Source of the DNA: Polyangia bacterium
GTDB lineage: Bacteria; Myxococcota_A; Polyangia; Palsa-1104; JAEUJZ01
Assembly (NCBI GenBank): GCA_046351595.1
Contig: JAXLYE010000002.1
Coordinates: 1,432,022 to 1,496,021, forward strand
Reading direction: 5' to 3'
Length of the DNA stretch: 64,000 nucleotides
Below, piece after piece: positions 1 to 64,000 of the stretch (positions within the stretch are counted from its first letter, which is position 1; every line of letters starts with the position of its first letter). Both the position numbers and the translations under genes were made by a program. Under the pieces are notes generated by a model. The model did not search any database and was not told where the DNA came from. It was given only the letters and a program-made list of their open reading frames with translations.

Positions 1-186
1 GCGACCGACCCGAGCGGAGCGACCGACCCGAGCGGAGCGACCGACCCGAGCGGAGCGAGCGGCCTGAGCGGAGCGACCGACCCGAGCGGAGCGACCGACC
101 CGAGCGGAGCGAGCGGCCTGAGCGGAGCGAGCGGCCTGAGCGGAGCGAGCGGCCTGAGCGGAGCGAGCGGCCTGAGCGCAGCGACC
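1..186 (+). repeat. Ten 18-bp tandem repeats (gaccgacccgagcggagc / gagcggcctgagcggagc) that encode (D/E)RPERS hexapeptide repeats inside the helicase ORF
   Basis: Seen directly in the sequence. The period is 18 bp and keeps frame 3; two unit variants alternate. Confidence 0.85.
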
Positions 187-977
187 GTGAGCGCCGCCGC
201 GACGAGCCGGCCGCGGCCCGCCGCCGCGACGAGGAGCGCCCGCGCCGCCGCGAGGAGCCGGGCGAGCGTCGCCGTGAAGAGGAGCCACGCGCCCCGCGCG
301 CCGAGAGCGTGCCCGCGGAGCCGGTGCGCTTCCTCGACGCGCCGGCGCTGGAGACGCCGCCGCCTCCGGTCGGCGCGCCGCCGCTCGTGCCGCCGCCTGT
401 GCCGCCGCCTGCGCCGTCTGCCGAGGCCCCTGCCGCCGCGACGCCGCCGCCGTCTGCCGAGGCCGCGAGCGCCGAGGGGGAGGAAGGGGACGGCCGGCGC
501 AAACGCCGCAGCCGCCGCGAGCGCACGGGCGGCGAGGGCCGGGTCTCGGGCGTGCTCGCCCCCGGTCCCGACGACATCATCCACGCCGACGACGGCCGCG
601 AGTTCTGGGAGGCCTGGGCCGATGCCCGCGCCGCCGCGACCTCGCCGACCCCCGGCGAGCCCGCCAAGCCCGCGCCCGAGCCCGCCGCCGACAGCGGCAA
701 GCGCTCGAGCCGCAGCGAGGCCAGTCGCCCGCCGGTGGCCTCGGTGGCGCCGGGCCTGGTCCGGCTGTACCTGAACCTCGGCCGCCGCGACGGCTTCGAG
801 GAGCAGGCGCTGACCGACCTGCTGGCCCAGAAGGGGCTGAGCGGCCTGACCGCGGAGCTGCACAACTCGCACACGTACCTGTACGCCGCCGAGCCGCAGG
901 TGGACGCCGTCTGCGCGGCGCTGACCGGTCACCAGTTCAGCGCCCGCACCACGGTCTGCGAGCGCGCCCGCCGCTAG
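1..977 (+). CDS. C-terminal fragment of a DEAD-box RNA helicase (RE-rich linker plus DbpA/DeaD-type RNA-binding domain); 5' end lies outside the window
   Basis: Frame 3 is open from base 3 and has high GC3. The C-terminus VRLYLNLGRRDG...ALTGHQFSARTTVCERA matches the DbpA RNA-binding domain pattern recalled from memory. Stop is TAG at 975-977. Frame 2 carries stops inside the repeat and frame 1 shows no conservation. Confidence 0.6.
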   Translation, partial: DRPERSDRPERSDRPERSERPERSDRPERSDRPERSERPERSERPERSERPERSERPERSDRERRRDEPAAARRRDEERPRRREEPGERRREEEPRAPRAESVPAEPVRFLDAPALETPPPPVGAPPLVPPPVPPPAPSAEAPAAATPPPSAEAASAEGEEGDGRRKRRSRRERTGGEGRVSGVLAPGPDDIIHADDGREFWEAWADARAAATSPTPGEPAKPAPEPAADSGKRSSRSEASRPPVASVAPGLVRLYLNLGRRDGFEEQALTDLLAQKGLSGLTAELHNSHTYLYAAEPQVDAVCAALTGHQFSARTTVCERARR

Positions 978-1304
978 CCTCCCTGTCCCGTCGCCGGGCG
1001 GTGGCCGCGGTCCCTCGCATCACCGCCTGCCCGGCCGGCCCTCCCCTCTGCACCTTGTACCTCTTGGCCGTGCGCCGCCGCTGGGCGGGCGCGGCCGTCC
1101 GTGTGTGCTGCGGGCCGTGCGGCTCCTTGCGGTTGGCCTCGCAGCCGGCCGCGGGCGGCGCTGCATGGTCCCTGACCTGGTGGCTGGTTCTCGGTCCGGG
1201 CCTGTTCCCGGCTCCCGCCCGGTCGGGCCGGGCAGCCTCGGCCGGGGGGCTGGACCCGCGCTCTTTCCGCGCGGTTTTGTCACCGGACAAAAGTCCGATG
1301 CCCC

Positions 1305-2897
1305 GTGTATGAGATAATGGAGGCGGTGTTGCGCTGTGTGCTTGACCTGGGTCCCCTCCGGCCGCGACTGACGCGGCTGCTGCTGATCGGCGTGTGCCTC
1401 GGCGGCGGCCTGCAGTGCCGGCGCGCCGAGCCGCAGGCCGAGGCGCAGCGGCCGGCTCGAGCGGGCGCCGCGGCCGGGGCCGCCCCGGTGTCCGAGCGCG
1501 CCAGCCTGCAGACGGTGCGGCCCGGTCACTCGGAGCCGGCCCGCCCGCCCGAGGCGGGCGCGGTGCCGCGGGCGCTGCAGCGCTGCTTCCCCGAGGACAC
1601 GGCGCTCTCGCCGCCGCGGTCGCTGTCGGCGCTGCTCGGCCGCTCGGCCGACCGCTACGAGCTGGCGGCGCAGCCGGCCGTGCACCATGCACCCGGCAGC
1701 CGCGACACCGCGGCCCCGGGCCCGAGCGATCCGCGGGGCGCGACGGACCCGCAAGGTACGACGGCTGCGAAGGATACGAAGGATACGAAGGATACGAAGG
1801 ACGCGAAGGACGCGAAGGACCCGAAGGCGGCGACGGACGCGCTGTACCGCGAGTCGCTGGCCTGTGCCGACGAGGCGCTGCGCATCGACCCGCGCGCCGT
1901 CGAGGCGCTGCACAACCGCGGGCTGGCGCTGCAGGCGCTGGGCCAGCTCGAGGCGGCGCGCGACGCCTTCACCCGCGCGCTGGCCATCGACCCCGACGAC
2001 GCCGAGACGCTGGCCGGGGCCGCCGATCTCTACGTCAACCACCTGCCCGCGAGCGCCGAGTACAGCGCCATCGGCGTCGAGTACGCGCGCCGCGGCGAGC
2101 AGCGCCTGCGCGCGGTGCGCAACCGCGAGGGCAGAAAGCCGCTGCTCGGTCGGCTGATGCTGCTGGAAGGGCAGGGGCTGATCGATCTGGGGCGGGCGCG
2201 CGAGGCGCTCGGGCGGCTGGACGCCTCGATCGCGACCAGCGACACGGTGCAGGCGCGCTACGAGCGGGCGCTGGCGCTGTTCGACCTGTGCCGCTTCGCC
2301 GACGCCAAGCGCGGCTTCCAGGACGTGCTGGAGCGCGACGCCGACGACGCCTGGGCCCACTACCACCTGGGGCTGGTGCTCGAGCAGCTCGGCCAGCCCG
2401 CGGCTGCCGAGACGGAGCTCGGGACCGCGCGCCGCCTGGCGCCGCAGGACTTCACGGCGCCGCTATCGGTGTCGCCGGCCGAGTTCAAGGCCATCGTCGA
2501 CAAAGAGGTGCTGGCGCTGCCGCCCGAGCTGCGCGCGGACCTGCGCCACGTCGCGCTCGAGACCGCGGAGCTGCCCGACCTCTCGGACCTGCGCGCCGAG
2601 GAGCCGCCGCTGTCGCCGACGATCCTGGGGCTGTTCCGCGGCCTGCCGCTGCCGACGCCGCAGTCGCTGCCGACGCCGGCCGAGCGGATGTCGGCGGGCG
2701 CGGCACCGGCTCTGCCCCCGGCCCAGGCTCTCGGCGAGAGCGAGCAGCGGACCATCGTGCTCTACCGCAAGAACCTCCTGCGCGCGGTGAAGACCCGCGA
2801 CGAGCTGGTGCAGCAGGTGCGCATGACGCTCCTGCACGAGCTCGGGCACCTGCGCGGCGAGGACGACGACGAGCTGCGCGCGCGCGGCCTGGAGTGA
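1305..2897 (+). CDS. Secreted TPR-repeat protein with a C-terminal zincin-like metallopeptidase domain (HExxH); carries a KDT/KDA tripeptide repeat
   Basis: 530-aa ORF with high GC3. It has an N-terminal signal-like hydrophobic stretch (LLLIGVCLGGGLQC), TPR-like helices, and the C-terminal motif TLLHELGHLRGEDDDEL typical of minimal zincin (DUF1025-like) proteins. A 9-bp x6 repeat lies at about 1765-1820. The start is ambiguous (ATG 1305/1317, TTG 1329; a GGAGG sits at 1319). Confidence 0.6.
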   Translation: MYEIMEAVLRCVLDLGPLRPRLTRLLLIGVCLGGGLQCRRAEPQAEAQRPARAGAAAGAAPVSERASLQTVRPGHSEPARPPEAGAVPRALQRCFPEDTALSPPRSLSALLGRSADRYELAAQPAVHHAPGSRDTAAPGPSDPRGATDPQGTTAAKDTKDTKDTKDAKDAKDPKAATDALYRESLACADEALRIDPRAVEALHNRGLALQALGQLEAARDAFTRALAIDPDDAETLAGAADLYVNHLPASAEYSAIGVEYARRGEQRLRAVRNREGRKPLLGRLMLLEGQGLIDLGRAREALGRLDASIATSDTVQARYERALALFDLCRFADAKRGFQDVLERDADDAWAHYHLGLVLEQLGQPAAAETELGTARRLAPQDFTAPLSVSPAEFKAIVDKEVLALPPELRADLRHVALETAELPDLSDLRAEEPPLSPTILGLFRGLPLPTPQSLPTPAERMSAGAAPALPPAQALGESEQRTIVLYRKNLLRAVKTRDELVQQVRMTLLHELGHLRGEDDDELRARGLE

Positions 2898-3168
2898 TCG
2901 ATGACACGGGCGACCGGCGCAGGCCAGAGGACAGCCGTAGCGATGCCGCCAGCGACGCTGCGGCCTGCCGCGGGGCGTGTCGGCACGGCGGTCCCGAGGG
3001 CGCGGCGGAGCGGGTCGCATTCCGGTTCGTGTTTTCGGTCGTGTTTCTGGCCGGCAACGGTGCAGGCGCCCCGGCTCGCGCCCGCGCACGGCCGGGGCTC
3101 GCCGGTCCCGTCGTTGCACCGTCGGCAGATTGACCAAAGGCCTTGTAGCTAGGTAAGCTGGGTCGGCT

Positions 3169-4938
3169 GTGAAGACTTGTCCCCAGTGTCAGATCAAGTA
3201 CCCAGACGTGCTTGAGTTTTGTCCTCGGGACGGGTCCCCCCTGCCGGGAGGCGCCGCCAAGGACGCCGCGCCCGATCCGCTCATCGACACCACCATCGAC
3301 GGGCGTTACGCGATCGAAGCGCGCCTGGGCGAGGGCGGCATGGGCGTCGTCTACAAGGCGCGCCACGTCCTCATCGACAAGCCGGTCGCGATCAAGATCC
3401 TGCGCAAGGAGGCGGCGCAGGACACCGCGTCGGTGCAGCGCTTCATCCAGGAGGCCAAGTCGGCCTCCAAGATCAACCACAGCAACATCGTCGACATCAC
3501 CGACTTCGGCGTGCTCCCCGACGGGCACGCCTACTTCGTGATGGAGTTCTTGCAGGGTCCGACGCTGGCGCAGGCGATCCAGGGCGGCCCGATGGACTCG
3601 GCGCGGGTGTGCTCGATCGGTGCCCAGGTGTCGCGCGGCCTGCACGCCGCCCACCAGAAGGGCATCGTCCACCGCGACCTGAAGCCCGAGAACATCTTCC
3701 TCCTCGATCGCGAGGGGCAGAAGGACTACGTCAAGATCGTCGACTTCGGCATCGCCAAGGTCGGCGGCGGCGCCAAGCTGACGCAGGTCGGCATGGTGCT
3801 CGGCACGCCCGAGTACATGTCGCCCGAGCAGGCGACCGGCCAGGAGACCGATCACCGCGTCGATCAGTACGCCCTCGGCTGCATCATGTACGAGATGCTG
3901 ACCGGGGCGGTCCCCTTCCTCGGCGAGCGGCCGGCGCAGACGCTGACCAAGCACGTCTTTGAGCCGGTGATCGCGCCGCGCAAGCGCAAGCCCGAGCTCA
4001 ACATCCCGGCCCCGCTCGAGGCGGTGGTGCTGCGCACGCTCGAGAAGAAGCCCGAGAAGCGCTTCCCCTCGATGCGCGAGCTCGAGCAGGCGCTGATGCA
4101 GGTCGAGCAGGAGATGAAGGGCGGCCGCGTCGTCATCGAGGACGCGAAGCTGCTCGGCAGCGGCGGCGGCAGCGGCCAGATGTCGACGGTGCCGGCGGCG
4201 CCGCAGCAGCAGGGCACCAGCGGTCCCCAGCTTGCGCCCGCGCCCGCGGCCGCGCCCGTGCAGCCCGGCTTCTTCCCGGCCGCCGCGCCGCCGCTCGGCG
4301 GCAGCTACCCGCCGACGCCGGGGGTGATGGTCGCTCCGGGCGTGGCGCCGGGCGGCTCGCTGGTGCGGCCGACGCGCGAGGGCCTCGAGGTGCAGAAGAC
4401 GCGGCAGCTCCGCAAGGTGCTGGCCGCGGTGGCGGGCGCGCTCACCGTCGTCATCGTGCTGCTCGTCTACTTCCTGCTCAGCAAGGACGAGCCGAAGACG
4501 CCGGCGGTGCCGCCGGTCAAGCCGCTGAAGGTCGACACGCCGCCCAAGGTCGACACGCCGACGGTGCCGCCGCCGGTGCGCATCGACACGCCGCCGCCGC
4601 CGGCCACGGTGTCGCTGCTGGTCACCTCCAAGCCGCCTGGCGCCGACGTGGTCGTCGACGGCGACGTCAAGGGCATCACGCCCGTGCGCTTCGTCCACAA
4701 GCGCGGCGCCACGCTCGCCCTCGAGGTGCGCAAGAAGGGCTTCGAGTCGTTCACGCAGGAGCTCTCGCCCGAGAAGGACGAGGTCGTCGACGTCAAGCTC
4801 GAGAAGGAGCGCAGCGGCGGCAAGCGCTCCAACGGCGGCAGCAAGGGTAAGACCACGCCCAAGGCGGGCGGCGGCACCAAGAGCGGCAAGCAAGGCGGCT
4901 CGCTGCCGAGCGGGCTTCGCGATCCGTTCAAGCGCTAA
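3169..4938 (+). CDS. Ser/Thr protein kinase with an N-terminal C4 zinc ribbon, one transmembrane segment and a C-terminal PEGA domain
   Basis: GTG start. Kinase motifs are present: GEGGMGVVYKA, HRDLKPEN, DFGIAKV, PEYMSPEQ. The N-terminus is CPQCx12FCPRDG. A hydrophobic segment runs around residues 415-440. The C-terminus LVTSKPPGADVVVDGDVKGITPV is PEGA-like. Confidence 0.85.
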   Translation: MKTCPQCQIKYPDVLEFCPRDGSPLPGGAAKDAAPDPLIDTTIDGRYAIEARLGEGGMGVVYKARHVLIDKPVAIKILRKEAAQDTASVQRFIQEAKSASKINHSNIVDITDFGVLPDGHAYFVMEFLQGPTLAQAIQGGPMDSARVCSIGAQVSRGLHAAHQKGIVHRDLKPENIFLLDREGQKDYVKIVDFGIAKVGGGAKLTQVGMVLGTPEYMSPEQATGQETDHRVDQYALGCIMYEMLTGAVPFLGERPAQTLTKHVFEPVIAPRKRKPELNIPAPLEAVVLRTLEKKPEKRFPSMRELEQALMQVEQEMKGGRVVIEDAKLLGSGGGSGQMSTVPAAPQQQGTSGPQLAPAPAAAPVQPGFFPAAAPPLGGSYPPTPGVMVAPGVAPGGSLVRPTREGLEVQKTRQLRKVLAAVAGALTVVIVLLVYFLLSKDEPKTPAVPPVKPLKVDTPPKVDTPTVPPPVRIDTPPPPATVSLLVTSKPPGADVVVDGDVKGITPVRFVHKRGATLALEVRKKGFESFTQELSPEKDEVVDVKLEKERSGGKRSNGGSKGKTTPKAGGGTKSGKQGGSLPSGLRDPFKR

Positions 4939-5487
4939 TCGTCTCTCTCTTCTCCTCGAGCACGGTGCTTGAAACCGTCTCGAGGGAGGAACCAGAGCGG
5001 TTCCTCCCTCGGGCTCCCGCCTCCCTTCACGGGTCCTTGGGTGTTGCTGGGAGCCCGGACCGCTCGTGCGCTCAGACCCTAGCGCGCCGCAACGTCCGCG
5101 TGGGTGGACAAGATGCGTCGTTTACAGACGACGCCGCCGCTACCGGGAAGTGACCCCACCACCAAAAGGGAGCTGGCGGGGCTCTGCTTTGCGACGCTCC
5201 CCTTCCCGCACGTACGGCCCTACGCCACCGCCGCCCTCTCCTGCACGTTGTCTGCAGCGCGCACGGCTCTACGCCAAGGCCCCCTCTCCTGCACGTCGTC
5301 TGCAGGGCGCACGGACCTCCGCCAGGGCGGACGTTGCGAAGCGCTAGGGTCTGAGCGCACGGTCGGTCCGAACCACCGGCGAGACTCAAGGACCCGTGAA
5401 GGGAGGCGGGAGCCCGAGGGAGGAACCGCTCTGGTTCCTCCCTCGAGACGGTTTCAAGCACCGCGCTCGAGGAGAAGAAGAGAGCTA
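4939..5487. repeat. Large imperfect inverted repeat with arms of about 160 bp (4939-5100 and 5325-5487) around a ~225-bp core that holds two ~46-bp direct repeats; each arm has a 13-bp perfect hairpin (cgagggaggaacc-agagc-ggttcctccctcg)
   Basis: The reverse complement of 5325-5487 aligns almost base-for-base with 4939-5100, apart from one ~27-bp divergent patch. Both arms start at the stop codons of the convergent flanking genes (..ttcaagcgcTAA and CTAacgcttgag..). Confidence 0.8.
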
Positions 5488-8400
5488 ACGCTTGAGAAAC
5501 AGCTCGTTGACGATGTGAATCGCCGCGACGATCGTCAGCACGATGGCGAACGGAATGTGAATGATCTTCCACTCGCGGAACATCGGCTCGATCTTGGGCA
5601 GCAGCACGCGGCGGCACTCGATGAGCGCCAGCTCGGTTGCGACCTGCGCGACGCGCGTGCGCGCCTTGGGATCCTTGATGCCCTTGAGCCGCAGCCTGAG
5701 CAGCGTCGAGCGGAACGGCCGCACGATGGCGTCGGCGGTGTACATCCACAGCGCAGTGATGCCGGCGCGCGCGCCCGACATGCCGGGGTCCGCGACCTTG
5801 CTGTACTTGCGCCGCAGCTTCTCGTAGAAGCGGTCCGCGACGTTGACGCCGGCGTGGCGGTTGCGGAGCTCCGCCATCTTGCGCTCCAGGTCGAGCACGC
5901 GCAGCGACGCCTGCGACGCCAGGTCGGGGACGACCGTCGAGATGTAGCGCCCGACGACGCCCGAAACCAGCGCCGCCACCATCGACCACACCGCGACCGA
6001 GACCCAGTTATCCAGCTTGCCGGCGGTGTGCATCAGCACCAGCACCGGACCGATGGCGCCGGCCCAGACGTGCCAGTCGAACCACGAGCGCTGCGCGCCG
6101 ACCTTGCGCATGAACGGCAGCCACTTGCGCCCCGAGTAGAACATCGAGGCGAACATGACGACGGTGCCGATGTAGCCGAGCCACTGCGCCAGCGCCTCGG
6201 TCGGCTTGTACTCGATGTTCTCGAGCGCGAGCTCCGGCTCCATCGCCTGGTACTTGGTCAGGTAGTGGAACAGCCCGGACCACTCGGGCATGAGCTTGCG
6301 CAGCGCGATCTCGCCCAGGCACGCGAGCGAGCCGAGGATGCCGATGACCCACAGCCACGTCGTGTTCAGCTTCTGCTCGACGGCGCGGCCCTTGTCGTCC
6401 TCCTCTGAGAGCCCCTTGTAGAACTTCTTCGGGTCGAAGATCTCGTTGGGGTTGAACATCACCGTGTGCTCGAAGCCGCCCTTGGCGGCGTCGGACATCT
6501 GCTCGGTGCGCTCGACGAACGCGGCCTCGGGCGGGATCTCGAGCAGTGCGCCGGTGGGGCACGCCGAGATGCACGCCTGATCCTCGTAGTTTATGCAGTG
6601 GTCGCACTTGCTGGCGATGCGGCGCAGCCGGGCCTTGCGCGGCTTGCCGTCGCCGAACGCCAGCTTGTTGTCCTTCTCGAGCCGCAGCTTGAGCAGCGGC
6701 TTGTCATCGAGCTCGTGCATCTCGATGGCGTCGTACGGGCAGGCCAGCGCGCACAGCGAGCAGCCGATGCACGAGTCCTCCGAGATGATGACTTCCTTCT
6801 TCTCGGTGTCGAACTTGATGCTGTCGTAGGCGCACGGGTCGATGCAGCGCTGGTCGACGCAGGTGTGGCAGCAGTCGACGAAGTCGAGCGCGCCCAGCAC
6901 CTTGCCGTTCAGCGACAGGCGCTTGGCGCCGTAGCGCTGCTCGCACGCCTTCTCGCACTCGTAGCACTCGATGCACTTGTCGAGCTCGCGCACGCGCAGC
7001 GACATCGACACCGACAGGCCGTGGCGCACGAAGAAGTCGGCGACCAGGGCGCGGGCGCCGGTGTTGGCGGCCAGGCGCGAGCGCGCGGCATCGGCGGCGC
7101 GGCGCACGCGCTCGCCGAAGAAGTGGTAGGTGCGGCGCCACACGTCCAGGCGCTGCAGCGAGATCGACAGCGCCCGGATCGGCGTCACCGAGTAGACCGC
7201 CAGCCCGACCGCATCGGGGCCCTGCGCCTCGACGCTGACCAGGTCGCCCTCGTTGAACAGGCCGAGGTTGGACTCGCACAGCCGGATCATGGGGCCGGCT
7301 TCCTGGCGGCGGTTGTACTCGCGCTTCTCGGCCTTCTTGTCGCCGGGCTTGTAGGCGCGCTGCGCCCGCCGCTCCTTGTCGAGCACCTCGGGCTTGAAGC
7401 GCGCCAGCGCCACCTGGCCCTCGACGAGCAGCACCGCGCGCCCGTCGGTTTCGAGCAGCATGTCGCGGCCCATGGCGCAGAGCTTCAGGTCGCCGGACTT
7501 GATGGCGTCGGTGACAAACTGCGGGTTCAGGCCGTTGAGCAGCGGCGCCTTGCGCACCGCCTCCCACGCCTCCTGCGCCGGGTCCTTGCCGACGGGGGCC
7601 GCGGCGGCCTTGGCCTCGCCGAGGCCGAAGGCGCCGAAGAAGCGGCCGATCATCGTCGCTTCGTGCTGCGGCTCGTCGGCCAGCGAGCCGCCGCCGCCGC
7701 CGCTCGGGGAGCTGCTCTCGAGGAACTTGTCGAGGCTGGCGGCGCCGCTGATCGCGGCCTTGAGCTCCGCGGCCTCGGCCTGGGTCAGAAGGCGCGACGG
7801 ATCAATCGGTGCCAGCACCGCCTTGGAGCGCGCCTTGACGTCGGCGACCGGCTTCTTCTTGCCCTTGCTCGGCTGGCCGAACTGCGTCGCCTCGCCGATG
7901 ACCGAGGCCTCGCCGCCGCCGGCGCTGGTGGTCGCGCCGCCGCCGCCGCTGCCACCCATGTTCATCTGGCGCGCGATGGCGGCGAAGTCGATGGGCCCCT
8001 CGGAGATGCGGGTCGACTCGTTGTTGGCCTCCATGCTGTGGCCGGGCATCTGGCCGGGGCCGAGCTGCGGCCCGCCGACCGCCGGCGCCTCGAGCGACGG
8101 CGTCATCATCATCTGCGTCGCTTCGTTGTTCGCGTAGATGCCCGCCGGCGGCGCGGCGGGGCGCGCGGGCTCGGGCGGGCGGGCCGGCGTCGGGTTGCCG
8201 CGCGCGCCGGGCAGCGCCACCTCGCCCGGGCGGTTCAGCGGCGCCGCGGATCCGAAGTCGGGGATCATCGGCTGCGCCATCATCACCGTCGCCTCGCCGG
8301 TCATCGGCTCGTCCAGGCTGGGCAGGGCGGCGGGCTTGGGCGGAGACGGCGCCGGCGCGGGCTTGGGCGGCGGCGCGGGCTTGGGCGGCGCGGGCTTGGG

Positions 8401-8670
8401 CGGAGACGGCGGCGCCGGCGTCGGCGGCCGCGGCGGCGTCGACGGCGCCGTCGGCTTGGGCGGCGGCACGGTGACCGCCTTCATCTGGCTGGTCATCCGG
8501 ATCGGGCGCGGCGGCTTCGGGGCATCGTCCTCGTCGTCGTCGTCGCCAGCCAGGCTACCGAGCGCAGGGGCCCCCTTGGCTCCCGGCGCCGGGCCGGGCG
8601 GGTTGCGGTTCTTGCTCGCGTCGGTGTTCCCCGGGCCTCCCTTGGGCGGCTCGGGTGTGCGCAAGGCCAT
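5485..8670 (-). CDS. Large multidomain protein: Pro-rich low-complexity N-terminus, several 4Fe-4S ferredoxin-type cysteine clusters, and a C-terminal polytopic membrane domain
   Basis: 1061-aa ORF. It carries the clusters CIECYECEKAC, CHTCVDQRCIDPC, CIGCSLCALACP and CDHCINYEDQACISACP, followed by hydrophobic helices (WLWVIGILGSLACLGEIAL, IIHIPFAIVLTIVAAIHIV). The N-terminal boundary is uncertain because of the low-complexity PPKPAPP stretch. Confidence 0.7.
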   Translation of the reverse strand: MALRTPEPPKGGPGNTDASKNRNPPGPAPGAKGAPALGSLAGDDDDEDDAPKPPRPIRMTSQMKAVTVPPPKPTAPSTPPRPPTPAPPSPPKPAPPKPAPPPKPAPAPSPPKPAALPSLDEPMTGEATVMMAQPMIPDFGSAAPLNRPGEVALPGARGNPTPARPPEPARPAAPPAGIYANNEATQMMMTPSLEAPAVGGPQLGPGQMPGHSMEANNESTRISEGPIDFAAIARQMNMGGSGGGGATTSAGGGEASVIGEATQFGQPSKGKKKPVADVKARSKAVLAPIDPSRLLTQAEAAELKAAISGAASLDKFLESSSPSGGGGGSLADEPQHEATMIGRFFGAFGLGEAKAAAAPVGKDPAQEAWEAVRKAPLLNGLNPQFVTDAIKSGDLKLCAMGRDMLLETDGRAVLLVEGQVALARFKPEVLDKERRAQRAYKPGDKKAEKREYNRRQEAGPMIRLCESNLGLFNEGDLVSVEAQGPDAVGLAVYSVTPIRALSISLQRLDVWRRTYHFFGERVRRAADAARSRLAANTGARALVADFFVRHGLSVSMSLRVRELDKCIECYECEKACEQRYGAKRLSLNGKVLGALDFVDCCHTCVDQRCIDPCAYDSIKFDTEKKEVIISEDSCIGCSLCALACPYDAIEMHELDDKPLLKLRLEKDNKLAFGDGKPRKARLRRIASKCDHCINYEDQACISACPTGALLEIPPEAAFVERTEQMSDAAKGGFEHTVMFNPNEIFDPKKFYKGLSEEDDKGRAVEQKLNTTWLWVIGILGSLACLGEIALRKLMPEWSGLFHYLTKYQAMEPELALENIEYKPTEALAQWLGYIGTVVMFASMFYSGRKWLPFMRKVGAQRSWFDWHVWAGAIGPVLVLMHTAGKLDNWVSVAVWSMVAALVSGVVGRYISTVVPDLASQASLRVLDLERKMAELRNRHAGVNVADRFYEKLRRKYSKVADPGMSGARAGITALWMYTADAIVRPFRSTLLRLRLKGIKDPKARTRVAQVATELALIECRRVLLPKIEPMFREWKIIHIPFAIVLTIVAAIHIVNELFLKR

Positions 8671-9094
8671 GGTTCCCCCTCGAGTGCGCTGGCGAGTGCG
8701 CTAGGTAGAGTACGCGGGTCACTTTATCACGACCTGCCGAAGCTGTTCGAGGACAAACGCCTGAACCTCACGATACGTCAGGTCGATCCCGCTGGGAGGC
8801 TCGCCGGGGGCCCGCCGCGCCGATTTCTTCAGGGCAATTCGAGCCCCTGCAGGGGCAGCGGGCGCCCATCGTGTGCGGCTTTATGCGCCTGCCGTGCGCC
8901 GCGCCTGCATCCCGTGCGCGGCGGCCGGGTCGTGGGCCCGGCGCCAGCAGGCCGCGAGGTCACAGGGCTCACGTTCCGGCAGCACGACCCGACCAGAGAC
9001 GCCGCGAAAAGGTTTCGAGAGAATTTCGTTGACACAGGAGGACCAGGTCGGCTACCTAATTGAGCACTTCTTTGCACGTCTGTGTGAAGGGGGA

Positions 9095-9173
<79 letters not shown>

Positions 9174-9212
9174 GGCCGCAGCGATTCACGTCGCTGCGGC
9201 CTTTTTGTTTTT
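9174..9212 (+). terminator. Rho-independent terminator after tRNA-Pro
   Basis: An 11-12-bp GC-rich stem (ggccgcagcga...tcgctgcggcc) is followed by cTTTTTGTTTTT, with further T-runs up to 9260. Confidence 0.8.
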
Positions 9213-9364
9213 CCGCCCTATTTTCCGCCCTGATTTTCCGTCCTGTTTTTCGCTCTGTCTCTCAGGCCGGCCGGTCCGCTGGCGCCGCGCGCGCAAGGGC
9301 TACCAGGGCGCGCTTCGCCCGGGTGAGGCTGGGGCCCCTTTGCCGGGGCCTCGGCGGGCGGGCC

Positions 9365-10882
9365 TCAGAACCCGCGCTGGTTGCTCGGGAAGTTGCTGGG
9401 CGGATCCGGCGGCGGCGGGCCGCCCTGGCCGGCGGTGCCGGGCTGACTCGGGGGCGGGCTGGGCGCGGCCTCGGCGGGCGGCAGGCCGGATGAGGGCGAA
9501 GGCGACGGCGGCGGTGGCGGCGGCGGGCTGGGCTGCGCCTCGACCGCCGGGGCTGGCGGGGGCGGCGGCGGCGGCAGGGTCGCCGCGGGCGGCGGGCTGC
9601 TGACCGGCGGCGGGCTGACCGCACCCGGAGCGAGCGACGGCGAGGCCCCGGCCTGCACGGCGCCGAGCGAGCCGCCGCGCACGGTGACGCCCTCGGGCGG
9701 CTCCTTGGACGGCCGCGAGCGCGGCAGGGCGATGCTGCCGGTCACCGCGAAGCCGATCGCGCCGTCGGGCCGCTTGCCGACCGCCATGGCGTTGTTGAGG
9801 ATCTCGAACGTCGGCTCGCGCTGCACCAGCTGCGGCGACGGCTTGAAGCGCACGTACAGGTGCAGCTCGGACAGCGGCATGGGGTCGCGCAGCTCGATGT
9901 AGCCGTCGATCGACAGCTCCACGTCCGGCGAGCGCGTGCGCAGCTCGGTGATGGTGGCACGGCCCCGGTCGACCACCACCTTCGCCTGCAGCGTGCCCAG
10001 CGACAGGCGCGGGAACGTCAGGCCCTGCGACAGGAACGGGTCGCCCGGCACCACCAGCTTCGCCTTGCCGTCGCCGAGCGTGCCCTGCACCAGCGACAGC
10101 TCGATCAGGCCCGCAGCCTTGGCCAGGTCGAGCTTCGGGGCGCCCCCGCGCGCCACGGCCGGCGGCGCGCCGGGCGGCGGCTTCACGAGCGGCGCCTTGG
10201 CGTCCACCGTGCCCGAGAGCGTGCCGGTCAGCGGCAGCGGCAGCAGCTGCGCCAGGTACGAAACCAGCCCGAGCTTGATGCCGTCGAGCTTCGCGCTCAC
10301 CTCGCCGCCGTCGTCACCGAGCCCGCCGGCGCCGGTCAGCGAGCCGCCGAAGGCCTCCAGGCGCACGCGCGCCGCCGGCCGCTGCGTGACAAGGTCCATC
10401 CAGCCGATCCGCACGTCGAGCAGGTCGACCAGCATCGGCAGCGGCTTCTTCTTCTCGGCGCCCGCGTCGCCCGGCGGCGGGGCGGCGGTCGGGCTCCGGC
10501 GCGGCACCAGCTTGACGTCGGTCAGCGAGGCGCCCGGCGACAAGAGGTGGACGTCGAGCTCGCCGATGGTCACGTCCATGCCGCTGCCGATGCCCCAGCC
10601 GCCCGAGCCGTACGGCGGCGGGCCCGGCTCCTGCGACAGCTCGCGCTGAAGGCGCTCCTTGATGCGGTCGAGCGGCAGCGACAGGTACAAAGAGAAGATG
10701 AACACCGCGAGCCCGAACGTCCCGTAGAGCAGCGCGCGCAGGACGAGCGGCGGCTTCTTGAGCAGCCGGCGCAGCCGCAGCCCGCCGCGCGGCGCCCCGG
10801 TCGCGGCGGTCATGCCGGAGGTCATCGGATCGGTCGTGCCGGTCGTCATGGCGGGCGTCGAGGTTACCGGAGTCGCCGACAT
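9365..10882 (-). CDS. gspN: Type II secretion system protein N with an unusually long Pro-rich C-terminal tail
   Basis: Last gene of the gspF-N operon. It has an N-terminal transmembrane helix ([18 protein letters not shown]), and GspN-like length and composition for the first ~330 aa, then a PPPPPP-rich tail. Its ATG overlaps the gspM stop (cat at 10880-10882; gspM stop TAA at 10883-10885). Confidence 0.6.
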
Positions 10883-11512
10883 TTACGGCGCCTCTTTCTC
10901 GCCCTCGGCCTTGGCGTCCGCCTTGGTCGACTTGGGCGCGGTCTTGGGCGCGTGCTCGTAGGTCGACACCGTCATGTCCACCTCGAACTCCTCGTGCTTG
11001 TCGTCGCGCGCGCGGATCGACAGCTGCGTCACCAGCACCAGGTTGCTCGGGTAGGTCTCGAGCCGGTGCATGAACTTGAGCAGCGGCTCGAGCTTGACGC
11101 GGCCGAGCCGCAGGTCCACCGACTGCTGGATGTACTTCTTGCCGATGGGCTCGGGCGTGCGCGGGTTGGTCTCGCGGATCTCGATGGTCGCCTCTTTCGC
11201 CATCTGCTCGAGGAAGCCCGAGAGCGACAGCGGGCTCGAGCCGATGCGCGCGTCGAGCTGCGACTGCCGCGCCCGCGCCGAAAGGTACGGCCCGCGCTTC
11301 TTGGCGATGTCCGACAGCGCCTTCTCCATCGCCAGGTTCTTCTCCTCCAGCGTGTCGATGCGGTCGTACAGCGAATAGGCGCCGAACAGGAACAGCAGCA
11401 GCACCACCACCGCGCCGAGCAGCGCGAGCAGCGACCGCTCGCGCGCCGACAGCCCCTCGAAGGCGTCGCGCAGCCGGGCGAGCGGCGGGAACTTGGTGAG
11501 GATCTCGCTCAT
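10883..11512 (-). CDS. gspM: Type II secretion system protein M
   Basis: 209 aa with one N-terminal transmembrane helix (LLALLGAVVVLLLFLFGAY). It sits between gspL and gspN in the canonical order. Confidence 0.65.
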   Translation of the reverse strand: MSEILTKFPPLARLRDAFEGLSARERSLLALLGAVVVLLLFLFGAYSLYDRIDTLEEKNLAMEKALSDIAKKRGPYLSARARQSQLDARIGSSPLSLSGFLEQMAKEATIEIRETNPRTPEPIGKKYIQQSVDLRLGRVKLEPLLKFMHRLETYPSNLVLVTQLSIRARDDKHEEFEVDMTVSTYEHAPKTAPKSTKADAKAEGEKEAP

Positions 11513-11528
11513 GGTCGCTGGTTCCTTC

Positions 11529-13307
11529 CTACAGGCACGTATTCTCGATCTCGAGCGAGAACTGCTTGACCTCGACCGGCTTGCCGTCGGGCCCGTTGTT
11601 GCGCACGGTCAGCACCTTGCCCTTCTGCACGCTCTTGATGCAGGGCAGCTTCTTCAGCATCTCGGCGAAGTCGTCGACGTACTGCGCCGAGCCGCACGTC
11701 GCCTTGAGGTCGATCTTCTTCGGCCGGATCGACAGGTCGACGACGTCCAGGCGCGCCGGCCCGGCCGCGTTCTTCTCGGGCGCGTTCTTGGAGATATCTT
11801 CCAACAAGTCCAGCGCCGAGAAGCGCGGCACGCTCTTGTCGCCCTTGTCGGCGCTGATCGCGGCGTTGAGCTCGGAGGACACCTGGTGCCCGTCCTGGAT
11901 CTCCTTGCCGAACAGCGTCATCGACTCGCTGGCGAGCTGCTGGCGCAGGCGCTCGTGCTCGCGGTCCAGCACCTTGAGCGTCGCCCACGCCCAGCCGGCC
12001 ACGCACAGAAGGATCGCCGCGGCAAAGCCCGCGAACAGCGGCGCCTTCTCGCGCAACAGCGCCAGGTCCGAGCGGTACGCGAACTCGCCCTTCCTGAAGT
12101 TCAGCTGCGGACCGTCGCCGGCCATCGCCAGCGCCAGGCCCACCGCGGCGCAGCCGGTCGGCCACAGCCGCACCAGCTGCGCGTGGCTGACGTGCGTGCG
12201 CGTCGCCTCATCGATCATGCCGACGCCGCTCATCGAGATCGCGGCGAGCTCCTTGGCGCCCTGCCGGAGCCACGGCGCGCCCGGCGGCGGCAGCAGCGAC
12301 TGCGTCGTGATCCCGAGCTCGCCCTGCAGGAACTCCTCGATGCCGTGCAGGTGGCTGGTGCCGCCGCACAAGAGCAGCAGCTGCGGCGGCCCGCCGTAGC
12401 GCGCGCTGTAGGCGGCCAGCGTCTGCCGCAGGTCGCGCAAGAGCGGCTTCATCGCCTCGCGCAGCGTGTTCTTCACCCGCGCATCGCCGGAGCCGACCAG
12501 GCCGATCTGGTGTTTCAGCTCGGTCGCGCGATCGAGGTCGACGTCGAGCGCGCGCGCCACCGAGAGCGTCAGCTGCTCGCCGCCGCGCGCGATGGTGCGC
12601 GCGAACTGCGTCAGCACGTGCCCCGGTCGCCCCGGCTGCGGCGTCACCGCGACGACGTGGGTGTTGCGGTGGCCGAGATCCAGGACCCACACCGGCCACT
12701 CCGCCAGCGACAGGCTGTTCGGCTGCGGCAGCGTGCGCGCCGCCAGCACCGCCGCGGTCGCGATCGCCGAGACCCCGACCAGCCGCGGCTCGAGCTGCGC
12801 GCCGGCCAGCGCCTCGATGATCTCGCGCACCGCGCTCTTGTCGGCGCTCGCCGCCAGCCACAGCGACGAGGCGTCGCCGCCCGCACGGATCTGCGCCGGC
12901 TGCGCGACCGTCTGATCGACGATCTGGTCGTCCAGGTCCGACATGAGCTGGCCCGCCAGCTCGAACGGCAGCGCCGCCTGCACCTTCTTCGGATCCGACA
13001 GCGGCATGTCGACCAGCCGCAGCGTCACGCCGTCCGAGAGGCCGACCGCGGTGGACTCGCTGCGCAGCCGCTGCGCGGACAGGAGCGTCTGCAGCGCGCG
13101 CAGCTGGCGCTGGCGCAGCGGCTCGGGCTCCGAGGCCGCGCCGGCACCGCCTTCGCCACCGGCCTCCTCGTCGGACTCCGGCAGGGTCGGCGGCGGCACC
13201 AGGGCCTCGTCGATGTGCACCAGGCTCACCGTGCGGAAGCCCTGATCGAGCCGCGCCACCTTCACCGCGTAGCTCCCGAGATCGATGCCGAGAATCGTCG
13301 TCGCCAT
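11529..13307 (-). CDS. gspL: Type II secretion system protein L (actin-like cytoplasmic domain plus transmembrane segment plus periplasmic domain)
   Basis: 592 aa. The N-terminus ILGIDLGSYAVKVARL is PilM/GspL-like, and an internal transmembrane segment is present (LFAGFAAAILLCVAGWAWA). Position matches the operon order. Confidence 0.7.
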   Translation of the reverse strand: MATTILGIDLGSYAVKVARLDQGFRTVSLVHIDEALVPPPTLPESDEEAGGEGGAGAASEPEPLRQRQLRALQTLLSAQRLRSESTAVGLSDGVTLRLVDMPLSDPKKVQAALPFELAGQLMSDLDDQIVDQTVAQPAQIRAGGDASSLWLAASADKSAVREIIEALAGAQLEPRLVGVSAIATAAVLAARTLPQPNSLSLAEWPVWVLDLGHRNTHVVAVTPQPGRPGHVLTQFARTIARGGEQLTLSVARALDVDLDRATELKHQIGLVGSGDARVKNTLREAMKPLLRDLRQTLAAYSARYGGPPQLLLLCGGTSHLHGIEEFLQGELGITTQSLLPPPGAPWLRQGAKELAAISMSGVGMIDEATRTHVSHAQLVRLWPTGCAAVGLALAMAGDGPQLNFRKGEFAYRSDLALLREKAPLFAGFAAAILLCVAGWAWATLKVLDREHERLRQQLASESMTLFGKEIQDGHQVSSELNAAISADKGDKSVPRFSALDLLEDISKNAPEKNAAGPARLDVVDLSIRPKKIDLKATCGSAQYVDDFAEMLKKLPCIKSVQKGKVLTVRNNGPDGKPVEVKQFSLEIENTCL

Positions 13308-13370
13308 GTTTGTTCTGGACCTTGAGCCGGGCGCGCTGCCAAATCGCGCGCTCTCTTTTTTCGATCGACC

Positions 13371-14993
13371 TCAGTCGATGCGGAAGTATTTCCAGGTGCC
13401 GCGGTTGCAGCTCGGGTGGTTGAAGCACACCGGCGTGCTGTTGAAGCTGCGCGCGTCCCACACGCCGCGCACGTGGACCTCGGTGGCCTTGTTGCTGCCG
13501 CGCGCGACGATGCCGGTGGCGTCGATGCGGAAGAAGCGCCGCGTCACCGACTTGCCGCTCGTCGGGGTGCCGCCCGGCGGCGCGCCCGGTGGCAGCGGCG
13601 GCGGCGCGTTCTTGTCGCGCAGGTAGTTGGCGAGCATTCCCGGGCACAAGGGGATCGGCCGCAGCCCGACCGAGGGCCTGGGCGCCGTGCTCATCCCGGT
13701 CATCATCGCCAGCGACTCCGAGAGCTGCGGCAGCTGCCCGATCATCGGGCTGCAGATCAGATCCGACAGCATCTGGATCGAGTCGCTCGCGGTCGTCGTC
13801 TTTGTGGTCGTCGTCTTTGTGGTCGTCGTCTTTGTGGTCGTGCTGCCGGTCACGTTCGGGCACTGCCGCACGTCGACGTTGCACGAGGGGATCGGCATCT
13901 TGCCGCCCATCTGCCGCAGCATCGGCAGCCCGCCCTTCAGCATGCCCGCCACCTGCTGCGCCACCATCATCGTGTTCGGATCGAACACCGCGCTCTTGTC
14001 CGCCGCCGAGGCCGCGATCATCGCCGCCACCAGCGGCCACGAGTCCGGCGAGATCGCCGAGGCCAGCACCTTGCACTCGCTGCCGCCGTAGACCGTGAAC
14101 ATCTCGCCGAAGTTCAGGTAGAAGTCGTCCGAGATGCCGCGCACCAGCAGCATCTCGTCGATGGTGTCGAGGTAGTGGTTGTGCGCCTCGTAGCGGTCGC
14201 GCCCCTTGTCGTAGCGGTCCTCGCTGGCCGAGCCCGAGCCGGTGACGCTCAGCGGATCGAAGCGCATCGGGTCGATGTCCGTCCAGTCGATGACGCCGAG
14301 CGGCAGCTCCTCGCGCTTGATCACCACGCCGTCGCGATCCGGGACCTCGAACATGCGGTCGTAGCGCGTCGGCCGCACCAGGTTGTACATGAGCAGGTAC
14401 AGGTTGCGCTGCAGCTCGCGGTTGGGCGTCACGCCGCCGCCGCAGTTGATCAGGTACTTGCCCTCCTCGGACGCGATCTTGACGTCGAACGAGGTGCCGT
14501 TTGGCGTGCCCATGCCCTCGGCGTTGCCGAGGTCGATGCCGACGAGCGAGCCCAGGCCGTCGCGCGCCTCTTTGTCGCCGCCGAAGGCCTTGGCCAAGAA
14601 GCCTGCGTAGTCCGTGATGACGATGGCGTCCGCCAGGTCCGGCATCACCTGCGCCAGCATGCCCGAGACGCTGCCCTGCACCGCGGTCAGCAGCTGCCCG
14701 AGCTGCAGCCCGGCGCGCGCCAGGTACTCGGCGCGCAGCCTGTCACGGCTGTTCGCCGCGGCCTCGATCTCGACCTGCGTGCTGTACGCGAAGTCGCTCG
14801 CCGTCGCCGCGATCACCGACGTCGTCACCAGCACGATCAGGATGGCGATGCCGCGCTCGCGCCGCGTCGGCTCGCGCTTCGTCAGCCGCTTGAGCAGGAT
14901 CCGCCGCAGCCGCGCAAAGAACCCGGGGCGCGCCGCGGCGGTCGCCGCGAGGTCCGCAGGGTTCGGTCGATCTGCTCTTTGTGCCGTGTCCAT
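13371..14993 (-). CDS. gspK: Type II secretion pseudopilin K
   Basis: The start is taken at the ATG (cat 14991-14993) 8 nt after the gspJ stop. RRERGIAILIVLVTTSVIAATASDFAYST resembles the GspK N-terminus. It contains a TTTKT 15-bp x3 repeat at about 13800-13860. The longer ORF reaching 15302 is read-through. Confidence 0.7.
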   Translation of the reverse strand: MDTAQRADRPNPADLAATAAARPGFFARLRRILLKRLTKREPTRRERGIAILIVLVTTSVIAATASDFAYSTQVEIEAAANSRDRLRAEYLARAGLQLGQLLTAVQGSVSGMLAQVMPDLADAIVITDYAGFLAKAFGGDKEARDGLGSLVGIDLGNAEGMGTPNGTSFDVKIASEEGKYLINCGGGVTPNRELQRNLYLLMYNLVRPTRYDRMFEVPDRDGVVIKREELPLGVIDWTDIDPMRFDPLSVTGSGSASEDRYDKGRDRYEAHNHYLDTIDEMLLVRGISDDFYLNFGEMFTVYGGSECKVLASAISPDSWPLVAAMIAASAADKSAVFDPNTMMVAQQVAGMLKGGLPMLRQMGGKMPIPSCNVDVRQCPNVTGSTTTKTTTTKTTTTKTTTASDSIQMLSDLICSPMIGQLPQLSESLAMMTGMSTAPRPSVGLRPIPLCPGMLANYLRDKNAPPPLPPGAPPGGTPTSGKSVTRRFFRIDATGIVARGSNKATEVHVRGVWDARSFNSTPVCFNHPSCNRGTWKYFRID

Positions 14994-15001
14994 GCCGCGC
15001 C

Positions 15002-15692
15002 TCACATCAGGCCCGAAGACGGCGAGGTGTCCAGGAGCTGCGACATCGCCACCCGCGTCTCGGACAGGAGCCACAGCTCCTCGCCCAGCTCGTCGCGGAT
15101 GCCGAGCTTGACCCGCACCCGCGTCGGCAGCCGGTTCGGGAACCCGTCCGCCTGCGCCGTGCGCCAGGTCTCCAGCCACTCCTTGCGATCCGGGTGGTAG
15201 TACGAGATCTCCAGCCGCACCACGTCGTCGGCCAAGAGCTCCGCCTCGCCCGGGATGTTCTCGAAGCGCTCGGCCTGTAGCCGCCGCGTCTCGCGCCGCC
15301 ACAGGTTCAGCTTGCGCGAGTCCTCCGGATCACGAAGCCCGTAGTAGCCGACCAGCGCGGTGTCCGCCTCCTTGGCGTCCGCGTACAGGCGCTGGTGACC
15401 GAAGTACGAGAAGCGCAGCTCGTCGATGTCCGGCCGGCGCACGCCGTCGAAGAACGTGCGCGGCGTCTGCTCGGTGCCGAGCACGTTGTTGTTCGACAGG
15501 TACGCCATCTGCACGTCGTGCAGGATGCGGTCCATCGCCAGCCGCGCGACGCGGTAGCGCGCCATCTTCGCCTCGACCGCGCGCTTGGACAGAAACGTCT
15601 GCCGGAACGAGGTCCACAACAGCACGGTGATCGAAGACAGGATCCCCACCGCCACCATGATCTCAAGCAGCGTAAACCCCGCCTGCCGCACC
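15002..15692 (-). CDS. gspJ: Type II secretion pseudopilin J
   Basis: Prepilin motif (M)RQAG|FTLLEIMVAVGIL with Glu at +5. GTG start (cac 15690-15692). The 456-aa ORF reaching 16372 is a frame artefact that overlaps gspI. Confidence 0.7.
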
Positions 15693-15762
15693 CGCGACCG
15701 CGCAGCCCGCCGACGAGGAACTGAACGCTCCGCGCAGCGCTCCGTATTCAGCCGCTCCCCGC

Positions 15763-16365
15763 TCACGGCGCCACCGGGATCCGACGCATGTCGGTGTAAA
15801 ACGTCACCACCTCGACCTTCTGATCGGGCAGCGCCGGCTCGTCCCACCACACCCGCACCGTCACGCGCCGGATGCCCTGCTCGAGCATCTCCTTGACCGG
15901 GCCGAGCAGCCCGCCCATGCCGCTCGTCAGGTTCCCGCCCTGGCTCGAGCTGCTCGAGCCGCTCGAGCTCGTGCCCTTGCCCGCCTCGCTCTGCTTGTCC
16001 TGCAACAGCTTGGTCGCCGCGGCCTGGATCTGATCCGCGCTCGGCAGCCGGATCTTCTCGGTGGTGCGCGTCCAGCGGAAGCGCTGAAACGCCTTGTCCT
16101 CGAACTCGCCCTTCTCTTCCTTGACCGCGACGTCGTCCTTGAAGCCCTCGGTGATAAAGTCGTTCTCCTGCTCGATCAGGAGCTTGCGCGCCAGGAACGT
16201 CGCCTGCGTCATGAAGCGCGCGTGCTGGCTGGCCCGCACCGAGCGCGCCAGCGCCAGCGTCAGCCCCGTCAGCGCCACCGACAGGATCGCCATCGCGATC
16301 ATCACCTCGAGCAGCGTGAAGCCCGCGGCCCCCCGTGCCCGTGCCCGTGCTCGCCGCACCGTCAT
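15763..16365 (-). CDS. gspI: Type II secretion pseudopilin I
   Basis: GAAG|FTLLEVMIAMAIL prepilin leader and helix. The size and position are right; the stop TGA at 15763-15765 gives ...MRRIPVAP*. Confidence 0.7.
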   Translation of the reverse strand: MTVRRARARARGAAGFTLLEVMIAMAILSVALTGLTLALARSVRASQHARFMTQATFLARKLLIEQENDFITEGFKDDVAVKEEKGEFEDKAFQRFRWTRTTEKIRLPSADQIQAAATKLLQDKQSEAGKGTSSSGSSSSSQGGNLTSGMGGLLGPVKEMLEQGIRRVTVRVWWDEPALPDQKVEVVTFYTDMRRIPVAP

Positions 16366-17093
16366 GAGCCACCCCGCGTCGGCGTGTCGCGCCCGTCGAA
16401 GTCCTGCGGCGGCGGCAGCCGACCGCTCTTCACCTCGACCCGCCCGGTCAGCCCGTGCACGAACAGCGTGTACTGATCGTCGTCGCTCGGGTCGGTGCCC
16501 AGGTGGATCACCGCGCGCTCGGTGTGCCCGTCGGGGAAGAAGTGCAGGTACGCGTGGCCCGCCTTATACGGCTCGCTCTGGCGCGGCGTCAGGATGTCCA
16601 GCACGTGCACCCGCGACATGCGCACGCTCGGCAGCGTCGTGTCTTTATATTCCGAGAACTTCGGCCGGCGCGGCGACGGCGGCGGCAAGAGCTCCGGCGG
16701 CAGGCCGGTGTCGCGCTTCTCGCTGTCCTCGGCCTGCTTGTCTTCCTTGTCCTTGTCGCGGCCGCGGCCGTTGCGCCCCGACTCCTCGCGCTGCTCGAGC
16801 AGCACCCGCGCCTCCGAGCGCTCCAGCCGGTACGTCTGCTGATCCAGATCGAAGTGCAGCCGGAAGTACGAGCCCGTCGAGATCGCGCGGTCGTAGCTGT
16901 AGCGGATGGCCGCCGCCAGCTTGCCCGACTGCGCCCGCAGCTCGCTCTTTACCAGGCTGCGCACGCCCAGCACCACGCCGCCGGTCAAGAGCGAGATCAC
17001 GGCCAGCACCACCAGCGTCTCGATCAGCGAGAAGCCGGCCTCGGTGCCCGCGCGCGGACCGCTCGTCCGCGGGTATGCCACAGGGCGCGCCAT
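16362..17093 (-). CDS. gspH: Type II secretion pseudopilin H
   Basis: TEAG|FSLIETLVVLAVISLL prepilin motif. It overlaps the gspI start by 4 bp. Confidence 0.7.
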   Translation of the reverse strand: MARPVAYPRTSGPRAGTEAGFSLIETLVVLAVISLLTGGVVLGVRSLVKSELRAQSGKLAAAIRYSYDRAISTGSYFRLHFDLDQQTYRLERSEARVLLEQREESGRNGRGRDKDKEDKQAEDSEKRDTGLPPELLPPPSPRRPKFSEYKDTTLPSVRMSRVHVLDILTPRQSEPYKAGHAYLHFFPDGHTERAVIHLGTDPSDDDQYTLFVHGLTGRVEVKSGRLPPPQDFDGRDTPTRGGS

Positions 17094-17103
17094 GCGGATC
17101 GTC

Positions 17104-17577
17104 CTACTTGTCCTCTTCCCACGACTTGATGTCGTCGGCCGTGCCTTCCTTGCCGTCCTTGCCGAGGCTGACCAGGTCGATCTCCGAGCCGTGCTCGCCC
17201 GGGCACTTGAAGACCAGCGGCCGGCCCCAGCCGTCCTTGGGCTCCTTGTTCAGGATCTTTCGCGTCGCCAGCTCCTGCAGGTTCGGCGGGCACGGCTCCG
17301 ACGACTCGGTCTGCCACTGCACGACCGCGTTCTCGATCGTCTTCATGACGTTGCGCGTCTCCTTCTTGCGCGCGCGCTCGAGGAACGCGAAGGCGCCGAA
17401 GCCGACCGCGCCCATCAGCATGCTGATGATCGTCAAGACGACCATGATCTCGATCAGGTTGTAGCCGCCCTGGCGGCGCGCCTGAAGGCGGCGGGCGTGA
17501 CGGGCGCGCAGGACGGAGAGGACGCGCGCGATCGAGCGGCGCACGGCGCGGGGAAGGGACTGGTTCATCGGGTTCAT
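17104..17577 (-). CDS. gspG: Type II secretion major pseudopilin G
   Basis: GG|YNLIEIMVVLTIISML together with the conserved DGWGRPLVF and SLGKDGKEGTADDIKSW motifs of GspG. The true start is probably internal, since the leader is too long from 17577. Confidence 0.8.
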   Translation of the reverse strand: MNPMNQSLPRAVRRSIARVLSVLRARHARRLQARRQGGYNLIEIMVVLTIISMLMGAVGFGAFAFLERARKKETRNVMKTIENAVVQWQTESSEPCPPNLQELATRKILNKEPKDGWGRPLVFKCPGEHGSEIDLVSLGKDGKEGTADDIKSWEEDK

Positions 17578-17640
17578 GTGCGGATCGCTCCTTGTCGCAA
17601 GGCTGGTCTGGGAAAGCTCACGTGCGGACGCGTCGGGCCG

Positions 17641-18939
17641 TCACTGCACGAACTGGTTCATCTCCATGATCGGCATCAGGATCGAGAAGACCACGAAGCC
17701 GACCGCGCCGCCCATCGCCAGGATCATCAGCGGCTCGAGCAGCGTCGTCAGGCGCCCGACCGCGATGTCGACCTCGAGGTCGTAGGTGTTGGCGACGTTC
17801 TCGAGCATCTGCTCGAGCTGGCCCGAGCGCTCGCCGACCGCGATCATGTGGCAGACGATGGCCGGGAACTGGTTCGAGCGGCGCAGCGGCTGCGCGATCG
17901 ACTCGCCCTCGCGGATCGACTCGCGCGCCTCCTCGACGACCTTGGTCAGCACCGAGTTGCCGAGCACGTTCTTGACGATCTCCATCGCCCGCAAGAGCTG
18001 CACGCCCGAGGCCAGCATCGTCGACAGCGTCTTGGCGAAGCGGCTGACCGCGACCTTGCGCGCCAGGCCCCCGAACACCGGCAGCTTCAGCACGAACTGG
18101 TCCCACTTGTAGCGGCCGCGCGGGCTCTGCTGCCAGCGGCGGAAGAAGTAGAACGCGACGAGCAGGCTCGGGACGAGCAGCCACAGGTAGTCGCTGAGCA
18201 CGGTGCTAAAGAAGATCAGGATCTGCGTATTGAGCGGCAGCGCCCGGCCGGTGTCGGCGAAGATCGCGGTCACCTTGGGCACCACCGTCGTCATCAGCAT
18301 CGACAGGATGAGCACGCCGATGACGGTCATCACCGCCGGGTAGAACAGCGCCGACACGATCTTGGCGCGCAGCTTGTTCTGCGCCTCGAGGAAGTCGGCC
18401 AGGCGCAGCAGCACCGCCTCGAGGTTGCCGGCGGCCTCGCCCGCGGTCACCAGGTTCACGTACAGCTCGTTGAACGCGCCGGGGTGGCGGTTGAGCGCCT
18501 GCGAAAGCGGCAGGCCCTCGTTGACCTGCACCTTGATGTCCGAGAGCACGCGCTTGAGGACCGGATCCTCGCTCTGCTCGATCAGCGCCTGCAGCGACTC
18601 CGAGAGCTGGACGCCGGCGCGCAGCAGCGTGCCGAGCTGGCGCGTCAGCACCGCCACCTCGGCCGGCTTGGCCCGGCTCTGCCGCGCCTCCCACCACTCG
18701 AGCAGGCCGTTGAGGTGCAGCGACTGCAGGAGCTCGGCCACGCCGCCCTGCGCCGCTACCGCCGCCGCGCCGCCGTCACCGGCCTTGCGCGCGCTGGCCG
18801 AGCCCGACTCGCGCACCTCGCTGAGCAGGATGCCGTCGCGGCGCAGCGCCTGGCGCAGGGCGCGCGGGCTGTCGGCGTCCTTGATGCCGCTCGTCGGCTT
18901 GCCCTTTGCGTCAAAGCCTCGGTACTGGTAGACGGGCAT
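17641..18939 (-). CDS. gspF: Type II secretion inner-membrane platform protein F
   Basis: 432 aa with the GspF-type start MPVYQYRGFDAKGK, two T2SSF repeats and three transmembrane regions. Confidence 0.85.
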   Translation of the reverse strand: MPVYQYRGFDAKGKPTSGIKDADSPRALRQALRRDGILLSEVRESGSASARKAGDGGAAAVAAQGGVAELLQSLHLNGLLEWWEARQSRAKPAEVAVLTRQLGTLLRAGVQLSESLQALIEQSEDPVLKRVLSDIKVQVNEGLPLSQALNRHPGAFNELYVNLVTAGEAAGNLEAVLLRLADFLEAQNKLRAKIVSALFYPAVMTVIGVLILSMLMTTVVPKVTAIFADTGRALPLNTQILIFFSTVLSDYLWLLVPSLLVAFYFFRRWQQSPRGRYKWDQFVLKLPVFGGLARKVAVSRFAKTLSTMLASGVQLLRAMEIVKNVLGNSVLTKVVEEARESIREGESIAQPLRRSNQFPAIVCHMIAVGERSGQLEQMLENVANTYDLEVDIAVGRLTTLLEPLMILAMGGAVGFVVFSILMPIMEMNQFVQ

Positions 18940-19043
18940 CGCCTCTCCCTAACACATCGGTCCCGGGCCGTCAGCTGACGGGGCAGCCGTCGGCGCTGGG
19001 TTCGGCCGGTTTGGGCCGTTTTGGCCGCTTTTGGAAAGATCAG

Positions 19044-19060
19044 CAGCAAGCCAGGTGCCA
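19044..19060 (-). promoter_or_regulatory. Sigma-54 (-24/-12) promoter of the gspF-N operon
   Basis: The minus strand reads g-TGGCAC-ctggc-TTGCT, a perfect fit to TGGCAC-N5-TTGCW, about 100 nt upstream of the gspF ATG. Confidence 0.65.
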
Positions 19061-19133
19061 CCGGCCCGGCCGCGCCGATCGCCCGCCACCGACGGAGATC
19101 CGCACCGGGTCGGGCGCCGCCGTCGGCGTCGGT

Positions 19134-19146
19134 CTGCCAATTTGGC
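19134..19146. promoter_or_regulatory. 13-bp perfect palindrome TGCCAATTTGGCA; candidate enhancer (UAS) for the sigma-54 activator, about 75 bp upstream of the gspF -24 element
   Basis: Seen in the sequence. Related copies lie at 23807-23819 and 23848-23860, upstream of the divergent gspC sigma-54 promoter. Confidence 0.5.
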
Positions 19147-19255
19147 ACACGAGGGTGACGGGCCCGCCCCCGCGCCTGCCAAAACGACAGAGCGCAAGCG
19201 ACAGGAGCGAGCCGTTAGCAGCCGTACCGATGGCGCGGCGGCGGCCGCGATCCGC

Positions 19256-19954
19256 TCAGGGCTTGGACTCGCCGCCCTCGCCCTCGCCGCTGTTCTTGAC
19301 GTCGATGGCGCTGGGGACGATGCGCTGCAGCGGCTCCTCCTGCGCGGTGGCGGTCGGGATCTCGCCGCGGATGTACGGGTCGACGAGCGCGCGGTCGGCC
19401 GGCTCCACGGTCGGGTGCTTCTCGCCGTAGACCATGAGGCCGCCGCCGACGACCAGGTGCAGGCCGCCGAGGATCATCGCGACCAGCGCGCCGGTGCCGT
19501 CGCTGTAGGCGCGCTGCGAGGTCGGCTGGTCCACGGCCGCACCGACGCCGAGGCCGATGTGGGCGACGCCCATGCCGAGGATCACGCCGCCGACCATGAG
19601 GAACGGGCTGGCCTTGGTGGCGCGCACCCGCAGAAATGCCGGCTCGTCCGCGCGCCCGAGCCCCTTCTTGAGCGCCGGATCGTCGAGGTACAGGTGCCGG
19701 TAGCGCAGCGTCACCGGCTCGCGGTCCTTCTCGCGCAGCGCCGGCAGGAGCGCGCCCTTTCGCGCGTTGTCCGGGACCTCGGTCATGAGCTCGGCCGCCT
19801 TGCGCGGCACCAGGAACGGCTCGGACAGGCTGCACCCCGACGCGACCAGGACGCCGAGCCCGCCGAGCCCGAGCGCCGCCAGCCCCGGGGCGCAGCTCGC
19901 CCGACGCCGCCGACTCCGGCCCCGGTCCCCTCGGGCTCGCTCGCTCGCCGTCAC
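19256..19954 (-). CDS. Hypothetical membrane lipoprotein
   Basis: Lipobox LVASGC, then hydrophobic segments (ASPFLMVGGVILGMGVAHIGLGVG, ALVAMILGGLHLVVGGGLMV). No recognisable catalytic motif. The start is uncertain. Confidence 0.5.
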   Translation of the reverse strand: MTASERARGDRGRSRRRRASCAPGLAALGLGGLGVLVASGCSLSEPFLVPRKAAELMTEVPDNARKGALLPALREKDREPVTLRYRHLYLDDPALKKGLGRADEPAFLRVRATKASPFLMVGGVILGMGVAHIGLGVGAAVDQPTSQRAYSDGTGALVAMILGGLHLVVGGGLMVYGEKHPTVEPADRALVDPYIRGEIPTATAQEEPLQRIVPSAIDVKNSGEGEGGESKP

Positions 19955-19961
19955 CGCCGCC

Positions 19962-22073
<2,112 letters not shown>

Positions 22074-22137
22074 TGGCTCCTCGGGCGCGTGGCAACGAGC
22101 CGGCCTTCTGTGCGGCGAAGGCCGGGCCGGGCGGTGG

Positions 22138-22797
22138 TCAATAAAGGGCCCATGTCAGGTCGGTTTGCCCCAGCGGGCCCGTGACCCGCAAGATGATCTT
22201 GCGCGCCGTCGGACGCGGTACCGGCTGGTCGCCGAGCATCGCCGGGAAGCGCACCAGCCACAGCTTGCCGTAGGGGTCGCGCGACTCGTCCAAAAGCTCG
22301 AGCTGGCGCGGCTGCTCGGCGGTCGAAACCAGCTCGACCTTCTCGGCCACCACCTCGTGCCCCTCGTCGTCGAGCAGCGCCAGGCGCCACTTGCCGACCT
22401 CGGGGCGCAGATCGTTCCAGCGCGGCGAATAGGTCGCCGAGCGCAACCAGAAGGTCACGCTGCTGGCGTCGGCGAGCGCCGCGCCCTCGATGCGGGCGCG
22501 CTCGGCCGGGTCGCTGATGCGGTAGAGCTTCGTGTAGCGGTCGCTGTAGGCGTGCTGGTACGCGCGTGAGCGCAGCGTCGCCGACACCAGCAGCGACGTC
22601 TCCATGTCGCGCGTCGAGATGATGCGGCCCGAGCGGCTCCAGCGGTCGCGCGTCCTTGCGAACGAGGTGCCGGGCGGCTCGGCGTCGGCGCTCAGGCTGA
22701 CCGCCGCGGGCGCGCAGCCGGTCGCGCCCATCCCGATGACGGTGAGGGCAGCCAGCACGACGGCAGAGGTGAGCCGGGCAGCACAAGCGACGAGCAT
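22138..22797 (-). CDS. Hypothetical lipoprotein
   Basis: Signal peptide with lipobox (GMGATGC). 219 aa with no recognisable family. Confidence 0.5.
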   Translation of the reverse strand: MLVACAARLTSAVVLAALTVIGMGATGCAPAAVSLSADAEPPGTSFARTRDRWSRSGRIISTRDMETSLLVSATLRSRAYQHAYSDRYTKLYRISDPAERARIEGAALADASSVTFWLRSATYSPRWNDLRPEVGKWRLALLDDEGHEVVAEKVELVSTAEQPRQLELLDESRDPYGKLWLVRFPAMLGDQPVPRPTARKIILRVTGPLGQTDLTWALY

Positions 22798-22947
22798 GGG
22801 GTGAGTATATCTTTTCCCGACAGCAGCGGGCCGCGGCGAAAGCGGGCCGCGGCGGTTGTCCGGTTCGGGCGATTTGGGCGGTTCGTCCAGGTTTCCGGGC
22901 GGGTCGCCCGGACCCCGCGAGCTCGACCCGAGATCGTGGGTCGAGGG

Positions 22948-23565
22948 CTAGTCCCGCCGCTGCATCGCGCGCTGGCCGAGGCTGGGCAGCGCCGGGATGG
23001 TGCGCTCGGCCGGGGCCGCGGCGGGGCCCGGCGGCGCCGGCGGCGGCTCGGCGTGCGGCATGGCCAGCGCGCCCGGCGGCGACGCCACCGCGGGCACGCT
23101 CACCGGCTGCGTGGTCAGCACGCTCGGCGGCGGCGCGACGGGAGCCGGCGCGGCCGGGGCCTGCTGGACCGGGGCCGGGGCCGGGGCCGGGGCCTGCTGG
23201 ACCGGGGCCGGAGCCGGGGCCGGCGCCGTCGGGCGGGTCACGGCGCCCCCCTCGAGCAGGCTGGCGAGCTGCTGGTCCGAGACAAACGAGACGCGCGTCG
23301 CCATGATCTCTCCGAGCACCCTGCCGCCGACGTGCACGCGCACCGCGTCGCGCGCCTTCAGCGTCCCCTGGAACACACCCGCGACCAGCGCGTCGCCGAC
23401 CTCGGTGTCCTCGCAGCTCACGCTGCCGGTCTTGTTAACGAACAGCCGCCCGCGCACCCGCAGCGGCCCTCCCTCGATCTGGCCCTCAACCGTCAGGTCC
23501 TCCTCGGAGGCGACCTGGCCGATGATCTTGGTGCCAGAACCAATCGTAGTCTTCGTGCTTGCCAT
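22948..23565 (-). CDS. Bactofilin-family cytoskeletal protein with a Pro/Ala/Gln-rich C-terminal tail
   Basis: The N-terminal ~110 aa match the bactofilin (DUF583) fold pattern TKIIGQVASEEDLTVEGQIEGG...RVRGRLFVNKTG...VGD. An APAPAPAPVQQ repeat is encoded at about 23150-23230. Confidence 0.7.
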   Translation of the reverse strand: MASTKTTIGSGTKIIGQVASEEDLTVEGQIEGGPLRVRGRLFVNKTGSVSCEDTEVGDALVAGVFQGTLKARDAVRVHVGGRVLGEIMATRVSFVSDQQLASLLEGGAVTRPTAPAPAPAPVQQAPAPAPAPVQQAPAAPAPVAPPPSVLTTQPVSVPAVASPPGALAMPHAEPPPAPPGPAAAPAERTIPALPSLGQRAMQRRD

Positions 23566-23806
23566 TGTGCGTGCAGGGTATCACCCGAAAAAGCGCGGGG
23601 TCAAACAGCGCTCCGTCGGAGCGGGTCCGGACCGCCGCGGACCCGCGCGCGGTGCGAGGTGGCGGAAACCAGCCGGAGGCGGAAGGGGGATCCGGTGCGC
23701 GGTGTGCGGACCCGGCCGCGGCGCGCCTGCGCGGATCGCTCCTTAAGATCCGAAAGCGGGAGCCCGGGCCGGCCGCGGGGCCTGCTGGGGGGCCGGGCGG
23801 CGCGGC

Positions 23807-23860
23807 TGTCATTTTGGCAAGGGCGCTCCGGCCCGGTCCCGGGGCGCTGTCAATTTGGCA
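23807..23860. promoter_or_regulatory. Two direct copies of the half-palindromic motif TGTCA(T/A)TTTGGCA (23807-23819 and 23848-23860); candidate enhancer sites upstream of the gspC sigma-54 promoter
   Basis: Both copies share the extended context gcGctgtcaWtttggca and lie 87 and 128 bp upstream of the -24 element. Confidence 0.45.
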
Positions 23861-23945
23861 GCCAGGCCGCGGCGCGGCGGCCCGGGCGGGCGCGGGTCCC
23901 CGTCGCTGAGCGGGCCCGGCGCGGCCGGCGGGCGTGGGCCGCTCG

Positions 23946-23961
23946 TGGCATTGACCTTGCA
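23946..23961 (+). promoter_or_regulatory. Sigma-54 (-24/-12) promoter of the gspCDE operon
   Basis: TGGCAT-tgacc-TTGCA matches TGGCAY-N5-TTGCW. The -12 GC is 41 nt before the gspC GTG. Confidence 0.65.
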
Positions 23962-24000
23962 CTGAACCTTTGTGGTAGGACGCGACAGGGAGCCATTGCT

Positions 24001-24933
24001 GTGCTGCTCAAGAAGTACTTCTGGGTGCTGAACCTCGTGGTGATCGCGGTCTGCGCCTCGTTCCTCGGTCGGGCGACCGCCAGCTCGGTGGTCGGGCTGA
24101 TCCTGCGCGGCGACGGGCCGGCGCTGCCTCGGCGCGAGGGCGCGGCGGCGACGAGCAGCGAGCCGGTGCGCAGCAAGGACATCCAGTCCATCCTCGGGCG
24201 CAACATCTTCTGCTCGCAGTGCGCGCCGGTCTCGCTGACGCCCGACAAGCCCGTCGAGGACGGGCCGGTGGACACGACGCCGCAGCGCACGGCGCTGAAC
24301 CTGCAGCTATTGGCGACGATGGTCTCGCCCGGCGACTGGGAGTGGTCGATGGCCGTCATCCGCAACAACGACGACGAGAAGAAGTCCGTTGGCATCTACA
24401 AGCGCGGCGACAGCCTGCCGCTCGGCGGCGCGGTGCTGGCGCAGGTGGTCGAGGGCCGCGCCTACATGGTCGTCGGCAAGCGCGTCGAGTACCTGGACAG
24501 CAACAAGGAGGCGCCGCCGCCTCCGCCGCCGACCTCGGTGGCCAGCGTCGAGCCGATGCCCGGCGACGCGACCGGGCTGGAGAAGGACATCGACAAGGGC
24601 GTACGCTGCTCGGGCGCAAACTGCGAGGTCGACCGGAGCCTCATCGACAAGGTCCTGGCCAACACCACGGCGCTTGCCACGAGCGCGCGCTTCGTGCCCT
24701 CGATCAAGGACGGCAAGCCCAACGGCTTCAAGCTCTACGCCATCCGCCCCGGCTCGATGTTCGCGAAGATCGGGCTGCAGAACGCGGATCTGATCAAGGC
24801 CATCAACGGACTCGACATGGCGACCCCGGACAAGGCGCTTGAGGCGTACACCAAGCTCAAGAGCGCCTCGCACCTGACGGTCATGGTCGAGCGCCACGGC
24901 CAGAACATCACCCTCGATTACCAGATTCGGTGA
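24001..24933 (+). CDS. gspC: Type II secretion system protein C (N-terminal transmembrane helix plus C-terminal PDZ domain)
   Basis: GTG start giving LLKKYFWVLNLVVIAVCASFLG, which is GspC-like. The C-terminal PDZ-like region includes GFKLYAIRPGSMFAKIGLQNADLIKAINGLDMATPDKALEAY. It lies directly upstream of gspD. The longer ORF from 22801 is read-through. Confidence 0.75.
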   Translation: MLLKKYFWVLNLVVIAVCASFLGRATASSVVGLILRGDGPALPRREGAAATSSEPVRSKDIQSILGRNIFCSQCAPVSLTPDKPVEDGPVDTTPQRTALNLQLLATMVSPGDWEWSMAVIRNNDDEKKSVGIYKRGDSLPLGGAVLAQVVEGRAYMVVGKRVEYLDSNKEAPPPPPPTSVASVEPMPGDATGLEKDIDKGVRCSGANCEVDRSLIDKVLANTTALATSARFVPSIKDGKPNGFKLYAIRPGSMFAKIGLQNADLIKAINGLDMATPDKALEAYTKLKSASHLTVMVERHGQNITLDYQIR

Positions 24934-27578
24934 GCGTGAACATGACGACGCGGTTCAGACGGCTGCTTCCCAATTTTTTATACGGGCCCGTGCTCGGGGC
25001 CGTGCTCGGGGCGGTGCTCGCGCCCGGCGCGGCCTTGGCGCAGAAGACCCCGGCCACGGACCCGACGCGCATGATCCGCGTCGCCAACCCGGCCACCGCG
25101 GCGCCGCTGAACGTGCAGCCGGGTCCGACGTCGCCGCCGCCGCCGGCCGCCAGCCCCGGGTCGGTGGTGTCCCCGGGCGCCGCGGGCCAGGCCGCCGGCG
25201 CCGGCCAGAAGGCCGCCGACGACCTGCCGCTGCCCGGCGAGAAGGAGTTCAACGAGTGCCGGACCTTCCCGGGCAACAAGAAGGTCAGCATCAACCTCAA
25301 GCCCGAGACCGAGCTGCTCGAGCTGATCGGCTGGATCAAGGCGATCTCGTGCCGGCCGTTCATCCTGCCGGCCAACATCCGCCAGTCCAAGGTGACGATC
25401 ATCGCGCCGCAGCTGGTCACCGCGAACGAGGCCTACCGCATCTTCCTCTCGGCGCTCGAGTCGATGGGCCTGACCGTGCAGCCCGACGGCAAGGTCCTCA
25501 AGATCATCGAGAGCAGCCGCGCCCGCGAGTCGTCGATCCCGGTGGTCGCGCCGGGTGAGGTGGTGCCGCGCGCCGAGCAGTTCGTGACGCGCCTTTTGCG
25601 CCTGAAGAACATCACGCCCGACGAGGTCGTGCAGGTGCTGAACCGCCTCAAGGGCCGCGACGGCGACATCATGCCGTACGCCACGACGAACACCCTGGTC
25701 ATCACCGACCTGGCGTCGAACATCCGCCGCATGGAGGACGTGGTGCGGGCGCTCGACGTGCCGATGAGCGGCGAGAAGATCTGGGTGATTCGCCTGCGCA
25801 ACATCGTCGCCACCGAGGTGACGCAGATGCTGCAGCAGGTCTTCGGCGTCGGCAAGCAGGCGGGCAGCGGCCAGGCGCGGCGGCCGCCGATCAGCGTCAG
25901 CAGCGCCGGCAGCGACAACGGCCAGCCCGGCCCGAGCAACGAGGGCGGCGACTCGATCAGCCAGATCTACGCCGACGACCGCACCAACTCGATCATCCTG
26001 GTCGCGGCCGAGCGTACGTACCAGCGCGTCTTCGCGCTGATCAAGCGCCTGGAGGTCCAGAGCAGCACCGGTCCCACCGGCCGCATCCACGTCTACGCGC
26101 TGGAGAACGCGCTGGCCGAGGACATGTCGCAGGTGCTCGGCGGCCTCGGCATCTCGGTGAGCAGCAGCGGCGCCCGCCCCGGCCAGCGGCCCGGCGCCCG
26201 CCCGACGCCGCAGAGCAGCGGCGGCTCGGGCCAGGGCAACACCGGCATCTTCCAGGACGAGGTCAAGGTCACCCCGGACAAGGCGACGAACTCGCTGGTC
26301 ATCGTCGCCACCAACAAGGACTTTTTGACGCTGCGCGACGTCATCCGCCGCCTCGATCTGCCGCGCCGGCAGGTCTTCATCGAGGCGACGGTGATGGAGG
26401 TGACCATCGCCAAGCAGCGCAACCTCGGCCTCGCGTATCACGGCGGCTACCCGATCGACATCGCCGGTCAGCAGACCACGGTCATCGGCGGCCTGGAGAG
26501 CGGCAAGCTCAACTCGCTGTCGCCGCTGTCGGCGCTCGCGCTGACCGGCCTGGTCGGCGGCGCCATCGGCCCGCAGTTCTCGGCCAACAGCATCTTCGGC
26601 CAGGGCGCGACCGGGACCGGCAGCTCGGTGCTGCCGCCGATGTTCGGTGTGCTCATCCAGGCGCTGCAGACCAACAGCGAGAGCAACGTCCTGCAGGTGC
26701 CCAACATCCTCACCACTGACAACGAGAAGGCGACGATCACCGTCGGCCAGAACCTGCCGTTCCCGAGCGCCCTGACCTCGAGCCTGCCGCTCGGAGCCGG
26801 CAGCGCCGCCGCGTCGCTGACGCCGTTCCAGTCGGTGCAGCGCCAGGACGTGCAGCTCAAGCTCGAGATCACGCCGCACATCAGCGCCGGCGAGCAGGTC
26901 CGCCTCGAGATCGACCACGAGGTCAGCGACGTCTTCGACAAGAACTACAACAACCTCGGCCCGGCGACGACCAAGCGCACGCTCAAGACCGTCGCCGTGG
27001 TGCGCGACCAGCAGCCGGTGGTGCTCGGCGGCATCATGAAGGACCGGGTCAACGAGTCGGTGACCAAGATCCCAGTGCTCGGCGACATCCCGATCCTCGG
27101 CTACCTGTTCAAGAACAAGGAGCGCTCGATCGACAAGCAGATGCTGCTGATCGTGCTGACGCCCTACATCATCAACGACCCGTCCGAGCTGTCGCGCATC
27201 TTCGAGCGCAAGACGCGCGAGCGCCGCGAGTTCATCGAGAGCTACACCGCCTTCGCCGACGACCGCGACGTCGCCACCGCGATCGACTACACCCGCAAGC
27301 GCGGCGCGCTCGAGGAGATCAACCGCACCGCGGTCGAGGCCGAGCGCGAGATGGTCGAGCTGCGCGCCGCCGAGCAGTCGCTCAACCGCGACTTCATCGA
27401 CGCCGGGCCGGTCGAGCTGCCGCCGATGCCGCGCGGACCGGCCCCCGGGGGCGCGGGCGCCGCGCCGGTGTCGCCGGGCCTGGCGCCGAAGCTGCCGCCG
27501 CCGCCGACCTCGGGCACGCCGGCCGCACCGAGCCCGCCGGTCGCGCCGCAGCCGGGACCGGGCCAGGCCCCGGGCTAG
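24930..27578 (+). CDS. gspD: Type II secretion system secretin
   Basis: 882 aa with a signal peptide, N0-N3 domain repeats and a conserved secretin C-domain (VLGGIMKDRVNESVTKIPVLGDIPILGYLFKNKER...LLIVLTPYII). The start is GTG 24930 or ATG 24942. Confidence 0.9.
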   Translation: MSVNMTTRFRRLLPNFLYGPVLGAVLGAVLAPGAALAQKTPATDPTRMIRVANPATAAPLNVQPGPTSPPPPAASPGSVVSPGAAGQAAGAGQKAADDLPLPGEKEFNECRTFPGNKKVSINLKPETELLELIGWIKAISCRPFILPANIRQSKVTIIAPQLVTANEAYRIFLSALESMGLTVQPDGKVLKIIESSRARESSIPVVAPGEVVPRAEQFVTRLLRLKNITPDEVVQVLNRLKGRDGDIMPYATTNTLVITDLASNIRRMEDVVRALDVPMSGEKIWVIRLRNIVATEVTQMLQQVFGVGKQAGSGQARRPPISVSSAGSDNGQPGPSNEGGDSISQIYADDRTNSIILVAAERTYQRVFALIKRLEVQSSTGPTGRIHVYALENALAEDMSQVLGGLGISVSSSGARPGQRPGARPTPQSSGGSGQGNTGIFQDEVKVTPDKATNSLVIVATNKDFLTLRDVIRRLDLPRRQVFIEATVMEVTIAKQRNLGLAYHGGYPIDIAGQQTTVIGGLESGKLNSLSPLSALALTGLVGGAIGPQFSANSIFGQGATGTGSSVLPPMFGVLIQALQTNSESNVLQVPNILTTDNEKATITVGQNLPFPSALTSSLPLGAGSAAASLTPFQSVQRQDVQLKLEITPHISAGEQVRLEIDHEVSDVFDKNYNNLGPATTKRTLKTVAVVRDQQPVVLGGIMKDRVNESVTKIPVLGDIPILGYLFKNKERSIDKQMLLIVLTPYIINDPSELSRIFERKTRERREFIESYTAFADDRDVATAIDYTRKRGALEEINRTAVEAEREMVELRAAEQSLNRDFIDAGPVELPPMPRGPAPGGAGAAPVSPGLAPKLPPPPTSGTPAAPSPPVAPQPGPGQAPG

Positions 27579-27627
27579 CCGCGCGCCGGCCCCAGCAGGA
27601 CCCAAAGCACAAGAGACAGGCACCCCC

Positions 27628-29580
<1,953 letters not shown>

Positions 29581-29599
29581 GCGCGCGCGGGCCCGGGCC

Positions 29600-29672
29600 G
29601 GCGAGCCTGTGCGGGCGAGCCTGTGCGGGCGAGCCTGTGCGGGCGAGCCTGTGCGGGCGAGCCTGTGCGGAT
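29600..29672. repeat. Intergenic tandem repeat, 15 bp x5 (cgagcctgtgcgggc)
   Basis: Seen directly. It lies between the gspE stop and the next gene. Confidence 0.85.
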
Positions 29673-29694
29673 GAGATCATGCGATGATCGCGGG

Positions 29695-30300
29695 ATGATG
29701 GAATCGCGCGATCGGTCGCTGCCGCCGCGGCCTGCGGCTCGGGGCCTCTCTCGCCGCTGCCTGCTCGCCGGCGGCCTGCTGCTCGTGCTCACCGGCTGTC
29801 CGTCGACGGGCCAGCGTCGGGGCGAGGGCGGCGGGGCGCTGTTCTTTGCGCAGGTGCAGGCGCTCTCGGGCGGCTTTCCGCAGCCGCTGCGGACCGGCCA
29901 GCCGGTCGCCGCCGGCGAGCGCTTCGGCCTGCTGGTCGAGTCCAGGGAGCCGCGCTACCTGCAGCTCGCGCTGCTCGCGCCCGACGACCCGACGCCGACG
30001 CTGTGGCCGCAGGAGGACGTGGCGCCGCCGCGGCTTCAGCCGGGCCGGCCGGTCAACATCCCGGGCTCGACGCACTGGTTCCGCGCCGAGCCGCGGGCCG
30101 GGCAGGGCGCGCTCGTGCTGGTGCTGTCGCCCGAGCCGCTGTCGCCGTCGGAGCTCTCGGCGAAGGTGCACGAGCCGCCGCTCGCGCCGCTGCCGGCGCA
30201 CGCGCTCGGAGCCGCCGCCGGGCGCGATCCCGCGGCGTGGAGCGCGTGGTCGCTGCCGCCCGGCCCGGCCGTGCTGCGGCTGTCGCTGCCGCAGCGCTAG
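29695..30300 (+). CDS. Hypothetical lipoprotein
   Basis: MMESRDR...LLAGGLLLVLTGC lipobox. 201 aa, Pro-rich, no catalytic motif. Confidence 0.55.
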   Translation: MMESRDRSLPPRPAARGLSRRCLLAGGLLLVLTGCPSTGQRRGEGGGALFFAQVQALSGGFPQPLRTGQPVAAGERFGLLVESREPRYLQLALLAPDDPTPTLWPQEDVAPPRLQPGRPVNIPGSTHWFRAEPRAGQGALVLVLSPEPLSPSELSAKVHEPPLAPLPAHALGAAAGRDPAAWSAWSLPPGPAVLRLSLPQR

Positions 30301-30308
30301 CCGGCCGG

Positions 30309-31133
30309 CTAGCGGGCCGATCCTGGGGTGGTGCGGGCGAGCTCGCGCCAGCTCGGCACCGGCTCGCGGTCGCAGCGCAGCAGCGTGCCCTCGCCGATTG
30401 TGCGCCAGGGCTCGTCGGTCATCTCCTCGGAGGCGATGAGCACGGCGTGGCGCTGCGGCGTCCACGGCGTCTCGATGGCGGCGCCGGTCTCGTGCGACTC
30501 GCGGTGGACGCGGACCTGATCGCTGGGCCGCCGCTCGAGCAGGAACAGGGTGCGGCCGAAGCGGTGCGCGTACATCACGCTGCCGTCGGACAACAGGAAG
30601 TTGCAGGCGCCGAACGACGGCTGCTGCAGCGCCCGGCGCAGCGCCGCGGCGAGCGCCTCGTCGGTGCGCATCGACGCCGGCTGGGTGCTGACGCCGGCCT
30701 GATCGAGGCAGGTGAGCAGGTACGCGAAGAACAGCTCGCTGTCGGTCTGGCCCTCGATCTGCTTCAGCCGCTCGGTCGAGCTGCTCGCGCGCAGGAAGTC
30801 GGTGTCGGTGATGGTGCCGTTGTGCGCGAACACCCAGCGCTCGCGCTGGAACGGGTGGGTGTTGGCCAGCGTCGTCTCACCGACGGTCCGCGAGCGCACG
30901 TGCGACAGCAGCAGCTCGCCCTGGATGGTCGATGCCGCCTGGTAGTAGTGCTCGCAGCCGGCCGCGCGCACCGGCCGCTTCTGCACGGTCCAGCCCTCGT
31001 GGCTGTCGTAGACCGCGATGCCCCAGCCGTGCGGGTGCTCGCTCGACAGCGAGGCCAGGCTGCGCGGCGCGGCCTGCAGCGAGAAGTGGAAGCTCGTTCG
31101 CTCGCTCGAGACGATGCCCAGCAGACGACACAT
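30309..31133 (-). CDS. Class II (Ntn-type) glutamine amidotransferase, YafJ-like
   Basis: Starts MCRLLGIVS, where the N-terminal Cys directly after Met is the class II GATase hallmark. HPHGWGIA and FAHNGTI motifs are present. The longer ORF reaching 31271 is read-through; the ATG at 31133 is preferred. Confidence 0.7.
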   Translation of the reverse strand: MCRLLGIVSSERTSFHFSLQAAPRSLASLSSEHPHGWGIAVYDSHEGWTVQKRPVRAAGCEHYYQAASTIQGELLLSHVRSRTVGETTLANTHPFQRERWVFAHNGTITDTDFLRASSSTERLKQIEGQTDSELFFAYLLTCLDQAGVSTQPASMRTDEALAAALRRALQQPSFGACNFLLSDGSVMYAHRFGRTLFLLERRPSDQVRVHRESHETGAAIETPWTPQRHAVLIASEEMTDEPWRTIGEGTLLRCDREPVPSWRELARTTPGSAR

Positions 31134-31288
31134 GGTTGCCCATAGTATGGCCCGCGGCGCCGGCAACGACGATGTGCGGTTGCGCGCAGCGCGGGCAGGT
31201 CGTCGGGCCGCACCTGATCCCGCTTTCAAAGTACCCTGTGGTGGCCGCGGCGCCTTCGCGGCTGTGGGCAAGGAGGAGGAGGACCACC

Positions 31289-31915
31289 ATGAGCTACCGG
31301 CTGTACTACTTCCCGCTGCGCGGACGCGGCGAGCAGATCCGCCTGATGCTGCACGCGCTGATGCAGCCGTTCGAGGACGTCGCGGTGAAGCGCGATCAGT
31401 TCGTGGAGATGAAGAAGGAAGGGCCGCGCCAGCTGGCCTTCGGCTCGCTGCCGATGCTGGAGGACGGTGAGCTGCGCCTGGTGCAGGGGCCGGTGATCCT
31501 CGGCTACCTGGCGCGCAAGCACGGCGCGGCGCCGACGGATCTGAAGCAGGCGGCGCGGGCCGACGCGATCGCGCTCGGCGCCGAGGACCTGCGCACCAAG
31601 TACTTCGGCACCCTGAGCGGCGACAACGCCGACGAGAAGAAGGCGGCCTTCCGCGACGGCGACTGGCGGACCCGCTGGCTGCCGTCGCTGGAGGGCCTGC
31701 TCGAGCTCAATGCGGGTACCGGTGGCACCGGCGACACCGGCTTCTTCGTCGGCGACAGCCTGACCCACGCGGACATCGCGGTGTGGGACGCGCTCGACGG
31801 CGTGCTGACCAACATCGCCGGCGCGACGCTCGACGGCTTCCCGCGCCTGGTGCGCTTCCGCGAGTCAATCGCCAAGCGCCCGGCCATCGCCGAGTACCTG
31901 CTGCAGCGCAAGTGA
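31289..31915 (+). CDS. Glutathione S-transferase
   Basis: A strong RBS (aggaggaggagga) precedes the ATG. It has the GST N-terminal thioredoxin-like pattern (YYFPLRGRGEQIRLML) and a C-terminal helical domain. Confidence 0.75.
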   Translation: MSYRLYYFPLRGRGEQIRLMLHALMQPFEDVAVKRDQFVEMKKEGPRQLAFGSLPMLEDGELRLVQGPVILGYLARKHGAAPTDLKQAARADAIALGAEDLRTKYFGTLSGDNADEKKAAFRDGDWRTRWLPSLEGLLELNAGTGGTGDTGFFVGDSLTHADIAVWDALDGVLTNIAGATLDGFPRLVRFRESIAKRPAIAEYLLQRK

Positions 31916-31995
31916 CCGGCGCGGGGGACACAAGAAGGTTTCCCGCTTCAATAATAGCCCTTGCTCGCGCGGCGCGCGGTGTTTACCGATGCTGC

Positions 31996-34026
<2,031 letters not shown>

Positions 34027-34042
34027 CCGCTGCGCGGCCGCG

Positions 34043-34118
34043 ATCACCGGCAACGATCACGGCAACGAGCACGGCAACGAGCACGGCAACGAGCACGGCA
34101 ACGAGCACAACAGCGATC
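34043..34118. repeat. Intergenic tandem repeat, 12 bp x5-6 (cacggcaacgag)
   Basis: Seen directly, just downstream of the htpG stop. Confidence 0.85.
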
Positions 34119-34316
34119 GCTGCGTTAGCGCTGCGCGCGCGCTGCGTGCGCTACAACGATCGCTGCGCGGTCGCCGGCCGCTTTTGTCGGGCCGGGGCCG
34201 CGCAACTGCGCTTTAATGCGCCCGGCGGTCGCCCCCGGACGCTGCCGCCGCGGGCCTGCCTGCGGACACGACGAAGCCCAAGCCTGAAGGAGAACGCCTT
34301 GGCCGAACAAGACACG

Positions 34317-34754
34317 ATGACCCTTGTCGACAAGATCGCGGCTGCACCCAAGCGGCAGCAGGTGATCAAGGACTGCGAGCTGCTCATCGACGAGGAAGTG
34401 AAGAAGAAGGGCGGCCTCTCGGGCATGGCCATCAAGATGGCCTACTCGCTGGTCAAGGCGGTGAAGCCGGGCTTCATGGGCGAGGCCGTGGATCACCTGC
34501 TCGACGACTTCGCGCGGCGGCTCGATCCGTTCTACCAGGCGGCGCGCACCTCGGACCGGCCGCTGACCGGCCAGTTCGTCGAGCGCAGCGGCGAGATCGC
34601 CGAGGCGCTGCTGGGCATCACCGACTCGCGCGCGCAGCGGGCCCAGAACGCCGCGGTCAAGAAGAGCTACGAGAAGCTGCGCCCCTCGGCCAAGGCCCAC
34701 GTCGTCGAGGCGGTGCCCGGCATTGCCCGCCTGATCGAGAAGCACACCGCCTGA
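34317..34754 (+). CDS. Small hypothetical helical protein (145 aa)
   Basis: An RBS (gaaggagaa) lies upstream of the ATG, GC3 is high, and there is no signal peptide. The longer ORF from 33000 is read-through of the htpG region. Confidence 0.5.
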   Translation: MTLVDKIAAAPKRQQVIKDCELLIDEEVKKKGGLSGMAIKMAYSLVKAVKPGFMGEAVDHLLDDFARRLDPFYQAARTSDRPLTGQFVERSGEIAEALLGITDSRAQRAQNAAVKKSYEKLRPSAKAHVVEAVPGIARLIEKHTA

Positions 34755-35053
34755 CCTGCGGCGCGCCTGCAGGCCTCCGTTCCGAGCGCGGCCCGGCACT
34801 GGCCAGACAGCCCGGCCAGTCAGGGCGGTGCCCGGTCCGGCGCCTGGCGCACCGAGCTTGGGCGTGCGATCCACATCGGACCAGGCTGGCCGCTCACGAA
34901 CCAGGCCGGGCCAGACCGAACGGGCCGGGGGCTGGCCTGCGCAGGCCCGGTCTGGCAGGGTAGGGCAGGGCTTGGTAAACCAGCGCGAACCGGGGTACAC
35001 TGAGCTTCCCCAGTGGGTAGATGCTCTCGCCGCTGCTGCCCCTAGACGCAAAC

Positions 35054-36718
35054 ATGGGACATTCGACAGAGGACATGGACGTGGCCAGGCGGCGACCCGA
35101 GCCTCTTATTCCACGGAGCCTGTTGCCGACCGAGCGCTGCGCCCGCGTGGTGCTCGCCGGCGCGCTGGGGCTGCTGGTGTCGTCGACGGTGCCGGACGAG
35201 GCCGTGGCCCAGGCGAGGCCGCGGGCCGAGCGCCGGGTCCGCCGGCCGCGCGGCGGGCAGACGCCGCAGACGCCGCCCGGCACGCCGACGCAGGCGCCGA
35301 CGACCGCGCCGCCGCAGGCCCCGGCCGACTCGCCGCAGGCGGCGGTGCTGGTGCAGTGCGACGAGGGCACGGACAGCCCGCTGTGCCAGGCCGTGATCGC
35401 CGCCGCCGAGAGCGCGGCCGGCCGTCGCTACCGCCTGGTCGGCGCCGCCGCCATGGAGCCGCTGTGGGCGCGCGAGCCGCTTTTGCGCAGCTGCCGACGC
35501 GACGACTGCCGCGCCGTCATCGCCGAGCAGCTGAAGATCTCGCGCCTAGTCCAGGTCATCGTCCAGCGCTCGCGCAAGCACAAGGGCATCGACGCCACCT
35601 ACGTCCTGTACTGCTCCGAGGCGATGCGCGCCTGCAACGACGCTAGCAGCGATGACATCAAGCGCGAGGACGCCAAGCTGCGCAAGAACGTCGAGGTCGC
35701 GGTCGAGGGGCTGATCAGCACGCAGCGCCTGACCGCGCCGATGCGCCTGGACATCAAGCCCGTCGGCGCGCGCGTGACCATCGTCAGCCGCGACACCAGC
35801 TTCACCCGCAGCCTGGTGATCAGCGACGACAAGACGCAGGAGCTGCGGCTCCTGCCGGACGTCTACACCGTGCGCGTCAGCAAGCCCGGCTTCCTCGAGA
35901 AGGAGCAGACGGTCACGGTGTCGCAGGCCGGCGCCAGCATGCAGGCCGAGCTGCAGACCCGGCCGGTCGAGGTCAAGTTCGAGTGGTCGCCGCCCGGCGC
36001 CAAGGTGCTCGTCGATGGCGAGGCCGTGGACCCGCGGATCCGCGCGCTCGAGCTGCCCGAGGGCACGCACAAGGTCGAGGTGCTGGCCCCGCCGGGTGAG
36101 CCCTACGACCCGCTGCGCCAGGACATCGAGGTGCGCATGGGCATGCAGCCGGTGCGGCTGGTGCTGCAGCGCCTGACCGAGCTGCACATCCGCGCGCCGC
36201 GCGGCTACACCGTCAGCGTCGACAACAAGCTGCTGCCCGCCGAGCAGCTCAGGCCGCACGGGCTGACCGTCGAGGCGACGGTGCCGTCGATCGCGGGCTC
36301 GCACACGGTCTCGGCGGTGAGCTGGCGCGGGCTGCAGCTGTCGACGCAGATCGACGCGCTGCCGCGCACCACCGCCGAGGTGAACCTGACGCCGCCGTCG
36401 CTGGTGCCGGGCGCGGTGATCGGCACGCTCGGCGCGCTCGCGCTGGTCTCGGGCGGCGTGCTGCTCTACTACGACGGCAAGCCCACGGACAGCCGCGACC
36501 TGTTCCGCTACGACTTCCTGACCACCTCGGCGGTGCTCATGGGCGTGGGCGGCGCGGCGCTGCTCACCGGCGCGATCTGGTTCGGCCGCAGCGCCGCCAA
36601 CCACCCGCTGTTCCACAAGCCGAGCGACCGCCGCTCGGCCGCTGCCCCGTCGCGGGTGAGCCTGCTGCCGCAGCTCGGCGCGACCTACACGGGGGTACTC
36701 ACCACCGTGCACTTCTGA
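35054..36718 (+). CDS. Secreted protein with PEGA-like beta domains and a C-terminal transmembrane anchor
   Basis: Signal peptide RVVLAGALGLLVSSTV. Several V-R/K-V-S-x-P-G-F PEGA-like segments. C-terminal helices (VIGTLGALALVSGGVLLYY..AVLMGVGGAALLTGAIWF). Confidence 0.55.
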   Translation: MGHSTEDMDVARRRPEPLIPRSLLPTERCARVVLAGALGLLVSSTVPDEAVAQARPRAERRVRRPRGGQTPQTPPGTPTQAPTTAPPQAPADSPQAAVLVQCDEGTDSPLCQAVIAAAESAAGRRYRLVGAAAMEPLWAREPLLRSCRRDDCRAVIAEQLKISRLVQVIVQRSRKHKGIDATYVLYCSEAMRACNDASSDDIKREDAKLRKNVEVAVEGLISTQRLTAPMRLDIKPVGARVTIVSRDTSFTRSLVISDDKTQELRLLPDVYTVRVSKPGFLEKEQTVTVSQAGASMQAELQTRPVEVKFEWSPPGAKVLVDGEAVDPRIRALELPEGTHKVEVLAPPGEPYDPLRQDIEVRMGMQPVRLVLQRLTELHIRAPRGYTVSVDNKLLPAEQLRPHGLTVEATVPSIAGSHTVSAVSWRGLQLSTQIDALPRTTAEVNLTPPSLVPGAVIGTLGALALVSGGVLLYYDGKPTDSRDLFRYDFLTTSAVLMGVGGAALLTGAIWFGRSAANHPLFHKPSDRRSAAAPSRVSLLPQLGATYTGVLTTVHF

Positions 36719-36817
36719 TACGGTTCGCGGCGTCTTCTAGTCCTTCTGCGGCCGCCCCCGGCGGCGCTCCCCCAGGGAATCCACCCAGGGGACTCACGAA
36801 GCTCTACGAGGAGGCTG

Positions 36818-38422
36818 ATGCGGACCGGATCGCTGTGCCTGGTGCTGCTCGTCGCTGTGGTGGCCGGGAGCTGCAAGCTGCCCGACGAGCCGGGCTGCGC
36901 CGAGGGCGCGCCGTGTCCCCCGGGCCAGCGCTGCCTCGTGTCCGTGGACCCGGCGGCCTCCCCGGGCGCGGAGCCCGACGGCATCTGCGCCGCGGTCTGC
37001 CAGCGCAGCAGCGACTGCGATGCGCTGGTGCCCCTGTGTGACCGCCGCGACGCCGTCTGCCGCAGCTGCTTCCCCGGCGAGGACGCGCTGTGCGCCGAGC
37101 GCAGCCCCGAGACGCCGAGCTGCGACGGCGGCCGCTGCGTCGCCTGCCGCCCGCCGCGCGGTGAGGCCAGCGAGGCCGCCGAGTGCGCGGCGCGCTCGGG
37201 CGCGGCGCCGGTCTGCGATCGCGCAGCGGCCCGCTGCCGCCCGTGCCAGCGCCACAGCGAGTGCGACTCCGGCGTCTGCGTCAAGGACGCGAGCTCGGCG
37301 TCTCAGCAGCGCCCGGTCGGCAGCTGCCTGCCGAGCTCCGAGGTGCTGGTGGTGGATCCGTCGCTGTGCAGCGGCATCGGGCCGGTGTTCTGCACGCCGG
37401 CGCAGGCGCTGCAGCGCATCGATGCGACGCACCGCCACGTGCTCCTGCGGCGCAGCGCCGAGCCCGCCGACTTCAGCGACCTGACGATCGGCGGCCTGCC
37501 GGCGCAGCAGAACCTGGACGTCCGCCTGATCGGGCCGCTCGCGGACCGGGCGCCGCACACCGCCGAGACGACGCCGAGCACGGTCCTCGGCGGCGTCGTC
37601 AGCCACGACGCGCTCATCGTCAAGAGCAAGGCCCGCGTCACCGTCGAGGGGCTGTACTTCCTCGGGGCACGCAGCGCGATCCTGTGCACGGGCCCGGACG
37701 CCAGCGTACGCATCGTGCGCTCGCTCATCGCCGGCAGCGAAACCGCCGTCTCGATCGCCAGCGGCTGCAGCCTCAGCGTCGAGGAGAGCTGGCTCGGCCG
37801 CGGCCCCGATGGCGGCGCCTTCATGTCCGTGCCCGCCAACGTCCGCGGCATCGACGTGAGCGGCAGCGACTTCCGCATCGTCAACAGCGTGCTCACCGAC
37901 AACGGCAACTACGCGCGCGACGCGTTCGGCGGCGTCCGGGTGCGCAGCCTCGGCGGCAAGGCGCGCTCGCTGATCCTCAACAGTACGCTGTACCAGCAGA
38001 CCGGCGTGAAGAAGCTCGACAAGTACTTCACGTCGGTGCTGTGTGACCTCGTGGTCGGCGATCAGCTGGTCATCATGAACACGCTCTTCCTCGGCGACAA
38101 GCCGCTGCTGAACTCGCCGGAGGAGCACTACGTCGACACCATCTGCGGCGCGGCGCTGCGCCACGTCGCCTCGAACGATCCGCTGCTCACCTCGGGCGAC
38201 AGCCTGGTGCTGCCGATGGACGTGACGCCGCTGGTGAGCGCGCCGAAGCGCGACCTGCGGCCGTCGCTGCGCAGCAACGAGGGCGTGGCGCTGCAGCAGT
38301 CCGGGACCGTGCGCGCCGACGTCGGCGGCCAGGGCTTCAGCGCGCCGCTCATCGACCTCACGGGCCAGCCGCGGCCCTCGGATCGGGTCACGGTCGGCGC
38401 CTTCGAGGCGGTCATTCCCTGA
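36818..38422 (+). CDS. Lipoprotein with N-terminal Cys-rich repeats and a C-terminal right-handed beta-helix (pectin-lyase-like) region
   Basis: Lipobox LVAVVAGSC. Several CxxxxC/CDxxxxxC repeats typical of myxobacterial secreted proteins, followed by beta-helix-like repeats (SAILCTGPDASVRIV..ETAVSIASGCSLSV..). Confidence 0.55.
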   Translation: MRTGSLCLVLLVAVVAGSCKLPDEPGCAEGAPCPPGQRCLVSVDPAASPGAEPDGICAAVCQRSSDCDALVPLCDRRDAVCRSCFPGEDALCAERSPETPSCDGGRCVACRPPRGEASEAAECAARSGAAPVCDRAAARCRPCQRHSECDSGVCVKDASSASQQRPVGSCLPSSEVLVVDPSLCSGIGPVFCTPAQALQRIDATHRHVLLRRSAEPADFSDLTIGGLPAQQNLDVRLIGPLADRAPHTAETTPSTVLGGVVSHDALIVKSKARVTVEGLYFLGARSAILCTGPDASVRIVRSLIAGSETAVSIASGCSLSVEESWLGRGPDGGAFMSVPANVRGIDVSGSDFRIVNSVLTDNGNYARDAFGGVRVRSLGGKARSLILNSTLYQQTGVKKLDKYFTSVLCDLVVGDQLVIMNTLFLGDKPLLNSPEEHYVDTICGAALRHVASNDPLLTSGDSLVLPMDVTPLVSAPKRDLRPSLRSNEGVALQQSGTVRADVGGQGFSAPLIDLTGQPRPSDRVTVGAFEAVIP

Positions 38423-38449
38423 AGCGGCCCGCCGCGCCGTCCGCGCCGC

Positions 38450-39883
38450 TCAGACGGTGTCGGGGCAGAGCAGGAAGCGCGACAGGACGCGCGCCATCAG
38501 CTCCGGATCCTCGGCGCCGGCCAGCTCGCGCGCCGAGTGCATGCTCAGCATCGGGCTGCCGACGTCGACGGTCGGCACCGCCAGCAGCGTCGAGGTGATG
38601 GGCCCGATGGTGCTGCCGCAGGCCAGATCCGTGCGGTGCGAGTAGTTCTGCACCGGCACCTTGGCCCGTCGGCACAGCTCGGTGAACAGGGCCGAGGTGC
38701 GGCCGCAGGTCGCGTAGCGCTGGTTGGCGTTCACCTTGATGACCGGGCCGCCGTTGAGCACCGGGCGGTGGTTCACCTCGTGGCGATCGGGGTAGTTGGG
38801 GTGCACCGCGTGCGCCATGTCCGCCGAGGCCACCAGCGAGCCGGCGAGCGCGCGGTGGTAGGCCTCGCGGCCGCCGCCGTCGCCCCCGGCACGGTCGCTG
38901 CCGCCGGCGCTGAGCACGATGCGCTCGAGGATGTGCGGCAGGAGCGGCGAGCCGGCGCCGTGGGCCGTCGAGCTGCCGATCTCCTCGTGATCGAACAGCG
39001 CCACCAGCGGCACCACGCCGGCCGCGTCGTCGAGGTTCTGCGACGCGCGCAAAAGCGCCGAGAGCGCGGCGTGGCTGGAGCCGAGGTTGTCGAGCCGCGG
39101 CGCGAAGATCAGCTCGTCGTTCAGCCCGGCCCGCGTCGACGGCTGCGAGTCGTGCAGCATGAGCTCGGTGTTGACGATCGACTCGGCATCGATCGACAGC
39201 GCCTGCGCGCACAGCTCGATCAGCCGCCCCGAGAGCCGCTCGGCCTTGCCGTCGGCGAGCCCGAGCAGCGGGGGCAGGTGCTCCTGGCGGTTGAGCAGCA
39301 GGCCCTTCTCGTTGACCTCGCGATCGAGGTGGATCGCGAGCTGCGCCACGCGCAAGAGCGGCCGCTGCAGGCGCACCAGCCGGCGCACCAGCCGGCCGTC
39401 GGCCCCGCGCACGATGACCCGCCCGGCGAGCTGCAGATCGCGATCGAGCCACGAGTTGAGCAGCGGGCTGCCGTAGACCTCGACGCCGAGCTGCACGTAG
39501 CCGTGCTTCTCGTAGAGCGCGCGCGGCTTGAGGCGCAGGTTCGGGCTGTCGGTGTGCGCGCCCACGATTCGGAAGCCGCGCACGCCGCCGCCGCGCCGCT
39601 CGGGCAGCACGAAGGCCAAAAGCGTGCCGTCGCCGGACAGCAGGTAGTGGCCGCCGGGCTGGAGGTCGCGCCAGCTCGCCTCGGGGTGCAGCTCCCGGAA
39701 GCCCGCGGCCGCGAGCTTCGCCGCCGCGCTCGCCGCCGCGTGGAAGGGAGTCGGCGACTCGTCAATGAAGCGGAGCAGGTCCGAGCACGTGACCGCTGCG
39801 TCCTGTTCCAGCGTGCCGCGGGGCGTACCCGCGAGCGAGGAGGTCCCGGGGGGATCAGACGGGAGGTTAGCCTGCGTCGACAT
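38450..39883 (-). CDS. M18-family aminopeptidase (aspartyl aminopeptidase-like)
   Basis: FHAAASAAAKL..GAHTDSPNLRLKP...EEIGS...HSAREL pattern of peptidase M18. 477 aa. Confidence 0.75.
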   Translation of the reverse strand: MSTQANLPSDPPGTSSLAGTPRGTLEQDAAVTCSDLLRFIDESPTPFHAAASAAAKLAAAGFRELHPEASWRDLQPGGHYLLSGDGTLLAFVLPERRGGGVRGFRIVGAHTDSPNLRLKPRALYEKHGYVQLGVEVYGSPLLNSWLDRDLQLAGRVIVRGADGRLVRRLVRLQRPLLRVAQLAIHLDREVNEKGLLLNRQEHLPPLLGLADGKAERLSGRLIELCAQALSIDAESIVNTELMLHDSQPSTRAGLNDELIFAPRLDNLGSSHAALSALLRASQNLDDAAGVVPLVALFDHEEIGSSTAHGAGSPLLPHILERIVLSAGGSDRAGGDGGGREAYHRALAGSLVASADMAHAVHPNYPDRHEVNHRPVLNGGPVIKVNANQRYATCGRTSALFTELCRRAKVPVQNYSHRTDLACGSTIGPITSTLLAVPTVDVGSPMLSMHSARELAGAEDPELMARVLSRFLLCPDTV

Positions 39884-39920
39884 GCCGACGATAATACAAT
39901 ATGTGCAGTAAATTACTCAA
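39884..39920 (-). promoter_or_regulatory. Candidate sigma-70 promoter producing a leaderless mRNA for the M18 aminopeptidase
   Basis: The minus strand reads TTGAGT-N16-TG-TATTAT-cgtcggc-ATG, so the -10 ends only 7 nt before the start codon. The region is locally AT-rich. Confidence 0.4.
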
Positions 39921-40121
39921 CTTCCGTGAGTAGCGGAGCCATGTGTCCGCGGGGCAGGGCGGCTCGTCCGACGGGAAATTGGCTGCGCACGCCGGGGCGC
40001 GGGGCGGGCGCCGGGGTCTTTGCGCCGGATCCGTGTACAAATTTTGTAGACCGGCCGGCCTACAAAAAAAGAAGGGCGGGAGGAAAAAAGCGGGCGGGCC
40101 GGGTCCGCGAAAAAAAAGTGT

Positions 40122-40150
40122 TGACCCTGGAAGCGACTTCGATAGACTCC
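40122..40150 (+). promoter_or_regulatory. Sigma-70 promoter of tRNA-Gly with upstream A-tracts (UP-element-like)
   Basis: gcgaaaaaaaagtg-TTGACC-N16-TAGACT. Three phased A-tracts sit at 40065, 40085 and 40112. Confidence 0.55.
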
Positions 40151-40229
40151 CAACTCGCCTCGCACGACACGAAGAAGTTCTTGGGCAGTTTTCAAGAAGT
40201 TCTCGGCGCGGCTGTTCCGTTGAAAATCT

Positions 40230-40301
40230 GCGGGAGTAACTCAGTGGTAGAGTGCCACCTTGCCAAGGTGGACGTCGCGGGTTCAAGTCCCGTCTCCCGC
40301 T
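40230..40301 (+). tRNA. tRNA-Gly (anticodon GCC)
   Basis: Hand-folded. Acceptor gcgggag/ctcccgc, anticodon stem ccacc/ggtgg with loop ttGCCaa, T arm gcggg-ttcaagt-cccgt. Confidence 0.85.
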
Positions 40302-40318
40302 CTCAAGCTTCGACAAGA

Positions 40319-40351
40319 GGCCAGCCCAACCGGGCTGGCCTTTTTGTTTTT
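40319..40351 (+). terminator. Rho-independent terminator after tRNA-Gly
   Basis: A 9-bp stem (ggccagccc/gggctggcc) is followed by TTTTTGTTTTT. The T-run is nearly identical to the one after tRNA-Pro. Confidence 0.8.
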
Positions 40352-40365
40352 CTGCTCTTCCGGTG

Positions 40366-40402
40366 CCGGGCGTCGGGCGTCGGGCGTCGGGCGTCGGGCG
40401 CC
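40366..40402. repeat. Heptanucleotide tandem repeat (gggcgtc) x5
   Basis: Seen directly, immediately after the tRNA-Gly terminator. Confidence 0.8.
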
Positions 40403-40623
40403 CTGGCGCGCCTGGCCGGCTCTACCGACGGTTTCTGTTCTTTGACTGCTCGCTTTCCGCGGGCGGTTTCACCGGACAAATACTGCCGGACAGATCCTGA
40501 TAAATACCGGCCCCGCGTATCAGGGCGCCTCCCCGCTGCGGCGGACCGCGCCCGCCGCGGAACGGAAGCGGCGCAGACCCGCGCATTGAACCGACGGTGA
40601 CGCAGGTTTATCATGGGTCGGAA

Positions 40624-42324
<1,701 letters not shown>

Positions 42325-42378
42325 GGCGCGCGCACTTTGCCACGCGGGCGCGGCGGTCCTGGTAGACTGGCGCGCCGT

Positions 42379-42774
42379 ATGGGTGCTCTACCTCGCCTCG
42401 CGATTGTCCCTGCTGCGCTGGCGCTCGGTTTCGGGCTTGGGCTCAGTCTCGGGCTCGGGCTGCTCGGCTGCGGGCAGCCGCAGCTGGTGAACGAACCGCC
42501 GCCGCAGCCCTCGACCGAGCGGCTGCGCCCCGAGGACTGCGACGTCGGCGCCGAGCTGTACCGCCAGCGCCTGGAGCTGCCGCCGCGCGCCGGCTCGGTC
42601 GTCAGCAACCGCTCGCTGGCGCCGCCGCCGCCCGAGGAGCAGGCGCGGCGCCTGGCCGAGTTCGTGATGCTGTGCCGGCGCGATCTGGTCGGCCGCGTGC
42701 GCCGCCTGATCGTGCGCTGCTGGAGCGACGCTCCCGACGCGGAGACGCTGCAGTCCTGCAACCAGCGCTTCTGA
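42379..42774 (+). CDS. Small hypothetical lipoprotein
   Basis: MGALPRLAIVPAALALGFGLGLSLGLGLLGC lipobox. Four Cys lie in the mature part. Confidence 0.5.
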   Translation: MGALPRLAIVPAALALGFGLGLSLGLGLLGCGQPQLVNEPPPQPSTERLRPEDCDVGAELYRQRLELPPRAGSVVSNRSLAPPPPEEQARRLAEFVMLCRRDLVGRVRRLIVRCWSDAPDAETLQSCNQRF

Positions 42775-42804
42775 CCGGGCTGCATCCCGCCACCGCCGGC
42801 CATC

Positions 42805-42872
42805 GGCCAGGAAACGGCCAGACAACGGCCAGAAAACGGCCAGAAAACGGCCAGACAACGGCCACAAAAACC
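42805..42872. repeat. Intergenic tandem repeat, 11 bp x5-6 (aacggccagaM)
   Basis: Seen directly, upstream of the oxidoreductase gene. Confidence 0.85.
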
Positions 42873-42890
42873 GACAGAAAGAAGACGTCG

Positions 42891-43949
42891 ATGTCGACCC
42901 AGGACATAAAGCACGAGCAGGGCACCGAGCGCATGATGCGGGCCGCGGTCCTCGAGAAGACGAGCGCGGACGGCTCCGGCGTGCACGTGCGCGACTGGCC
43001 GGCGCGCCGCCCCGGGGCGGGCGAGGTCGCGGTGGCGCTCAAGGCCGCGGCGCTGAACCGCCGCGACTACTGGATCAGCGTCGGCAAGTACGCCGACATC
43101 CGCACCCCGAGCGTGCTCGGCTCCGACGGCGCCGGCGTCATCATCGAGGTCGGCGCCGGCGTGCGCGAGGGCCTGCTCGGGCAGGAGGTGCTGATCAACC
43201 CGAGCCTCGGCTGGGGCAGCTCGCCCGAGGCGCAGGGCGACGGCTACCGCATCCTCGGCATGCCCGACGAGGGCACCTTCGCCGAGCGGGTCGTGGTGCC
43301 GGTGACGCAGGTCGCGCGCAAGCCCGAGCACCTGAGCTGGGTCGAGGCGGCGGCGCTGCCGCTGGCGGGCCTGACCGCGTTCCGGGCGCTGTGCGTGCGC
43401 GGCGGCCTCTTGCCGGGCGAGACCGTGCTGATCCCGGGCATCGGCAGCGGCGTGTCGACCCTGGTGCTGATGCTGGCGCGGCACCTGGGCGCGCGCTGCC
43501 TGGTCACTTCGTCGAGCCCGGCCAAGCTGGCGGCGGCGCGCGAGCTCGGCGCCGAGTACGGGGCGCTGTACACCGACGCCGACTGGGACAAGCAGCTCAT
43601 GCGCCACCTCGGCGGCGCCACCTGTGACCTCGCCGTCGACGGCGCCGGCGGCGACAGCTGGGCGCGCTGCGTCAACGTGCTGCGCCCCGGCGGGCGCCTG
43701 GTGAGCTACGGCGCGACCGCGGGCCTTTCGCAGCTCGACCTGCGCAAGCACTTCTGGAAGCAGCTCAACATCCTCGGCTCGACCATGGGCAGCGAGCGCG
43801 ACTTCGCCCAGATGGTGGCGCTGGTCGACGCCGGCAAGCTGCGGCCGCGGGTCGACTCGGTGGTGCCGCTGGCGCAGGCCGGCGAGGCGCTCGGCCGCAT
43901 GGGGCACGGCGAGCACATGGGCAAGCTCGTGCTCCGCATCGCGGAGTGA
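42891..43949 (+). CDS. Zinc-type alcohol dehydrogenase / quinone oxidoreductase (MDR superfamily)
   Basis: MRAAVLEK...GEVAV...LNRRDYW...GSDGAGVI..; NAD(P)-binding GIGSGVSTLVLMLARHLGA. The start may instead be the ATG at 42936 (MMRAAVL). Confidence 0.75.
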   Translation: MSTQDIKHEQGTERMMRAAVLEKTSADGSGVHVRDWPARRPGAGEVAVALKAAALNRRDYWISVGKYADIRTPSVLGSDGAGVIIEVGAGVREGLLGQEVLINPSLGWGSSPEAQGDGYRILGMPDEGTFAERVVVPVTQVARKPEHLSWVEAAALPLAGLTAFRALCVRGGLLPGETVLIPGIGSGVSTLVLMLARHLGARCLVTSSSPAKLAAARELGAEYGALYTDADWDKQLMRHLGGATCDLAVDGAGGDSWARCVNVLRPGGRLVSYGATAGLSQLDLRKHFWKQLNILGSTMGSERDFAQMVALVDAGKLRPRVDSVVPLAQAGEALGRMGHGEHMGKLVLRIAE

Positions 43950-43972
43950 CGAGCGGCCTGGCTGCTCTCCGC

Positions 43973-44125
43973 TAGCTGCGCGTGGCCTTGGGCGGGCGCG
44001 GCGGGGCGCCGGCCGGCTGGCCGGGCTGGGACTGCGCCTGCGCCGGCTGTCCAGAAGCGGCTTCCATCTCTTTGCGGCGCTTGTAGCGCTCGAGGGCGGC
44101 GACCAGATCTGCGAAGGGAATCATG
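43973..44125 (-). CDS. Possible small protein (50 aa) MIPFADLVAALERYKRRKEMEAAS...
   Basis: ATG-initiated and GC3-rich. It is too short for the ORF track. It ends in a low-complexity Pro/Gln tail. Confidence 0.25.
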
Positions 44126-44367
44126 GCTTGAGGATAGCCCGCAAAGGCCCCCGCGGTAAAGCCCGCTCAGCGACGGGAAACCGGGACCGCTGGGCCGCCA
44201 AAAAGTGCCGCCGTGGCGCGCGGTTAGGGCCGCCGGTCCCCGGCCGCCGCAGCTGCCTGCAGCCGGCCGCCGATCGGGGCCAGCCCGGGTCGCCGCCGGC
44301 GACGCGTCGGGCGCCTCGGCGTCGGTGGAGCGTGACACGGTGCGGCAAGAACGACTAAGGTGCCGCC

Positions 44368-45843
44368 GTGACAACGAAGCGCTATGAGGCCGGGGGGCAA
44401 AGGCCGGATTACAGCCCCGGGGGTCACGGAGGCTCTGGGGCCGCCGTCCACTCCCAGCCGCCGATCGCGATGCCGACGGGCGGCCGCGTGCCGCCGAGCA
44501 GCCGCGACGCCGAAGAGTCGGTGATCGGCGGCGTGCTGTTCTCGGGCCGCGCCATCACCCTCGTCGCGGACCTGCTCATCCCCGACGACTTCTACGACAT
44601 CAAGCACGAGGCCATCTTCGCCGCGATGCTCGAGCTCGATCAGCGCTCGCAGCCCATCGACCTGATCACGGTGGCCGAGCAGATGCGCGCCAGCGGCACG
44701 CTGAGCAAGCTCGCCGCGGTCGGCAGCGAGGCCTTCCTGGCGGAGCTCGCGAACAAGGTCGCCACCGTCGAGAACATCGTGCACCACGCCGGCATCGTGC
44801 GGTCGATGTCGACCAAGCGCCGCCTGATCCGCGCCTCAAGCAGCATCGCCGAGAAGGGCTACAACCCCGACCTCGAGGCCGACAAGTACATCGACCAGGC
44901 GCAGCAGGCGGTGTTCGAGATCTCCAGCCGCTCGAACCGCCAGAGCTACGAGGCGGTGCGCAAGGTCCTGCACACCGCGATCAAGGCCCTGGAGCAGCGC
45001 TTCTCGCGCAAGGAGGCGATCACCGGCGTCGGCACCGACTATACGAAGTTTGACGAGATGACCGCCGGCATGCAGCCCGGTGACCTCATCATCATCGCCG
45101 CGCGCCCCTCGATGGGGAAGACGTCGTTCGTCATGAACTGCGCCCAGAACGCCGCGCTCAACCACAACGTGCCGACGCTGGTGTTCTCGCTCGAGATGTC
45201 CAAGGAGTCGCTGATCGAGCGTGTGCTGTGCTGCGAGGCGCGCATCGACGCGCAGAAGCTGCGCACCGGCATGCTCGAGACGCGCGACTGGATCAACATC
45301 ACCAAGGCCGCCTCGCGCGTCGCCGAGGCGCCGATGTGGATCGACGACGGCGGCTCGCCGACGCTGATGGAGATCCGCTCGAAGTGCCGGCGCTGGCGCT
45401 CGGACAGCTCGATCTTCCCCAAGGGCATCGAGCAGCACGGCCTCGTGGTCATCGACTACCTGCAGCTCGTCCACGGCAGCTCGGCCGGCGCCTCGGAGAG
45501 CCGCGAGCGCGAGATCAGCGAGATCTCCCGCGGCTTGAAGGCGCTGGCCAAGGAGCTGCGCGTGCCCGTGGTCGCCCTGTCGCAGCTTAACCGCTCGGTC
45601 GAGTCGCGCGCCGACAAGCGGCCCATGCCGTCGGACCTGCGCGAGTCCGGCGCCATCGAGCAGGACGCGGACCTCATCTGCTTCATCTACCGCGACGAGG
45701 TCTACAACAAGGAGACGCCCGACCGCGGCGTCGCCGAGATCATCATCGGCAAGCAGCGCAACGGCCCCACCGGCACCGTGCGCCTGGCGTTCTTCAACCA
45801 GTACACGCGCTTCGAGAACCTGGCCGAAGACCGCGTCGACTGA
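44368..45843 (+). CDS. dnaB: Replicative DNA helicase
   Basis: The N-terminal domain includes DAEESVIGGVLFSGRAI. Walker A GKTSFVMN, Walker B LVVIDYLQL and an arginine finger are present. The start may be the internal ATG at 44470. Confidence 0.9.
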   Translation: MTTKRYEAGGQRPDYSPGGHGGSGAAVHSQPPIAMPTGGRVPPSSRDAEESVIGGVLFSGRAITLVADLLIPDDFYDIKHEAIFAAMLELDQRSQPIDLITVAEQMRASGTLSKLAAVGSEAFLAELANKVATVENIVHHAGIVRSMSTKRRLIRASSSIAEKGYNPDLEADKYIDQAQQAVFEISSRSNRQSYEAVRKVLHTAIKALEQRFSRKEAITGVGTDYTKFDEMTAGMQPGDLIIIAARPSMGKTSFVMNCAQNAALNHNVPTLVFSLEMSKESLIERVLCCEARIDAQKLRTGMLETRDWINITKAASRVAEAPMWIDDGGSPTLMEIRSKCRRWRSDSSIFPKGIEQHGLVVIDYLQLVHGSSAGASESREREISEISRGLKALAKELRVPVVALSQLNRSVESRADKRPMPSDLRESGAIEQDADLICFIYRDEVYNKETPDRGVAEIIIGKQRNGPTGTVRLAFFNQYTRFENLAEDRVD

Positions 45844-46361
45844 GGCCGCGGGCCGCCTGCTGAGCCGTCGCCGTCGCGACGATGAGGGCGCGCCCGTGTG
45901 CCCGGGTGACACGCTGCGCGCGCCCCGCCCAGCGCCGCCTCTTAGTCGCTGAGCGCGGCGGGTGTGCGGCCTTGCCCCGATCGCCGCGATGCGCCGCCAC
46001 GGCTGGGCTGGGGCTCAGCCTTACGCATCTGTACGGCGACGGCCCTCGCTGCGGCCGCGGCCGTGCCGGGCCACGGTCGCTCTGTGTCCCTTGGCACAGA
46101 AGATGGAGTGGGCGGCACAGCCTCTCGCCTCTCTTCTCGCGCTCTTTCGCACCAGGTCGGGCACCAGGCCGGGCACCAGCCAGGCAGCGGGCCAGGCACC
46201 AGGCCGGGCCCCAGGTCCGGACCGGGGCCGCGCGCCGCCTGCGCGCCTGCGGCTCGACGGCCCGGACCGCGGTCGGGGGAGCGCCAACGTCGCCACCGAG
46301 GTCTGTCTGCGCGCCGACGCGGCCCCGCCTGCGCCCGCGCGCGAGCCACAGGAGGAGTCTC

Positions 46362-47369
46362 ATGCACAGCCAGAAGGGTCGCAGCCGTGAAGATCGTCGC
46401 TTCTCGAACCCGAACAGCCGCTCGGACTACGGCTCCGGCCGCGACTCCTTCCGCGGCTCCGACCGCGACCGCAGCAACGACCGCTACAGCCAGAGCGGCT
46501 CCGGCAACAGCGACTTCGGCCCCGGCGTCAGCGACCGCTGGATCCAGGACCGCGGCCGCGGCTACGGCAACGAGGAGCGCTACGGCCAGAGCTACGGCCA
46601 GAACCGCGGCATCGACGACCGCACCCGGAACCCCTGGGGCCGCGGCGAAGACCGGAGCCCCGGCTATGGCGGCCCCGGCTACGGCAGCCCCGGCTACGGC
46701 CCTGAAGATCGCCACGGCCAGAGCTACGGCCCGGCGAGCCGCGGCGGCTACGGCCGCGACGAAGGCAGCGAGCGCGGCGTCGCCCGCGCCGACCTGAACG
46801 ACGTGTCGCAGAGCTCGGGGGGCGCGGGCAGCCGCGGCGTGTGGCAAAAGGAGCACGAGGGCGCGTTCGCCTCGGTGTCGCGCGGCGGCTTCCTGCTGGA
46901 TCAGCGCGGCTATGGCCCGGACGAGTACGACCGCAACAACTACGGCGGCGCCTACACCGGCGGCTTCAGCCCGGCCGAGCGCGAGTTCTCCGGCAAGGGC
47001 CCCAAGGGCTACGTCCGCTCCGACGAGCGCATCCGCGAGGACGTGTGCGAGCGCCTGTCCGAGGGGCACCTCGACGCCAGCGACATCGACGTGCAGGTCA
47101 AGGACGGCGAGGTCACCCTGGTCGGCCAGGTTTCCGACCGCCGCACCAAGCGCCTCGTCGAGGAGCTGCTCGACCCCATCAAGGGCATCAAGGACGTCGA
47201 GAACAAGCTGAAGGTCCGCATGGCCACCGGCCGCAGCGACGCCGACAAGCTCGGGGGCCAGAAGCCCGAGGGCCAGAAGCCCGAGGGCCAGAAGCCCGCC
47301 GAGCCGCAGCGCACGAGCGACAACGGCAAGAGCGACCTCCCGAAGCTGAGCGGCGGCGCCCGGGCCTGA
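46362..47369 (+). CDS. BON-domain protein with a long intrinsically disordered R/G/Y/D-rich N-terminal region
   Basis: GGAGGA RBS 6 nt before the ATG. The first ~250 aa are low-complexity (GYG, RGG, DR repeats). The C-terminus DIDVQVKDGEVTLVGQVSDRRTKRLVEELLDPIKGIKDVENKLKV is a BON domain. A QKPEG x3 repeat lies at the extreme C-terminus. Confidence 0.7.
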   Translation: MHSQKGRSREDRRFSNPNSRSDYGSGRDSFRGSDRDRSNDRYSQSGSGNSDFGPGVSDRWIQDRGRGYGNEERYGQSYGQNRGIDDRTRNPWGRGEDRSPGYGGPGYGSPGYGPEDRHGQSYGPASRGGYGRDEGSERGVARADLNDVSQSSGGAGSRGVWQKEHEGAFASVSRGGFLLDQRGYGPDEYDRNNYGGAYTGGFSPAEREFSGKGPKGYVRSDERIREDVCERLSEGHLDASDIDVQVKDGEVTLVGQVSDRRTKRLVEELLDPIKGIKDVENKLKVRMATGRSDADKLGGQKPEGQKPEGQKPAEPQRTSDNGKSDLPKLSGGARA

Positions 47370-47379
47370 GCGGCAGCCC

Positions 47380-48162
47380 CTACGGGCTCGGCGGCGTCGG
47401 CGGCGTCGGCGGCTCGTCCGGCTTGTCGCCGCCCGCGCTCGAGCTGTACAGGGCGCTGAGCTCGAAGGCGCGGGCGAGGTCCGGCTGCCCGAGCGCCTGC
47501 GCCGCGGCCCGCGCCGCCCGCCGCGCCCGCCGCACCAGCTCGACGATGTAGCCGTCGAGCAGGTCCATCTGCTCGGTGACGTCGGTGGTGTCGCTGCTCG
47601 CCGGCAGCGAGGTCACGACCGAGGCAATCCCGGCCTGCGCGGCCTTGAGCGCGGCCACCGCGGCCGGGCCGCCGCGCGTCTTGGCCAGCGCCGCCACGTC
47701 CTTGCCGCCGAGCGCCCGCTCGAGCTGGCCGAGCTGCTCGGACAGGCTCTGGCTGTCGCTGCCGGCCGAGCGGGTGTGCACGAGCACGCTGCCCAGGGCC
47801 GGGGCCGCGGCGTCCCCGCTGTCGAGCAGCTCGCTCTCGACGGCCTGCAGCACGGCGCGGGCCTGCTGGCGGGCGCGCTTGCCGGCGCGGATCGCCGCCT
47901 CAAAGGCCGCCGCGGTCTGCCGGCGGCCGGCGCGGCGATCCTCTCGCCCGCTGCTCTTCTTCACGAGCTCGTCCTGCGCCGCCGCGAGCGCGTCCGCATC
48001 CTTCTGGACAAAGCCAAAGTCCCCGACCTGCTTGCCGTAGCGCGCAAAGCCCTGCAGCGTCAGCGCGGCCTGGCGCAGCGTGTCCGTGGAGCTGTACTGC
48101 TTGCCCACCCGGATGAAAGCGAGCCGCCGCTCGGCGGTGAGCTTGGACAGATCGAGGGCCAT
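47380..48162 (-). CDS. Hypothetical alpha-helical protein (260 aa)
   Basis: GGAGGA RBS, ATG at 48162 and high GC3. The longer ORF reaching 48234 has a low-GC3 N-terminal extension and is rejected. It ends 10 bp from the convergent BON gene. Confidence 0.5.
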   Translation of the reverse strand: MALDLSKLTAERRLAFIRVGKQYSSTDTLRQAALTLQGFARYGKQVGDFGFVQKDADALAAAQDELVKKSSGREDRRAGRRQTAAAFEAAIRAGKRARQQARAVLQAVESELLDSGDAAAPALGSVLVHTRSAGSDSQSLSEQLGQLERALGGKDVAALAKTRGGPAAVAALKAAQAGIASVVTSLPASSDTTDVTEQMDLLDGYIVELVRRARRAARAAAQALGQPDLARAFELSALYSSSAGGDKPDEPPTPPTPPSP

Positions 48163-48304
48163 CGGTTCCTCCTTGGGATGTGTAGGGGAGGGCCATACTT
48201 TACACGAGGCCCGGACGGCATCCATCGGGTTCAAGGAGAGGATCTTGCCTGGTGCGAAATCTCATGGGATGGCAATTGGAGCGACGGTGTGATAGCGATT
48301 CGCA

Positions 48305-51300
48305 GTGCCTGGAATCTCGCTATCAGGCGATGGCAAGCCGTCGCTAACGCCAACCTGGGCGCAGGCGCTTCCCCAGGCACCATTACGGGCAATGCTCCTC
48401 GCTGGCGCCTGGAGCCCTGCGGTGCCAGCGGATGGCACGCTATTAGCGGAGCTGGGCAGCAACGCGGAAGCTGTCAGGACGTTGTGCGAGACGCTTGATG
48501 AGCAGCCAGAGGCCCGCGTACTTCACCGCCGTCTCCGCTGGACGCCCGTTGGGGAGCCGGGAGAGCGTTTTGTCTGGGAACAGCCCCGCAAGGCTTGGGG
48601 CTTGCTGGCACCGCTGCTGGATTCTGCGGACCTTGACCGATTTGCGCAGGTAGTCGAAAAGACCCTGCCGTCCGCTTTGGCGGATCAAGAAAGCCAGATA
48701 GCGAGGGGGCCTTCCAAGCTGATTCGTAGGGGGCTGACGTATAGCCTGGCACTCCTCGGCAACAGTGACGGGTTGATCCGCGTCACGCCGCCCCCGAGCG
48801 CACGGGCGACCCGAGTCGTGAGCAGGCTGCTCAAGCCCCAAGCCGAGCGCTGGCTTGCTCTGGCCGAGCATCTGGCCCTCCTGGCCGAAGCCGCCCCCGA
48901 CGCCTTTCTGACAGGGCTCTCCGAGAGTCTGGCGCTGGGCCGTGATGGGATCTCTTCTCTATGGGATGAGCACCCCGAGATCATCAAGCAGGTGGCGCAC
49001 GCTCTGGCCATACTGGCGTTGGATGTCGATCTGCTTGAGCGTGCAGCGCTAGGGCTTGCTGGTCTGGCAGCCGATGGCGGCCAGCCGCGACCCAACGTGC
49101 GCGACTCCCACCCGCTGCAGTGCTTAGAAGATATTTTTGATTATTACTATCCAAAAACAAACGCTTCCATCGAGGAGCGGCTGGACGTACTCCGCAAGAT
49201 CTGTGAACAGTTTGAACCAGTAGCTTGGCCTCTGCTGATGGAGCTTCTACCAGAGCCGCGGATGTTCAGCGTCAGTCTACCGCTACCTCAGGTCTTGCGC
49301 ATCTCTGTACCTCCCCGCGTACGTCAAGCATACCCCGGTGAGGCGTATGGGCAGATCCATGCCTTTTTGATGTTGGCGCTGAGGTTGGTCGGAACGGAGC
49401 CACAGCGGTGGGCCGATCTCCTTCGTCACCTGCATAGGCTACCGCCTGAGCTAGCGATCGAGGCATTGGAGCGCCTGCAAGCGAGCGCTGATGAGATTCA
49501 TGATGAGGAGGGCTTGGTCTGGGCCGCGCTGCGCACGCGCCTGCATGTGCTTTATGATGCGTCAGATGAGTCCAGTAACCAAGAAGAGGCGGCAGCCAAA
49601 CAGCGGATCCAGGACAAGATTTATAAGCTAGATGAGCTTCTTTATGAAAAGCTGACGCCTGCCCGCTTGGCCATCCGGTCTGCTTGGGCCTTTTCAACTG
49701 GAGCGCAGCCGCCGGGCCGATTTCGGAATCTAGAGGAGGAGCGGCAGGCTCTTGGCGAGCATCAGCAAGCCTACATCCGCATGTTGGGCCAGCGCTCGGA
49801 CCGGTGGGATGTATTGACCGAGCTGGCCGAGCGGATCGAGCAACCGTTCTGGTTGGCTCAGGCGCTTGCGATGAGCAGCTGGGCGGGTGAGTTCGAAACC
49901 AGGCTGCTGGCACAGAATTCATTCCATCCCTATGAAAAGATTGCATTTCACTTTCTCGCCTGGCGGCTGGTGAATCGGAATTTTTCTGATACCAGCCATC
50001 TGATGCGACGCCTGATGGCAGAGCATCGGTATGAAGACGTATGGCAGCTGGCTATAGCACTATCGGGTACCGCGGATGAGCGCGAGAGCTGTCTGTGGGA
50101 TCTGCTCGATGAATTAGGTGCGCCTGTCCGCGACGCTTACTGGCGTGAGATCGCGGTCGAGAAGCTGTATGGGAGGGCCCAGCGCCCCCAGCAGGCAAAC
50201 GAGCGGGCCATCTGCCGGCTGAAGGAGCTAGGGCGCTATGACGCGGCCATGCGTGCAGCCCTCGTGCTCAAGCCGCGTGCATCCAATTTGATTCTGCTGG
50301 ATGTGCTCGCCGCGGTTGCCGAAAAGCTCGAGGCGAGCGAGCGGGCCTGGCAGATTGAGAGGGAGCGATTACAGGCGCAGGGTGACCTGCAAGCACAAAT
50401 CAGCCATAGCTTGAGTCGAGGACCCCAGGAAGACAGATATCTTGTTGCGGAGCTGCTTGAGCAAGTCCACCCAAAAGACCCGATGGAAATGGAGAGGGCA
50501 AGGCAGCTGGAGGCGGCACTCCTCAGCCTGTTGGGAGAGACTCATTACAGACCGCGATGGTTGCCAAAGTACATCAGCGAGCATCCCGAAGGCTTTGTCA
50601 GGTTATGCCGGTCCGGTGCGGCCGAAGATCTCCTGGCCCTGTGGGATGGATTTCCTGGTGATGAGTTACCGACGCGCCAGGCGCTAGAACACCTCCATCA
50701 GTGGGCGGAGACGGTACTGACCCTGCTGCCCGCTGGTGACGGGCGCGCCGATGGACATCTTGCCCTGGCAGCGCTCCTGATTCGGCCCAGCGGTACCGAT
50801 GGAATCTGGCCGAGCGAGGCGGTCAGGAGGCTGCTTGATGAGCATCCAGAACTCTACAAGCCACTGCTGGACGCCAAGGGCCACCCCCGAGGCATCAGGA
50901 TGCGGCGGGTCGATACCCTGGTGCAAGAGGCTCGCGAACTGGCAGTCCGCTGCCGAGAAGGGAGTGCGAAGCTGCAGAGCAGCTGGCCGACCACCGCACG
51001 GCTCCTGAGTGAGCTGGCAGAAACGTACGAAGAGAAGGTCGAACTCCAGAGCAGTCTGGATGATTATGACCACCCAGGAATCCCGATGAGTTCCCCCAAA
51101 GCTGCGGCTCAGCCTCTTTTCCCTCTGCTGAAAGTTCAAATCGAGAATTTCCGTGCGGCTGAGCAGCTGAACTTGCCGCTGCACCCGCGGCTGACGGTTC
51201 TATATGGCCGAAATGCCAGCGGGAAGACGACTGTTCTGGACGCGGTAGCGATTGGGCTGAGCGCCATCGCGCGAAGGCTCCCGATGTCCAGCGAGGATGT

Positions 51301-52507
51301 GGAGCAGCGGCTGCCACAATTTCGTGATGCCGATCGTCACACCAGGTGGCGCCAGGGCAAAAGAGAAGAGAAGGCGAAGAGGATCAGCGTGTCGCTCTGG
51401 GGCCAGCCGCAGGAGCGGGGGAGCGACCCGCTCCACTGGCTCGTCGGGAGGCCATGGGCCAGTCGTGGTCCTGAGGTGGCTGATCGTGAGGATCCACAGC
51501 TACAGCCGTACTTGGATGCCGTTAATGAGGCGCTACGCACCGGCGATACGACCATCGCAATGCCGGTATTTGCCTACTATGGAGTTGAGCGCGCAGTCAG
51601 CGAACGAGCCAAAGAGGACGCGAGGCCTCCCAAAGAGAGCCCCAGCCGGCCGGCTGGTCTGGAGGGGGCGTTGCATGCTGCCGCACAGTTTGAAAAAGCG
51701 GCTCAATGGTTCCGAGGGATGGAGGACATTGAAGTCCGCCGCCAGCGTGAGAAGCGCGATTATGAACATCCGGCGCTTGCTGCCGTCCGCGCGGCCATTG
51801 CCGCTGCCGTAAAGACACCGGATGGATCATATGTCCGAAACCTGCGGGTCGATGCGGACACCAGCAAGCTGCGAATAGACTTCGTCCGCTCCAACGGAGC
51901 CGTTGAGAACCTGGAGATTGGACAGCTCTCGGACGGTTTCCGCACCCACCTTGCCCTCGTGTTGGATCTGGCGAGGCGTATGGCCCAGTGCAATCCATCT
52001 CCGGATGAACAGATGGAACGCGATGGCTTCGGTCTCCGATCCAATGCAGTCGTGCTGATCGACGAAGTGGATCTGCATCTCCACCCGGCCTGGCAGCAGA
52101 CGGTCCTTCCGGGTCTGCTCGAAGCTTTTCCCAGGGCTCAGTTCATCGTAACAACCCATAGTGTCCTTACGCTGGGCAGCATCCAGGATGCTCAGCTTTT
52201 CTTCATGGATGGCAGCCATGCAGAGAGTGTCGCTGCTCCGTTCGGAAAGGACGCCAGCCTGATCCTGCGTGAGTACCAGGGGACGGTTCCACGCGCAGCC
52301 GCCGTCGAGGATCGGATAAATGACATCAAGTCGCTGCTGGATCGCCGAGCGTTTGATGCAGCCCGGCGCGAAGTCGATCAGCTGGAGACTCAGCTTGGTG
52401 TAGAGGACCCGGATGTTCAGACGTTGCGCTCCCTTCTTTTTTTCATGGGCCCCGACAGACCATCCCCACAGCCCAGCAGCCAGGAGAGAGAAGAGGGGAG
52501 GAAATAG
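48305..52507 (+). CDS. Giant fusion protein: ~930-aa uncharacterised helical N-terminal region plus a C-terminal OLD/AAA_21-type (PtuA-like) ATPase
   Basis: Continuous 1400-aa ORF with GC3 clearly lower than its neighbours. Walker A LTVLYGRNASGKTTVLDA; Walker B plus LHP motif VVLIDEVDLHLHPAWQ; FIVTTHS motif. Start codon uncertain (GTG 48305). Confidence 0.75.
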   Translation: MPGISLSGDGKPSLTPTWAQALPQAPLRAMLLAGAWSPAVPADGTLLAELGSNAEAVRTLCETLDEQPEARVLHRRLRWTPVGEPGERFVWEQPRKAWGLLAPLLDSADLDRFAQVVEKTLPSALADQESQIARGPSKLIRRGLTYSLALLGNSDGLIRVTPPPSARATRVVSRLLKPQAERWLALAEHLALLAEAAPDAFLTGLSESLALGRDGISSLWDEHPEIIKQVAHALAILALDVDLLERAALGLAGLAADGGQPRPNVRDSHPLQCLEDIFDYYYPKTNASIEERLDVLRKICEQFEPVAWPLLMELLPEPRMFSVSLPLPQVLRISVPPRVRQAYPGEAYGQIHAFLMLALRLVGTEPQRWADLLRHLHRLPPELAIEALERLQASADEIHDEEGLVWAALRTRLHVLYDASDESSNQEEAAAKQRIQDKIYKLDELLYEKLTPARLAIRSAWAFSTGAQPPGRFRNLEEERQALGEHQQAYIRMLGQRSDRWDVLTELAERIEQPFWLAQALAMSSWAGEFETRLLAQNSFHPYEKIAFHFLAWRLVNRNFSDTSHLMRRLMAEHRYEDVWQLAIALSGTADERESCLWDLLDELGAPVRDAYWREIAVEKLYGRAQRPQQANERAICRLKELGRYDAAMRAALVLKPRASNLILLDVLAAVAEKLEASERAWQIERERLQAQGDLQAQISHSLSRGPQEDRYLVAELLEQVHPKDPMEMERARQLEAALLSLLGETHYRPRWLPKYISEHPEGFVRLCRSGAAEDLLALWDGFPGDELPTRQALEHLHQWAETVLTLLPAGDGRADGHLALAALLIRPSGTDGIWPSEAVRRLLDEHPELYKPLLDAKGHPRGIRMRRVDTLVQEARELAVRCREGSAKLQSSWPTTARLLSELAETYEEKVELQSSLDDYDHPGIPMSSPKAAAQPLFPLLKVQIENFRAAEQLNLPLHPRLTVLYGRNASGKTTVLDAVAIGLSAIARRLPMSSEDVEQRLPQFRDADRHTRWRQGKREEKAKRISVSLWGQPQERGSDPLHWLVGRPWASRGPEVADREDPQLQPYLDAVNEALRTGDTTIAMPVFAYYGVERAVSERAKEDARPPKESPSRPAGLEGALHAAAQFEKAAQWFRGMEDIEVRRQREKRDYEHPALAAVRAAIAAAVKTPDGSYVRNLRVDADTSKLRIDFVRSNGAVENLEIGQLSDGFRTHLALVLDLARRMAQCNPSPDEQMERDGFGLRSNAVVLIDEVDLHLHPAWQQTVLPGLLEAFPRAQFIVTTHSVLTLGSIQDAQLFFMDGSHAESVAAPFGKDASLILREYQGTVPRAAAVEDRINDIKSLLDRRAFDAARREVDQLETQLGVEDPDVQTLRSLLFFMGPDRPSPQPSSQEREEGRK

Positions 52508-52509
52508 GG

Positions 52510-53163
52510 TTGAGGCGTATCAACAAAGGTCCCGAGCCCCCTGCCCTCACTGCGTATAAACGCCGTGGGCGACAGCGCCTGGACAGTGACGCACCTCGTC
52601 AGGAACTGCGGGAAGCCTTGTGCCAAGAGCAGCGCTTTCTCTGCGCCTTTTGTCAATCGCACATCACGCCCGATGCGCAAAAGATGCGAATCGCGCATGT
52701 GATCCCCCAGGCCACCAGAGAGGGCGCCAACCTGGGCGTGGAATGGAACAATCTCGTTGGCTCCTGCACGGGTGGTGAGGGGAAACCTGCCAAAGAACAA
52801 CATTGCGATAAGAAACAAGAAGCCCAGCGGATCCCGGAGCGGCTGGACCCCGTGCGCCTACAAGAGGGGACCGTGCGTTTCGACGCTCAGGCTCGCATCC
52901 TCGGCTGCGATCCAGCTGTACAGCATGCGATCGATGATGTGCTCGGTCTGAATATATGGAGTTTGCGAAATTTAAGAGATAGTTGTCTGAAGAAATTAAT
53001 GTATCTTCTAGTTAACGATTGCTCAGAAAAGAAAATAAGAGAAGAGATCAGTAGGCTTGATGATCCATCGGCTCGCGAGTTGCCAGTCTGTGTGGACTAC
53101 CTTCTGTGGCGCCTGCACGAGAAACTTAACACCCTGAATAAGATGGACGCAGGGGCTGATTGA
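52510..53163 (+). CDS. HNH-family endonuclease, TIGR02646/PtuB-like, translationally coupled to the upstream ATPase
   Basis: TTG start 2 nt after the ATPase stop, with GGAGG 8 nt upstream. The N-terminus RRINKGPEPPALT is recalled as characteristic of the 'retron/Septu-associated HNH' family. Cys/His cluster CAFCQSH...H..P.....N....SC...HCD. The 3' third of the gene is about 35% GC. Confidence 0.65.
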   Translation: MRRINKGPEPPALTAYKRRGRQRLDSDAPRQELREALCQEQRFLCAFCQSHITPDAQKMRIAHVIPQATREGANLGVEWNNLVGSCTGGEGKPAKEQHCDKKQEAQRIPERLDPVRLQEGTVRFDAQARILGCDPAVQHAIDDVLGLNIWSLRNLRDSCLKKLMYLLVNDCSEKKIREEISRLDDPSARELPVCVDYLLWRLHEKLNTLNKMDAGAD

Positions 53164-53212
53164 GAGAAGGGGGTGGCTCGGGGCCTTAGCTGAGTGTCCA
53201 TGGACCGCTCGC

Positions 53213-53700
53213 GTGTGCTTGAGCGGTGAGATGAACGGACTGAGAGCCGGGACGAAATGCCTGAGCGCCAGCTCAAAGTGCCTGAGAGCCGGGAGCGAGT
53301 GCCTGAGCGCCAGCCAGAAGTGCCTGCGCGCTGGCTCAAAGTGCCTGAGAGCCCGGAACAAGTGCCTGAGAGCCAGCTCCAAGTGCCTGAGAGCCCGGAA
53401 CAAGTGCCTGAGAGCCGGGAGCGAGTGCCTGAGAGCCCGGAACAAGTGCCTGAGCGCCGGGATCAAGTGCCTGAGAGCCCGGACGAAGTGCCTGAGAGCC
53501 CGGAACAAGTGCCTGAGAGCCGGGATCAAGTGCCTGAGAGCCGGCTCAAAGTGCCTGAGAGCCGGGACGAAGTGCCTAAGAGCCGGCTCGAAGGGCCTGA
53601 GCGCCGGGCCAAAGTGCCTGAGAGCCGGCTCGAAGGGCCTGAGCGGCTGGAGCGAGTGTCTGAGCGGCTGGAGCGAGTGCCTGAGCGCCGGGGCCTAGGG
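53213..53700. repeat. Array of about 23 tandem 21-bp repeats (consensus gtgcctgagagccSggaMcaa) at the island boundary; open in several frames as heptad repeats
   Basis: Seen directly. There are no unique spacers, so it is not CRISPR. Frame +1 (53213..53698) gives KCLRAGS heptads and ends exactly at the patatin gene stop. Frame +2 gives VPESPEQ. The minus frame gives LRHLFRA. Confidence 0.85.
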
Positions 53701-54969
53701 CCAGATCTGCCTGAGGCGGTCGACGCTGCCTTGCAGGCCGAAGCGGGCGCAGACCTCGTCGAAGTGGTTGCGGCGGGCGCGCAGCTGGGCGGCGGCCGAC
53801 TGGTAGCCGTAGCGCAGGATCTGGGCGCGGACCTCGAAGTTCATGGGGTTTGCCAGGAACATGTCGGCCTCGCGCTCGTCGGGCTCAAGGACCAGGATGG
53901 TCGCGTCCTTGTACTCGGCGGCGCAGCGGCGCAGGCCCTGGTGCAGGCGGGCCTTGATCGACAGCCGCATCGCCTGGTCCGAGACCGTCAGGAGGCCGAG
54001 CTCCGCGAGGTGGCCGGGGCGGCCGGGCAGGTAGCCGCCGTGCGGCTCGGGCGCGCTCGGGTCGTGGCGGAAGGGCACCATGGGGTTGATGCACAGGACC
54101 AGCTTGGCGCCGCGCCGCAGCGCCACGTCGACGTGCTCGGCGCGGCCGGTGCCGCCGTCGACATAGTCGCGGCCGCGGATGCGCACCGGCTCGAACCAGA
54201 CCGGGATGGCGGAGCTGGCGCAGATGGCCTCGGCGATGCCGACGTCGGCGAGCGAGCCGCCCAGACCCCCGGGCGGTCCGCTGCCGAAGGCGCCCACCGG
54301 CCCACCCCCGGCCGCGGCAAGCGGCCCACCCCCGGCCGCGGCAAGCGGCCCACCAAGGATCGCGCGGTGCCCGGTGTCCAGGTCGTTGACCGGGATGTAC
54401 AGCTCGTGCGGCATGTCACACAGGCGCTCGGGGATGCCGTGCCGGCGTAAGAAGCGCTCGAGGTAGCGGTGGTAGGGCCGCAGCGAGAACAGCCCCGAGG
54501 GCAGCGCCCGCACGAGCTCGACGGGCAGCTCGGCCAGGCTGCGGCGGCCGCGGGCCACGCTCCACAGCACCCGCGCCGCCGCGACCGAGAGGCGCAGGCC
54601 CTGGGCCGCGGCGCGCAGCGGCTCGACCCGGAACATGTCCGTGCGGTGGTGCGGGATGAGGTGCTGCTCGAGCGGGTCGCCCAGGACCGCGTGCGCCAGC
54701 CGCCGCGGCGAGATGCCCGCGCACAGCGCCGTCGCCAGGTACGAGCCGGCCGAGATGCCGATGTAGATGTCGAAGCGCGTGGTGTCGAAGGGGCGGGGCG
54801 AGCGCTCGCCGTAGGCCGGGCGGAAGTAGTCGTCGATCGCGGCGAGCGCGCCGAGCTCGTACATGGCCCCGGTGATGCCGCCGCCGCACAGGCACAGCGC
54901 CAGCTTGTCCCGACCCGGGCCTGCCGCCTGTCCCGGGGGTGCTGCCGCGGCGCTTCCGACACTCGTCAT
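53695..54969 (-). CDS. Patatin-like phospholipase
   Basis: Oxyanion hole GGGITGAMYELG, nucleophile elbow GISAGS, and a catalytic Asp in DGG (YVDGGTG). A 24-bp duplication encodes GGGPLAAA twice. Confidence 0.8.
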   Translation of the reverse strand: MTSVGSAAAAPPGQAAGPGRDKLALCLCGGGITGAMYELGALAAIDDYFRPAYGERSPRPFDTTRFDIYIGISAGSYLATALCAGISPRRLAHAVLGDPLEQHLIPHHRTDMFRVEPLRAAAQGLRLSVAAARVLWSVARGRRSLAELPVELVRALPSGLFSLRPYHRYLERFLRRHGIPERLCDMPHELYIPVNDLDTGHRAILGGPLAAAGGGPLAAAGGGPVGAFGSGPPGGLGGSLADVGIAEAICASSAIPVWFEPVRIRGRDYVDGGTGRAEHVDVALRRGAKLVLCINPMVPFRHDPSAPEPHGGYLPGRPGHLAELGLLTVSDQAMRLSIKARLHQGLRRCAAEYKDATILVLEPDEREADMFLANPMNFEVRAQILRYGYQSAAAQLRARRNHFDEVCARFGLQGSVDRLRQIWP

Positions 54970-55183
54970 CGCAGGCAGCGTACCACGCCGCGGAAAAGGT
55001 TGGGCGGCTCGCTGCCGGACGTGCCCGGGGCCGGGGCCGGGGCCGGGCGCCTTGAGACCTGCTGGGGGACTGGTGGGGTCTTATGAGGCCGGGGGGCGCC
55101 GTAAAGTCGGGCAGGGACATTGACAACCGCCGTCGGAAAGGCCGAAATGTTGCGGCATGCATCCGCTCGCGTCGTCTATCGCT

Positions 55184-56521
55184 ATGGCCGTTGCCCGCCG
55201 CCTGGGGCTCTCGCCGCCGAGGTTGTCGCCCGGCGTTTCGTTAAGCCGGGCAAGCCGGGCAAGCCGGGCAGGCCGGGCAGGCCGGGCAAGCCGGGGCCTG
55301 ACCGCGAGGCTGGCCCTCTCGGTCGCCCTGGCCGTCCCGGTCGCGGGCCTGGCCCTTACGCAGAGCGGCTGCGCCCAGTTCGTCGAGAACTTCCGCCCGG
55401 TGCTGTTCGCGAAGAAGGCCAAAGAGAACTACGAGCGCGGCGTGCGGTCGATGAAGGGCGAGAGCCACCTCGACGCCGAGAAGTACTTCCGCTACGTCAT
55501 CCAGAACTGGCCGACGTCGCGCTGGGCGGCCTGGGCCGAGCTCGGGCTGGCCGACGCCGCCTTCGGCAAGGAGGACTTCATCGGCGCCATCGAGGCGTAC
55601 AAGGTCTTCATGGCGCAGCACCCGCGCCACGAGAAGAAGGTCGACGGCTACTGCGCCTACCGCATCGGCGAGGCCTACTACAAGCAGATCCCGTCGGACT
55701 GGTTCCTGGTGCCGCCCTCGTACGAGAAGGACCAGGGGCCGGTGATCGACGCGCAGCGCGAGCTCACCGACTTCCTCGACCGCTACGGCCGCACGGTCTA
55801 CGCCGACTCGGCCAACAAGCTGCTCGCCGAGGTGATCCAGCGGCTCGTCGACCACGAGCTGTACGTGGCGCGCTTTTACCTCGACCGCAACCGGCCGCGC
55901 GCCGCCATCTGCCGGCTCGAGTACGTCGTCGAGAACTACCCGCGCGCCAAGCGTGACGCCGAGGTGCTGCTGGTGCTCGGCGAGGTCTACCTGAAGCAGG
56001 CGACGCGCGCCGAGGAGCTTCTGGGCACCGGCGAGCCGCTGTACGCGATGGCCCGCGCCGAGCTGCTCGACTACCGCTGCAAGGGCGACGAGGGCAAGGG
56101 CGGCAAGAAGGAAGACGACGACGAGGAGCTGATCCGGCCCGAGGCGCCGCCGACGGCCGAGGCCAAGCCCGAGTCGGAGGAGCCGGCGGAGGCGGGCGCC
56201 GCGCAGTCCGCCGCGCCGGCCCAGGCCGCGACGCCCAAGCCGGGCGACAAGGAAGCCAAGGTCCTCTCGAAGGAGGAGCAGCAGAAGCGGCTGCGCGAGA
56301 TGCTGCGCGGGCTGGTGCTGAACGCGCGCGACGCGTTTTTGCGCATCACCATCGAGCACAAGAAGGACTTCCGGGCGCAGCAGGCGCGCCTTTATCTACA
56401 GTTTATCGAGCAGCGCTACCGCGACCTGCCCGAGCCGCGCCCCCTGCAGGAGCGGCGCAAGCAGAAGCCCGTCGCCCCGGCGCCGGTCGGCGACGAGCTG
56501 GCGCCGATGCCCGAGGACTAG
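55184..56521 (+). CDS. bamD: Outer-membrane protein assembly factor BamD (TPR lipoprotein)
   Basis: Lipobox LTQSGC, then BamD/YfiO-like TPR helices (AEKYFRYVIQNWPTSRWAAWAELGLADAAF...). The start is uncertain (ATG 55157, ATG 55184, TTG 55223). The Arg-rich signal n-region is encoded by a 9-bp x6 repeat (ccgggcaag). There is an acidic, low-complexity C-terminal extension. Confidence 0.65.
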   Translation: MAVARRLGLSPPRLSPGVSLSRASRASRAGRAGRASRGLTARLALSVALAVPVAGLALTQSGCAQFVENFRPVLFAKKAKENYERGVRSMKGESHLDAEKYFRYVIQNWPTSRWAAWAELGLADAAFGKEDFIGAIEAYKVFMAQHPRHEKKVDGYCAYRIGEAYYKQIPSDWFLVPPSYEKDQGPVIDAQRELTDFLDRYGRTVYADSANKLLAEVIQRLVDHELYVARFYLDRNRPRAAICRLEYVVENYPRAKRDAEVLLVLGEVYLKQATRAEELLGTGEPLYAMARAELLDYRCKGDEGKGGKKEDDDEELIRPEAPPTAEAKPESEEPAEAGAAQSAAPAQAATPKPGDKEAKVLSKEEQQKRLREMLRGLVLNARDAFLRITIEHKKDFRAQQARLYLQFIEQRYRDLPEPRPLQERRKQKPVAPAPVGDELAPMPED

Positions 56522-56603
56522 CGGCCGGCGCGGTCGCCGCCAACCGGAGGCGGAAGGCCGCAGGTAGCTCAAGCGGAGCCTCAAGAGGGAACCAGAGGGA
56601 AAA

Positions 56604-58769
56604 ATGATCCACTCGCTCGCATTCTTGGCCCTGGTCGTCGTGGCCTTCGCGGTGTTCGCGGTCTCGGTGACGCGCCTGTACCGCGTCATGGCGCTCGGGC
56701 GCGTAAACGACCTGCGCCCCGTGGACCGCCTGGGCGATCGCATCGCGTCGGTGCTGATCTACTTCTTCGGACAGAAGAAGGTCGGCGAGCGCATGTCGTA
56801 TCAGCAGCCGGCCGGCGCCACCAGCAAGCACCACTACTTCATCTTCTACGGCTTCCTCGTCATCACCATCGGCACCATCGAGTTCCTCTTGCAGGGGCTG
56901 CTCTTTGGCCTGGTCCCGGACTTCAGCTTCCGCCTGTTCCTCGGGCCGGTGTACCCGGTCCTTTCCTGGAGCATCGACCTGTTCAACGCCCTGGTGCTGG
57001 TGATGATCGCCTACGCCTACTTCCGGCGCATCATCATCCGGCCGCGGCTCATCCCGCTGTCGGGTGACGCGGGCTTCATCCTGGCGCAGATCGCGCTGCT
57101 GATGATCAGCCACTTCGGCTTCCACGGCTTCCACGCCGCCGCCGAGGGCCAGGCCGCCTCGTACGGCCCGATCTCGGACGCGCTCGGCGCCGCGTTCGCG
57201 GGCAATGCGTCGGCGCACACGCTGTCCGAGGTCTTCCGCTACGTGCACGCGGTGGTGCTGCTGTTCTTCCTGAACTACCTGCCGTACTCGAAGCACATCC
57301 ACATCCTCGGCGCGCTGCCCAACATCTACTTCCGCGAGCTCGGTCAGAAGGGCGTGATGCCCAAGCTCAACCTCGATGACGAGAGCGACTGGGGCGTCGG
57401 CAAGGTCGAGCAGTTCTCGTGGAAGTCGCTGATGGATCAGTACGCGTGCACCGAGTGCGCGCGCTGCTCGAACTTCTGCCCGGCGTACAACACCGAGAAG
57501 CCGCTGTCGCCGATGCACCTCATCCACGACCTCAAGTACGAGATGGCCGAGCGCGGGCCGCTGCTGCTGCAGCTGGGCGCGCTGCGCAAGCAGGCCGGCG
57601 TCATCGCGACGGACAAGTCGGAGGCCGAGCAGCAGCTGGAGAAGGCGCCGGCCGCGCTCAAGGCGCAGCTCGAGGACGTGCAGAAGAAGCTCGACGAGCT
57701 GCCGCCGCTGGTCGGCGGGCGCATCAAGGACGAGACGCTGTGGGCGTGCACGACGTGCGGCGCCTGTCAGGAGGTCTGCCCGGTCTTCATCAACCACCCG
57801 CTGAAGATCCAGCAGATGAAGACCCACCTGGTGCTCGCCGAGAGCCGCATGCCGACGGAGCTTACGCGCACGTTCCAGAACCTGGAGCGCAACGGCAACC
57901 CCTGGGGCATCAACCGCGAGCAGCGCATGGAGTGGGCCGAGGGGCTCTCGGTCCCGGTGCCCACCGTCGAGGACAACCCCGAGTTCGAGTACCTCTTGTT
58001 CGTCGGCTGCGCCGCCGCGTTCGACGACCGCATCAAGAAGTCGATGCGCGCGCTGGTCGAGGTCCTGCACACCGCCAGCGTCAGCTTCGCGGTCATGGGC
58101 AAGCAGGAAGGCTGCTCGGGCGACCCGGCGCGCCGCGCCGGCAACGAGTTCGTCTTCCAGGAGCAGGCTCAGGCCAACGTCGAGGCCATGAACGAGGCCA
58201 AGGTGAAGCGCATCGTCACCTCGTGCCCTCACTGCTTCCACACGCTCAAGAACGAGTACCCGCAGTTTGGCGGCAACTACGAGGTGCTGCACCACTCGCA
58301 GCTGCTGGCCCACCTGATCGAGAGCAAGAAGCTCCAGATCGATCAGAAGATGGACCAGAAGGTCACCTTCCACGACTCGTGCTACCTGGGCCGCTGGAAC
58401 GGCATCTACGACGCGCCGCGTACCATCCTCAGCGCGACGGCGTCGGGGGAGCTCAAGGAGCTCGGGCGCGCCAAGCAGCACGGCTTCTGCTGCGGCGCCG
58501 GCGGCGGTCGCATGTGGCAGGAGGAGAAGGGCCCGCGCGTCAACAGGAACCGCACCGAGGAGATCCTGCAGAGCGGCGCCGAGGTCGCTGCCGTCGCCTG
58601 CCCGTTCTGCACCATCATGATCACCGATGGCGTCAAGGACGCGGGCGCGGAGGAGAAGGTCCAGGTCCTCGACGTCGCCGAGGTCGTGCGCAAGTCGCTC
58701 AAGAACATCAAGGCCAAGAAGGAGGCCGAGGCCGCCGCCGAGGGCGCGGCACCGGGCTCCGCGAGCTGA
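56604..58769 (+). CDS. Membrane-bound Fe-S oxidoreductase: N-terminal polytopic domain, two 4Fe-4S motifs and two cysteine-rich CCG domains (HdrD/GlpC-like)
   Basis: Transmembrane helices with conserved His. CTECARCSNFCP and CTTCGACQEVCP ferredoxin motifs. CCG-type motifs (FHDSCYLGR, FCCGAGGG, CPFC). Confidence 0.75.
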   Translation: MIHSLAFLALVVVAFAVFAVSVTRLYRVMALGRVNDLRPVDRLGDRIASVLIYFFGQKKVGERMSYQQPAGATSKHHYFIFYGFLVITIGTIEFLLQGLLFGLVPDFSFRLFLGPVYPVLSWSIDLFNALVLVMIAYAYFRRIIIRPRLIPLSGDAGFILAQIALLMISHFGFHGFHAAAEGQAASYGPISDALGAAFAGNASAHTLSEVFRYVHAVVLLFFLNYLPYSKHIHILGALPNIYFRELGQKGVMPKLNLDDESDWGVGKVEQFSWKSLMDQYACTECARCSNFCPAYNTEKPLSPMHLIHDLKYEMAERGPLLLQLGALRKQAGVIATDKSEAEQQLEKAPAALKAQLEDVQKKLDELPPLVGGRIKDETLWACTTCGACQEVCPVFINHPLKIQQMKTHLVLAESRMPTELTRTFQNLERNGNPWGINREQRMEWAEGLSVPVPTVEDNPEFEYLLFVGCAAAFDDRIKKSMRALVEVLHTASVSFAVMGKQEGCSGDPARRAGNEFVFQEQAQANVEAMNEAKVKRIVTSCPHCFHTLKNEYPQFGGNYEVLHHSQLLAHLIESKKLQIDQKMDQKVTFHDSCYLGRWNGIYDAPRTILSATASGELKELGRAKQHGFCCGAGGGRMWQEEKGPRVNRNRTEEILQSGAEVAAVACPFCTIMITDGVKDAGAEEKVQVLDVAEVVRKSLKNIKAKKEAEAAAEGAAPGSAS

Positions 58770-58807
58770 GCGCTTTTAGGACAGCGTTCTAAATCTAGGA
58801 CGCTGTT

Positions 58808-60991
58808 CTAGTTGAAGCGGTAGCCGACCTGGAGGCCGAGGGCGCCGCGGCCGTAGACGGCGGCGCCGCCCTTGCCGATGCCGGCGCGACCGAGCAGCGA
58901 CAGGCGCAGCTGGCCGCGCCGCCCCCGGCCGAGCAGGCCCTCGATGCCGCCGCCGACCGCGCCGCCGACGTCGGGGGTCGTATCGCCGGCGTCGAGCGCG
59001 ACGCCGAGGTAGTTGACGTGCCACTGCGAGAACGCGACCAGGCGCAGCGCCGGCAAGAGGTCCGCGTGCAGCATCAGCCCGCCCGCGTACGCCGGGGTCA
59101 CGCCGTCGCCCAGGCGCAGGCTGGCGCCCTGCGTCGTCATCAGCGCGAAGGAGCCTAGGCGCACGCCGAGCAGCACGGCCGGCTCCAGACGCCAGCCGCC
59201 GCCGCCCGGGCGCACGTCGGGGCGCAGCTGGCCGCCCGGCTCGGTGAGATCGACCTCGGCCGCGCGATCGAGCGAGCTGCCCGATAGCGGCGCCACGGTG
59301 GCGAGCAGCGCCTGCAGCGCGAAGCGACCGCGCCGCAAAGCCGGTGAGCGCGCCGCGGCCGTGATGTTGCCGAAGCCCACGGCGCCGCCGCCCGCGTCCG
59401 ACGGCCCGATCGCGGCGCGCAGCAGGCTGACGCCGGCCTCGATGCCCAGGCCGTTCTTGAAGGTGAAGCGGCCGAAGGCGCCCAGGCGCACGGCGCCCGA
59501 CATCGTCGACTCCAGGCGCGCCGTGACCAGGCGCCCGGCCCACGGCGAGCGCACGCCGTCAAAGGGCACCTCGCCGACGCCGCCGAGCAGGACGTCCTCG
59601 GGCGGCGGCGGCAGGGCCGGTGGGGCGGGCGGCGGCTCCCGGCTCGGCGGCGCGGTCGGGCCCGCGGGCGCGGGGACCGGCGGCGGCGGCGTGACGAGCG
59701 GCTCGGGGGTGCTGCTCGCGATCGGGCGCGCCTGCGCGACCAGCGTCACCTCGGTCGAAACGCCGCCGACCGTGACCTGCAGCTTGTGCCGGCCCTCGGC
59801 GAGGCCGCCGGTCGGCGGCGCACCATCGACGAGCAGCCCGACCGGCAGCCCGACCGGCGCGCTGAGCTGCGGCTCCTGGCCCGCTTCGAGCTGCACCGTC
59901 CCGTCGCTGGCGAGGCCCGCGAGCTGCGCCACCACCAGGCGATGCGGCGCGCTCGTCGCGCCCGGCGCGCCGTAGTCATCCAGCGCCGTGACCCGCACCT
60001 GGTAGTTGCCGATGTCGAGGCCGCGCAGCATGAGCTCGGTCGTCGGCGCCGCGACCTCGTTGACGCTGCGCGCCGCCGCCGCCGCGCCCGCCGAGGCGGC
60101 GTTGACGTCGGTGCGCACGAGCTCGACGCGGTAGCGCTGCGCCGTCGGCAGCGGCTGCCAGCGCAGGGTGATCTCGAGCGACCCGGCGCTCTCGGCGGAG
60201 CCGGTCAGGAACAGCTCCTCGCTGGCGCCGCTCCACGTCGGGGCGGGCAAGAGCGGGTGCGCCGGGCGCGGCGGCGCGCCCTTGTCCCAGCGTGCGGCCT
60301 CGCCGCTCTTGACCGCGGCGCCCCACAGGATCGACGGGCTGCCGAGGCGCGCCAGCCCGTCGGCGACCGTGATGACCAGCGACTCGCCGTCGAGGCGTAC
60401 GCGGGCGTCGCGGGCCTTGATCGGGAAGCTGCCCGGTGGTCCGTAGATGTAGATCGGCTTGGGCTCGCGGCCCGGCTGCACCCCGACCCCGAGCTCGCCG
60501 CGCTGCAGCGTGATCGACGCGATGCCGGTGGCCTCGACCTGGCTGTCCGCGGTGAGCGTCAGCAGGCCGCCGCCCTCGAGCCACAGCTCGGCCTCGCCGC
60601 TGCGCACGCTGAGCACGTCGCCCTTTGTGAGCTCGCGCGGCAGCGCGCCGGCTGCTTCGTCCGTCGCGCTGGCGGCCGGTCGGATCTGGACGTCGCCGCG
60701 GGTGCGCACAAGGCGCATCACCCCCTGGGCCCCGGGCAGCGCGCCCCGCAGCGGCGGGTAGACGGCCGGGCGGCCGGCGCTCGCGCCCGGTGCCGGCGTC
60801 CGCGCCGGGGTCCCTTGGCCCTGGCCTTGACCCTGGCCCTGGCTCGTCCCCTGGCCCTGGCCCGAGGCGGCGTGCGGACCCAGCGCCAGCACCAGCAGCA
60901 CGCAGCCGCCGGCACCGAGCCGCGCGGTACGTTGCCGGCCCGTGCGGACCTGACCGCGATCCGACGCGTCGAGAGCGTCTTTTCCCTTCAT
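58808..60991 (-). CDS. Secreted/outer-membrane protein: signal peptide, GQ repeat, Ig/FN3-like region and a C-terminal beta-barrel-like domain ending in a terminal aromatic residue
   Basis: ATG at 60991 (cat 60989-60991) with an upstream GGGGA. Signal peptide GCVLLVLALGPHAASG. The C-terminus ...LGLQVGYRFN* has an alternating hydrophobic pattern typical of OMP beta-strands. The 1066-aa ORF reaching 62008 is read-through. Confidence 0.55.
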   Translation of the reverse strand: MKGKDALDASDRGQVRTGRQRTARLGAGGCVLLVLALGPHAASGQGQGTSQGQGQGQGQGTPARTPAPGASAGRPAVYPPLRGALPGAQGVMRLVRTRGDVQIRPAASATDEAAGALPRELTKGDVLSVRSGEAELWLEGGGLLTLTADSQVEATGIASITLQRGELGVGVQPGREPKPIYIYGPPGSFPIKARDARVRLDGESLVITVADGLARLGSPSILWGAAVKSGEAARWDKGAPPRPAHPLLPAPTWSGASEELFLTGSAESAGSLEITLRWQPLPTAQRYRVELVRTDVNAASAGAAAAARSVNEVAAPTTELMLRGLDIGNYQVRVTALDDYGAPGATSAPHRLVVAQLAGLASDGTVQLEAGQEPQLSAPVGLPVGLLVDGAPPTGGLAEGRHKLQVTVGGVSTEVTLVAQARPIASSTPEPLVTPPPPVPAPAGPTAPPSREPPPAPPALPPPPEDVLLGGVGEVPFDGVRSPWAGRLVTARLESTMSGAVRLGAFGRFTFKNGLGIEAGVSLLRAAIGPSDAGGGAVGFGNITAAARSPALRRGRFALQALLATVAPLSGSSLDRAAEVDLTEPGGQLRPDVRPGGGGWRLEPAVLLGVRLGSFALMTTQGASLRLGDGVTPAYAGGLMLHADLLPALRLVAFSQWHVNYLGVALDAGDTTPDVGGAVGGGIEGLLGRGRRGQLRLSLLGRAGIGKGGAAVYGRGALGLQVGYRFN

Positions 60992-61164
60992 GGCAGATTC
61001 CCCGCAGATTTTCTCATGATAGAGCAAAGCGGATGTGAGGGGCATCAACGCTCGGCAGCGTCGGCACCGCACGCCTCGGCTCGAGCCGGCTCTCGTCGAC
61101 GTGGGCCGGCCGCGAGCCGCCGCCCGGCGCCGCGAGACTGCAAAAATTCCGGGCCGATCCGGAG

Positions 61165-62121
61165 TCAGAGGATCGGGAACGGGCAGCGCGCGGGCGGCGT
61201 GAAGCCGCGCAGGCGATCGAGCAGCTCGTCGGCGCTGTGCACCACGAAGTCGGCCTCGCGCTGGTAGACGCAGGCGCGGAACGAAAGCGGTCGCGCGCCG
61301 GCTCCCGCGGAAGAGGGCGGTGCGGCATCCAGCCCCGGCGACAGACCCGGTGACAGCTCTGGCGACAGCTCTGGGGCCGGCGACAGGTCCGGGCGGGCCG
61401 GGCAGCCGCCGAGGCCGAGCAGGCGCGCCGCCACGTAGCAGTCGAGGAACAGCCGGCGATCGAGGTGCTCGCGCAGGAGCGGCCGGATCGCGCTCAGGGT
61501 CTTGAGCCAGAAGGCGCGATCGCACCACCGGGGCGGCGGCTTCACGGCGTTGAGCGCGATGCGATCGACCTCGGGCAGCGACAGCAGCTCGGCCAGCAGG
61601 TGATCGCGCACCTGCTCGGCAAAGCGCTGGGTCGACAGCGTGACGATCAGCACCCGCTCGGGCCGTCCGCGCCCGTCTGCGCTCGCGGCATGCGGCAGCC
61701 GGCGCAGCACGGCTTGTACCGCGGCGACGTCGACCATCGGCGCAGCCCCAGCCATCAGCGCCGCCCCGGGCTCCTTTGTCTGCGCGCGCTCCTTCCACGG
61801 ATCGATCGACAGGTTGAGGCGCGCGACCCCGGCCAGCACCGCCTGTGAGAGCGTCGAGGCCACGGCGAGCGTGGTGGTGATCGCGACCGGCCGCCCGCTC
61901 TCGCCGGCCACCGCGACGAGGCGCGCGAGCAGCGGCAGCACCGGCTCGATCGGCTCGGACAGCGCGATCGCCAGCTCGCGGTAGGGCAGGCGCCGCAGCG
62001 CCTCGCACACGAGCGCCTCGCTGTCGACCAACGTGTGGCCGGCGCTGCCCTCGCGCTCGCCCAGGTAGCAGAACGGACAGGCGATCCGGCAGCGCCCGCC
62101 CTCGAAGTGTACGGACAGCAC
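61165..62121 (-). CDS. Radical SAM domain protein
   Basis: CRIACPFC (CX3CX2C) lies about 12 aa after the proposed GTG start at 62121. A PELSPELSPGLSPGL repeat is present. The upstream part of the ORF (to 62361) has low GC3 and is probably not coding. Confidence 0.5.
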   Translation of the reverse strand: MLSVHFEGGRCRIACPFCYLGEREGSAGHTLVDSEALVCEALRRLPYRELAIALSEPIEPVLPLLARLVAVAGESGRPVAITTTLAVASTLSQAVLAGVARLNLSIDPWKERAQTKEPGAALMAGAAPMVDVAAVQAVLRRLPHAASADGRGRPERVLIVTLSTQRFAEQVRDHLLAELLSLPEVDRIALNAVKPPPRWCDRAFWLKTLSAIRPLLREHLDRRLFLDCYVAARLLGLGGCPARPDLSPAPELSPELSPGLSPGLDAAPPSSAGAGARPLSFRACVYQREADFVVHSADELLDRLRGFTPPARCPFPIL

Positions 62122-62391
62122 GCCGAGCGGGTCCGCGCCGGGCTGCGCGCGCGCCCCGCGCGGGTCCGCAACAGGCCCTTCACCCGCGCCTGCCGGTTGC
62201 GTGCTCTCCGTCGCTGACGACGCGTCTTGCGCGGTGCCGGTCGCGGTATCTACCGGGATCTGCAGCGAATTTGCGACGGCGCGCGCGCCCTGCGCGTTGG
62301 CCGCATCAGCGACGGAAGAATCAATCACCGGCAGTCTACGGAGCGCCATTTGACAGGGCACCTTTTGTCGGAATATCGTCGAGAATACTGG

Positions 62392-63132
62392 ATGATGCGT
62401 CTAGAACAAGCGAGTCGCACCCATGTGGGCCTGGTTCGGGAGAAGAACGAAGACTCCATGCTGGTCGCCCCGGACATCGGCCTCTATGTGGTCTGTGACG
62501 GGATGGGCGGCCACGTCGGGGGACAGGTCGCGTCGCAGCTCGCGGTGCAGACCATCGATCAAGTGATACGGACCGGCCAGCCGCCGCAGCCGCCCGAGGA
62601 TCGCGATGTGCTTTCGACCGCGATCCGCTGCGCCAACTATGCGATCTTTACACGCGCCCGGCAGGATCCGTCGCTGCACAACATGGGCACGACGGTGGTC
62701 GGGGTGCGCCAGCAGGGCGACGTCCTGCACATCTGCCACGTCGGCGACAGCCGCATGTACCGGCTGGTCTACTCCAGCGGCGAGCTCCTGCAGGTAACGC
62801 GCGATCACTCGCTGATCAACCTGTACGAGGACAACCCGGAGCTGGCCAAGCGCTACGGCCCGCCCAACGACAACGTCATCGTCCGCGCCGTCGGCCTCAA
62901 CGAGAACGTCGAGGTCGAGTACCAGGCGATGAACCTGCAGCTCGGCGACGTCTTCCTTTTGTGCTGCGACGGGCTCACCGATATGGTGGACGACTGGATC
63001 ATCCAGCAGGTGATGTCCGACGCCGCGACCGCGCACAGCCTGGACGAGCAGTGCGACGCCCTCATCCGCGCCGCGCTCAGCTTCGGCGGCGTCGACAATA
63101 CGACCGCGATCCTGCTGCGCGTCATTCCCTAG
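62392..63132 (+). CDS. PP2C-family Ser/Thr protein phosphatase
   Basis: VGLVREKNEDS, VCDGMGGH, HVGDSR, CCDGLTD and GGVDNTT motifs of bacterial PP2C (Stp). A TTGACA-containing promoter-like sequence lies at about 62350. Confidence 0.85.
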   Translation: MMRLEQASRTHVGLVREKNEDSMLVAPDIGLYVVCDGMGGHVGGQVASQLAVQTIDQVIRTGQPPQPPEDRDVLSTAIRCANYAIFTRARQDPSLHNMGTTVVGVRQQGDVLHICHVGDSRMYRLVYSSGELLQVTRDHSLINLYEDNPELAKRYGPPNDNVIVRAVGLNENVEVEYQAMNLQLGDVFLLCCDGLTDMVDDWIIQQVMSDAATAHSLDEQCDALIRAALSFGGVDNTTAILLRVIP

Positions 63133-63159
63133 TCGACGCGCTCCGCCCTAGCAGGCGTG

Positions 63160-64000
63160 CTAGCGCAGCGGCAGCTCGCTGACCACCGCGATCGCTCCGG
63201 TCGGGGCGCCGTTCGCGTCGACGATCTGCAGCTCGGTGCCGGCGTCCCAGGCGCTGCGGTGGACGTAGCCGAGCGCGATCAGCCCGTGCTGCGGCGAGCG
63301 CGCCAGCGACGTGAGGACACCGGCCTGCGGGCGGCTCGGGTGGGCCAGGCGGGCGCCGGCCGCGGGCGCCGCGCCGGGTCCGGGCGCAATGCGCAGGCCG
63401 ACGAGGCGGCGGTTGAGGTGCCCGCGATCGCGCAGCCGCACCACGGTCTCCTGGCCGAGGTAACAGCCCTTGGTGTGGCTGAGCGCGTCGTCGAGCCCGG
63501 CCTCGGCGGGCATGTGGTCCTCGGTCATGTCGACGCCGTACAGCGGCGTGCCGGCGGCGATGCGCAGCGCCGCCTGCTCCTCGTCCGACAGCGGGTGCGC
63601 GCCGGCCGCGTGGAGGCGCTCCTGCACCGCGGCGATGCGCTCGGCCGGTCCGAGCACGTGGAAGCCCGGCAGGCCGAGCTCCGGCGTCGCCGCGATCAGC
63701 ACGGGCACCGCGGTGCTGCCGCTCGGCTCGAGCGCGGTCGACAGGAAGTGATAGGGCTTGAGGTTGAGCAGCAGCGTCGGATCCGCGTCGCTCGACGCGA
63801 GCGCGGCGGCGGCCGGGGTGCCGTAGACGCCGAGCTCCGCGACCTCGCCTGAGACGTCGCTGATCGTCGCGTCGTCCATGATCAGGTAGCGATCGAGCGT
63901 GGTCATGAGCTTGTCGCCGGCGCTCCGGACCACCTCGACCAACAGTCCGTCGTCGCCCTGGTCGTACAGCACCAGGTCCGCGATGAGCTTGCCCTTCACC
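63160..64000 (-). CDS. Folate-binding YgfZ/GcvT-like protein (partial; start lies outside the window)
   Basis: Contains the YgfZ signature K-G-C-Y-L-G-Q-E. The ORF is open at the 3' edge of the window. Confidence 0.65.
   Translation of the reverse strand, partial: VKGKLIADLVLYDQGDDGLLVEVVRSAGDKLMTTLDRYLIMDDATISDVSGEVAELGVYGTPAAAALASSDADPTLLLNLKPYHFLSTALEPSGSTAVPVLIAATPELGLPGFHVLGPAERIAAVQERLHAAGAHPLSDEEQAALRIAAGTPLYGVDMTEDHMPAEAGLDDALSHTKGCYLGQETVVRLRDRGHLNRRLVGLRIAPGPGAAPAAGARLAHPSRPQAGVLTSLARSPQHGLIALGYVHRSAWDAGTELQIVDANGAPTGAIAVVSELPLR

Follow-up and report, generated by a model that had tools for sequence, protein, structure and literature searches.

A Probable Sigma-54 Promoter Upstream of gspF in the Split T2SS Cluster of a Polyangia Bacterium

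Introduction

How are the genes gspF to gspN transcribed when they no longer adjoin the rest of their T2SS cluster? The question is raised by a 64,000-nucleotide stretch of DNA from a Polyangia bacterium (the window; G+C content 70.5%), where two blocks of gsp genes face away from each other on opposite strands. An original prediction, made from the letters of this DNA, placed a consensus sigma-54 promoter upstream of gspF and proposed, on the strength of this motif and of a sigma-54 activator gene 1 kb away, that the gspF–N operon is under RpoN control. The promoter part of this proposal is strongly favored by the comparative evidence presented below, while the activator gene does not serve as its second pillar.

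The gsp Genes of the Window

The gene gspF (17641–18939, minus strand) was assigned by its match to PF00482 (E=7e-64). It is followed on the same strand by gspG (17104–17577), gspH (16362–17093), gspI (15763–16365), gspJ (about 15002–15730), gspK (13371 to about 15002), gspL (11529–13307), gspM (10883–11512) and gspN (9365–10882), identified with Pfam and NCBIfam, so that GspF, G, H, I, J, K, L, M and N are present as a full set encoded on one strand with short or overlapping gaps. A tblastn comparison using GspG–N of the related locus L092 (loci are referred to by numbers of this form) gave 75–92% identity to gspG–N of the window (9365..17577). The operon's end is marked by a tRNA gene (9096–9169, plus strand) situated just past gspN; a second tRNA gene was observed on that strand at 40230–40301.

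The remaining gsp genes are found on the plus strand: gspC (24001–24933; NF041515 GspC_delta, 306 bits), gspD (24930–27578; secretin domain) and gspE (27628–29580; T2SSE domain), the product of the last being 95% identical to GspE of L089. Between gspCDE and gspF–N lie 4.3 kb of unrelated genes and, as the two blocks are also on opposite strands, the T2SS cluster is considered split. L086 and L089 show the same separation of gspE from gspF. The intervening genes are ORF232 (19256..19954, minus strand), encoding a predicted membrane protein or lipoprotein with no family match and found among the loci compared only in L086 and L089 besides the window; a gene for a sigma-54 activator with FHA, GAF, AAA+ and HTH domains (19962..22073, minus strand; PF00158 E=7e-73, PF02954 E=5e-13); ORF219 (22138–22797), a lipoprotein-like reading frame of 219 codons upstream of the activator gene and on the same strand as gspF; and a bactofilin gene (22948–23565, minus strand) divergent from gspC.

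A Sigma-54 Element Upstream of gspF

The predicted promoter of gspF, PgspF, has the sequence TGGCACctggcTTGCT, that is TGGCAC-ctggc-TTGCT, and occupies positions 19045..19060 of the minus strand. It falls in the gap of 316 nt that separates gspF from ORF232, which in turn lies between the activator gene and PgspF, and has the correct orientation for gspF. Read on the minus strand from 19060 to 19045, the element has its GG and GC dinucleotides at the canonical −24/−12 distance of 10 nt and agrees with the sigma-54 consensus TGGCACG-N4-TTGCW at 11 of 12 positions. The motif, its strand and its exact GG/GC spacing are thus as originally described, and the distance of about 100 nt to gspF proved to be 105 nt, measured from the end of the −12 element to the ATG at 18939; the interval first given, 19044–19060, was correct in location and one base too generous at its lower end.

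By standard sigma-54 geometry, transcription would start at 19033..19036 (minus strand), about 11–13 nt after the −12 GC, giving a gspF 5'UTR of approximately 95 nt. A candidate ribosome-binding site for gspF, GGGAGAGG, is read from the sequence at 18942..18949 (minus strand), and the block ATGTGyTAGGGAGAGGCGATG at the gspF start is conserved in an alignment of relatives. The predicted 5'UTR exceeds those of L092, L096 and L098 by about 55 nt; the added part (18985–19030, minus strand) consists of short CAAAACGGCC-like repeats and has diverged already in L086. A scan of the gsp leaders against Rfam returned no match.

Whether such a motif could occur by chance was judged from counts and scores. 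The exact pattern TGGCAC-N5-TTGC is present once in the window, where 0.11 occurrences are expected, while the pattern with one mismatch is present four times against 4.6 expected and is therefore at chance level. Since this loose pattern is uninformative, a stricter log-odds PWM was built, trained only on the gspC promoters of 20 relatives with the window excluded. Over the 64 kb window, PgspF scored 20.7 bits, a second promoter preceding gspC (PgspC) scored 19.9 bits and the next best site 11.1 bits. Over 1.47 Mb of related DNA, every site scoring at least 19 bits was a gsp promoter, and outside gsp promoters only three sites of 17.4–18.0 bits were found. The PgspF motif is not a chance match. 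A separate candidate in the window, TGGCACGCTATTAGC at 48433, was rejected as a sigma-54 site because its PWM score was below 8 bits. No rpoN gene is present within the 64 kb window.

Shared Architecture of PgspF and PgspC

PgspC, the second predicted sigma-54 promoter (TGGCAT-tgacc-TTGCA; 23946..23961, plus strand), lies 40 nt before the gspC GTG at 24001, and its sequence is unchanged in L089. Upstream of PgspF and PgspC alike, a dyad of 13 bp occurs twice; it has the form TGNCA-N3-TGNCA, and its center is rich in A/T. The proximal putative UAS of PgspF, TGCCAAATTGGCA (19135..19147), is a perfect palindrome situated 87 nt upstream of the T of TGGCAC; the distal putative UAS, TGTCGTTTTGGCA (19177..19189; −129), lies 42 bp from the proximal one, contains one mismatch to TGNCA-N3-TGNCA and has the same sequence in L086 and L096. 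The putative UAS pair of PgspC (23807..23860) is formed by TGTCATTTTGGCA (23807–23819; −139) and TGTCAATTTGGCA (23848–23860; −98), within a block that is conserved in L089. The strict dyad occurs at four places in the window, three of which are these gsp sites; the fourth, at 40253, is inside a tRNA gene and was rejected as a chance match.

The spacing within each pair of the window is 41–42 bp, about four helical turns, and the PgspC set of sites is offset by 11 bp, one turn, relative to that of PgspF. Most of the loci compared have pairs 41–43 bp apart with the proximal site 63–100 nt upstream of the −24 element. As read from the sequence, the geometry of these putative UASs is the classical activator-site layout of sigma-54 promoters.

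A further conserved element, a CCGTCG box (19090..19095, minus strand), is located between the UAS and the −24 element of PgspF at about −36 and is invariant in the alignment of gspF promoters. The CGTCG box is found at the same offset in gspC promoters of the L001 type, where UAS, box and promoter have spacing identical to that of PgspF, and at −47 in PgspC of the window, shifted along with the sites. Viewed from the proximal UAS, a (C/T)CGTCG box follows about 52 nt downstream in both gsp promoters (19090–19095, minus strand; about 23899–23905, plus strand) and in relatives. It could be the site of an architectural protein or a bend.

Conservation among Relatives

Comparison with the nearest loci allows the age and the constraint of PgspF to be assessed. 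L086, a metagenome contig, encodes a GspF 99% identical to that of the window and has the same order of activator gene, ORF232 and gspF. A 60-nt block containing both sites and a 26-nt block containing the −24/−12 element are 100% identical between the two, while the flanks of these blocks differ by a 42-nt indel and many substitutions. A protein search yielded four further loci, L092, L095, L096 and L098, with GspF 87–90% identical. In these the cluster is unsplit, with gspE upstream of gspF, and the gspE–gspF spacer, 230–330 nt in length, carries the same module of promoter and sites. The alignment of the six gspF promoters (the window, L086, L092, L095, L096 and L098) has a mean column identity of 63%; no base of TGGCAC or TTGCT changes, and the 5-base spacer between them varies (ctggc, caggc, cgacc, ccgcc). 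The proximal UAS is found at −87/−88 in all six.

These data bear on the explanation that the motif is a chance or relic sequence, and that gspF–N is transcribed by read-through from ORF219, the activator gene and ORF232 or from an unrecognized sigma-70-type promoter. The chance-level count of one-mismatch patterns speaks for it, as does the lack of a predicted terminator upstream. The search of 18600–20200 returned neither a sigma-70 promoter nor a minus-strand terminator; it used E. coli consensus rules and is weak evidence. Such an origin is nevertheless hard to reconcile with a score 9 bits clear of the window background, with the confinement of matches of at least 19 bits in 1.47 Mb to gsp promoters, with −24 and −12 elements that stay fixed while the spacer between them varies in six lineages, and with partner sites that hold a fixed geometry, and it is regarded as very improbable. 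The training loci of the PWM and the loci compared share a phylogeny, and the conservation counts given here are therefore not independent events. The score and the conservation together suggest that PgspF is, in all likelihood, a functional sigma-54 (RpoN) promoter serving gspF–N. As no terminator was found between ORF232 and gspF, gspF may in addition receive transcripts that read through from the upstream operon.

At greater distances, the promoter before gspF disappears. Species-representative genomes were scanned with GspF, and 80 genome loci were examined for a promoter before gspF; the matches were to uncultured Polyangia and Myxococcales MAGs (at most 72% identity), Archangium and Myxococcaceae (about 50%) and Nitrospira (about 45%). 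A promoter upstream of gspF was absent from these 80 loci, because gspE abuts gspF there. Matches of the form 'GGCAA..TGGC' at −73/−140 before gspF in relatives were rejected, as they lie inside the gspE coding sequence. Loci of Nitrospira (L047, L056, L061, L073 and others) have a recurrent TGGCNCANCGGTTGCT 364 nt upstream of gspF, within the gspE coding region, which probably arises from a conserved motif in the protein.

The promoter before gspC, by contrast with that before gspF, is widespread. A strong −24/−12 element is present about 40–50 nt before gspC in at least 20 Polyangia and Myxococcia loci, with one or two TGNCA-N3-TGNCA sites upstream at conserved positions: −130/−88 in L001, L004, L006 and L017, −143/−100 in L002 and L010, −105/−63 in L003, and −63 in Archangium-like loci, which have one site. 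Two loci, L016 (about 4020) and L018 (about 4620), share a deviant −12 element, their gspC promoter reading TGGCAT followed by (G/C)TGAT and not TTGC. Several Archangium-like loci (L019, L020, L026, L036 and L050; about 3820–3870) possess a shorter PDZ gspC paralogue upstream of gspC, which has its own strong sigma-54 promoter (20.8–21.3 bits in L020, L026 and L050).

The occurrence of promoter and sites before gspC across relatives points to this module as the ancestral means of regulating the myxobacterial T2SS operon, and their presence in the spacer of the unsplit sister clusters indicates that the internal promoter predates the split. The sequence relationships lead us to propose a history in which the common ancestor of the clade acquired the internal gspF promoter as a copy of a regulatory region of gspC type, placing a second copy of the module between gspE and gspF, and in which the cluster later broke at this point. 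The internal promoter may have made the break tolerable, so that a multi-gene machine could be split while its co-regulation was kept. If this is true, the duplication of the module represents a natural experiment in which each half of a broken cluster has come under the same control.

Candidate Activators

The data presented above are consistent with a model for transcription of the split T2SS whereby sigma-54 RNA polymerase would dock at TGGCAC (−24) and TTGCT (−12) to form a closed complex, and an enhancer-binding ATPase bound to the dyads 87 and 129 nt upstream would loop over and remodel this complex, leading to opening. Transcription would then proceed from near 19034 through gspF-G-H-I-J-K-L-M-N. 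PgspC would drive gspC-D-E on the opposite strand and be co-activated through the same type of site; since PgspF and PgspC share this site type, one activator could switch on both halves of the T2SS together.

The loci in which a regulator gene adjoins gspC provide a first indication of what this activator may be. A REC-AAA+-HTH activator is encoded directly upstream of gspC in L016, L018, L021, L033 and L039. In L021, L033 and L039 a dyad site directly follows the stop codon of its gene, and in L016 and L018 the site still falls within the gene, close to its 3' end. These REC-type activators have a conserved HTH, AAQLLGI(S/A)TRTIYRKL. L003 encodes an activator of another type, GAF-AAA+-HTH, whose gene precedes the gspC promoter by about 1.2 kb.

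It could be argued that the palindromes are instead operators, bound by a repressor or by an architectural protein, and that activation of the sigma-54 promoter comes from elsewhere or from solution. The palindromes are known by sequence and position only, and the CGTCG box, conserved between them and the promoter, is a further element to be accounted for. Such a role is quite improbable given the layout of the sites, with pairs and distances to the −24 element typical of enhancer binding, their position at the 3' end of the REC-AAA+-HTH gene in the five loci above, and the finding that sites and promoter always occur together, never apart, among the loci compared. Activation through the dyads is accordingly retained here as the preferred reading.

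The activator gene to which the original prediction appealed is indeed present, with its 3' end 0.9 kb away, and the encoded FHA-GAF protein might bind the palindromes and activate PgspF, coupling secretion to Ser/Thr-kinase signals (through FHA) or small-molecule signals (through GAF). In the window as in L086 and L089, its gene sits between both gsp promoters; it is the only activator gene within the 64 kb window, and the AAA+ sigma-54 interaction domain of the protein is complete and accompanied by an HTH_8 domain. Its value as evidence is much reduced on comparison across genomes, where its orthologues lie elsewhere and neither a conserved linkage to T2SS promoters nor the site motif accompanies them. 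Orthologues with 60–75% identity occur in a conserved ORF219-activator(-bactofilin) context without gsp genes; the orthologue in the MAG of L002 is about 110 kb from the T2SS on the same contig; and in the vicinity of orthologues L082–L085, which have no gsp genes nearby, neither a TGNCA-N3-TGNCA site nor a sigma-54 site was found, though their HTH is essentially identical. Conversely, the same promoter and sites are present where gspE and not the FHA-GAF gene precedes gspF, and upstream of gspC in many genomes that lack this neighbor. The HTH of the REC-type activators is unlike that of the FHA-GAF protein, the difference including the recognition helix.

The sigma-54-contact loop of the neighboring protein also departs from the usual form, being GAFTSA, not GAFTGA, in the window and L086; among orthologues it is GAFTGA in two and GSFTGA in one. 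The loop variants GAFTDA and GAYTDA occur in activators with assigned regulons (PMC4641369), and the GAFTSA loop is therefore not decisive. Taken together, the comparisons make the FHA-GAF protein a rather unlikely regulator of PgspF. The cognate activator is most likely one conserved protein for TGNCA-N3-TGNCA that would be encoded at an unlinked position in the genome, and the best candidate, judging by gene neighborhoods, is an NtrC-type response regulator like those beside gspC in other lineages.

A possible counterpart exists in Myxococcus xanthus, where nla4 (MXAN_2516) encodes an orphan NtrC-like response regulator and gspD is MXAN2514. The likeness lies in a locus tag two from that of gspD, a closeness given by locus tags only, which recalls the REC-AAA+-HTH genes adjoining gspC in the five loci named above. 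The difference is that Archangium-like loci hold the PDZ gspC paralogue at this place and that no Nla4-like gene is present in the window. A GspC search from L022, seeking M. xanthus, returned only proteins of Archangium-like MAGs.

Relation to Known Systems

Sigma-54 control of the myxobacterial T2SS has been predicted in bulk before, and PgspF is a well-built but ordinary sigma-54 promoter. A 2025 PSSM survey describes Myxococcota as typically possessing sigma-54 together with many activators, and finds among its predicted sigma-54 targets an enrichment of T2SS COGs (GspC, D, E, F, G, J, K and L) that is stronger in Myxococcia than in Polyangia (PMC12316311). The survey concerns the same sigma factor, the same machine and the same phylum as the case of PgspF, and differs in being a bulk COG enrichment of purely computational nature. 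The searched passages and supplement of PMC12316311 do not mention an enhancer motif, the promoter architecture, an internal gspF promoter or a split cluster. The case of PgspF adds a testable T2SS regulatory unit with an exact promoter, an enhancer motif and a geometry. A literature search found no experimental study of sigma-54 control of a myxobacterial T2SS.

The arrangement resembles that of glnAp2, which is activated by NtrC and has a −24 GG and a −12 GC at fixed spacing, together with two dyad sites about 100–140 nt upstream that are roughly integral helical turns apart and act through looping. PgspF shares the −24/−12 spacing and the two upstream dyads at about integral turns. The glnAp2 sites, however, are of the form TGCACC-N5-GGTGCA and serve nitrogen assimilation, whereas PgspF has TGNCA-N3-TGNCA and serves a secretion machine. 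Within the Myxococcota, the M. xanthus pilA promoter, which is activated by PilR, is a sigma-54 promoter of another machine of the type IV filament family. The supplement of PMC12316311 gives its sequence as TGGCATgcctaCTTGCT. Its −24/−12 element is nearly identical to that of PgspF, while the system (a pilus), the gene and the activator sites are different. A secretion-system cluster with an activator gene inside it is known from H2-T6SS, whose cluster includes the gene for the activator Sfa2. Activation of the Pseudomonas aeruginosa H2-T6SS by RpoN/Sfa2 is described in PMC8855297. That system is similar to the present one in the sigma-54 control of a secretion-system cluster; it is a different secretion system, and in the window the activator encoded within the cluster is probably not cognate.

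We know of no explanation so far for the essentiality of rpoN in M. xanthus. This essentiality is unique to M. xanthus (Keseler & Kaiser 1997, as cited in PMC12316311), and gspD is also essential in this organism (PMC12475490). As gspD and sigma-54 are both essential there, sigma-54 dependence of the T2SS may contribute to rpoN essentiality, and a sigma-54 promoter on the T2SS operon throughout the phylum would give a concrete hypothesis for this puzzle. An extended form of the idea holds that the whole T2SS has depended on sigma-54 since the ancestor of Myxococcota, by way of a dedicated activator and the conserved TGNCA-N3-TGNCA enhancer, and that this could be a main reason for rpoN essentiality in M. 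xanthus; it is offered tentatively and is on balance doubtful. The viability of nla4 mutants counts against its simple form.

Surroundings of the Neighboring Activator Gene

The operon of ORF219 and the activator gene shows a TATACT −10-like hexamer about 7 nt before the ORF219 ATG (22797), within 22798–22830 of the minus strand, which is kept in L081, L082 and L083. This suggests a sigma-70-type promoter giving rise to a leaderless or near-leaderless mRNA, in which case the activator gene would not be autoregulated by sigma-54. Two Ser/Thr protein kinase genes were observed on the plus strand at 3157–4938 and 40504–42324, one of them with a PEGA domain, and their products may feed into the activator's FHA domain.

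Follow-up and report, generated by a model that had tools for sequence, protein, structure and literature searches.

How a bacterium switches on its type II secretion system (T2SS), and how both parts of the system are kept under common control once the genes lie in two separate arms, is the question raised by this locus of a Polyangia bacterium. To our knowledge, T2SS gene regulation is poorly known outside a few pathogens. We analyzed a window of 64 kb (the term denotes the whole stretch of DNA studied here, 64,000 nucleotides, with a G+C content of 70%), in which a T2SS is encoded: GspC, GspD, GspE, GspF, the pseudopilins G-K, and GspL/M/N.

[quoted passage not shown]

24001-24933 (+), gspC, 310 aa, GTG start (NCBIfam NF041515, GspC_delta, 306 bits against a cut-off of 150)
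24930-27578 (+), gspD, secretin (Pfam Secretin, Secretin_N and GspD N0 domains)
27628-29580 (+), gspE, ATPase, the last gsp gene of this arm (Pfam T2SSE, 2e-137; MshEN N-terminal domain)
9365-18939 (-), gspF-G-H-I-J-K-L-M-N arm (Pfam/NCBIfam: T2SSF, T2SSG, GspH, N_methyl, T2SSJ, GspK, PilM-like GspL, T2SSM, GspN)
19256-19954 (-), lipoprotein-like ORF
19962-22073 (-), sigma-54 activator (EBP) with FHA-GAF-AAA+-HTH architecture (Pfam), the sole EBP gene in the window
22138-22797 (-), lipoprotein-like ORF
22948-23565 (-), bactofilin

A total of 1335 GspC homologues were found, and most of those among the matches listed are 303-323 aa long with 100% coverage. The aligned N-terminus reads M(D)xLLKKYFWV, and the GTG start of gspC is supported by an ATG at the equivalent aligned position in the 87-89% relatives.

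Several other features of the window were recorded on the way. GspE (650 aa) has an MshEN-type N-terminal domain (E = 4.7e-15), and domains of this type are reported to bind c-di-GMP in some T2SS/MSHA ATPases (PMC4624772). At 23575-23604 (-), the bactofilin gene is preceded by a sigma-70-like promoter composed of TTGACC (23604-23599), N15 and TGATACCCT (23583-23575); only 9 nt separate it from the ATG (23565), implying a nearly leaderless mRNA, and the arrangement is conserved in L040, L044, L048 and L050. Genes for two Ser/Thr protein kinases (one has a PEGA domain) and for a PP2C phosphatase lie at 3169-4938 (+), 40597-42324 (+) and 62227-63132 (+). A 1400-aa protein (48305-52507, +) contains AAA_21/AAA_15/SMC_N-type ATPase domains in its C-terminal third, and a patatin-like phospholipase is encoded nearby at 53695-54969 (-).

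A probable, conserved sigma-54 promoter ahead of gspC

The candidate promoter elements and the ribosome site are listed below.

23946-23961 (+), predicted sigma-54 (-24/-12) promoter of gspCDE, TGGCATTGACCTTGCA, an exact consensus conserved in 39/40 related loci
23988-23992 (+), Shine-Dalgarno sequence GGGAG, 8 nt ahead of the GTG (CAGGGAG or ACAGGAA in close relatives)
19045-19060 (-), predicted sister sigma-54 promoter of the gspF-to-gspN arm, TGGCACCTGGCTTGCT, identical in L052 with different flanks

An earlier note on this DNA had read TGGCAT-tgacc-TTGCA, ending 41 nt before the gspC GTG, as a consensus sigma-54 promoter. The element is real: compared with the sigma-54 consensus TGGCAY-N5-TTGCW, all core positions agree, and with GG at 23947-48 and GC at 23959-60 the spacing is exactly GG-N10-GC. 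When both strands of the 64-kb window were searched with the strict pattern TGGCAYN5TTGCW, only two matches were obtained, one ahead of each T2SS arm, against a mean of 0.07 in dinucleotide-shuffled sequences, none of which (0/100) reached two. The gspC-side match lies on the right strand, in non-coding DNA and a short distance 5' of the gene; the gap to the GTG (24001-24003) has to be corrected to 39 nt (23962-24000). Judged by the usual placement of the GC element, transcription of gspC would be expected to start at about 23972, giving a 29-nt leader, for which an Rfam scan returned no RNA family and the fold z-score was 0.47.

To examine conservation, species-representative genomes were scanned with the GspC alignment, which yielded 39 loci; the orthologous ones all come from uncultured Polyangia/Myxococcales MAGs. 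Conservation of the element was counted over 40 orthologous or near-identical loci, the window and its close metagenomic relatives included, with GspC identities from 96% down to 28%. A -24/-12 element was present within 130 nt of gspC in 39 of these 40 loci, the background for the relaxed pattern being 0.016 per 130 nt. In the 533 kb of the 39 loci from the genome scan, the pattern TGGC[AC][CT]N5TTGC[AT] had 28 matches, and all but one of them (27/28) sit 40-106 nt 5' of gspC and on its strand. When the loci were aligned on the element, TGGCAY and TTGCW showed an information content of 1-2 bits, compared with roughly 0-0.4 bits for the spacer and the flanking positions; across the orthologous loci, the 5 nt of the spacer and the sequence on either side of the element vary freely. 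Even positions left free by the search pattern agree with the consensus: motif position 12 is T in 33/39 loci, and position 16 is A/T in all 39. In relatives at the genus level (GspC 87-96%), the intergenic region (23566-24000) is hard to align and contains indels, and the invariant islands in it are the promoter, two upstream boxes, the CCGTCGCTG block, the ribosome site and the start codon.

These data bear on the possibility that TGGCATTGACCTTGCA is a chance or vestigial match and that gspC is transcribed from another promoter of the sigma-70 type. A TTGACC hexamer does occur within the spacer (23951-23956), and GC-rich genomes yield many partial TGGC..TGC matches (12 relaxed matches here). 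However, the strict pattern stands 30-fold above expectation, the element, unlike the spacer with its TTGACC, has been retained in about 40 loci whose GspC identity falls as low as 28%, and a search for sigma-70-like promoters over 18800-24300 found none. We therefore consider a chance match extremely improbable. As a -35 hexamer in its own right, the TTGACC of the spacer was rejected, as it is not conserved in close relatives.

Thus, the proposal that the element drives gspCDE is upheld as far as sequence goes, since 39/40 loci keep it and no sigma-70-like alternative was found over 18800-24300 of the window. The best explanation is that TGGCATTGACCTTGCA is very probably a working sigma-54 promoter of gspC-gspD-gspE, served by an upstream enhancer and belonging to a duplicated control cassette (see below). 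No rpoN gene was found within the 64-kb window; the presence of sigma-54 in this organism may be presumed from one source only, the EBP gene, whose sigma-54 interaction domain scores 244 bits.

Five or six further loci carry TGGCAYGRAAGSTGAT (TGGCAY-N5-STGAT) in the equivalent position, with A in place of C at -12. C at -12 is near-universal in sigma-54 promoters, and A there is unusual. The sub-clade with this variant comprises L017, L024, L026, L028, L029, L030 and L035, in which it lies about 40-60 nt 5' of gspC, and in several of these loci the EBP coding sequence contains, at its 3' end (..NDNLAME..), the enhancer palindrome described below.

Paired palindromes upstream of both promoters

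Upstream of the two promoters, the following elements were identified.

23807-23819 (+), predicted gspC distal enhancer (UAS) palindrome, TGTCATTTTGGCA, centre 134 bp 5' of the first G of GG, invariant in the 87-96% relatives
23848-23860 (+), predicted gspC proximal enhancer (UAS) palindrome, TGTCAATTTGGCA, centre 93 bp 5' of GG and 41 bp from the distal site
23900-23908 (+), conserved block CCGTCGCTG between enhancer and promoter, invariant among close relatives with diverging flanks
19135-19147 (-), predicted gspF proximal enhancer palindrome, TGCCAAATTGGCA, centre 82 bp from GG
19177-19189 (-), predicted gspF distal enhancer palindrome, TGTCGTTTTGGCA, centre 124 bp from GG and 42 bp from the proximal site

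Both promoters are thus preceded, at about 80-135 bp, by two palindromes of the form TGYCR-WWT-TGGCA that are 41-42 bp apart. With one mismatch allowed, TGYCRWWTTGGCA matches the window at four places, where 0.23 would be expected, and each of the four belongs to one of the two promoters. The distances from palindrome to promoter (93/134 for gspC vs 82/124 for gspF) differ by 10-11 bp. The palindrome is identical across all clades; its form in the gsp control regions, TGYCAANTTGGCA, is the predicted activator target. At least one palindrome was found upstream of the promoter in every locus examined (38/38), with the proximal site in distance classes of 59, 70-72, 82-83, 93 and 105 bp (steps of about 11.5 bp) and the second site 41-43 bp beyond it. 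The phasing gave a Rayleigh R of 0.82 at a period of 11.3-11.7 bp, a value that is indicative only, the sequences being related and non-independent. On this evidence the paired palindromes would be the standard enhancer anatomy for a sigma-54 activator that needs one helix face.

The CCGTCGCTG block has a counterpart on the gspF side, CCGTCGGTG at 19087-19095 (-), with which it aligns when the two control regions of the window are compared. The two regions thus have in common a block CCGTCG(C/G)TG between enhancer and promoter.

A REC-AAA+-HTH EBP gene, encoding a response regulator, lies directly 5' of gspC in L016-L036 and in at least seven GC-rich metagenome contigs. In some of these loci the palindromes overlap the -35 of sigma-70-like promoters of this EBP gene (L018:8150-8240, L020:620-690, L021:1940-2000, L026:5100-5170, L030:3740-3790). 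Those promoters have the form TTGCCA/TTGACA-N16-17-TAGGAT/TAGCCT/TACGAT, for example TTGCCA-N17-TAGGAT, and the overlap suggests negative autoregulation of the response-regulator EBP gene. The same position is typical of repression, and it could be taken to mean that the palindromes are operators of a non-EBP factor, such as a repressor or a nucleoid protein, with the promoter being activated from elsewhere or by an enhancer-independent activator. We consider this very unlikely, as tandem sites 60-140 bp 5' of a -24/-12 element and in helical register follow the standard EBP layout, and the palindrome-to-promoter distance recurs in at least 120 metagenome contigs. Moreover, a dual use of such sites is known for NtrC at glnA/glnL, where activation from a distance is combined with autorepression at a sigma-70 promoter.

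A split operon with a copied control cassette

The earlier note had also placed -24/-12 elements on both arms of the split T2SS, and the second element, 5' of gspF at 19045-19060 (-), bears this out. Its description of the two promoters as divergent holds for their orientation only: a distance of 4.9 kb, which includes a block of four minus-strand genes, separates them.

In L001-L036, gspC-D-E-F-G-H-I-J-K-L... are contiguous and on one strand in every locus, with one promoter. The gspF-to-N arm of the window is colinear with these unsplit clusters of relatives. The split layout was seen only in the close relatives L040, L048, L049 and L052, and the split is therefore derived. In L040 and L048, the EBP gene, a 217-aa ORF and the bactofilin gene are divergent from gspC; L049 has the same EBP / 217-aa ORF / bactofilin layout, and gspE is its last gsp gene, with unrelated genes next; in L052, the EBP gene and a 229-aa ORF are followed by the palindromes, the promoter and gspFGHIJK.

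Aligned with each other, the gspC and gspF control regions match along some 190 nt, interrupted by a single 12-nt indel. For the inter-motif stretch alone, the local alignment score was 27, a value reached by none of 1000 shuffles (15.4 +/- 2.3) and not by other segments of the window (maximum 19). This significant similarity between the motifs indicates that the promoter regions of gspF and gspC are paralogous, the former having arisen when the operon broke. In this scenario, an ancestral single gspC-to-gspN operon would have been broken after gspE in this lineage, with inversion of the gspF-to-N half, and an enhancer-plus-promoter cassette of about 190 bp would have been duplicated in the same event, so that both halves of the T2SS would remain under one activator. 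The idea of a single sigma-54 regulon for the two arms is likewise favored, judged from sequence, by the common paired palindromes, their similar spacing and the homologous inter-motif DNA.

Which activator binds the palindromes

In the proposed mechanism, RNA polymerase carrying sigma-54 would form a closed complex on TGGCAT-N5-TTGCA and would start near 23972 only after an ATP-driven activator had opened the complex. The activator would assemble on the two TGTCA(T/A)TTTGGCA palindromes, whose centres lie 93 and 134 bp upstream, and would reach the polymerase via DNA looping. Most likely, this T2SS export machine needs both sigma-54 and an activator protein for switching on.

We regard it as fairly likely that the activator is an NtrC-type response regulator (receiver-AAA+-HTH, recognition helix ..ATRTIYRKL) of the kind encoded beside gspC in relatives, and that in this genome its gene lies outside the window. 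A response-regulator EBP was sought in the 64-kb window and was absent, the FHA-GAF EBP being the only EBP match. The HTH of the response-regulator EBP, GDKRLAAQLLGIATRTIYRKL, is near-invariant, and orthologues unlinked to gsp exist in other genomes, for which no lineage assignment to the organism of the window was reached. The only recorded match for the window's own GspC is a Logan contig of 4.4 kb. NCBIfam models gave only generic below-cut-off matches to NifA, NorR, AtoC and NtrC for both types of EBP.

The other candidate is the FHA-GAF-AAA+-HTH EBP at 19962-22073, between the arms. Were it the activator, the promoter would be just as real, and T2SS expression would answer to Ser/Thr-kinase signalling through the FHA domain and to a ligand sensed by the GAF domain. 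It is the sole EBP gene in 64 kb and is flanked by both enhancer-promoter cassettes, an in-between position so exact that it is unlikely by chance and speaks for a local activator; the layout is kept in the close relatives L049 and L052, and the window has genes for two Ser/Thr kinases and a PP2C phosphatase, which might, speculatively, be partners of its FHA domain. Its HTH (GGNKT[KR]...) is also near-invariant among orthologues. However, its recognition helix is a different one (TREGLHKKL, vs ATRTIYRKL in the gspC-adjacent EBPs), yet the palindrome is the same in all clades. Furthermore, in the L001 genome its orthologue (75% identical) lies beside a bactofilin gene about 100 kb from the gsp cluster, and neither a palindrome nor a -24/-12 element was found near it, whereas the L001 gsp cluster keeps both. 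It follows that the adjacency of this EBP to gsp is recent and the enhancer ancestral. Because of the differing helix and the evidence from L001, an unlinked response regulator is favored over the local EBP, which we consider a rather unlikely activator, kept alive by the coincidence of its location.

The FHA-GAF EBP, a small lipoprotein-like ORF and bactofilin adjoin each other both in the window (19962-23565, -) and at L050:9181-12923, about 100 kb from gsp, which points to a conserved module of its own. Beside the bactofilin gene in the L001 genome, imperfect CTGGTT(C/T)TGGTT repeats were also seen 5' of an MFS transporter gene (L050:13030-13130).

The same layout upstream of chaperone genes

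Metagenome contigs were scanned for TGCCAAWTTGGCA-N60-90-TGGCAYN5TTGCW, and the combination was found in at least 120 contigs, with 73 usable loci among the matches listed. Within these 73 loci, the first downstream ORF encodes HSP20 in 20, DnaK in 15, GroEL in 12, GspC in seven, GroES in four, ClpB in three and GspF in one, the rest being singletons or spurious. All contigs with a G+C content of at least 0.70 among the matches listed belong to gsp (8/8). The chaperone layout extends across L056-L135 (for example, L084:10036-10128, L111:126-218 and L134:8917-9022), on contigs of 39-67% G+C. The chaperone contigs have their named relatives in Kiritimatiellia, Planctomycetes and Marinimicrobia, and in L062 the palindrome-promoter site adjoins an EBP with the recognition helix LRTFYRKL.

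The candidate chaperone promoters of these phyla resemble the gsp promoters in having the identical palindrome, again 60-90 bp from a consensus -24/-12 element. They differ in the genes served (hsp20, dnaK, groES/EL and clpB) and in belonging to other phyla; the comparison point in M. xanthus is HsfA/HsfB-lonD. It appears that the gsp enhancer is that of a widespread sigma-54 chaperone regulon of Planctomycetes, Kiritimatiellia and Marinimicrobia. The window contains a single chaperone gene, htpG (31783-34026), and this gene lacks a palindrome site. Our literature search found no bacterial match to the palindrome and no description of a chaperone sigma-54 regulon; sigma-32 and CIRCE are the only systems covered by Rodionov 2004. 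In those phyla, the common enhancer suggests a sigma-54 chaperone regulon that has apparently gone undescribed.

Comparison with known sigma-54 systems

A close likeness is to the classical NtrC promoters of enteric bacteria, such as glnAp2. Like gspC, these have a -24/-12 element with exact GG-N10-GC and, at about 100-140 bp upstream, a tandem pair of palindromic activator sites; like the loci of the relatives, they have a response-regulator EBP gene beside the target operon and reuse the sites over the regulator's own sigma-70-type promoter. In contrast to NtrC and glnAp2, the target here is a type II secretion operon rather than nitrogen metabolism, the palindrome is TGCCAA-N-TTGGCA rather than TGCACC-N5-GGTGCA, and the cassette is duplicated for a split operon. 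The predicted mechanism is best described as conventional, the new parts being its target, the duplicated cassette and the relatives of the enhancer.

Sigma-54 and a dedicated EBP switch on the T6SS (VasH; Bernard et al. 2011), the T3SS (HrpR/S) and type IV pilin (PilR), as cited in PMC3162934, and the gsp promoter fits the theme developed there that sigma-54 controls the cell exterior, as with T3SS, T6SS and pili. For the T2SS itself, a search of the literature on sigma-54 control returned only data on an rpoN mutant of Plesiomonas shigelloides, in which gsp transcripts are lowered (PMC9743648), and no mapped promoter or enhancer.

A possible link to nla4 in Myxococcus xanthus

In M. xanthus, gspD (MXAN_2514) is essential (PMC12475490), and nla4 (MXAN_2516) encodes an NtrC-like activator whose loss slows growth (PMC2875238, PMC11980068, PMC7910581). 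By locus tags, nla4 lies beside the gsp cluster, a position resembling the EBP-gspC-gspD order in L016-L036. Published work on Nla4 concerns the stringent response and development, not the T2SS, and in the searchable literature no paper was found that links Nla4 or sigma-54 with gsp. The rpoN gene of M. xanthus was reportedly found to be essential by Keseler & Kaiser in 1997. We put forward, as a tentative possibility, that the T2SS operon of Myxococcota depends obligatorily on sigma-54 and on a response regulator of the Nla4 type, which, gspD being essential in M. xanthus, could partly explain the essentiality of rpoN and the poor growth of nla4 mutants, and that the enhancer is ancient and common with chaperone genes of other phyla. 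This link predicts TGGCAY-N5-TTGCW and TGNCAANTTGNCA upstream of M. xanthus MXAN_2515, and if it holds in that organism, the question of why sigma-54 is essential would become directly testable.

Implications for secretion in myxobacteria

The duplicated cassette would provide an example of operon splitting without loss of co-regulation. If the reading that joins Nla4 with the chaperone enhancer is true, expression of the secretion machine would be tied to a proteostasis or envelope-stress signal. The conserved sigma-54 promoter, together with a defined enhancer, would offer a concrete, mutable switch for the myxobacterial T2SS.

Follow-up and report, generated by a model that had tools for sequence, protein, structure and literature searches.

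In the anti-phage system type I Septu, the ABC ATPase PtuA, of 420 to 475 aa, and the HNH nuclease PtuB, which carries a Cys/His cluster, are encoded in a two-gene, same-strand coupled operon without an RT or an ncRNA. The complex has been solved (PDB 8EE4/8EE7; Li et al. 2024, as cited in PMC12819146), and Septu Ec-B88 is another example of the type (PMC13096335). The equivalents of Walker A and Walker B, the catalytic Glu and the HNH His and Asn are required for defence (PMC13096335, PMC12819146). According to one account, stand-alone Septu is under protein control and a phage tail fibre sensitises it (PMC12819146); a tail-sheath candidate was tested as the trigger of Septu Ec-B88 and rejected (PMC13096335). 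In type I-A retrons (Ec78/Eco7, Ec83), the PtuAB pair is attached to a separate regulatory/sensing module and accompanied by an RT and an msr/msd ncRNA; the PtuA of retron Ec78 touches the regulatory RT through an extension at its N-terminus (PMC12819146). Gabija, PARIS, OLD and HEC-01 to HEC-04 also couple an ABC ATPase to a nuclease, but their nuclease is of the TOPRIM, PIN or NERD type. Fusion of N- or C-terminal domains to the ABC core is a recognised route of diversification (bioRxiv 10.1101/2024.01.29.577857, citing Krishnan et al. 2020).

The locus examined here lies in a 64-kb stretch of DNA, referred to as the window, and shares with type I Septu a PtuA core that aligns end to end, an HNH PtuB with a Cys/His cluster and a coupled operon without an RT or an ncRNA. 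It differs in that its PtuA is 1400 aa long and bears an additional alpha-solenoid of 920 residues. The locus is probably best explained as an acquired type I Septu, a coupled operon of PtuA and PtuB, in which a 920-residue N-terminal alpha-solenoid serves PtuA as a sensor or regulator and is joined to it by a 20-residue linker. The features of the locus are as follows.

47380 to 48162, minus strand: left flank, core gene for a hypothetical protein of 260 aa (hyp260); host-like composition, GC3 0.85 to 0.99; 93% identical in the sister contig L094
48212 to 53237, no strand: acquired low-GC block of 5,026 bp; borders from the alignment with sister contig L094
48305 to 52507, plus strand: fusion of solenoid, linker and PtuA, 1400 aa from a GTG, in a single ORF; alternative starts are ATG 48392 (M30) and the NCBI start GTG 48422 (V40)
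48305 to 51064, plus strand: N-terminal alpha-solenoid, residues 1 to 920, HEAT/ARM-like, opening with a small helix and beta-hairpin unit
51065 to 51124, plus strand: flexible linker, residues 921 to 940, pLDDT below 50
51125 to 52507, plus strand: PtuA ABC-ATPase core, residues 941 to 1400; PADLOC, PDB and Pfam matches
51206, 51926, 52049 and 52151, plus strand: PtuA core motifs, respectively Walker A, the signature-like LSDGF, Walker B (DE) and the H-loop TTHS
52497 to 52501, plus strand: GGAGG ribosome-binding site for ptuB, within the end of the fused gene, as read from the sequence
52510 to 53163, plus strand: ptuB, HNH nuclease of 217 aa with a TTG start; PADLOC PDLC00322
53240 to 53692, no strand: 21-bp tandem repeat in 21.6 copies (TRF), a backbone feature at the border of the insertion site
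53695 to 54969, minus strand: right flank, core gene for a patatin-like phospholipase; Pfam Patatin 6e-18; host-like composition, GC3 0.94 to 1.00

The two-gene block is foreign DNA that was acquired horizontally. The interval from 48212 to 53237 is the sole compositional outlier within the 64 kb (GC 0.60 versus 0.71; GC3 about 0.65 versus 0.97 to 0.99). GC was 0.57 to 0.65 across 48000 to 53500 and 0.71 to 0.78 on both sides; in 1-kb bins, the island had a mean GC of 0.603, compared with 0.713 ± 0.035 in the rest of the window. The tetranucleotide distance peaked at 0.55 in the island and was at most 0.30 elsewhere in the window, and the GC3 of the island ORFs was about 0.60 to 0.71, compared with 0.93 to 1.00 for the flanking genes. 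A patch of 100 bp inside the HNH gene, at 52940 to 53060, fell to 30 to 36% GC. The drops in GC and GC3 reported in the preliminary description, including the partly 35% GC of the HNH gene, are thus confirmed.

The borders of the block were defined with a sister contig, L094, which was found by a metagenome scan with the left-flank gene. The backbone of this contig matches that of the window in the order BamD-patatin-repeat ... hyp260-BON-DnaB, its flanks are about 90 to 95% identical to those of the window, and the backbone homology extends to 48211 on the left-hand side of the block and resumes at about 53238. The PtuA/PtuB pair is absent from the contig; its insertion site is occupied instead by 964 bp that include a DUF3800 gene. 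Because a contig with such similar flanks lacks the Septu block and has a DUF3800 gene there, the block is considered to be acquired, which agrees with the earlier claim that it is not core. The span of 48165 to 53700 proposed earlier therefore contained a real low-GC block, but its foreign part is 48212 to 53237, and the repeat at 53240 to 53692 belongs to the backbone, as L094 carries 15 copies of the same 21-bp repeat at the corresponding position. The repeat is unique in the window (17 matches versus 0.64 expected). It was rejected as a Septu component, since it is missing from the other fused Septu loci and is present in L094, which has no Septu; a reading of it as coding for a heptad protein was also dropped, as by eye the differences between copies showed no preference for the third codon position in the frames read. 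The left-flank hyp260 protein had no Pfam match. The patatin-like gene is 93% identical in L094 and adjoins BamD both there and in the window. Against GTDB genomes, it found relatives of at most 62% identity, with the BamD-patatin adjacency kept in L011 and L012. This patatin-gene search gave no clean empty site among the GTDB relatives, and the other side differs in L011 and L012.

The block contains two ORFs only, the solenoid-PtuA gene and ptuB, and neither an integrase nor a transposase was found in it, as the preliminary description had noted. The surroundings of the block were searched for att-like direct repeats and for inverted repeats at its termini, with no convincing result. The promoter scan gave no sigma-70-like promoter, and terminator-like matches did not exceed the shuffled expectation. 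A tRNA-Arg called by ARAGORN at 47229 to 47311 was discarded because Rfam gave it no support. No retron RT, retron ncRNA or other RNA gene was found, and Rfam had no match at E ≤ 1 in 47000 to 55000. The site between hyp260 and the patatin-like gene is a small example of a hotspot at which low-GC cargo has been swapped in two near-identical genomes without a recognisable mobility gene. Calling it a "defence hotspot" is only a suggestion, and DUF3800 is not an established defence gene.

The C-terminal part of the fused protein was matched by PtuA models over its full length. PADLOC PDLC00311 (PtuA) aligned to residues 941 to 1376 at 1.4e-89 over positions 3 to 445 of its 455, and PtuA models made up a further 23 of 25 among the PADLOC families listed for the fused protein. 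PtuA of PDB 8ee4 matched at 1.6e-33 over positions 5 to 451 of 465. The Pfam families AAA_21 (82.5 bits, cutoff 27) and AAA_15 (52.1 bits, cutoff 32.1) also matched, which bears out the assignment of the ATPase to the OLD/AAA_21 families. In contrast, the retron Ec78 equivalog NF041760 of NCBIfam scored 181 bits, below its 500-bit cutoff, and retron PtuAs aligned to the C-terminal half of the PtuA core only. The ATPase motifs named in the preliminary description were located, and those of the window PtuA are intact in the Walker A Lys, the Walker B Asp-Glu and the H-loop: GRNASGKTT starts at residue 968, LIDEVD lies at 1249 to 1255, DEVDLHLHP starts at 1253 and TTHS starts at 1283. The nearest unfused PtuA, P0182, is 48% identical. 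The best 120 relatives of the PtuA core were all shorter than 530 aa except P0183 (801 aa), a truncated copy of the fusion, and the window PtuA, at 1400 aa, lies outside the standard type I size of 420 to 475 aa.

The second gene encodes a full-length PtuB. PADLOC PDLC00322 (PtuB) matched at 5.1e-40 over 1 to 208 of its 215 positions, and the NCBIfam models NF041761 (PtuB; 2.8e-21, 76.4 versus a curated cutoff of 150) and TIGR02646 (4.8e-12, 46.2 versus a curated cutoff of 52.15) matched below their cutoffs. The proposed TIGR02646/PtuB-like character of the partner is therefore supported, and its reported (M)RRINKGPEP start was found. C45, C48, H63, N81, C86, H98 and C99 are invariant in three PtuBs of fused systems and align to the HNH of Ec83 PtuB. 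The genes are adjacent on the same strand in one operon. The fused gene stops at TAG 52505 to 52507, and ptuB starts at TTG 52510 after a gap of 2 nt, with the GGAGG at a spacing of 8 nt, so that the translational coupling described earlier holds. The best PADLOC models were PtuA1 and PtuB1. Judged by its sequence, the pair is a type I Septu already recognised by existing models and not a new system: of the "candidate new Septu-like system" proposed in the preliminary description, the identities of PtuA and PtuB stood, but the newness did not, because existing PtuA and PtuB models match over their full length in a type I arrangement. The novel feature is the 920-residue N-terminal solenoid on PtuA.

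The solenoid was predicted as a distinct folded domain (pLDDT 85.9), with the linker at low confidence. The codon-position GC pattern is constant along the whole length of the fused gene. P0001 is the identical protein, annotated as "AAA family ATPase [Polyangia bacterium]", and the homology within the family extends to P16/W18, upstream of the NCBI start. The N-terminal 940 residues had no match in Pfam, NCBIfam or PADLOC. The preliminary description was silent on the first 920 residues of the 1400-aa "ATPase", which form a domain of their own that carries no annotation. At least eight protein clusters contain the fusion with ptuB behind it: P0002 to P0006 are 1363 to 1378 aa long with a solenoid identity of 34 to 65%, and P0180 and P0183 represent further fusions that are truncated by the end of their contigs. 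In L001, L003 and L095, ptuB directly follows the fused gene in the identical order. Identities of the solenoid and the PtuA core within the same proteins were 65 versus 82%, 49 versus 69%, 47 versus 67% and 35 versus 40%. The solenoid diverges faster than the core, which speaks for a sensing or regulatory role but is also expected of a helical repeat domain from lower structural constraint alone.

An exhaustive profile search with the solenoid recovered 7,839 representatives at E ≤ 1e-3 and 4,412 clusters, defined at 50% identity, at E ≤ 1e-30. A tiny family of 28 to 30 proteins, as obtained by a word-indexed homologue search, was rejected on this basis. The window solenoid corresponds by homology to the last 920 residues of the proteins in this large unnamed family, whose typical member is about 1250 aa long, with the solenoid at 340 to 1260 at the C-terminal end of the protein, and has the order PD-(D/E)xK nuclease, P-loop-less AAA+/STAND-like domain, solenoid. 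In the standalone members, D54, E74 and K84 are invariant, and Walker A was absent from all 10 sequences inspected. Effector variants were found as well: P0063 and P0164 carry an N-terminal PNP_UDP_1 domain, and P0007 and P0042 end in an ABC ATPase; in P0007, the ATPase fused to the solenoid is HEC-01A/MAD3-like, and a PIN gene lies next to the fusion. Compared with the standalone relatives, only the repeat part remains in the window protein; effector and central domain have been lost. Its ATPase is of the PtuA clade and its nuclease an HNH (PtuB), unlike those of the Gabija, PARIS, OLD and HEC pairs.

The tripartite arrangement of effector, switch and repeats, together with the swapping of effectors, is similar to that of Avs1-5, bNACHT and DSR2, in which an N-terminal effector and a central switch precede a C-terminal helical-repeat sensor. 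However, STAND/Avs proteins have a central NTPase with functional Walker A and B, whereas the central domain of the standalone relatives lacks Walker A and is thus not an active STAND NTPase. PADLOC gave no sequence match to any Avs, NACHT or DSR2 model, and when the PDB was searched by sequence profile with the N-terminal extension of these relatives, the output was noise only. The layout is a resemblance in design, with no evidence of homology. In six loci examined by eye for an association of the standalone family with defence islands, integrases (L005, L090, L091 and L092), type I R-M systems (L007 and L090) and PIN, PemK or MazE modules (L005, L091 and L092) were located near the standalone members. 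The members of the solenoid family are probable immune proteins, and the link to PtuAB, the nuclease and PNP domains and the island contexts mark this family as a strong candidate for a new class of single-gene defence. We tentatively consider a wider reading, somewhat less probable than not, in which the solenoid defines a large class of immune sensors in bacteria that has no name so far, comprises at least 4,400 clusters and works with interchangeable PD-(D/E)xK, PNP or ABC ATPase plus HNH/PIN effectors; the window protein would be a natural experiment, with this sensor grafted onto PtuAB.

Several other explanations were weighed against a sensing or regulatory solenoid. The locus could be an ordinary Septu whose solenoid is a passive scaffold, an oligomerisation arm or a localisation arm, with sensing confined to the PtuAB core as in unfused Septu. 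The end-to-end match of the core to the unfused PtuA of 8ee4, the 48% identity to the nearest unfused PtuA and the common use of HEAT/ARM solenoids as generic scaffolds all fit this explanation; it is nevertheless unlikely, because the solenoid is the one constant part amid interchangeable enzymatic domains, which better fits a sensor or regulator than an accessory, and because the retention of a 920-residue addition across lineages at only 34% identity argues for a selected function. We consider it less likely still that the solenoid recruits the target (tRNA, ribosome or DNA) to PtuB and thereby sets what is cut and not when. PtuAB substrates do vary, from tRNA-Tyr in Septu Ec-B88 and retron Eco7 to DNA nicking in vitro (PMC13096335, PMC12819146), and several of the top fold matches of the solenoid, among them FANCD2/FANCI and SF3B1, are solenoids associated with nucleic acids or RNPs. 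These matches are generic, however, at a TM of at most 0.28, and in the standalone family the solenoid occurs together with a PNP, which acts on nucleotides and not polymers, a poor fit with the presentation of a substrate.

It appears very improbable that the gene model is an artefact, be it that an error in sequencing or assembly erased a stop codon between separate solenoid and PtuA genes or that translation from ATG 51086 normally yields PtuA by itself. The in-frame ATG in the linker (M928) does have an AGGA 6 nt upstream, and its Met is kept in P0002 to P0004; it is missing in P0005 and P0006, though, the frame is uninterrupted in independent assemblies from different samples (P0001 to P0006, P0180 and P0183), and standalone members stop exactly at the start of the linker, as for a true domain fusion. 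Free PtuA may also be made from this ATG with its AGGA. There is hardly any likelihood that the pair is an ATPase of DNA repair or chromosome maintenance (Rad50/RecF/SMC type) with a nuclease. This explanation draws on weak N-terminal P-loop matches to RecF, Rad50 and SMC_N, which span only about 45 residues around Walker A, whereas the PtuA models span the full 440 residues and the partner is a full-length PtuB; the foreign composition and the absence from the sister genome also fit poorly with a housekeeping role.

We favour a reading in which PtuAB has been equipped with the solenoid as a sensor or regulator. The solenoid would be the constant sensing or regulatory module of its family, with the attached enzymes as interchangeable effectors, and would do for the window PtuA what the RT-msDNA complex does for the PtuAB of retron Ec78, where the PtuA extension in contact with the RT provides a precedent. 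The extension of about 65 residues in retron Ec78 binds a separate protein, whereas the 920-residue domain of the window is fused covalently, and the window block has neither the RT nor the msr/msd ncRNA of type I-A retrons. In the proposed mechanism, the solenoid would hold or position the PtuA oligomer and bind a phage-derived ligand, most likely a protein; binding would license the PtuA-dependent PtuB nuclease against tRNA or DNA, and cleavage by PtuB would arrest the infected cell. A 920-residue domain on each subunit may alter the assembly of the PtuA horseshoe hexamer with two PtuB.

For stand-alone Septu, the trigger of which is debated, the PtuA-solenoid fusion offers a concrete hypothesis and a tractable construct on how infection is recognised. 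Through the fusion, a validated defence effector is also tied to a family of thousands of clusters for which Pfam, NCBIfam and PADLOC have no model. If the wider reading of the solenoid family holds, the ligand of the solenoid would be a direct handle on the trigger of a Septu system, and PtuAB would be a portable cassette of effectors, taken up on at least two occasions by unrelated sensors, the retron and the solenoid.

The low-GC block and its flanks carry the following genes:

Left flank: DnaB, a BON-domain protein, and a 260-aa hypothetical protein (hyp260); housekeeping type, host composition
48305..52507, forward strand: fused solenoid-PtuA open reading frame (ORF), 1400 aa
52510..53163, forward strand: ptuB ORF, 217 aa
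Right flank: patatin-like phospholipase, BamD, and an Fe-S oxidoreductase; housekeeping type, host composition

Residues 941 to 1378 of the large protein matched PtuA models of PADLOC along their whole length (PDLC00311, 1.4e-89, positions 3-445 of 455), and PtuA models also accounted for another 23 of the 25 PADLOC families listed for this protein. The same residues aligned with the solved Septu PtuA 8ee4 (E 1.6e-33, 5-451 of 465 residues), and the core passed the Pfam AAA_21 and AAA_15 cutoffs. The small protein matched PADLOC PtuB (5.1e-40, 1-208 of 215 positions), NCBIfam PtuB (2.8e-21), and TIGR02646 (4.8e-12), with both of the latter scores below the curated cutoffs. The functional motifs were intact: PtuA keeps K974 in Walker A, the catalytic Glu in Walker B (LIDEVD), an H-loop, and a signature-like LSDGF, and PtuB keeps the CxxC...H...N...C...HC cluster. 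Residues equivalent to these are essential to defence by Septu Ec-B88 and by retron Ec78 (PMC13096335, PMC12819146). No Rfam family matched across 47-55 kb at E<=1, and the block has no space for a reverse transcriptase. Thus, a type I-A retron identity was rejected, and, as judged from sequence, these two genes form a genuine Septu. The preliminary description had correctly read an ATPase and HNH pair of the PtuA/PtuB type, and every motif that it quoted is present in the two proteins. However, its label of a new Septu-like system was incorrect because existing models already recognise both PtuA and PtuB.

The large protein carries an extra 920-residue N-terminal domain; usual PtuA relatives are 420 to 475 aa long. 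Among the best 120 matches to the core, the longer proteins examined (P0180 and P0183) were contig-truncated copies of the same fusion, and the nearest unfused PtuA (P0182) was 48% identical. The first 940 residues had no match in Pfam, NCBIfam, or PADLOC. An AlphaFold2 model of the domain, built with 28 homologues, was a confident all-alpha solenoid (mean pLDDT, 85.9), in which a small unit of three helices and a beta-hairpin comes first and a low-confidence 20-residue linker (residues 921 to 940) comes last, ahead of the PtuA core. The same architecture was found in fusions from different samples (P0002 to P0006; solenoid identity, 65 to 34%), and ptuB lay immediately after the fusion wherever the downstream sequence was sufficient (L001, L003, and L095). 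Comparison of these sequences indicates that the solenoid-PtuA fusion is not an artefact. The NCBI model of the identical protein (P0001, 1361 aa) begins at V40 (GTG 48422). Because family homology extends upstream of this residue to P16/W18 of the ORF, with P16, W18, L31, and W36 conserved, GTG 48305 is more likely to be the true start of the fused gene. A start at ATG 48392 (M30) would keep the LLAGAW motif (L31, W36), which the NCBI start excludes.

When 1.84 billion representatives were searched exhaustively with a solenoid profile, the family numbered 7,839 members at a threshold of E<=1e-3 (4,412 clusters at E<=1e-30); it is covered by no model in Pfam, NCBIfam, or PADLOC. In ~1250- to 1370-aa proteins without the ATPase, the last 920 residues aligned with 93 to 98% of the solenoid, and in nearly all of the top 150 the solenoid lay at residues ~340-1260 and reached the C terminus. 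The PtuA fusion point is therefore the natural C terminus of the family. The ~350-residue N-terminal extension of these relatives (pLDDT, 87.3) has two parts, the second of which was modelled as an AAA+/STAND-like alpha/beta domain with structure matches to RFC1 (8.7), ORC1 (8.5), Apaf-1, CED-4, and Avs4 (7.7). D54, E74, and K84 of the extension were invariant, and none of 10 sequences had a Walker A motif. The family layout is a predicted PD-(D/E)xK nuclease, a P-loop-less AAA+/STAND-like domain, and the 920-aa solenoid. An XRE HTH is present as an extra N-terminal domain in some members, P0063 and P0164 have a PNP_UDP_1 phosphorylase domain in place of the N terminus, and P0007 and P0042 have an extra C-terminal ABC ATPase, which belongs to a different ATPase clade. 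P0007 (1630 aa, L004 1441-7055) combines a nuclease-like N terminus, the solenoid, and a HEC-01A/MAD3-like ABC ATPase, with a PIN_12 gene directly upstream; here the solenoid has been joined to an ABC-ATPase and nuclease system independently, for the second time. Among six standalone loci inspected, integrases were found near four (L005, L090, L091, and L092), type I restriction-modification (R-M) near two (L007 and L090), and PIN, PemK, or MazE toxin-antitoxin genes near three (L005, L091, and L092); L009 had no integrase, R-M, or PIN/PemK/MazE genes. The family, including P0013, P0010, P0018, and P0024, is a candidate single-gene defence family.

The GC content dropped to 0.57-0.65 over ~48.0-53.5 kb, compared with 0.71-0.78 outside, and the block mean was 0.603 versus 0.713 +/- 0.035 in the remaining 59 kb (1-kb bins). 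A 5-kb tetranucleotide scan reached its maximum at the block (0.55; <=0.30 elsewhere in the window), and codon-position analysis showed a single reading frame across 48.5-52.4 kb (GC1 ~0.70, GC2 ~0.43, GC3 ~0.65), with GC3 of 0.93-1.00 in flanking genes. Within ptuB, a patch at 52940-53060 encoding NIWSLRNLRDSCLKKLMYLLVNDCSEKKIREEISR has 30-36% GC, far under the 60% of the island, and homology to other PtuBs persists through it. The sister metagenomic contig L094 (ERZ650309 NODE-2874) shares the backbone at 90-95% nucleotide identity (protein identity, 92-100% for BamD, patatin, hyp260, and DnaB, and ~82% for BON), and its patatin-hyp260 interval is only ~1.3 kb. Because homology ends at 48211 and ~53238, the foreign block spans 48212-53237 (5,026 bp). 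The corresponding site in L094 (2923-3886; 964 bp, 58% GC) holds a single DUF3800 gene (Pfam 1.6e-18) in place of Septu, indicating that the site exchanges cargo. Among more distant relatives, in which patatin is 60-62% identical, none had a Septu within 10 kb, and the BamD-patatin adjacency was kept in two of these (L011 and L012). Sequence comparison thus indicates that the block was acquired and that its site is variable. Integrase and transposase genes and flanking repeats were looked for at the block and not found, and cargo exchange at the hyp260/patatin site proceeds without a visible integrase or repeat. ARAGORN predicted an 83-nt tRNA-Arg(tct) at 47229-47311 (reverse strand), at a 15-bp tandem repeat that forms part of the BON-domain coding sequence; the Rfam tRNA model gave no match even at E<=1, so the prediction is probably spurious.

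A tandem array (53240-53692; 21-bp unit, consensus CTGAGAGCCGGGACGAAGTGC, 21.6 copies) occupies the interval between ptuB and patatin, which are convergent, and is unique within the window. Since L094 has 15 copies in the same place, the array belongs to the backbone and flanks the site of cargo exchange. On both strands, several reading frames run open through it, and copy variation appears by eye to lack third-codon-position bias. Of the 48165-53700 island in the preliminary description, the low-GC block therefore stands and the array does not belong to it. Its other observations were borne out, namely the composition drop, HNH gene parts near 35% GC, coupled stop and start with GGAGG 8 nt before the ptuB TTG, horizontal acquisition, and absence of integrase and transposase.

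A complete PtuAB effector pair with a covalently attached, independently folded solenoid is established, as are the constancy of the solenoid and the variability of the enzymatic domains across the family. A constant repeat domain with swappable effectors is the design of Avs/NLR-like proteins and DSR2, and the likeness lies in this feature. The solenoid would be a sensing or regulatory module, which in this system would gate PtuAB. Alternatively, it might be a passive scaffold or a substrate-recruiting arm. Identities of the solenoid and PtuA core in fused proteins were 65 versus 82%, 49 versus 69%, 47 versus 67%, and 35 versus 40%, and this faster solenoid divergence is consistent with, but not diagnostic of, a ligand-tracking domain. 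PtuA might also be translated separately. The linker contains an in-frame ATG at 51086 (M928; 51066-51088) with AGGA 6 nt upstream, a possible internal start yielding free PtuA; M928 is conserved in P0002 to P0004 and absent in P0005 and P0006. A non-defence role in repair is a further alternative.

The solenoid as a gate has a precedent in retron Ec78, in which an N-terminal extension of PtuA contacts the RT-ncRNA-msDNA complex that holds PtuAB inactive until phage interferes (PMC12819146); the likeness is a regulatory contact through the PtuA N terminus. Downstream, PtuB would be expected to cleave tRNA or DNA in an ATPase-dependent manner, with arrest of growth, as has been demonstrated in other PtuAB systems (PMC13096335, PMC12819146, PMC11555353). 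The novelty of the system is the fused domain and what this domain connects to. Tentatively, the solenoid family might constitute a large class of immune sensors that has gone unrecognised, with PtuAB as a portable effector captured by the family.
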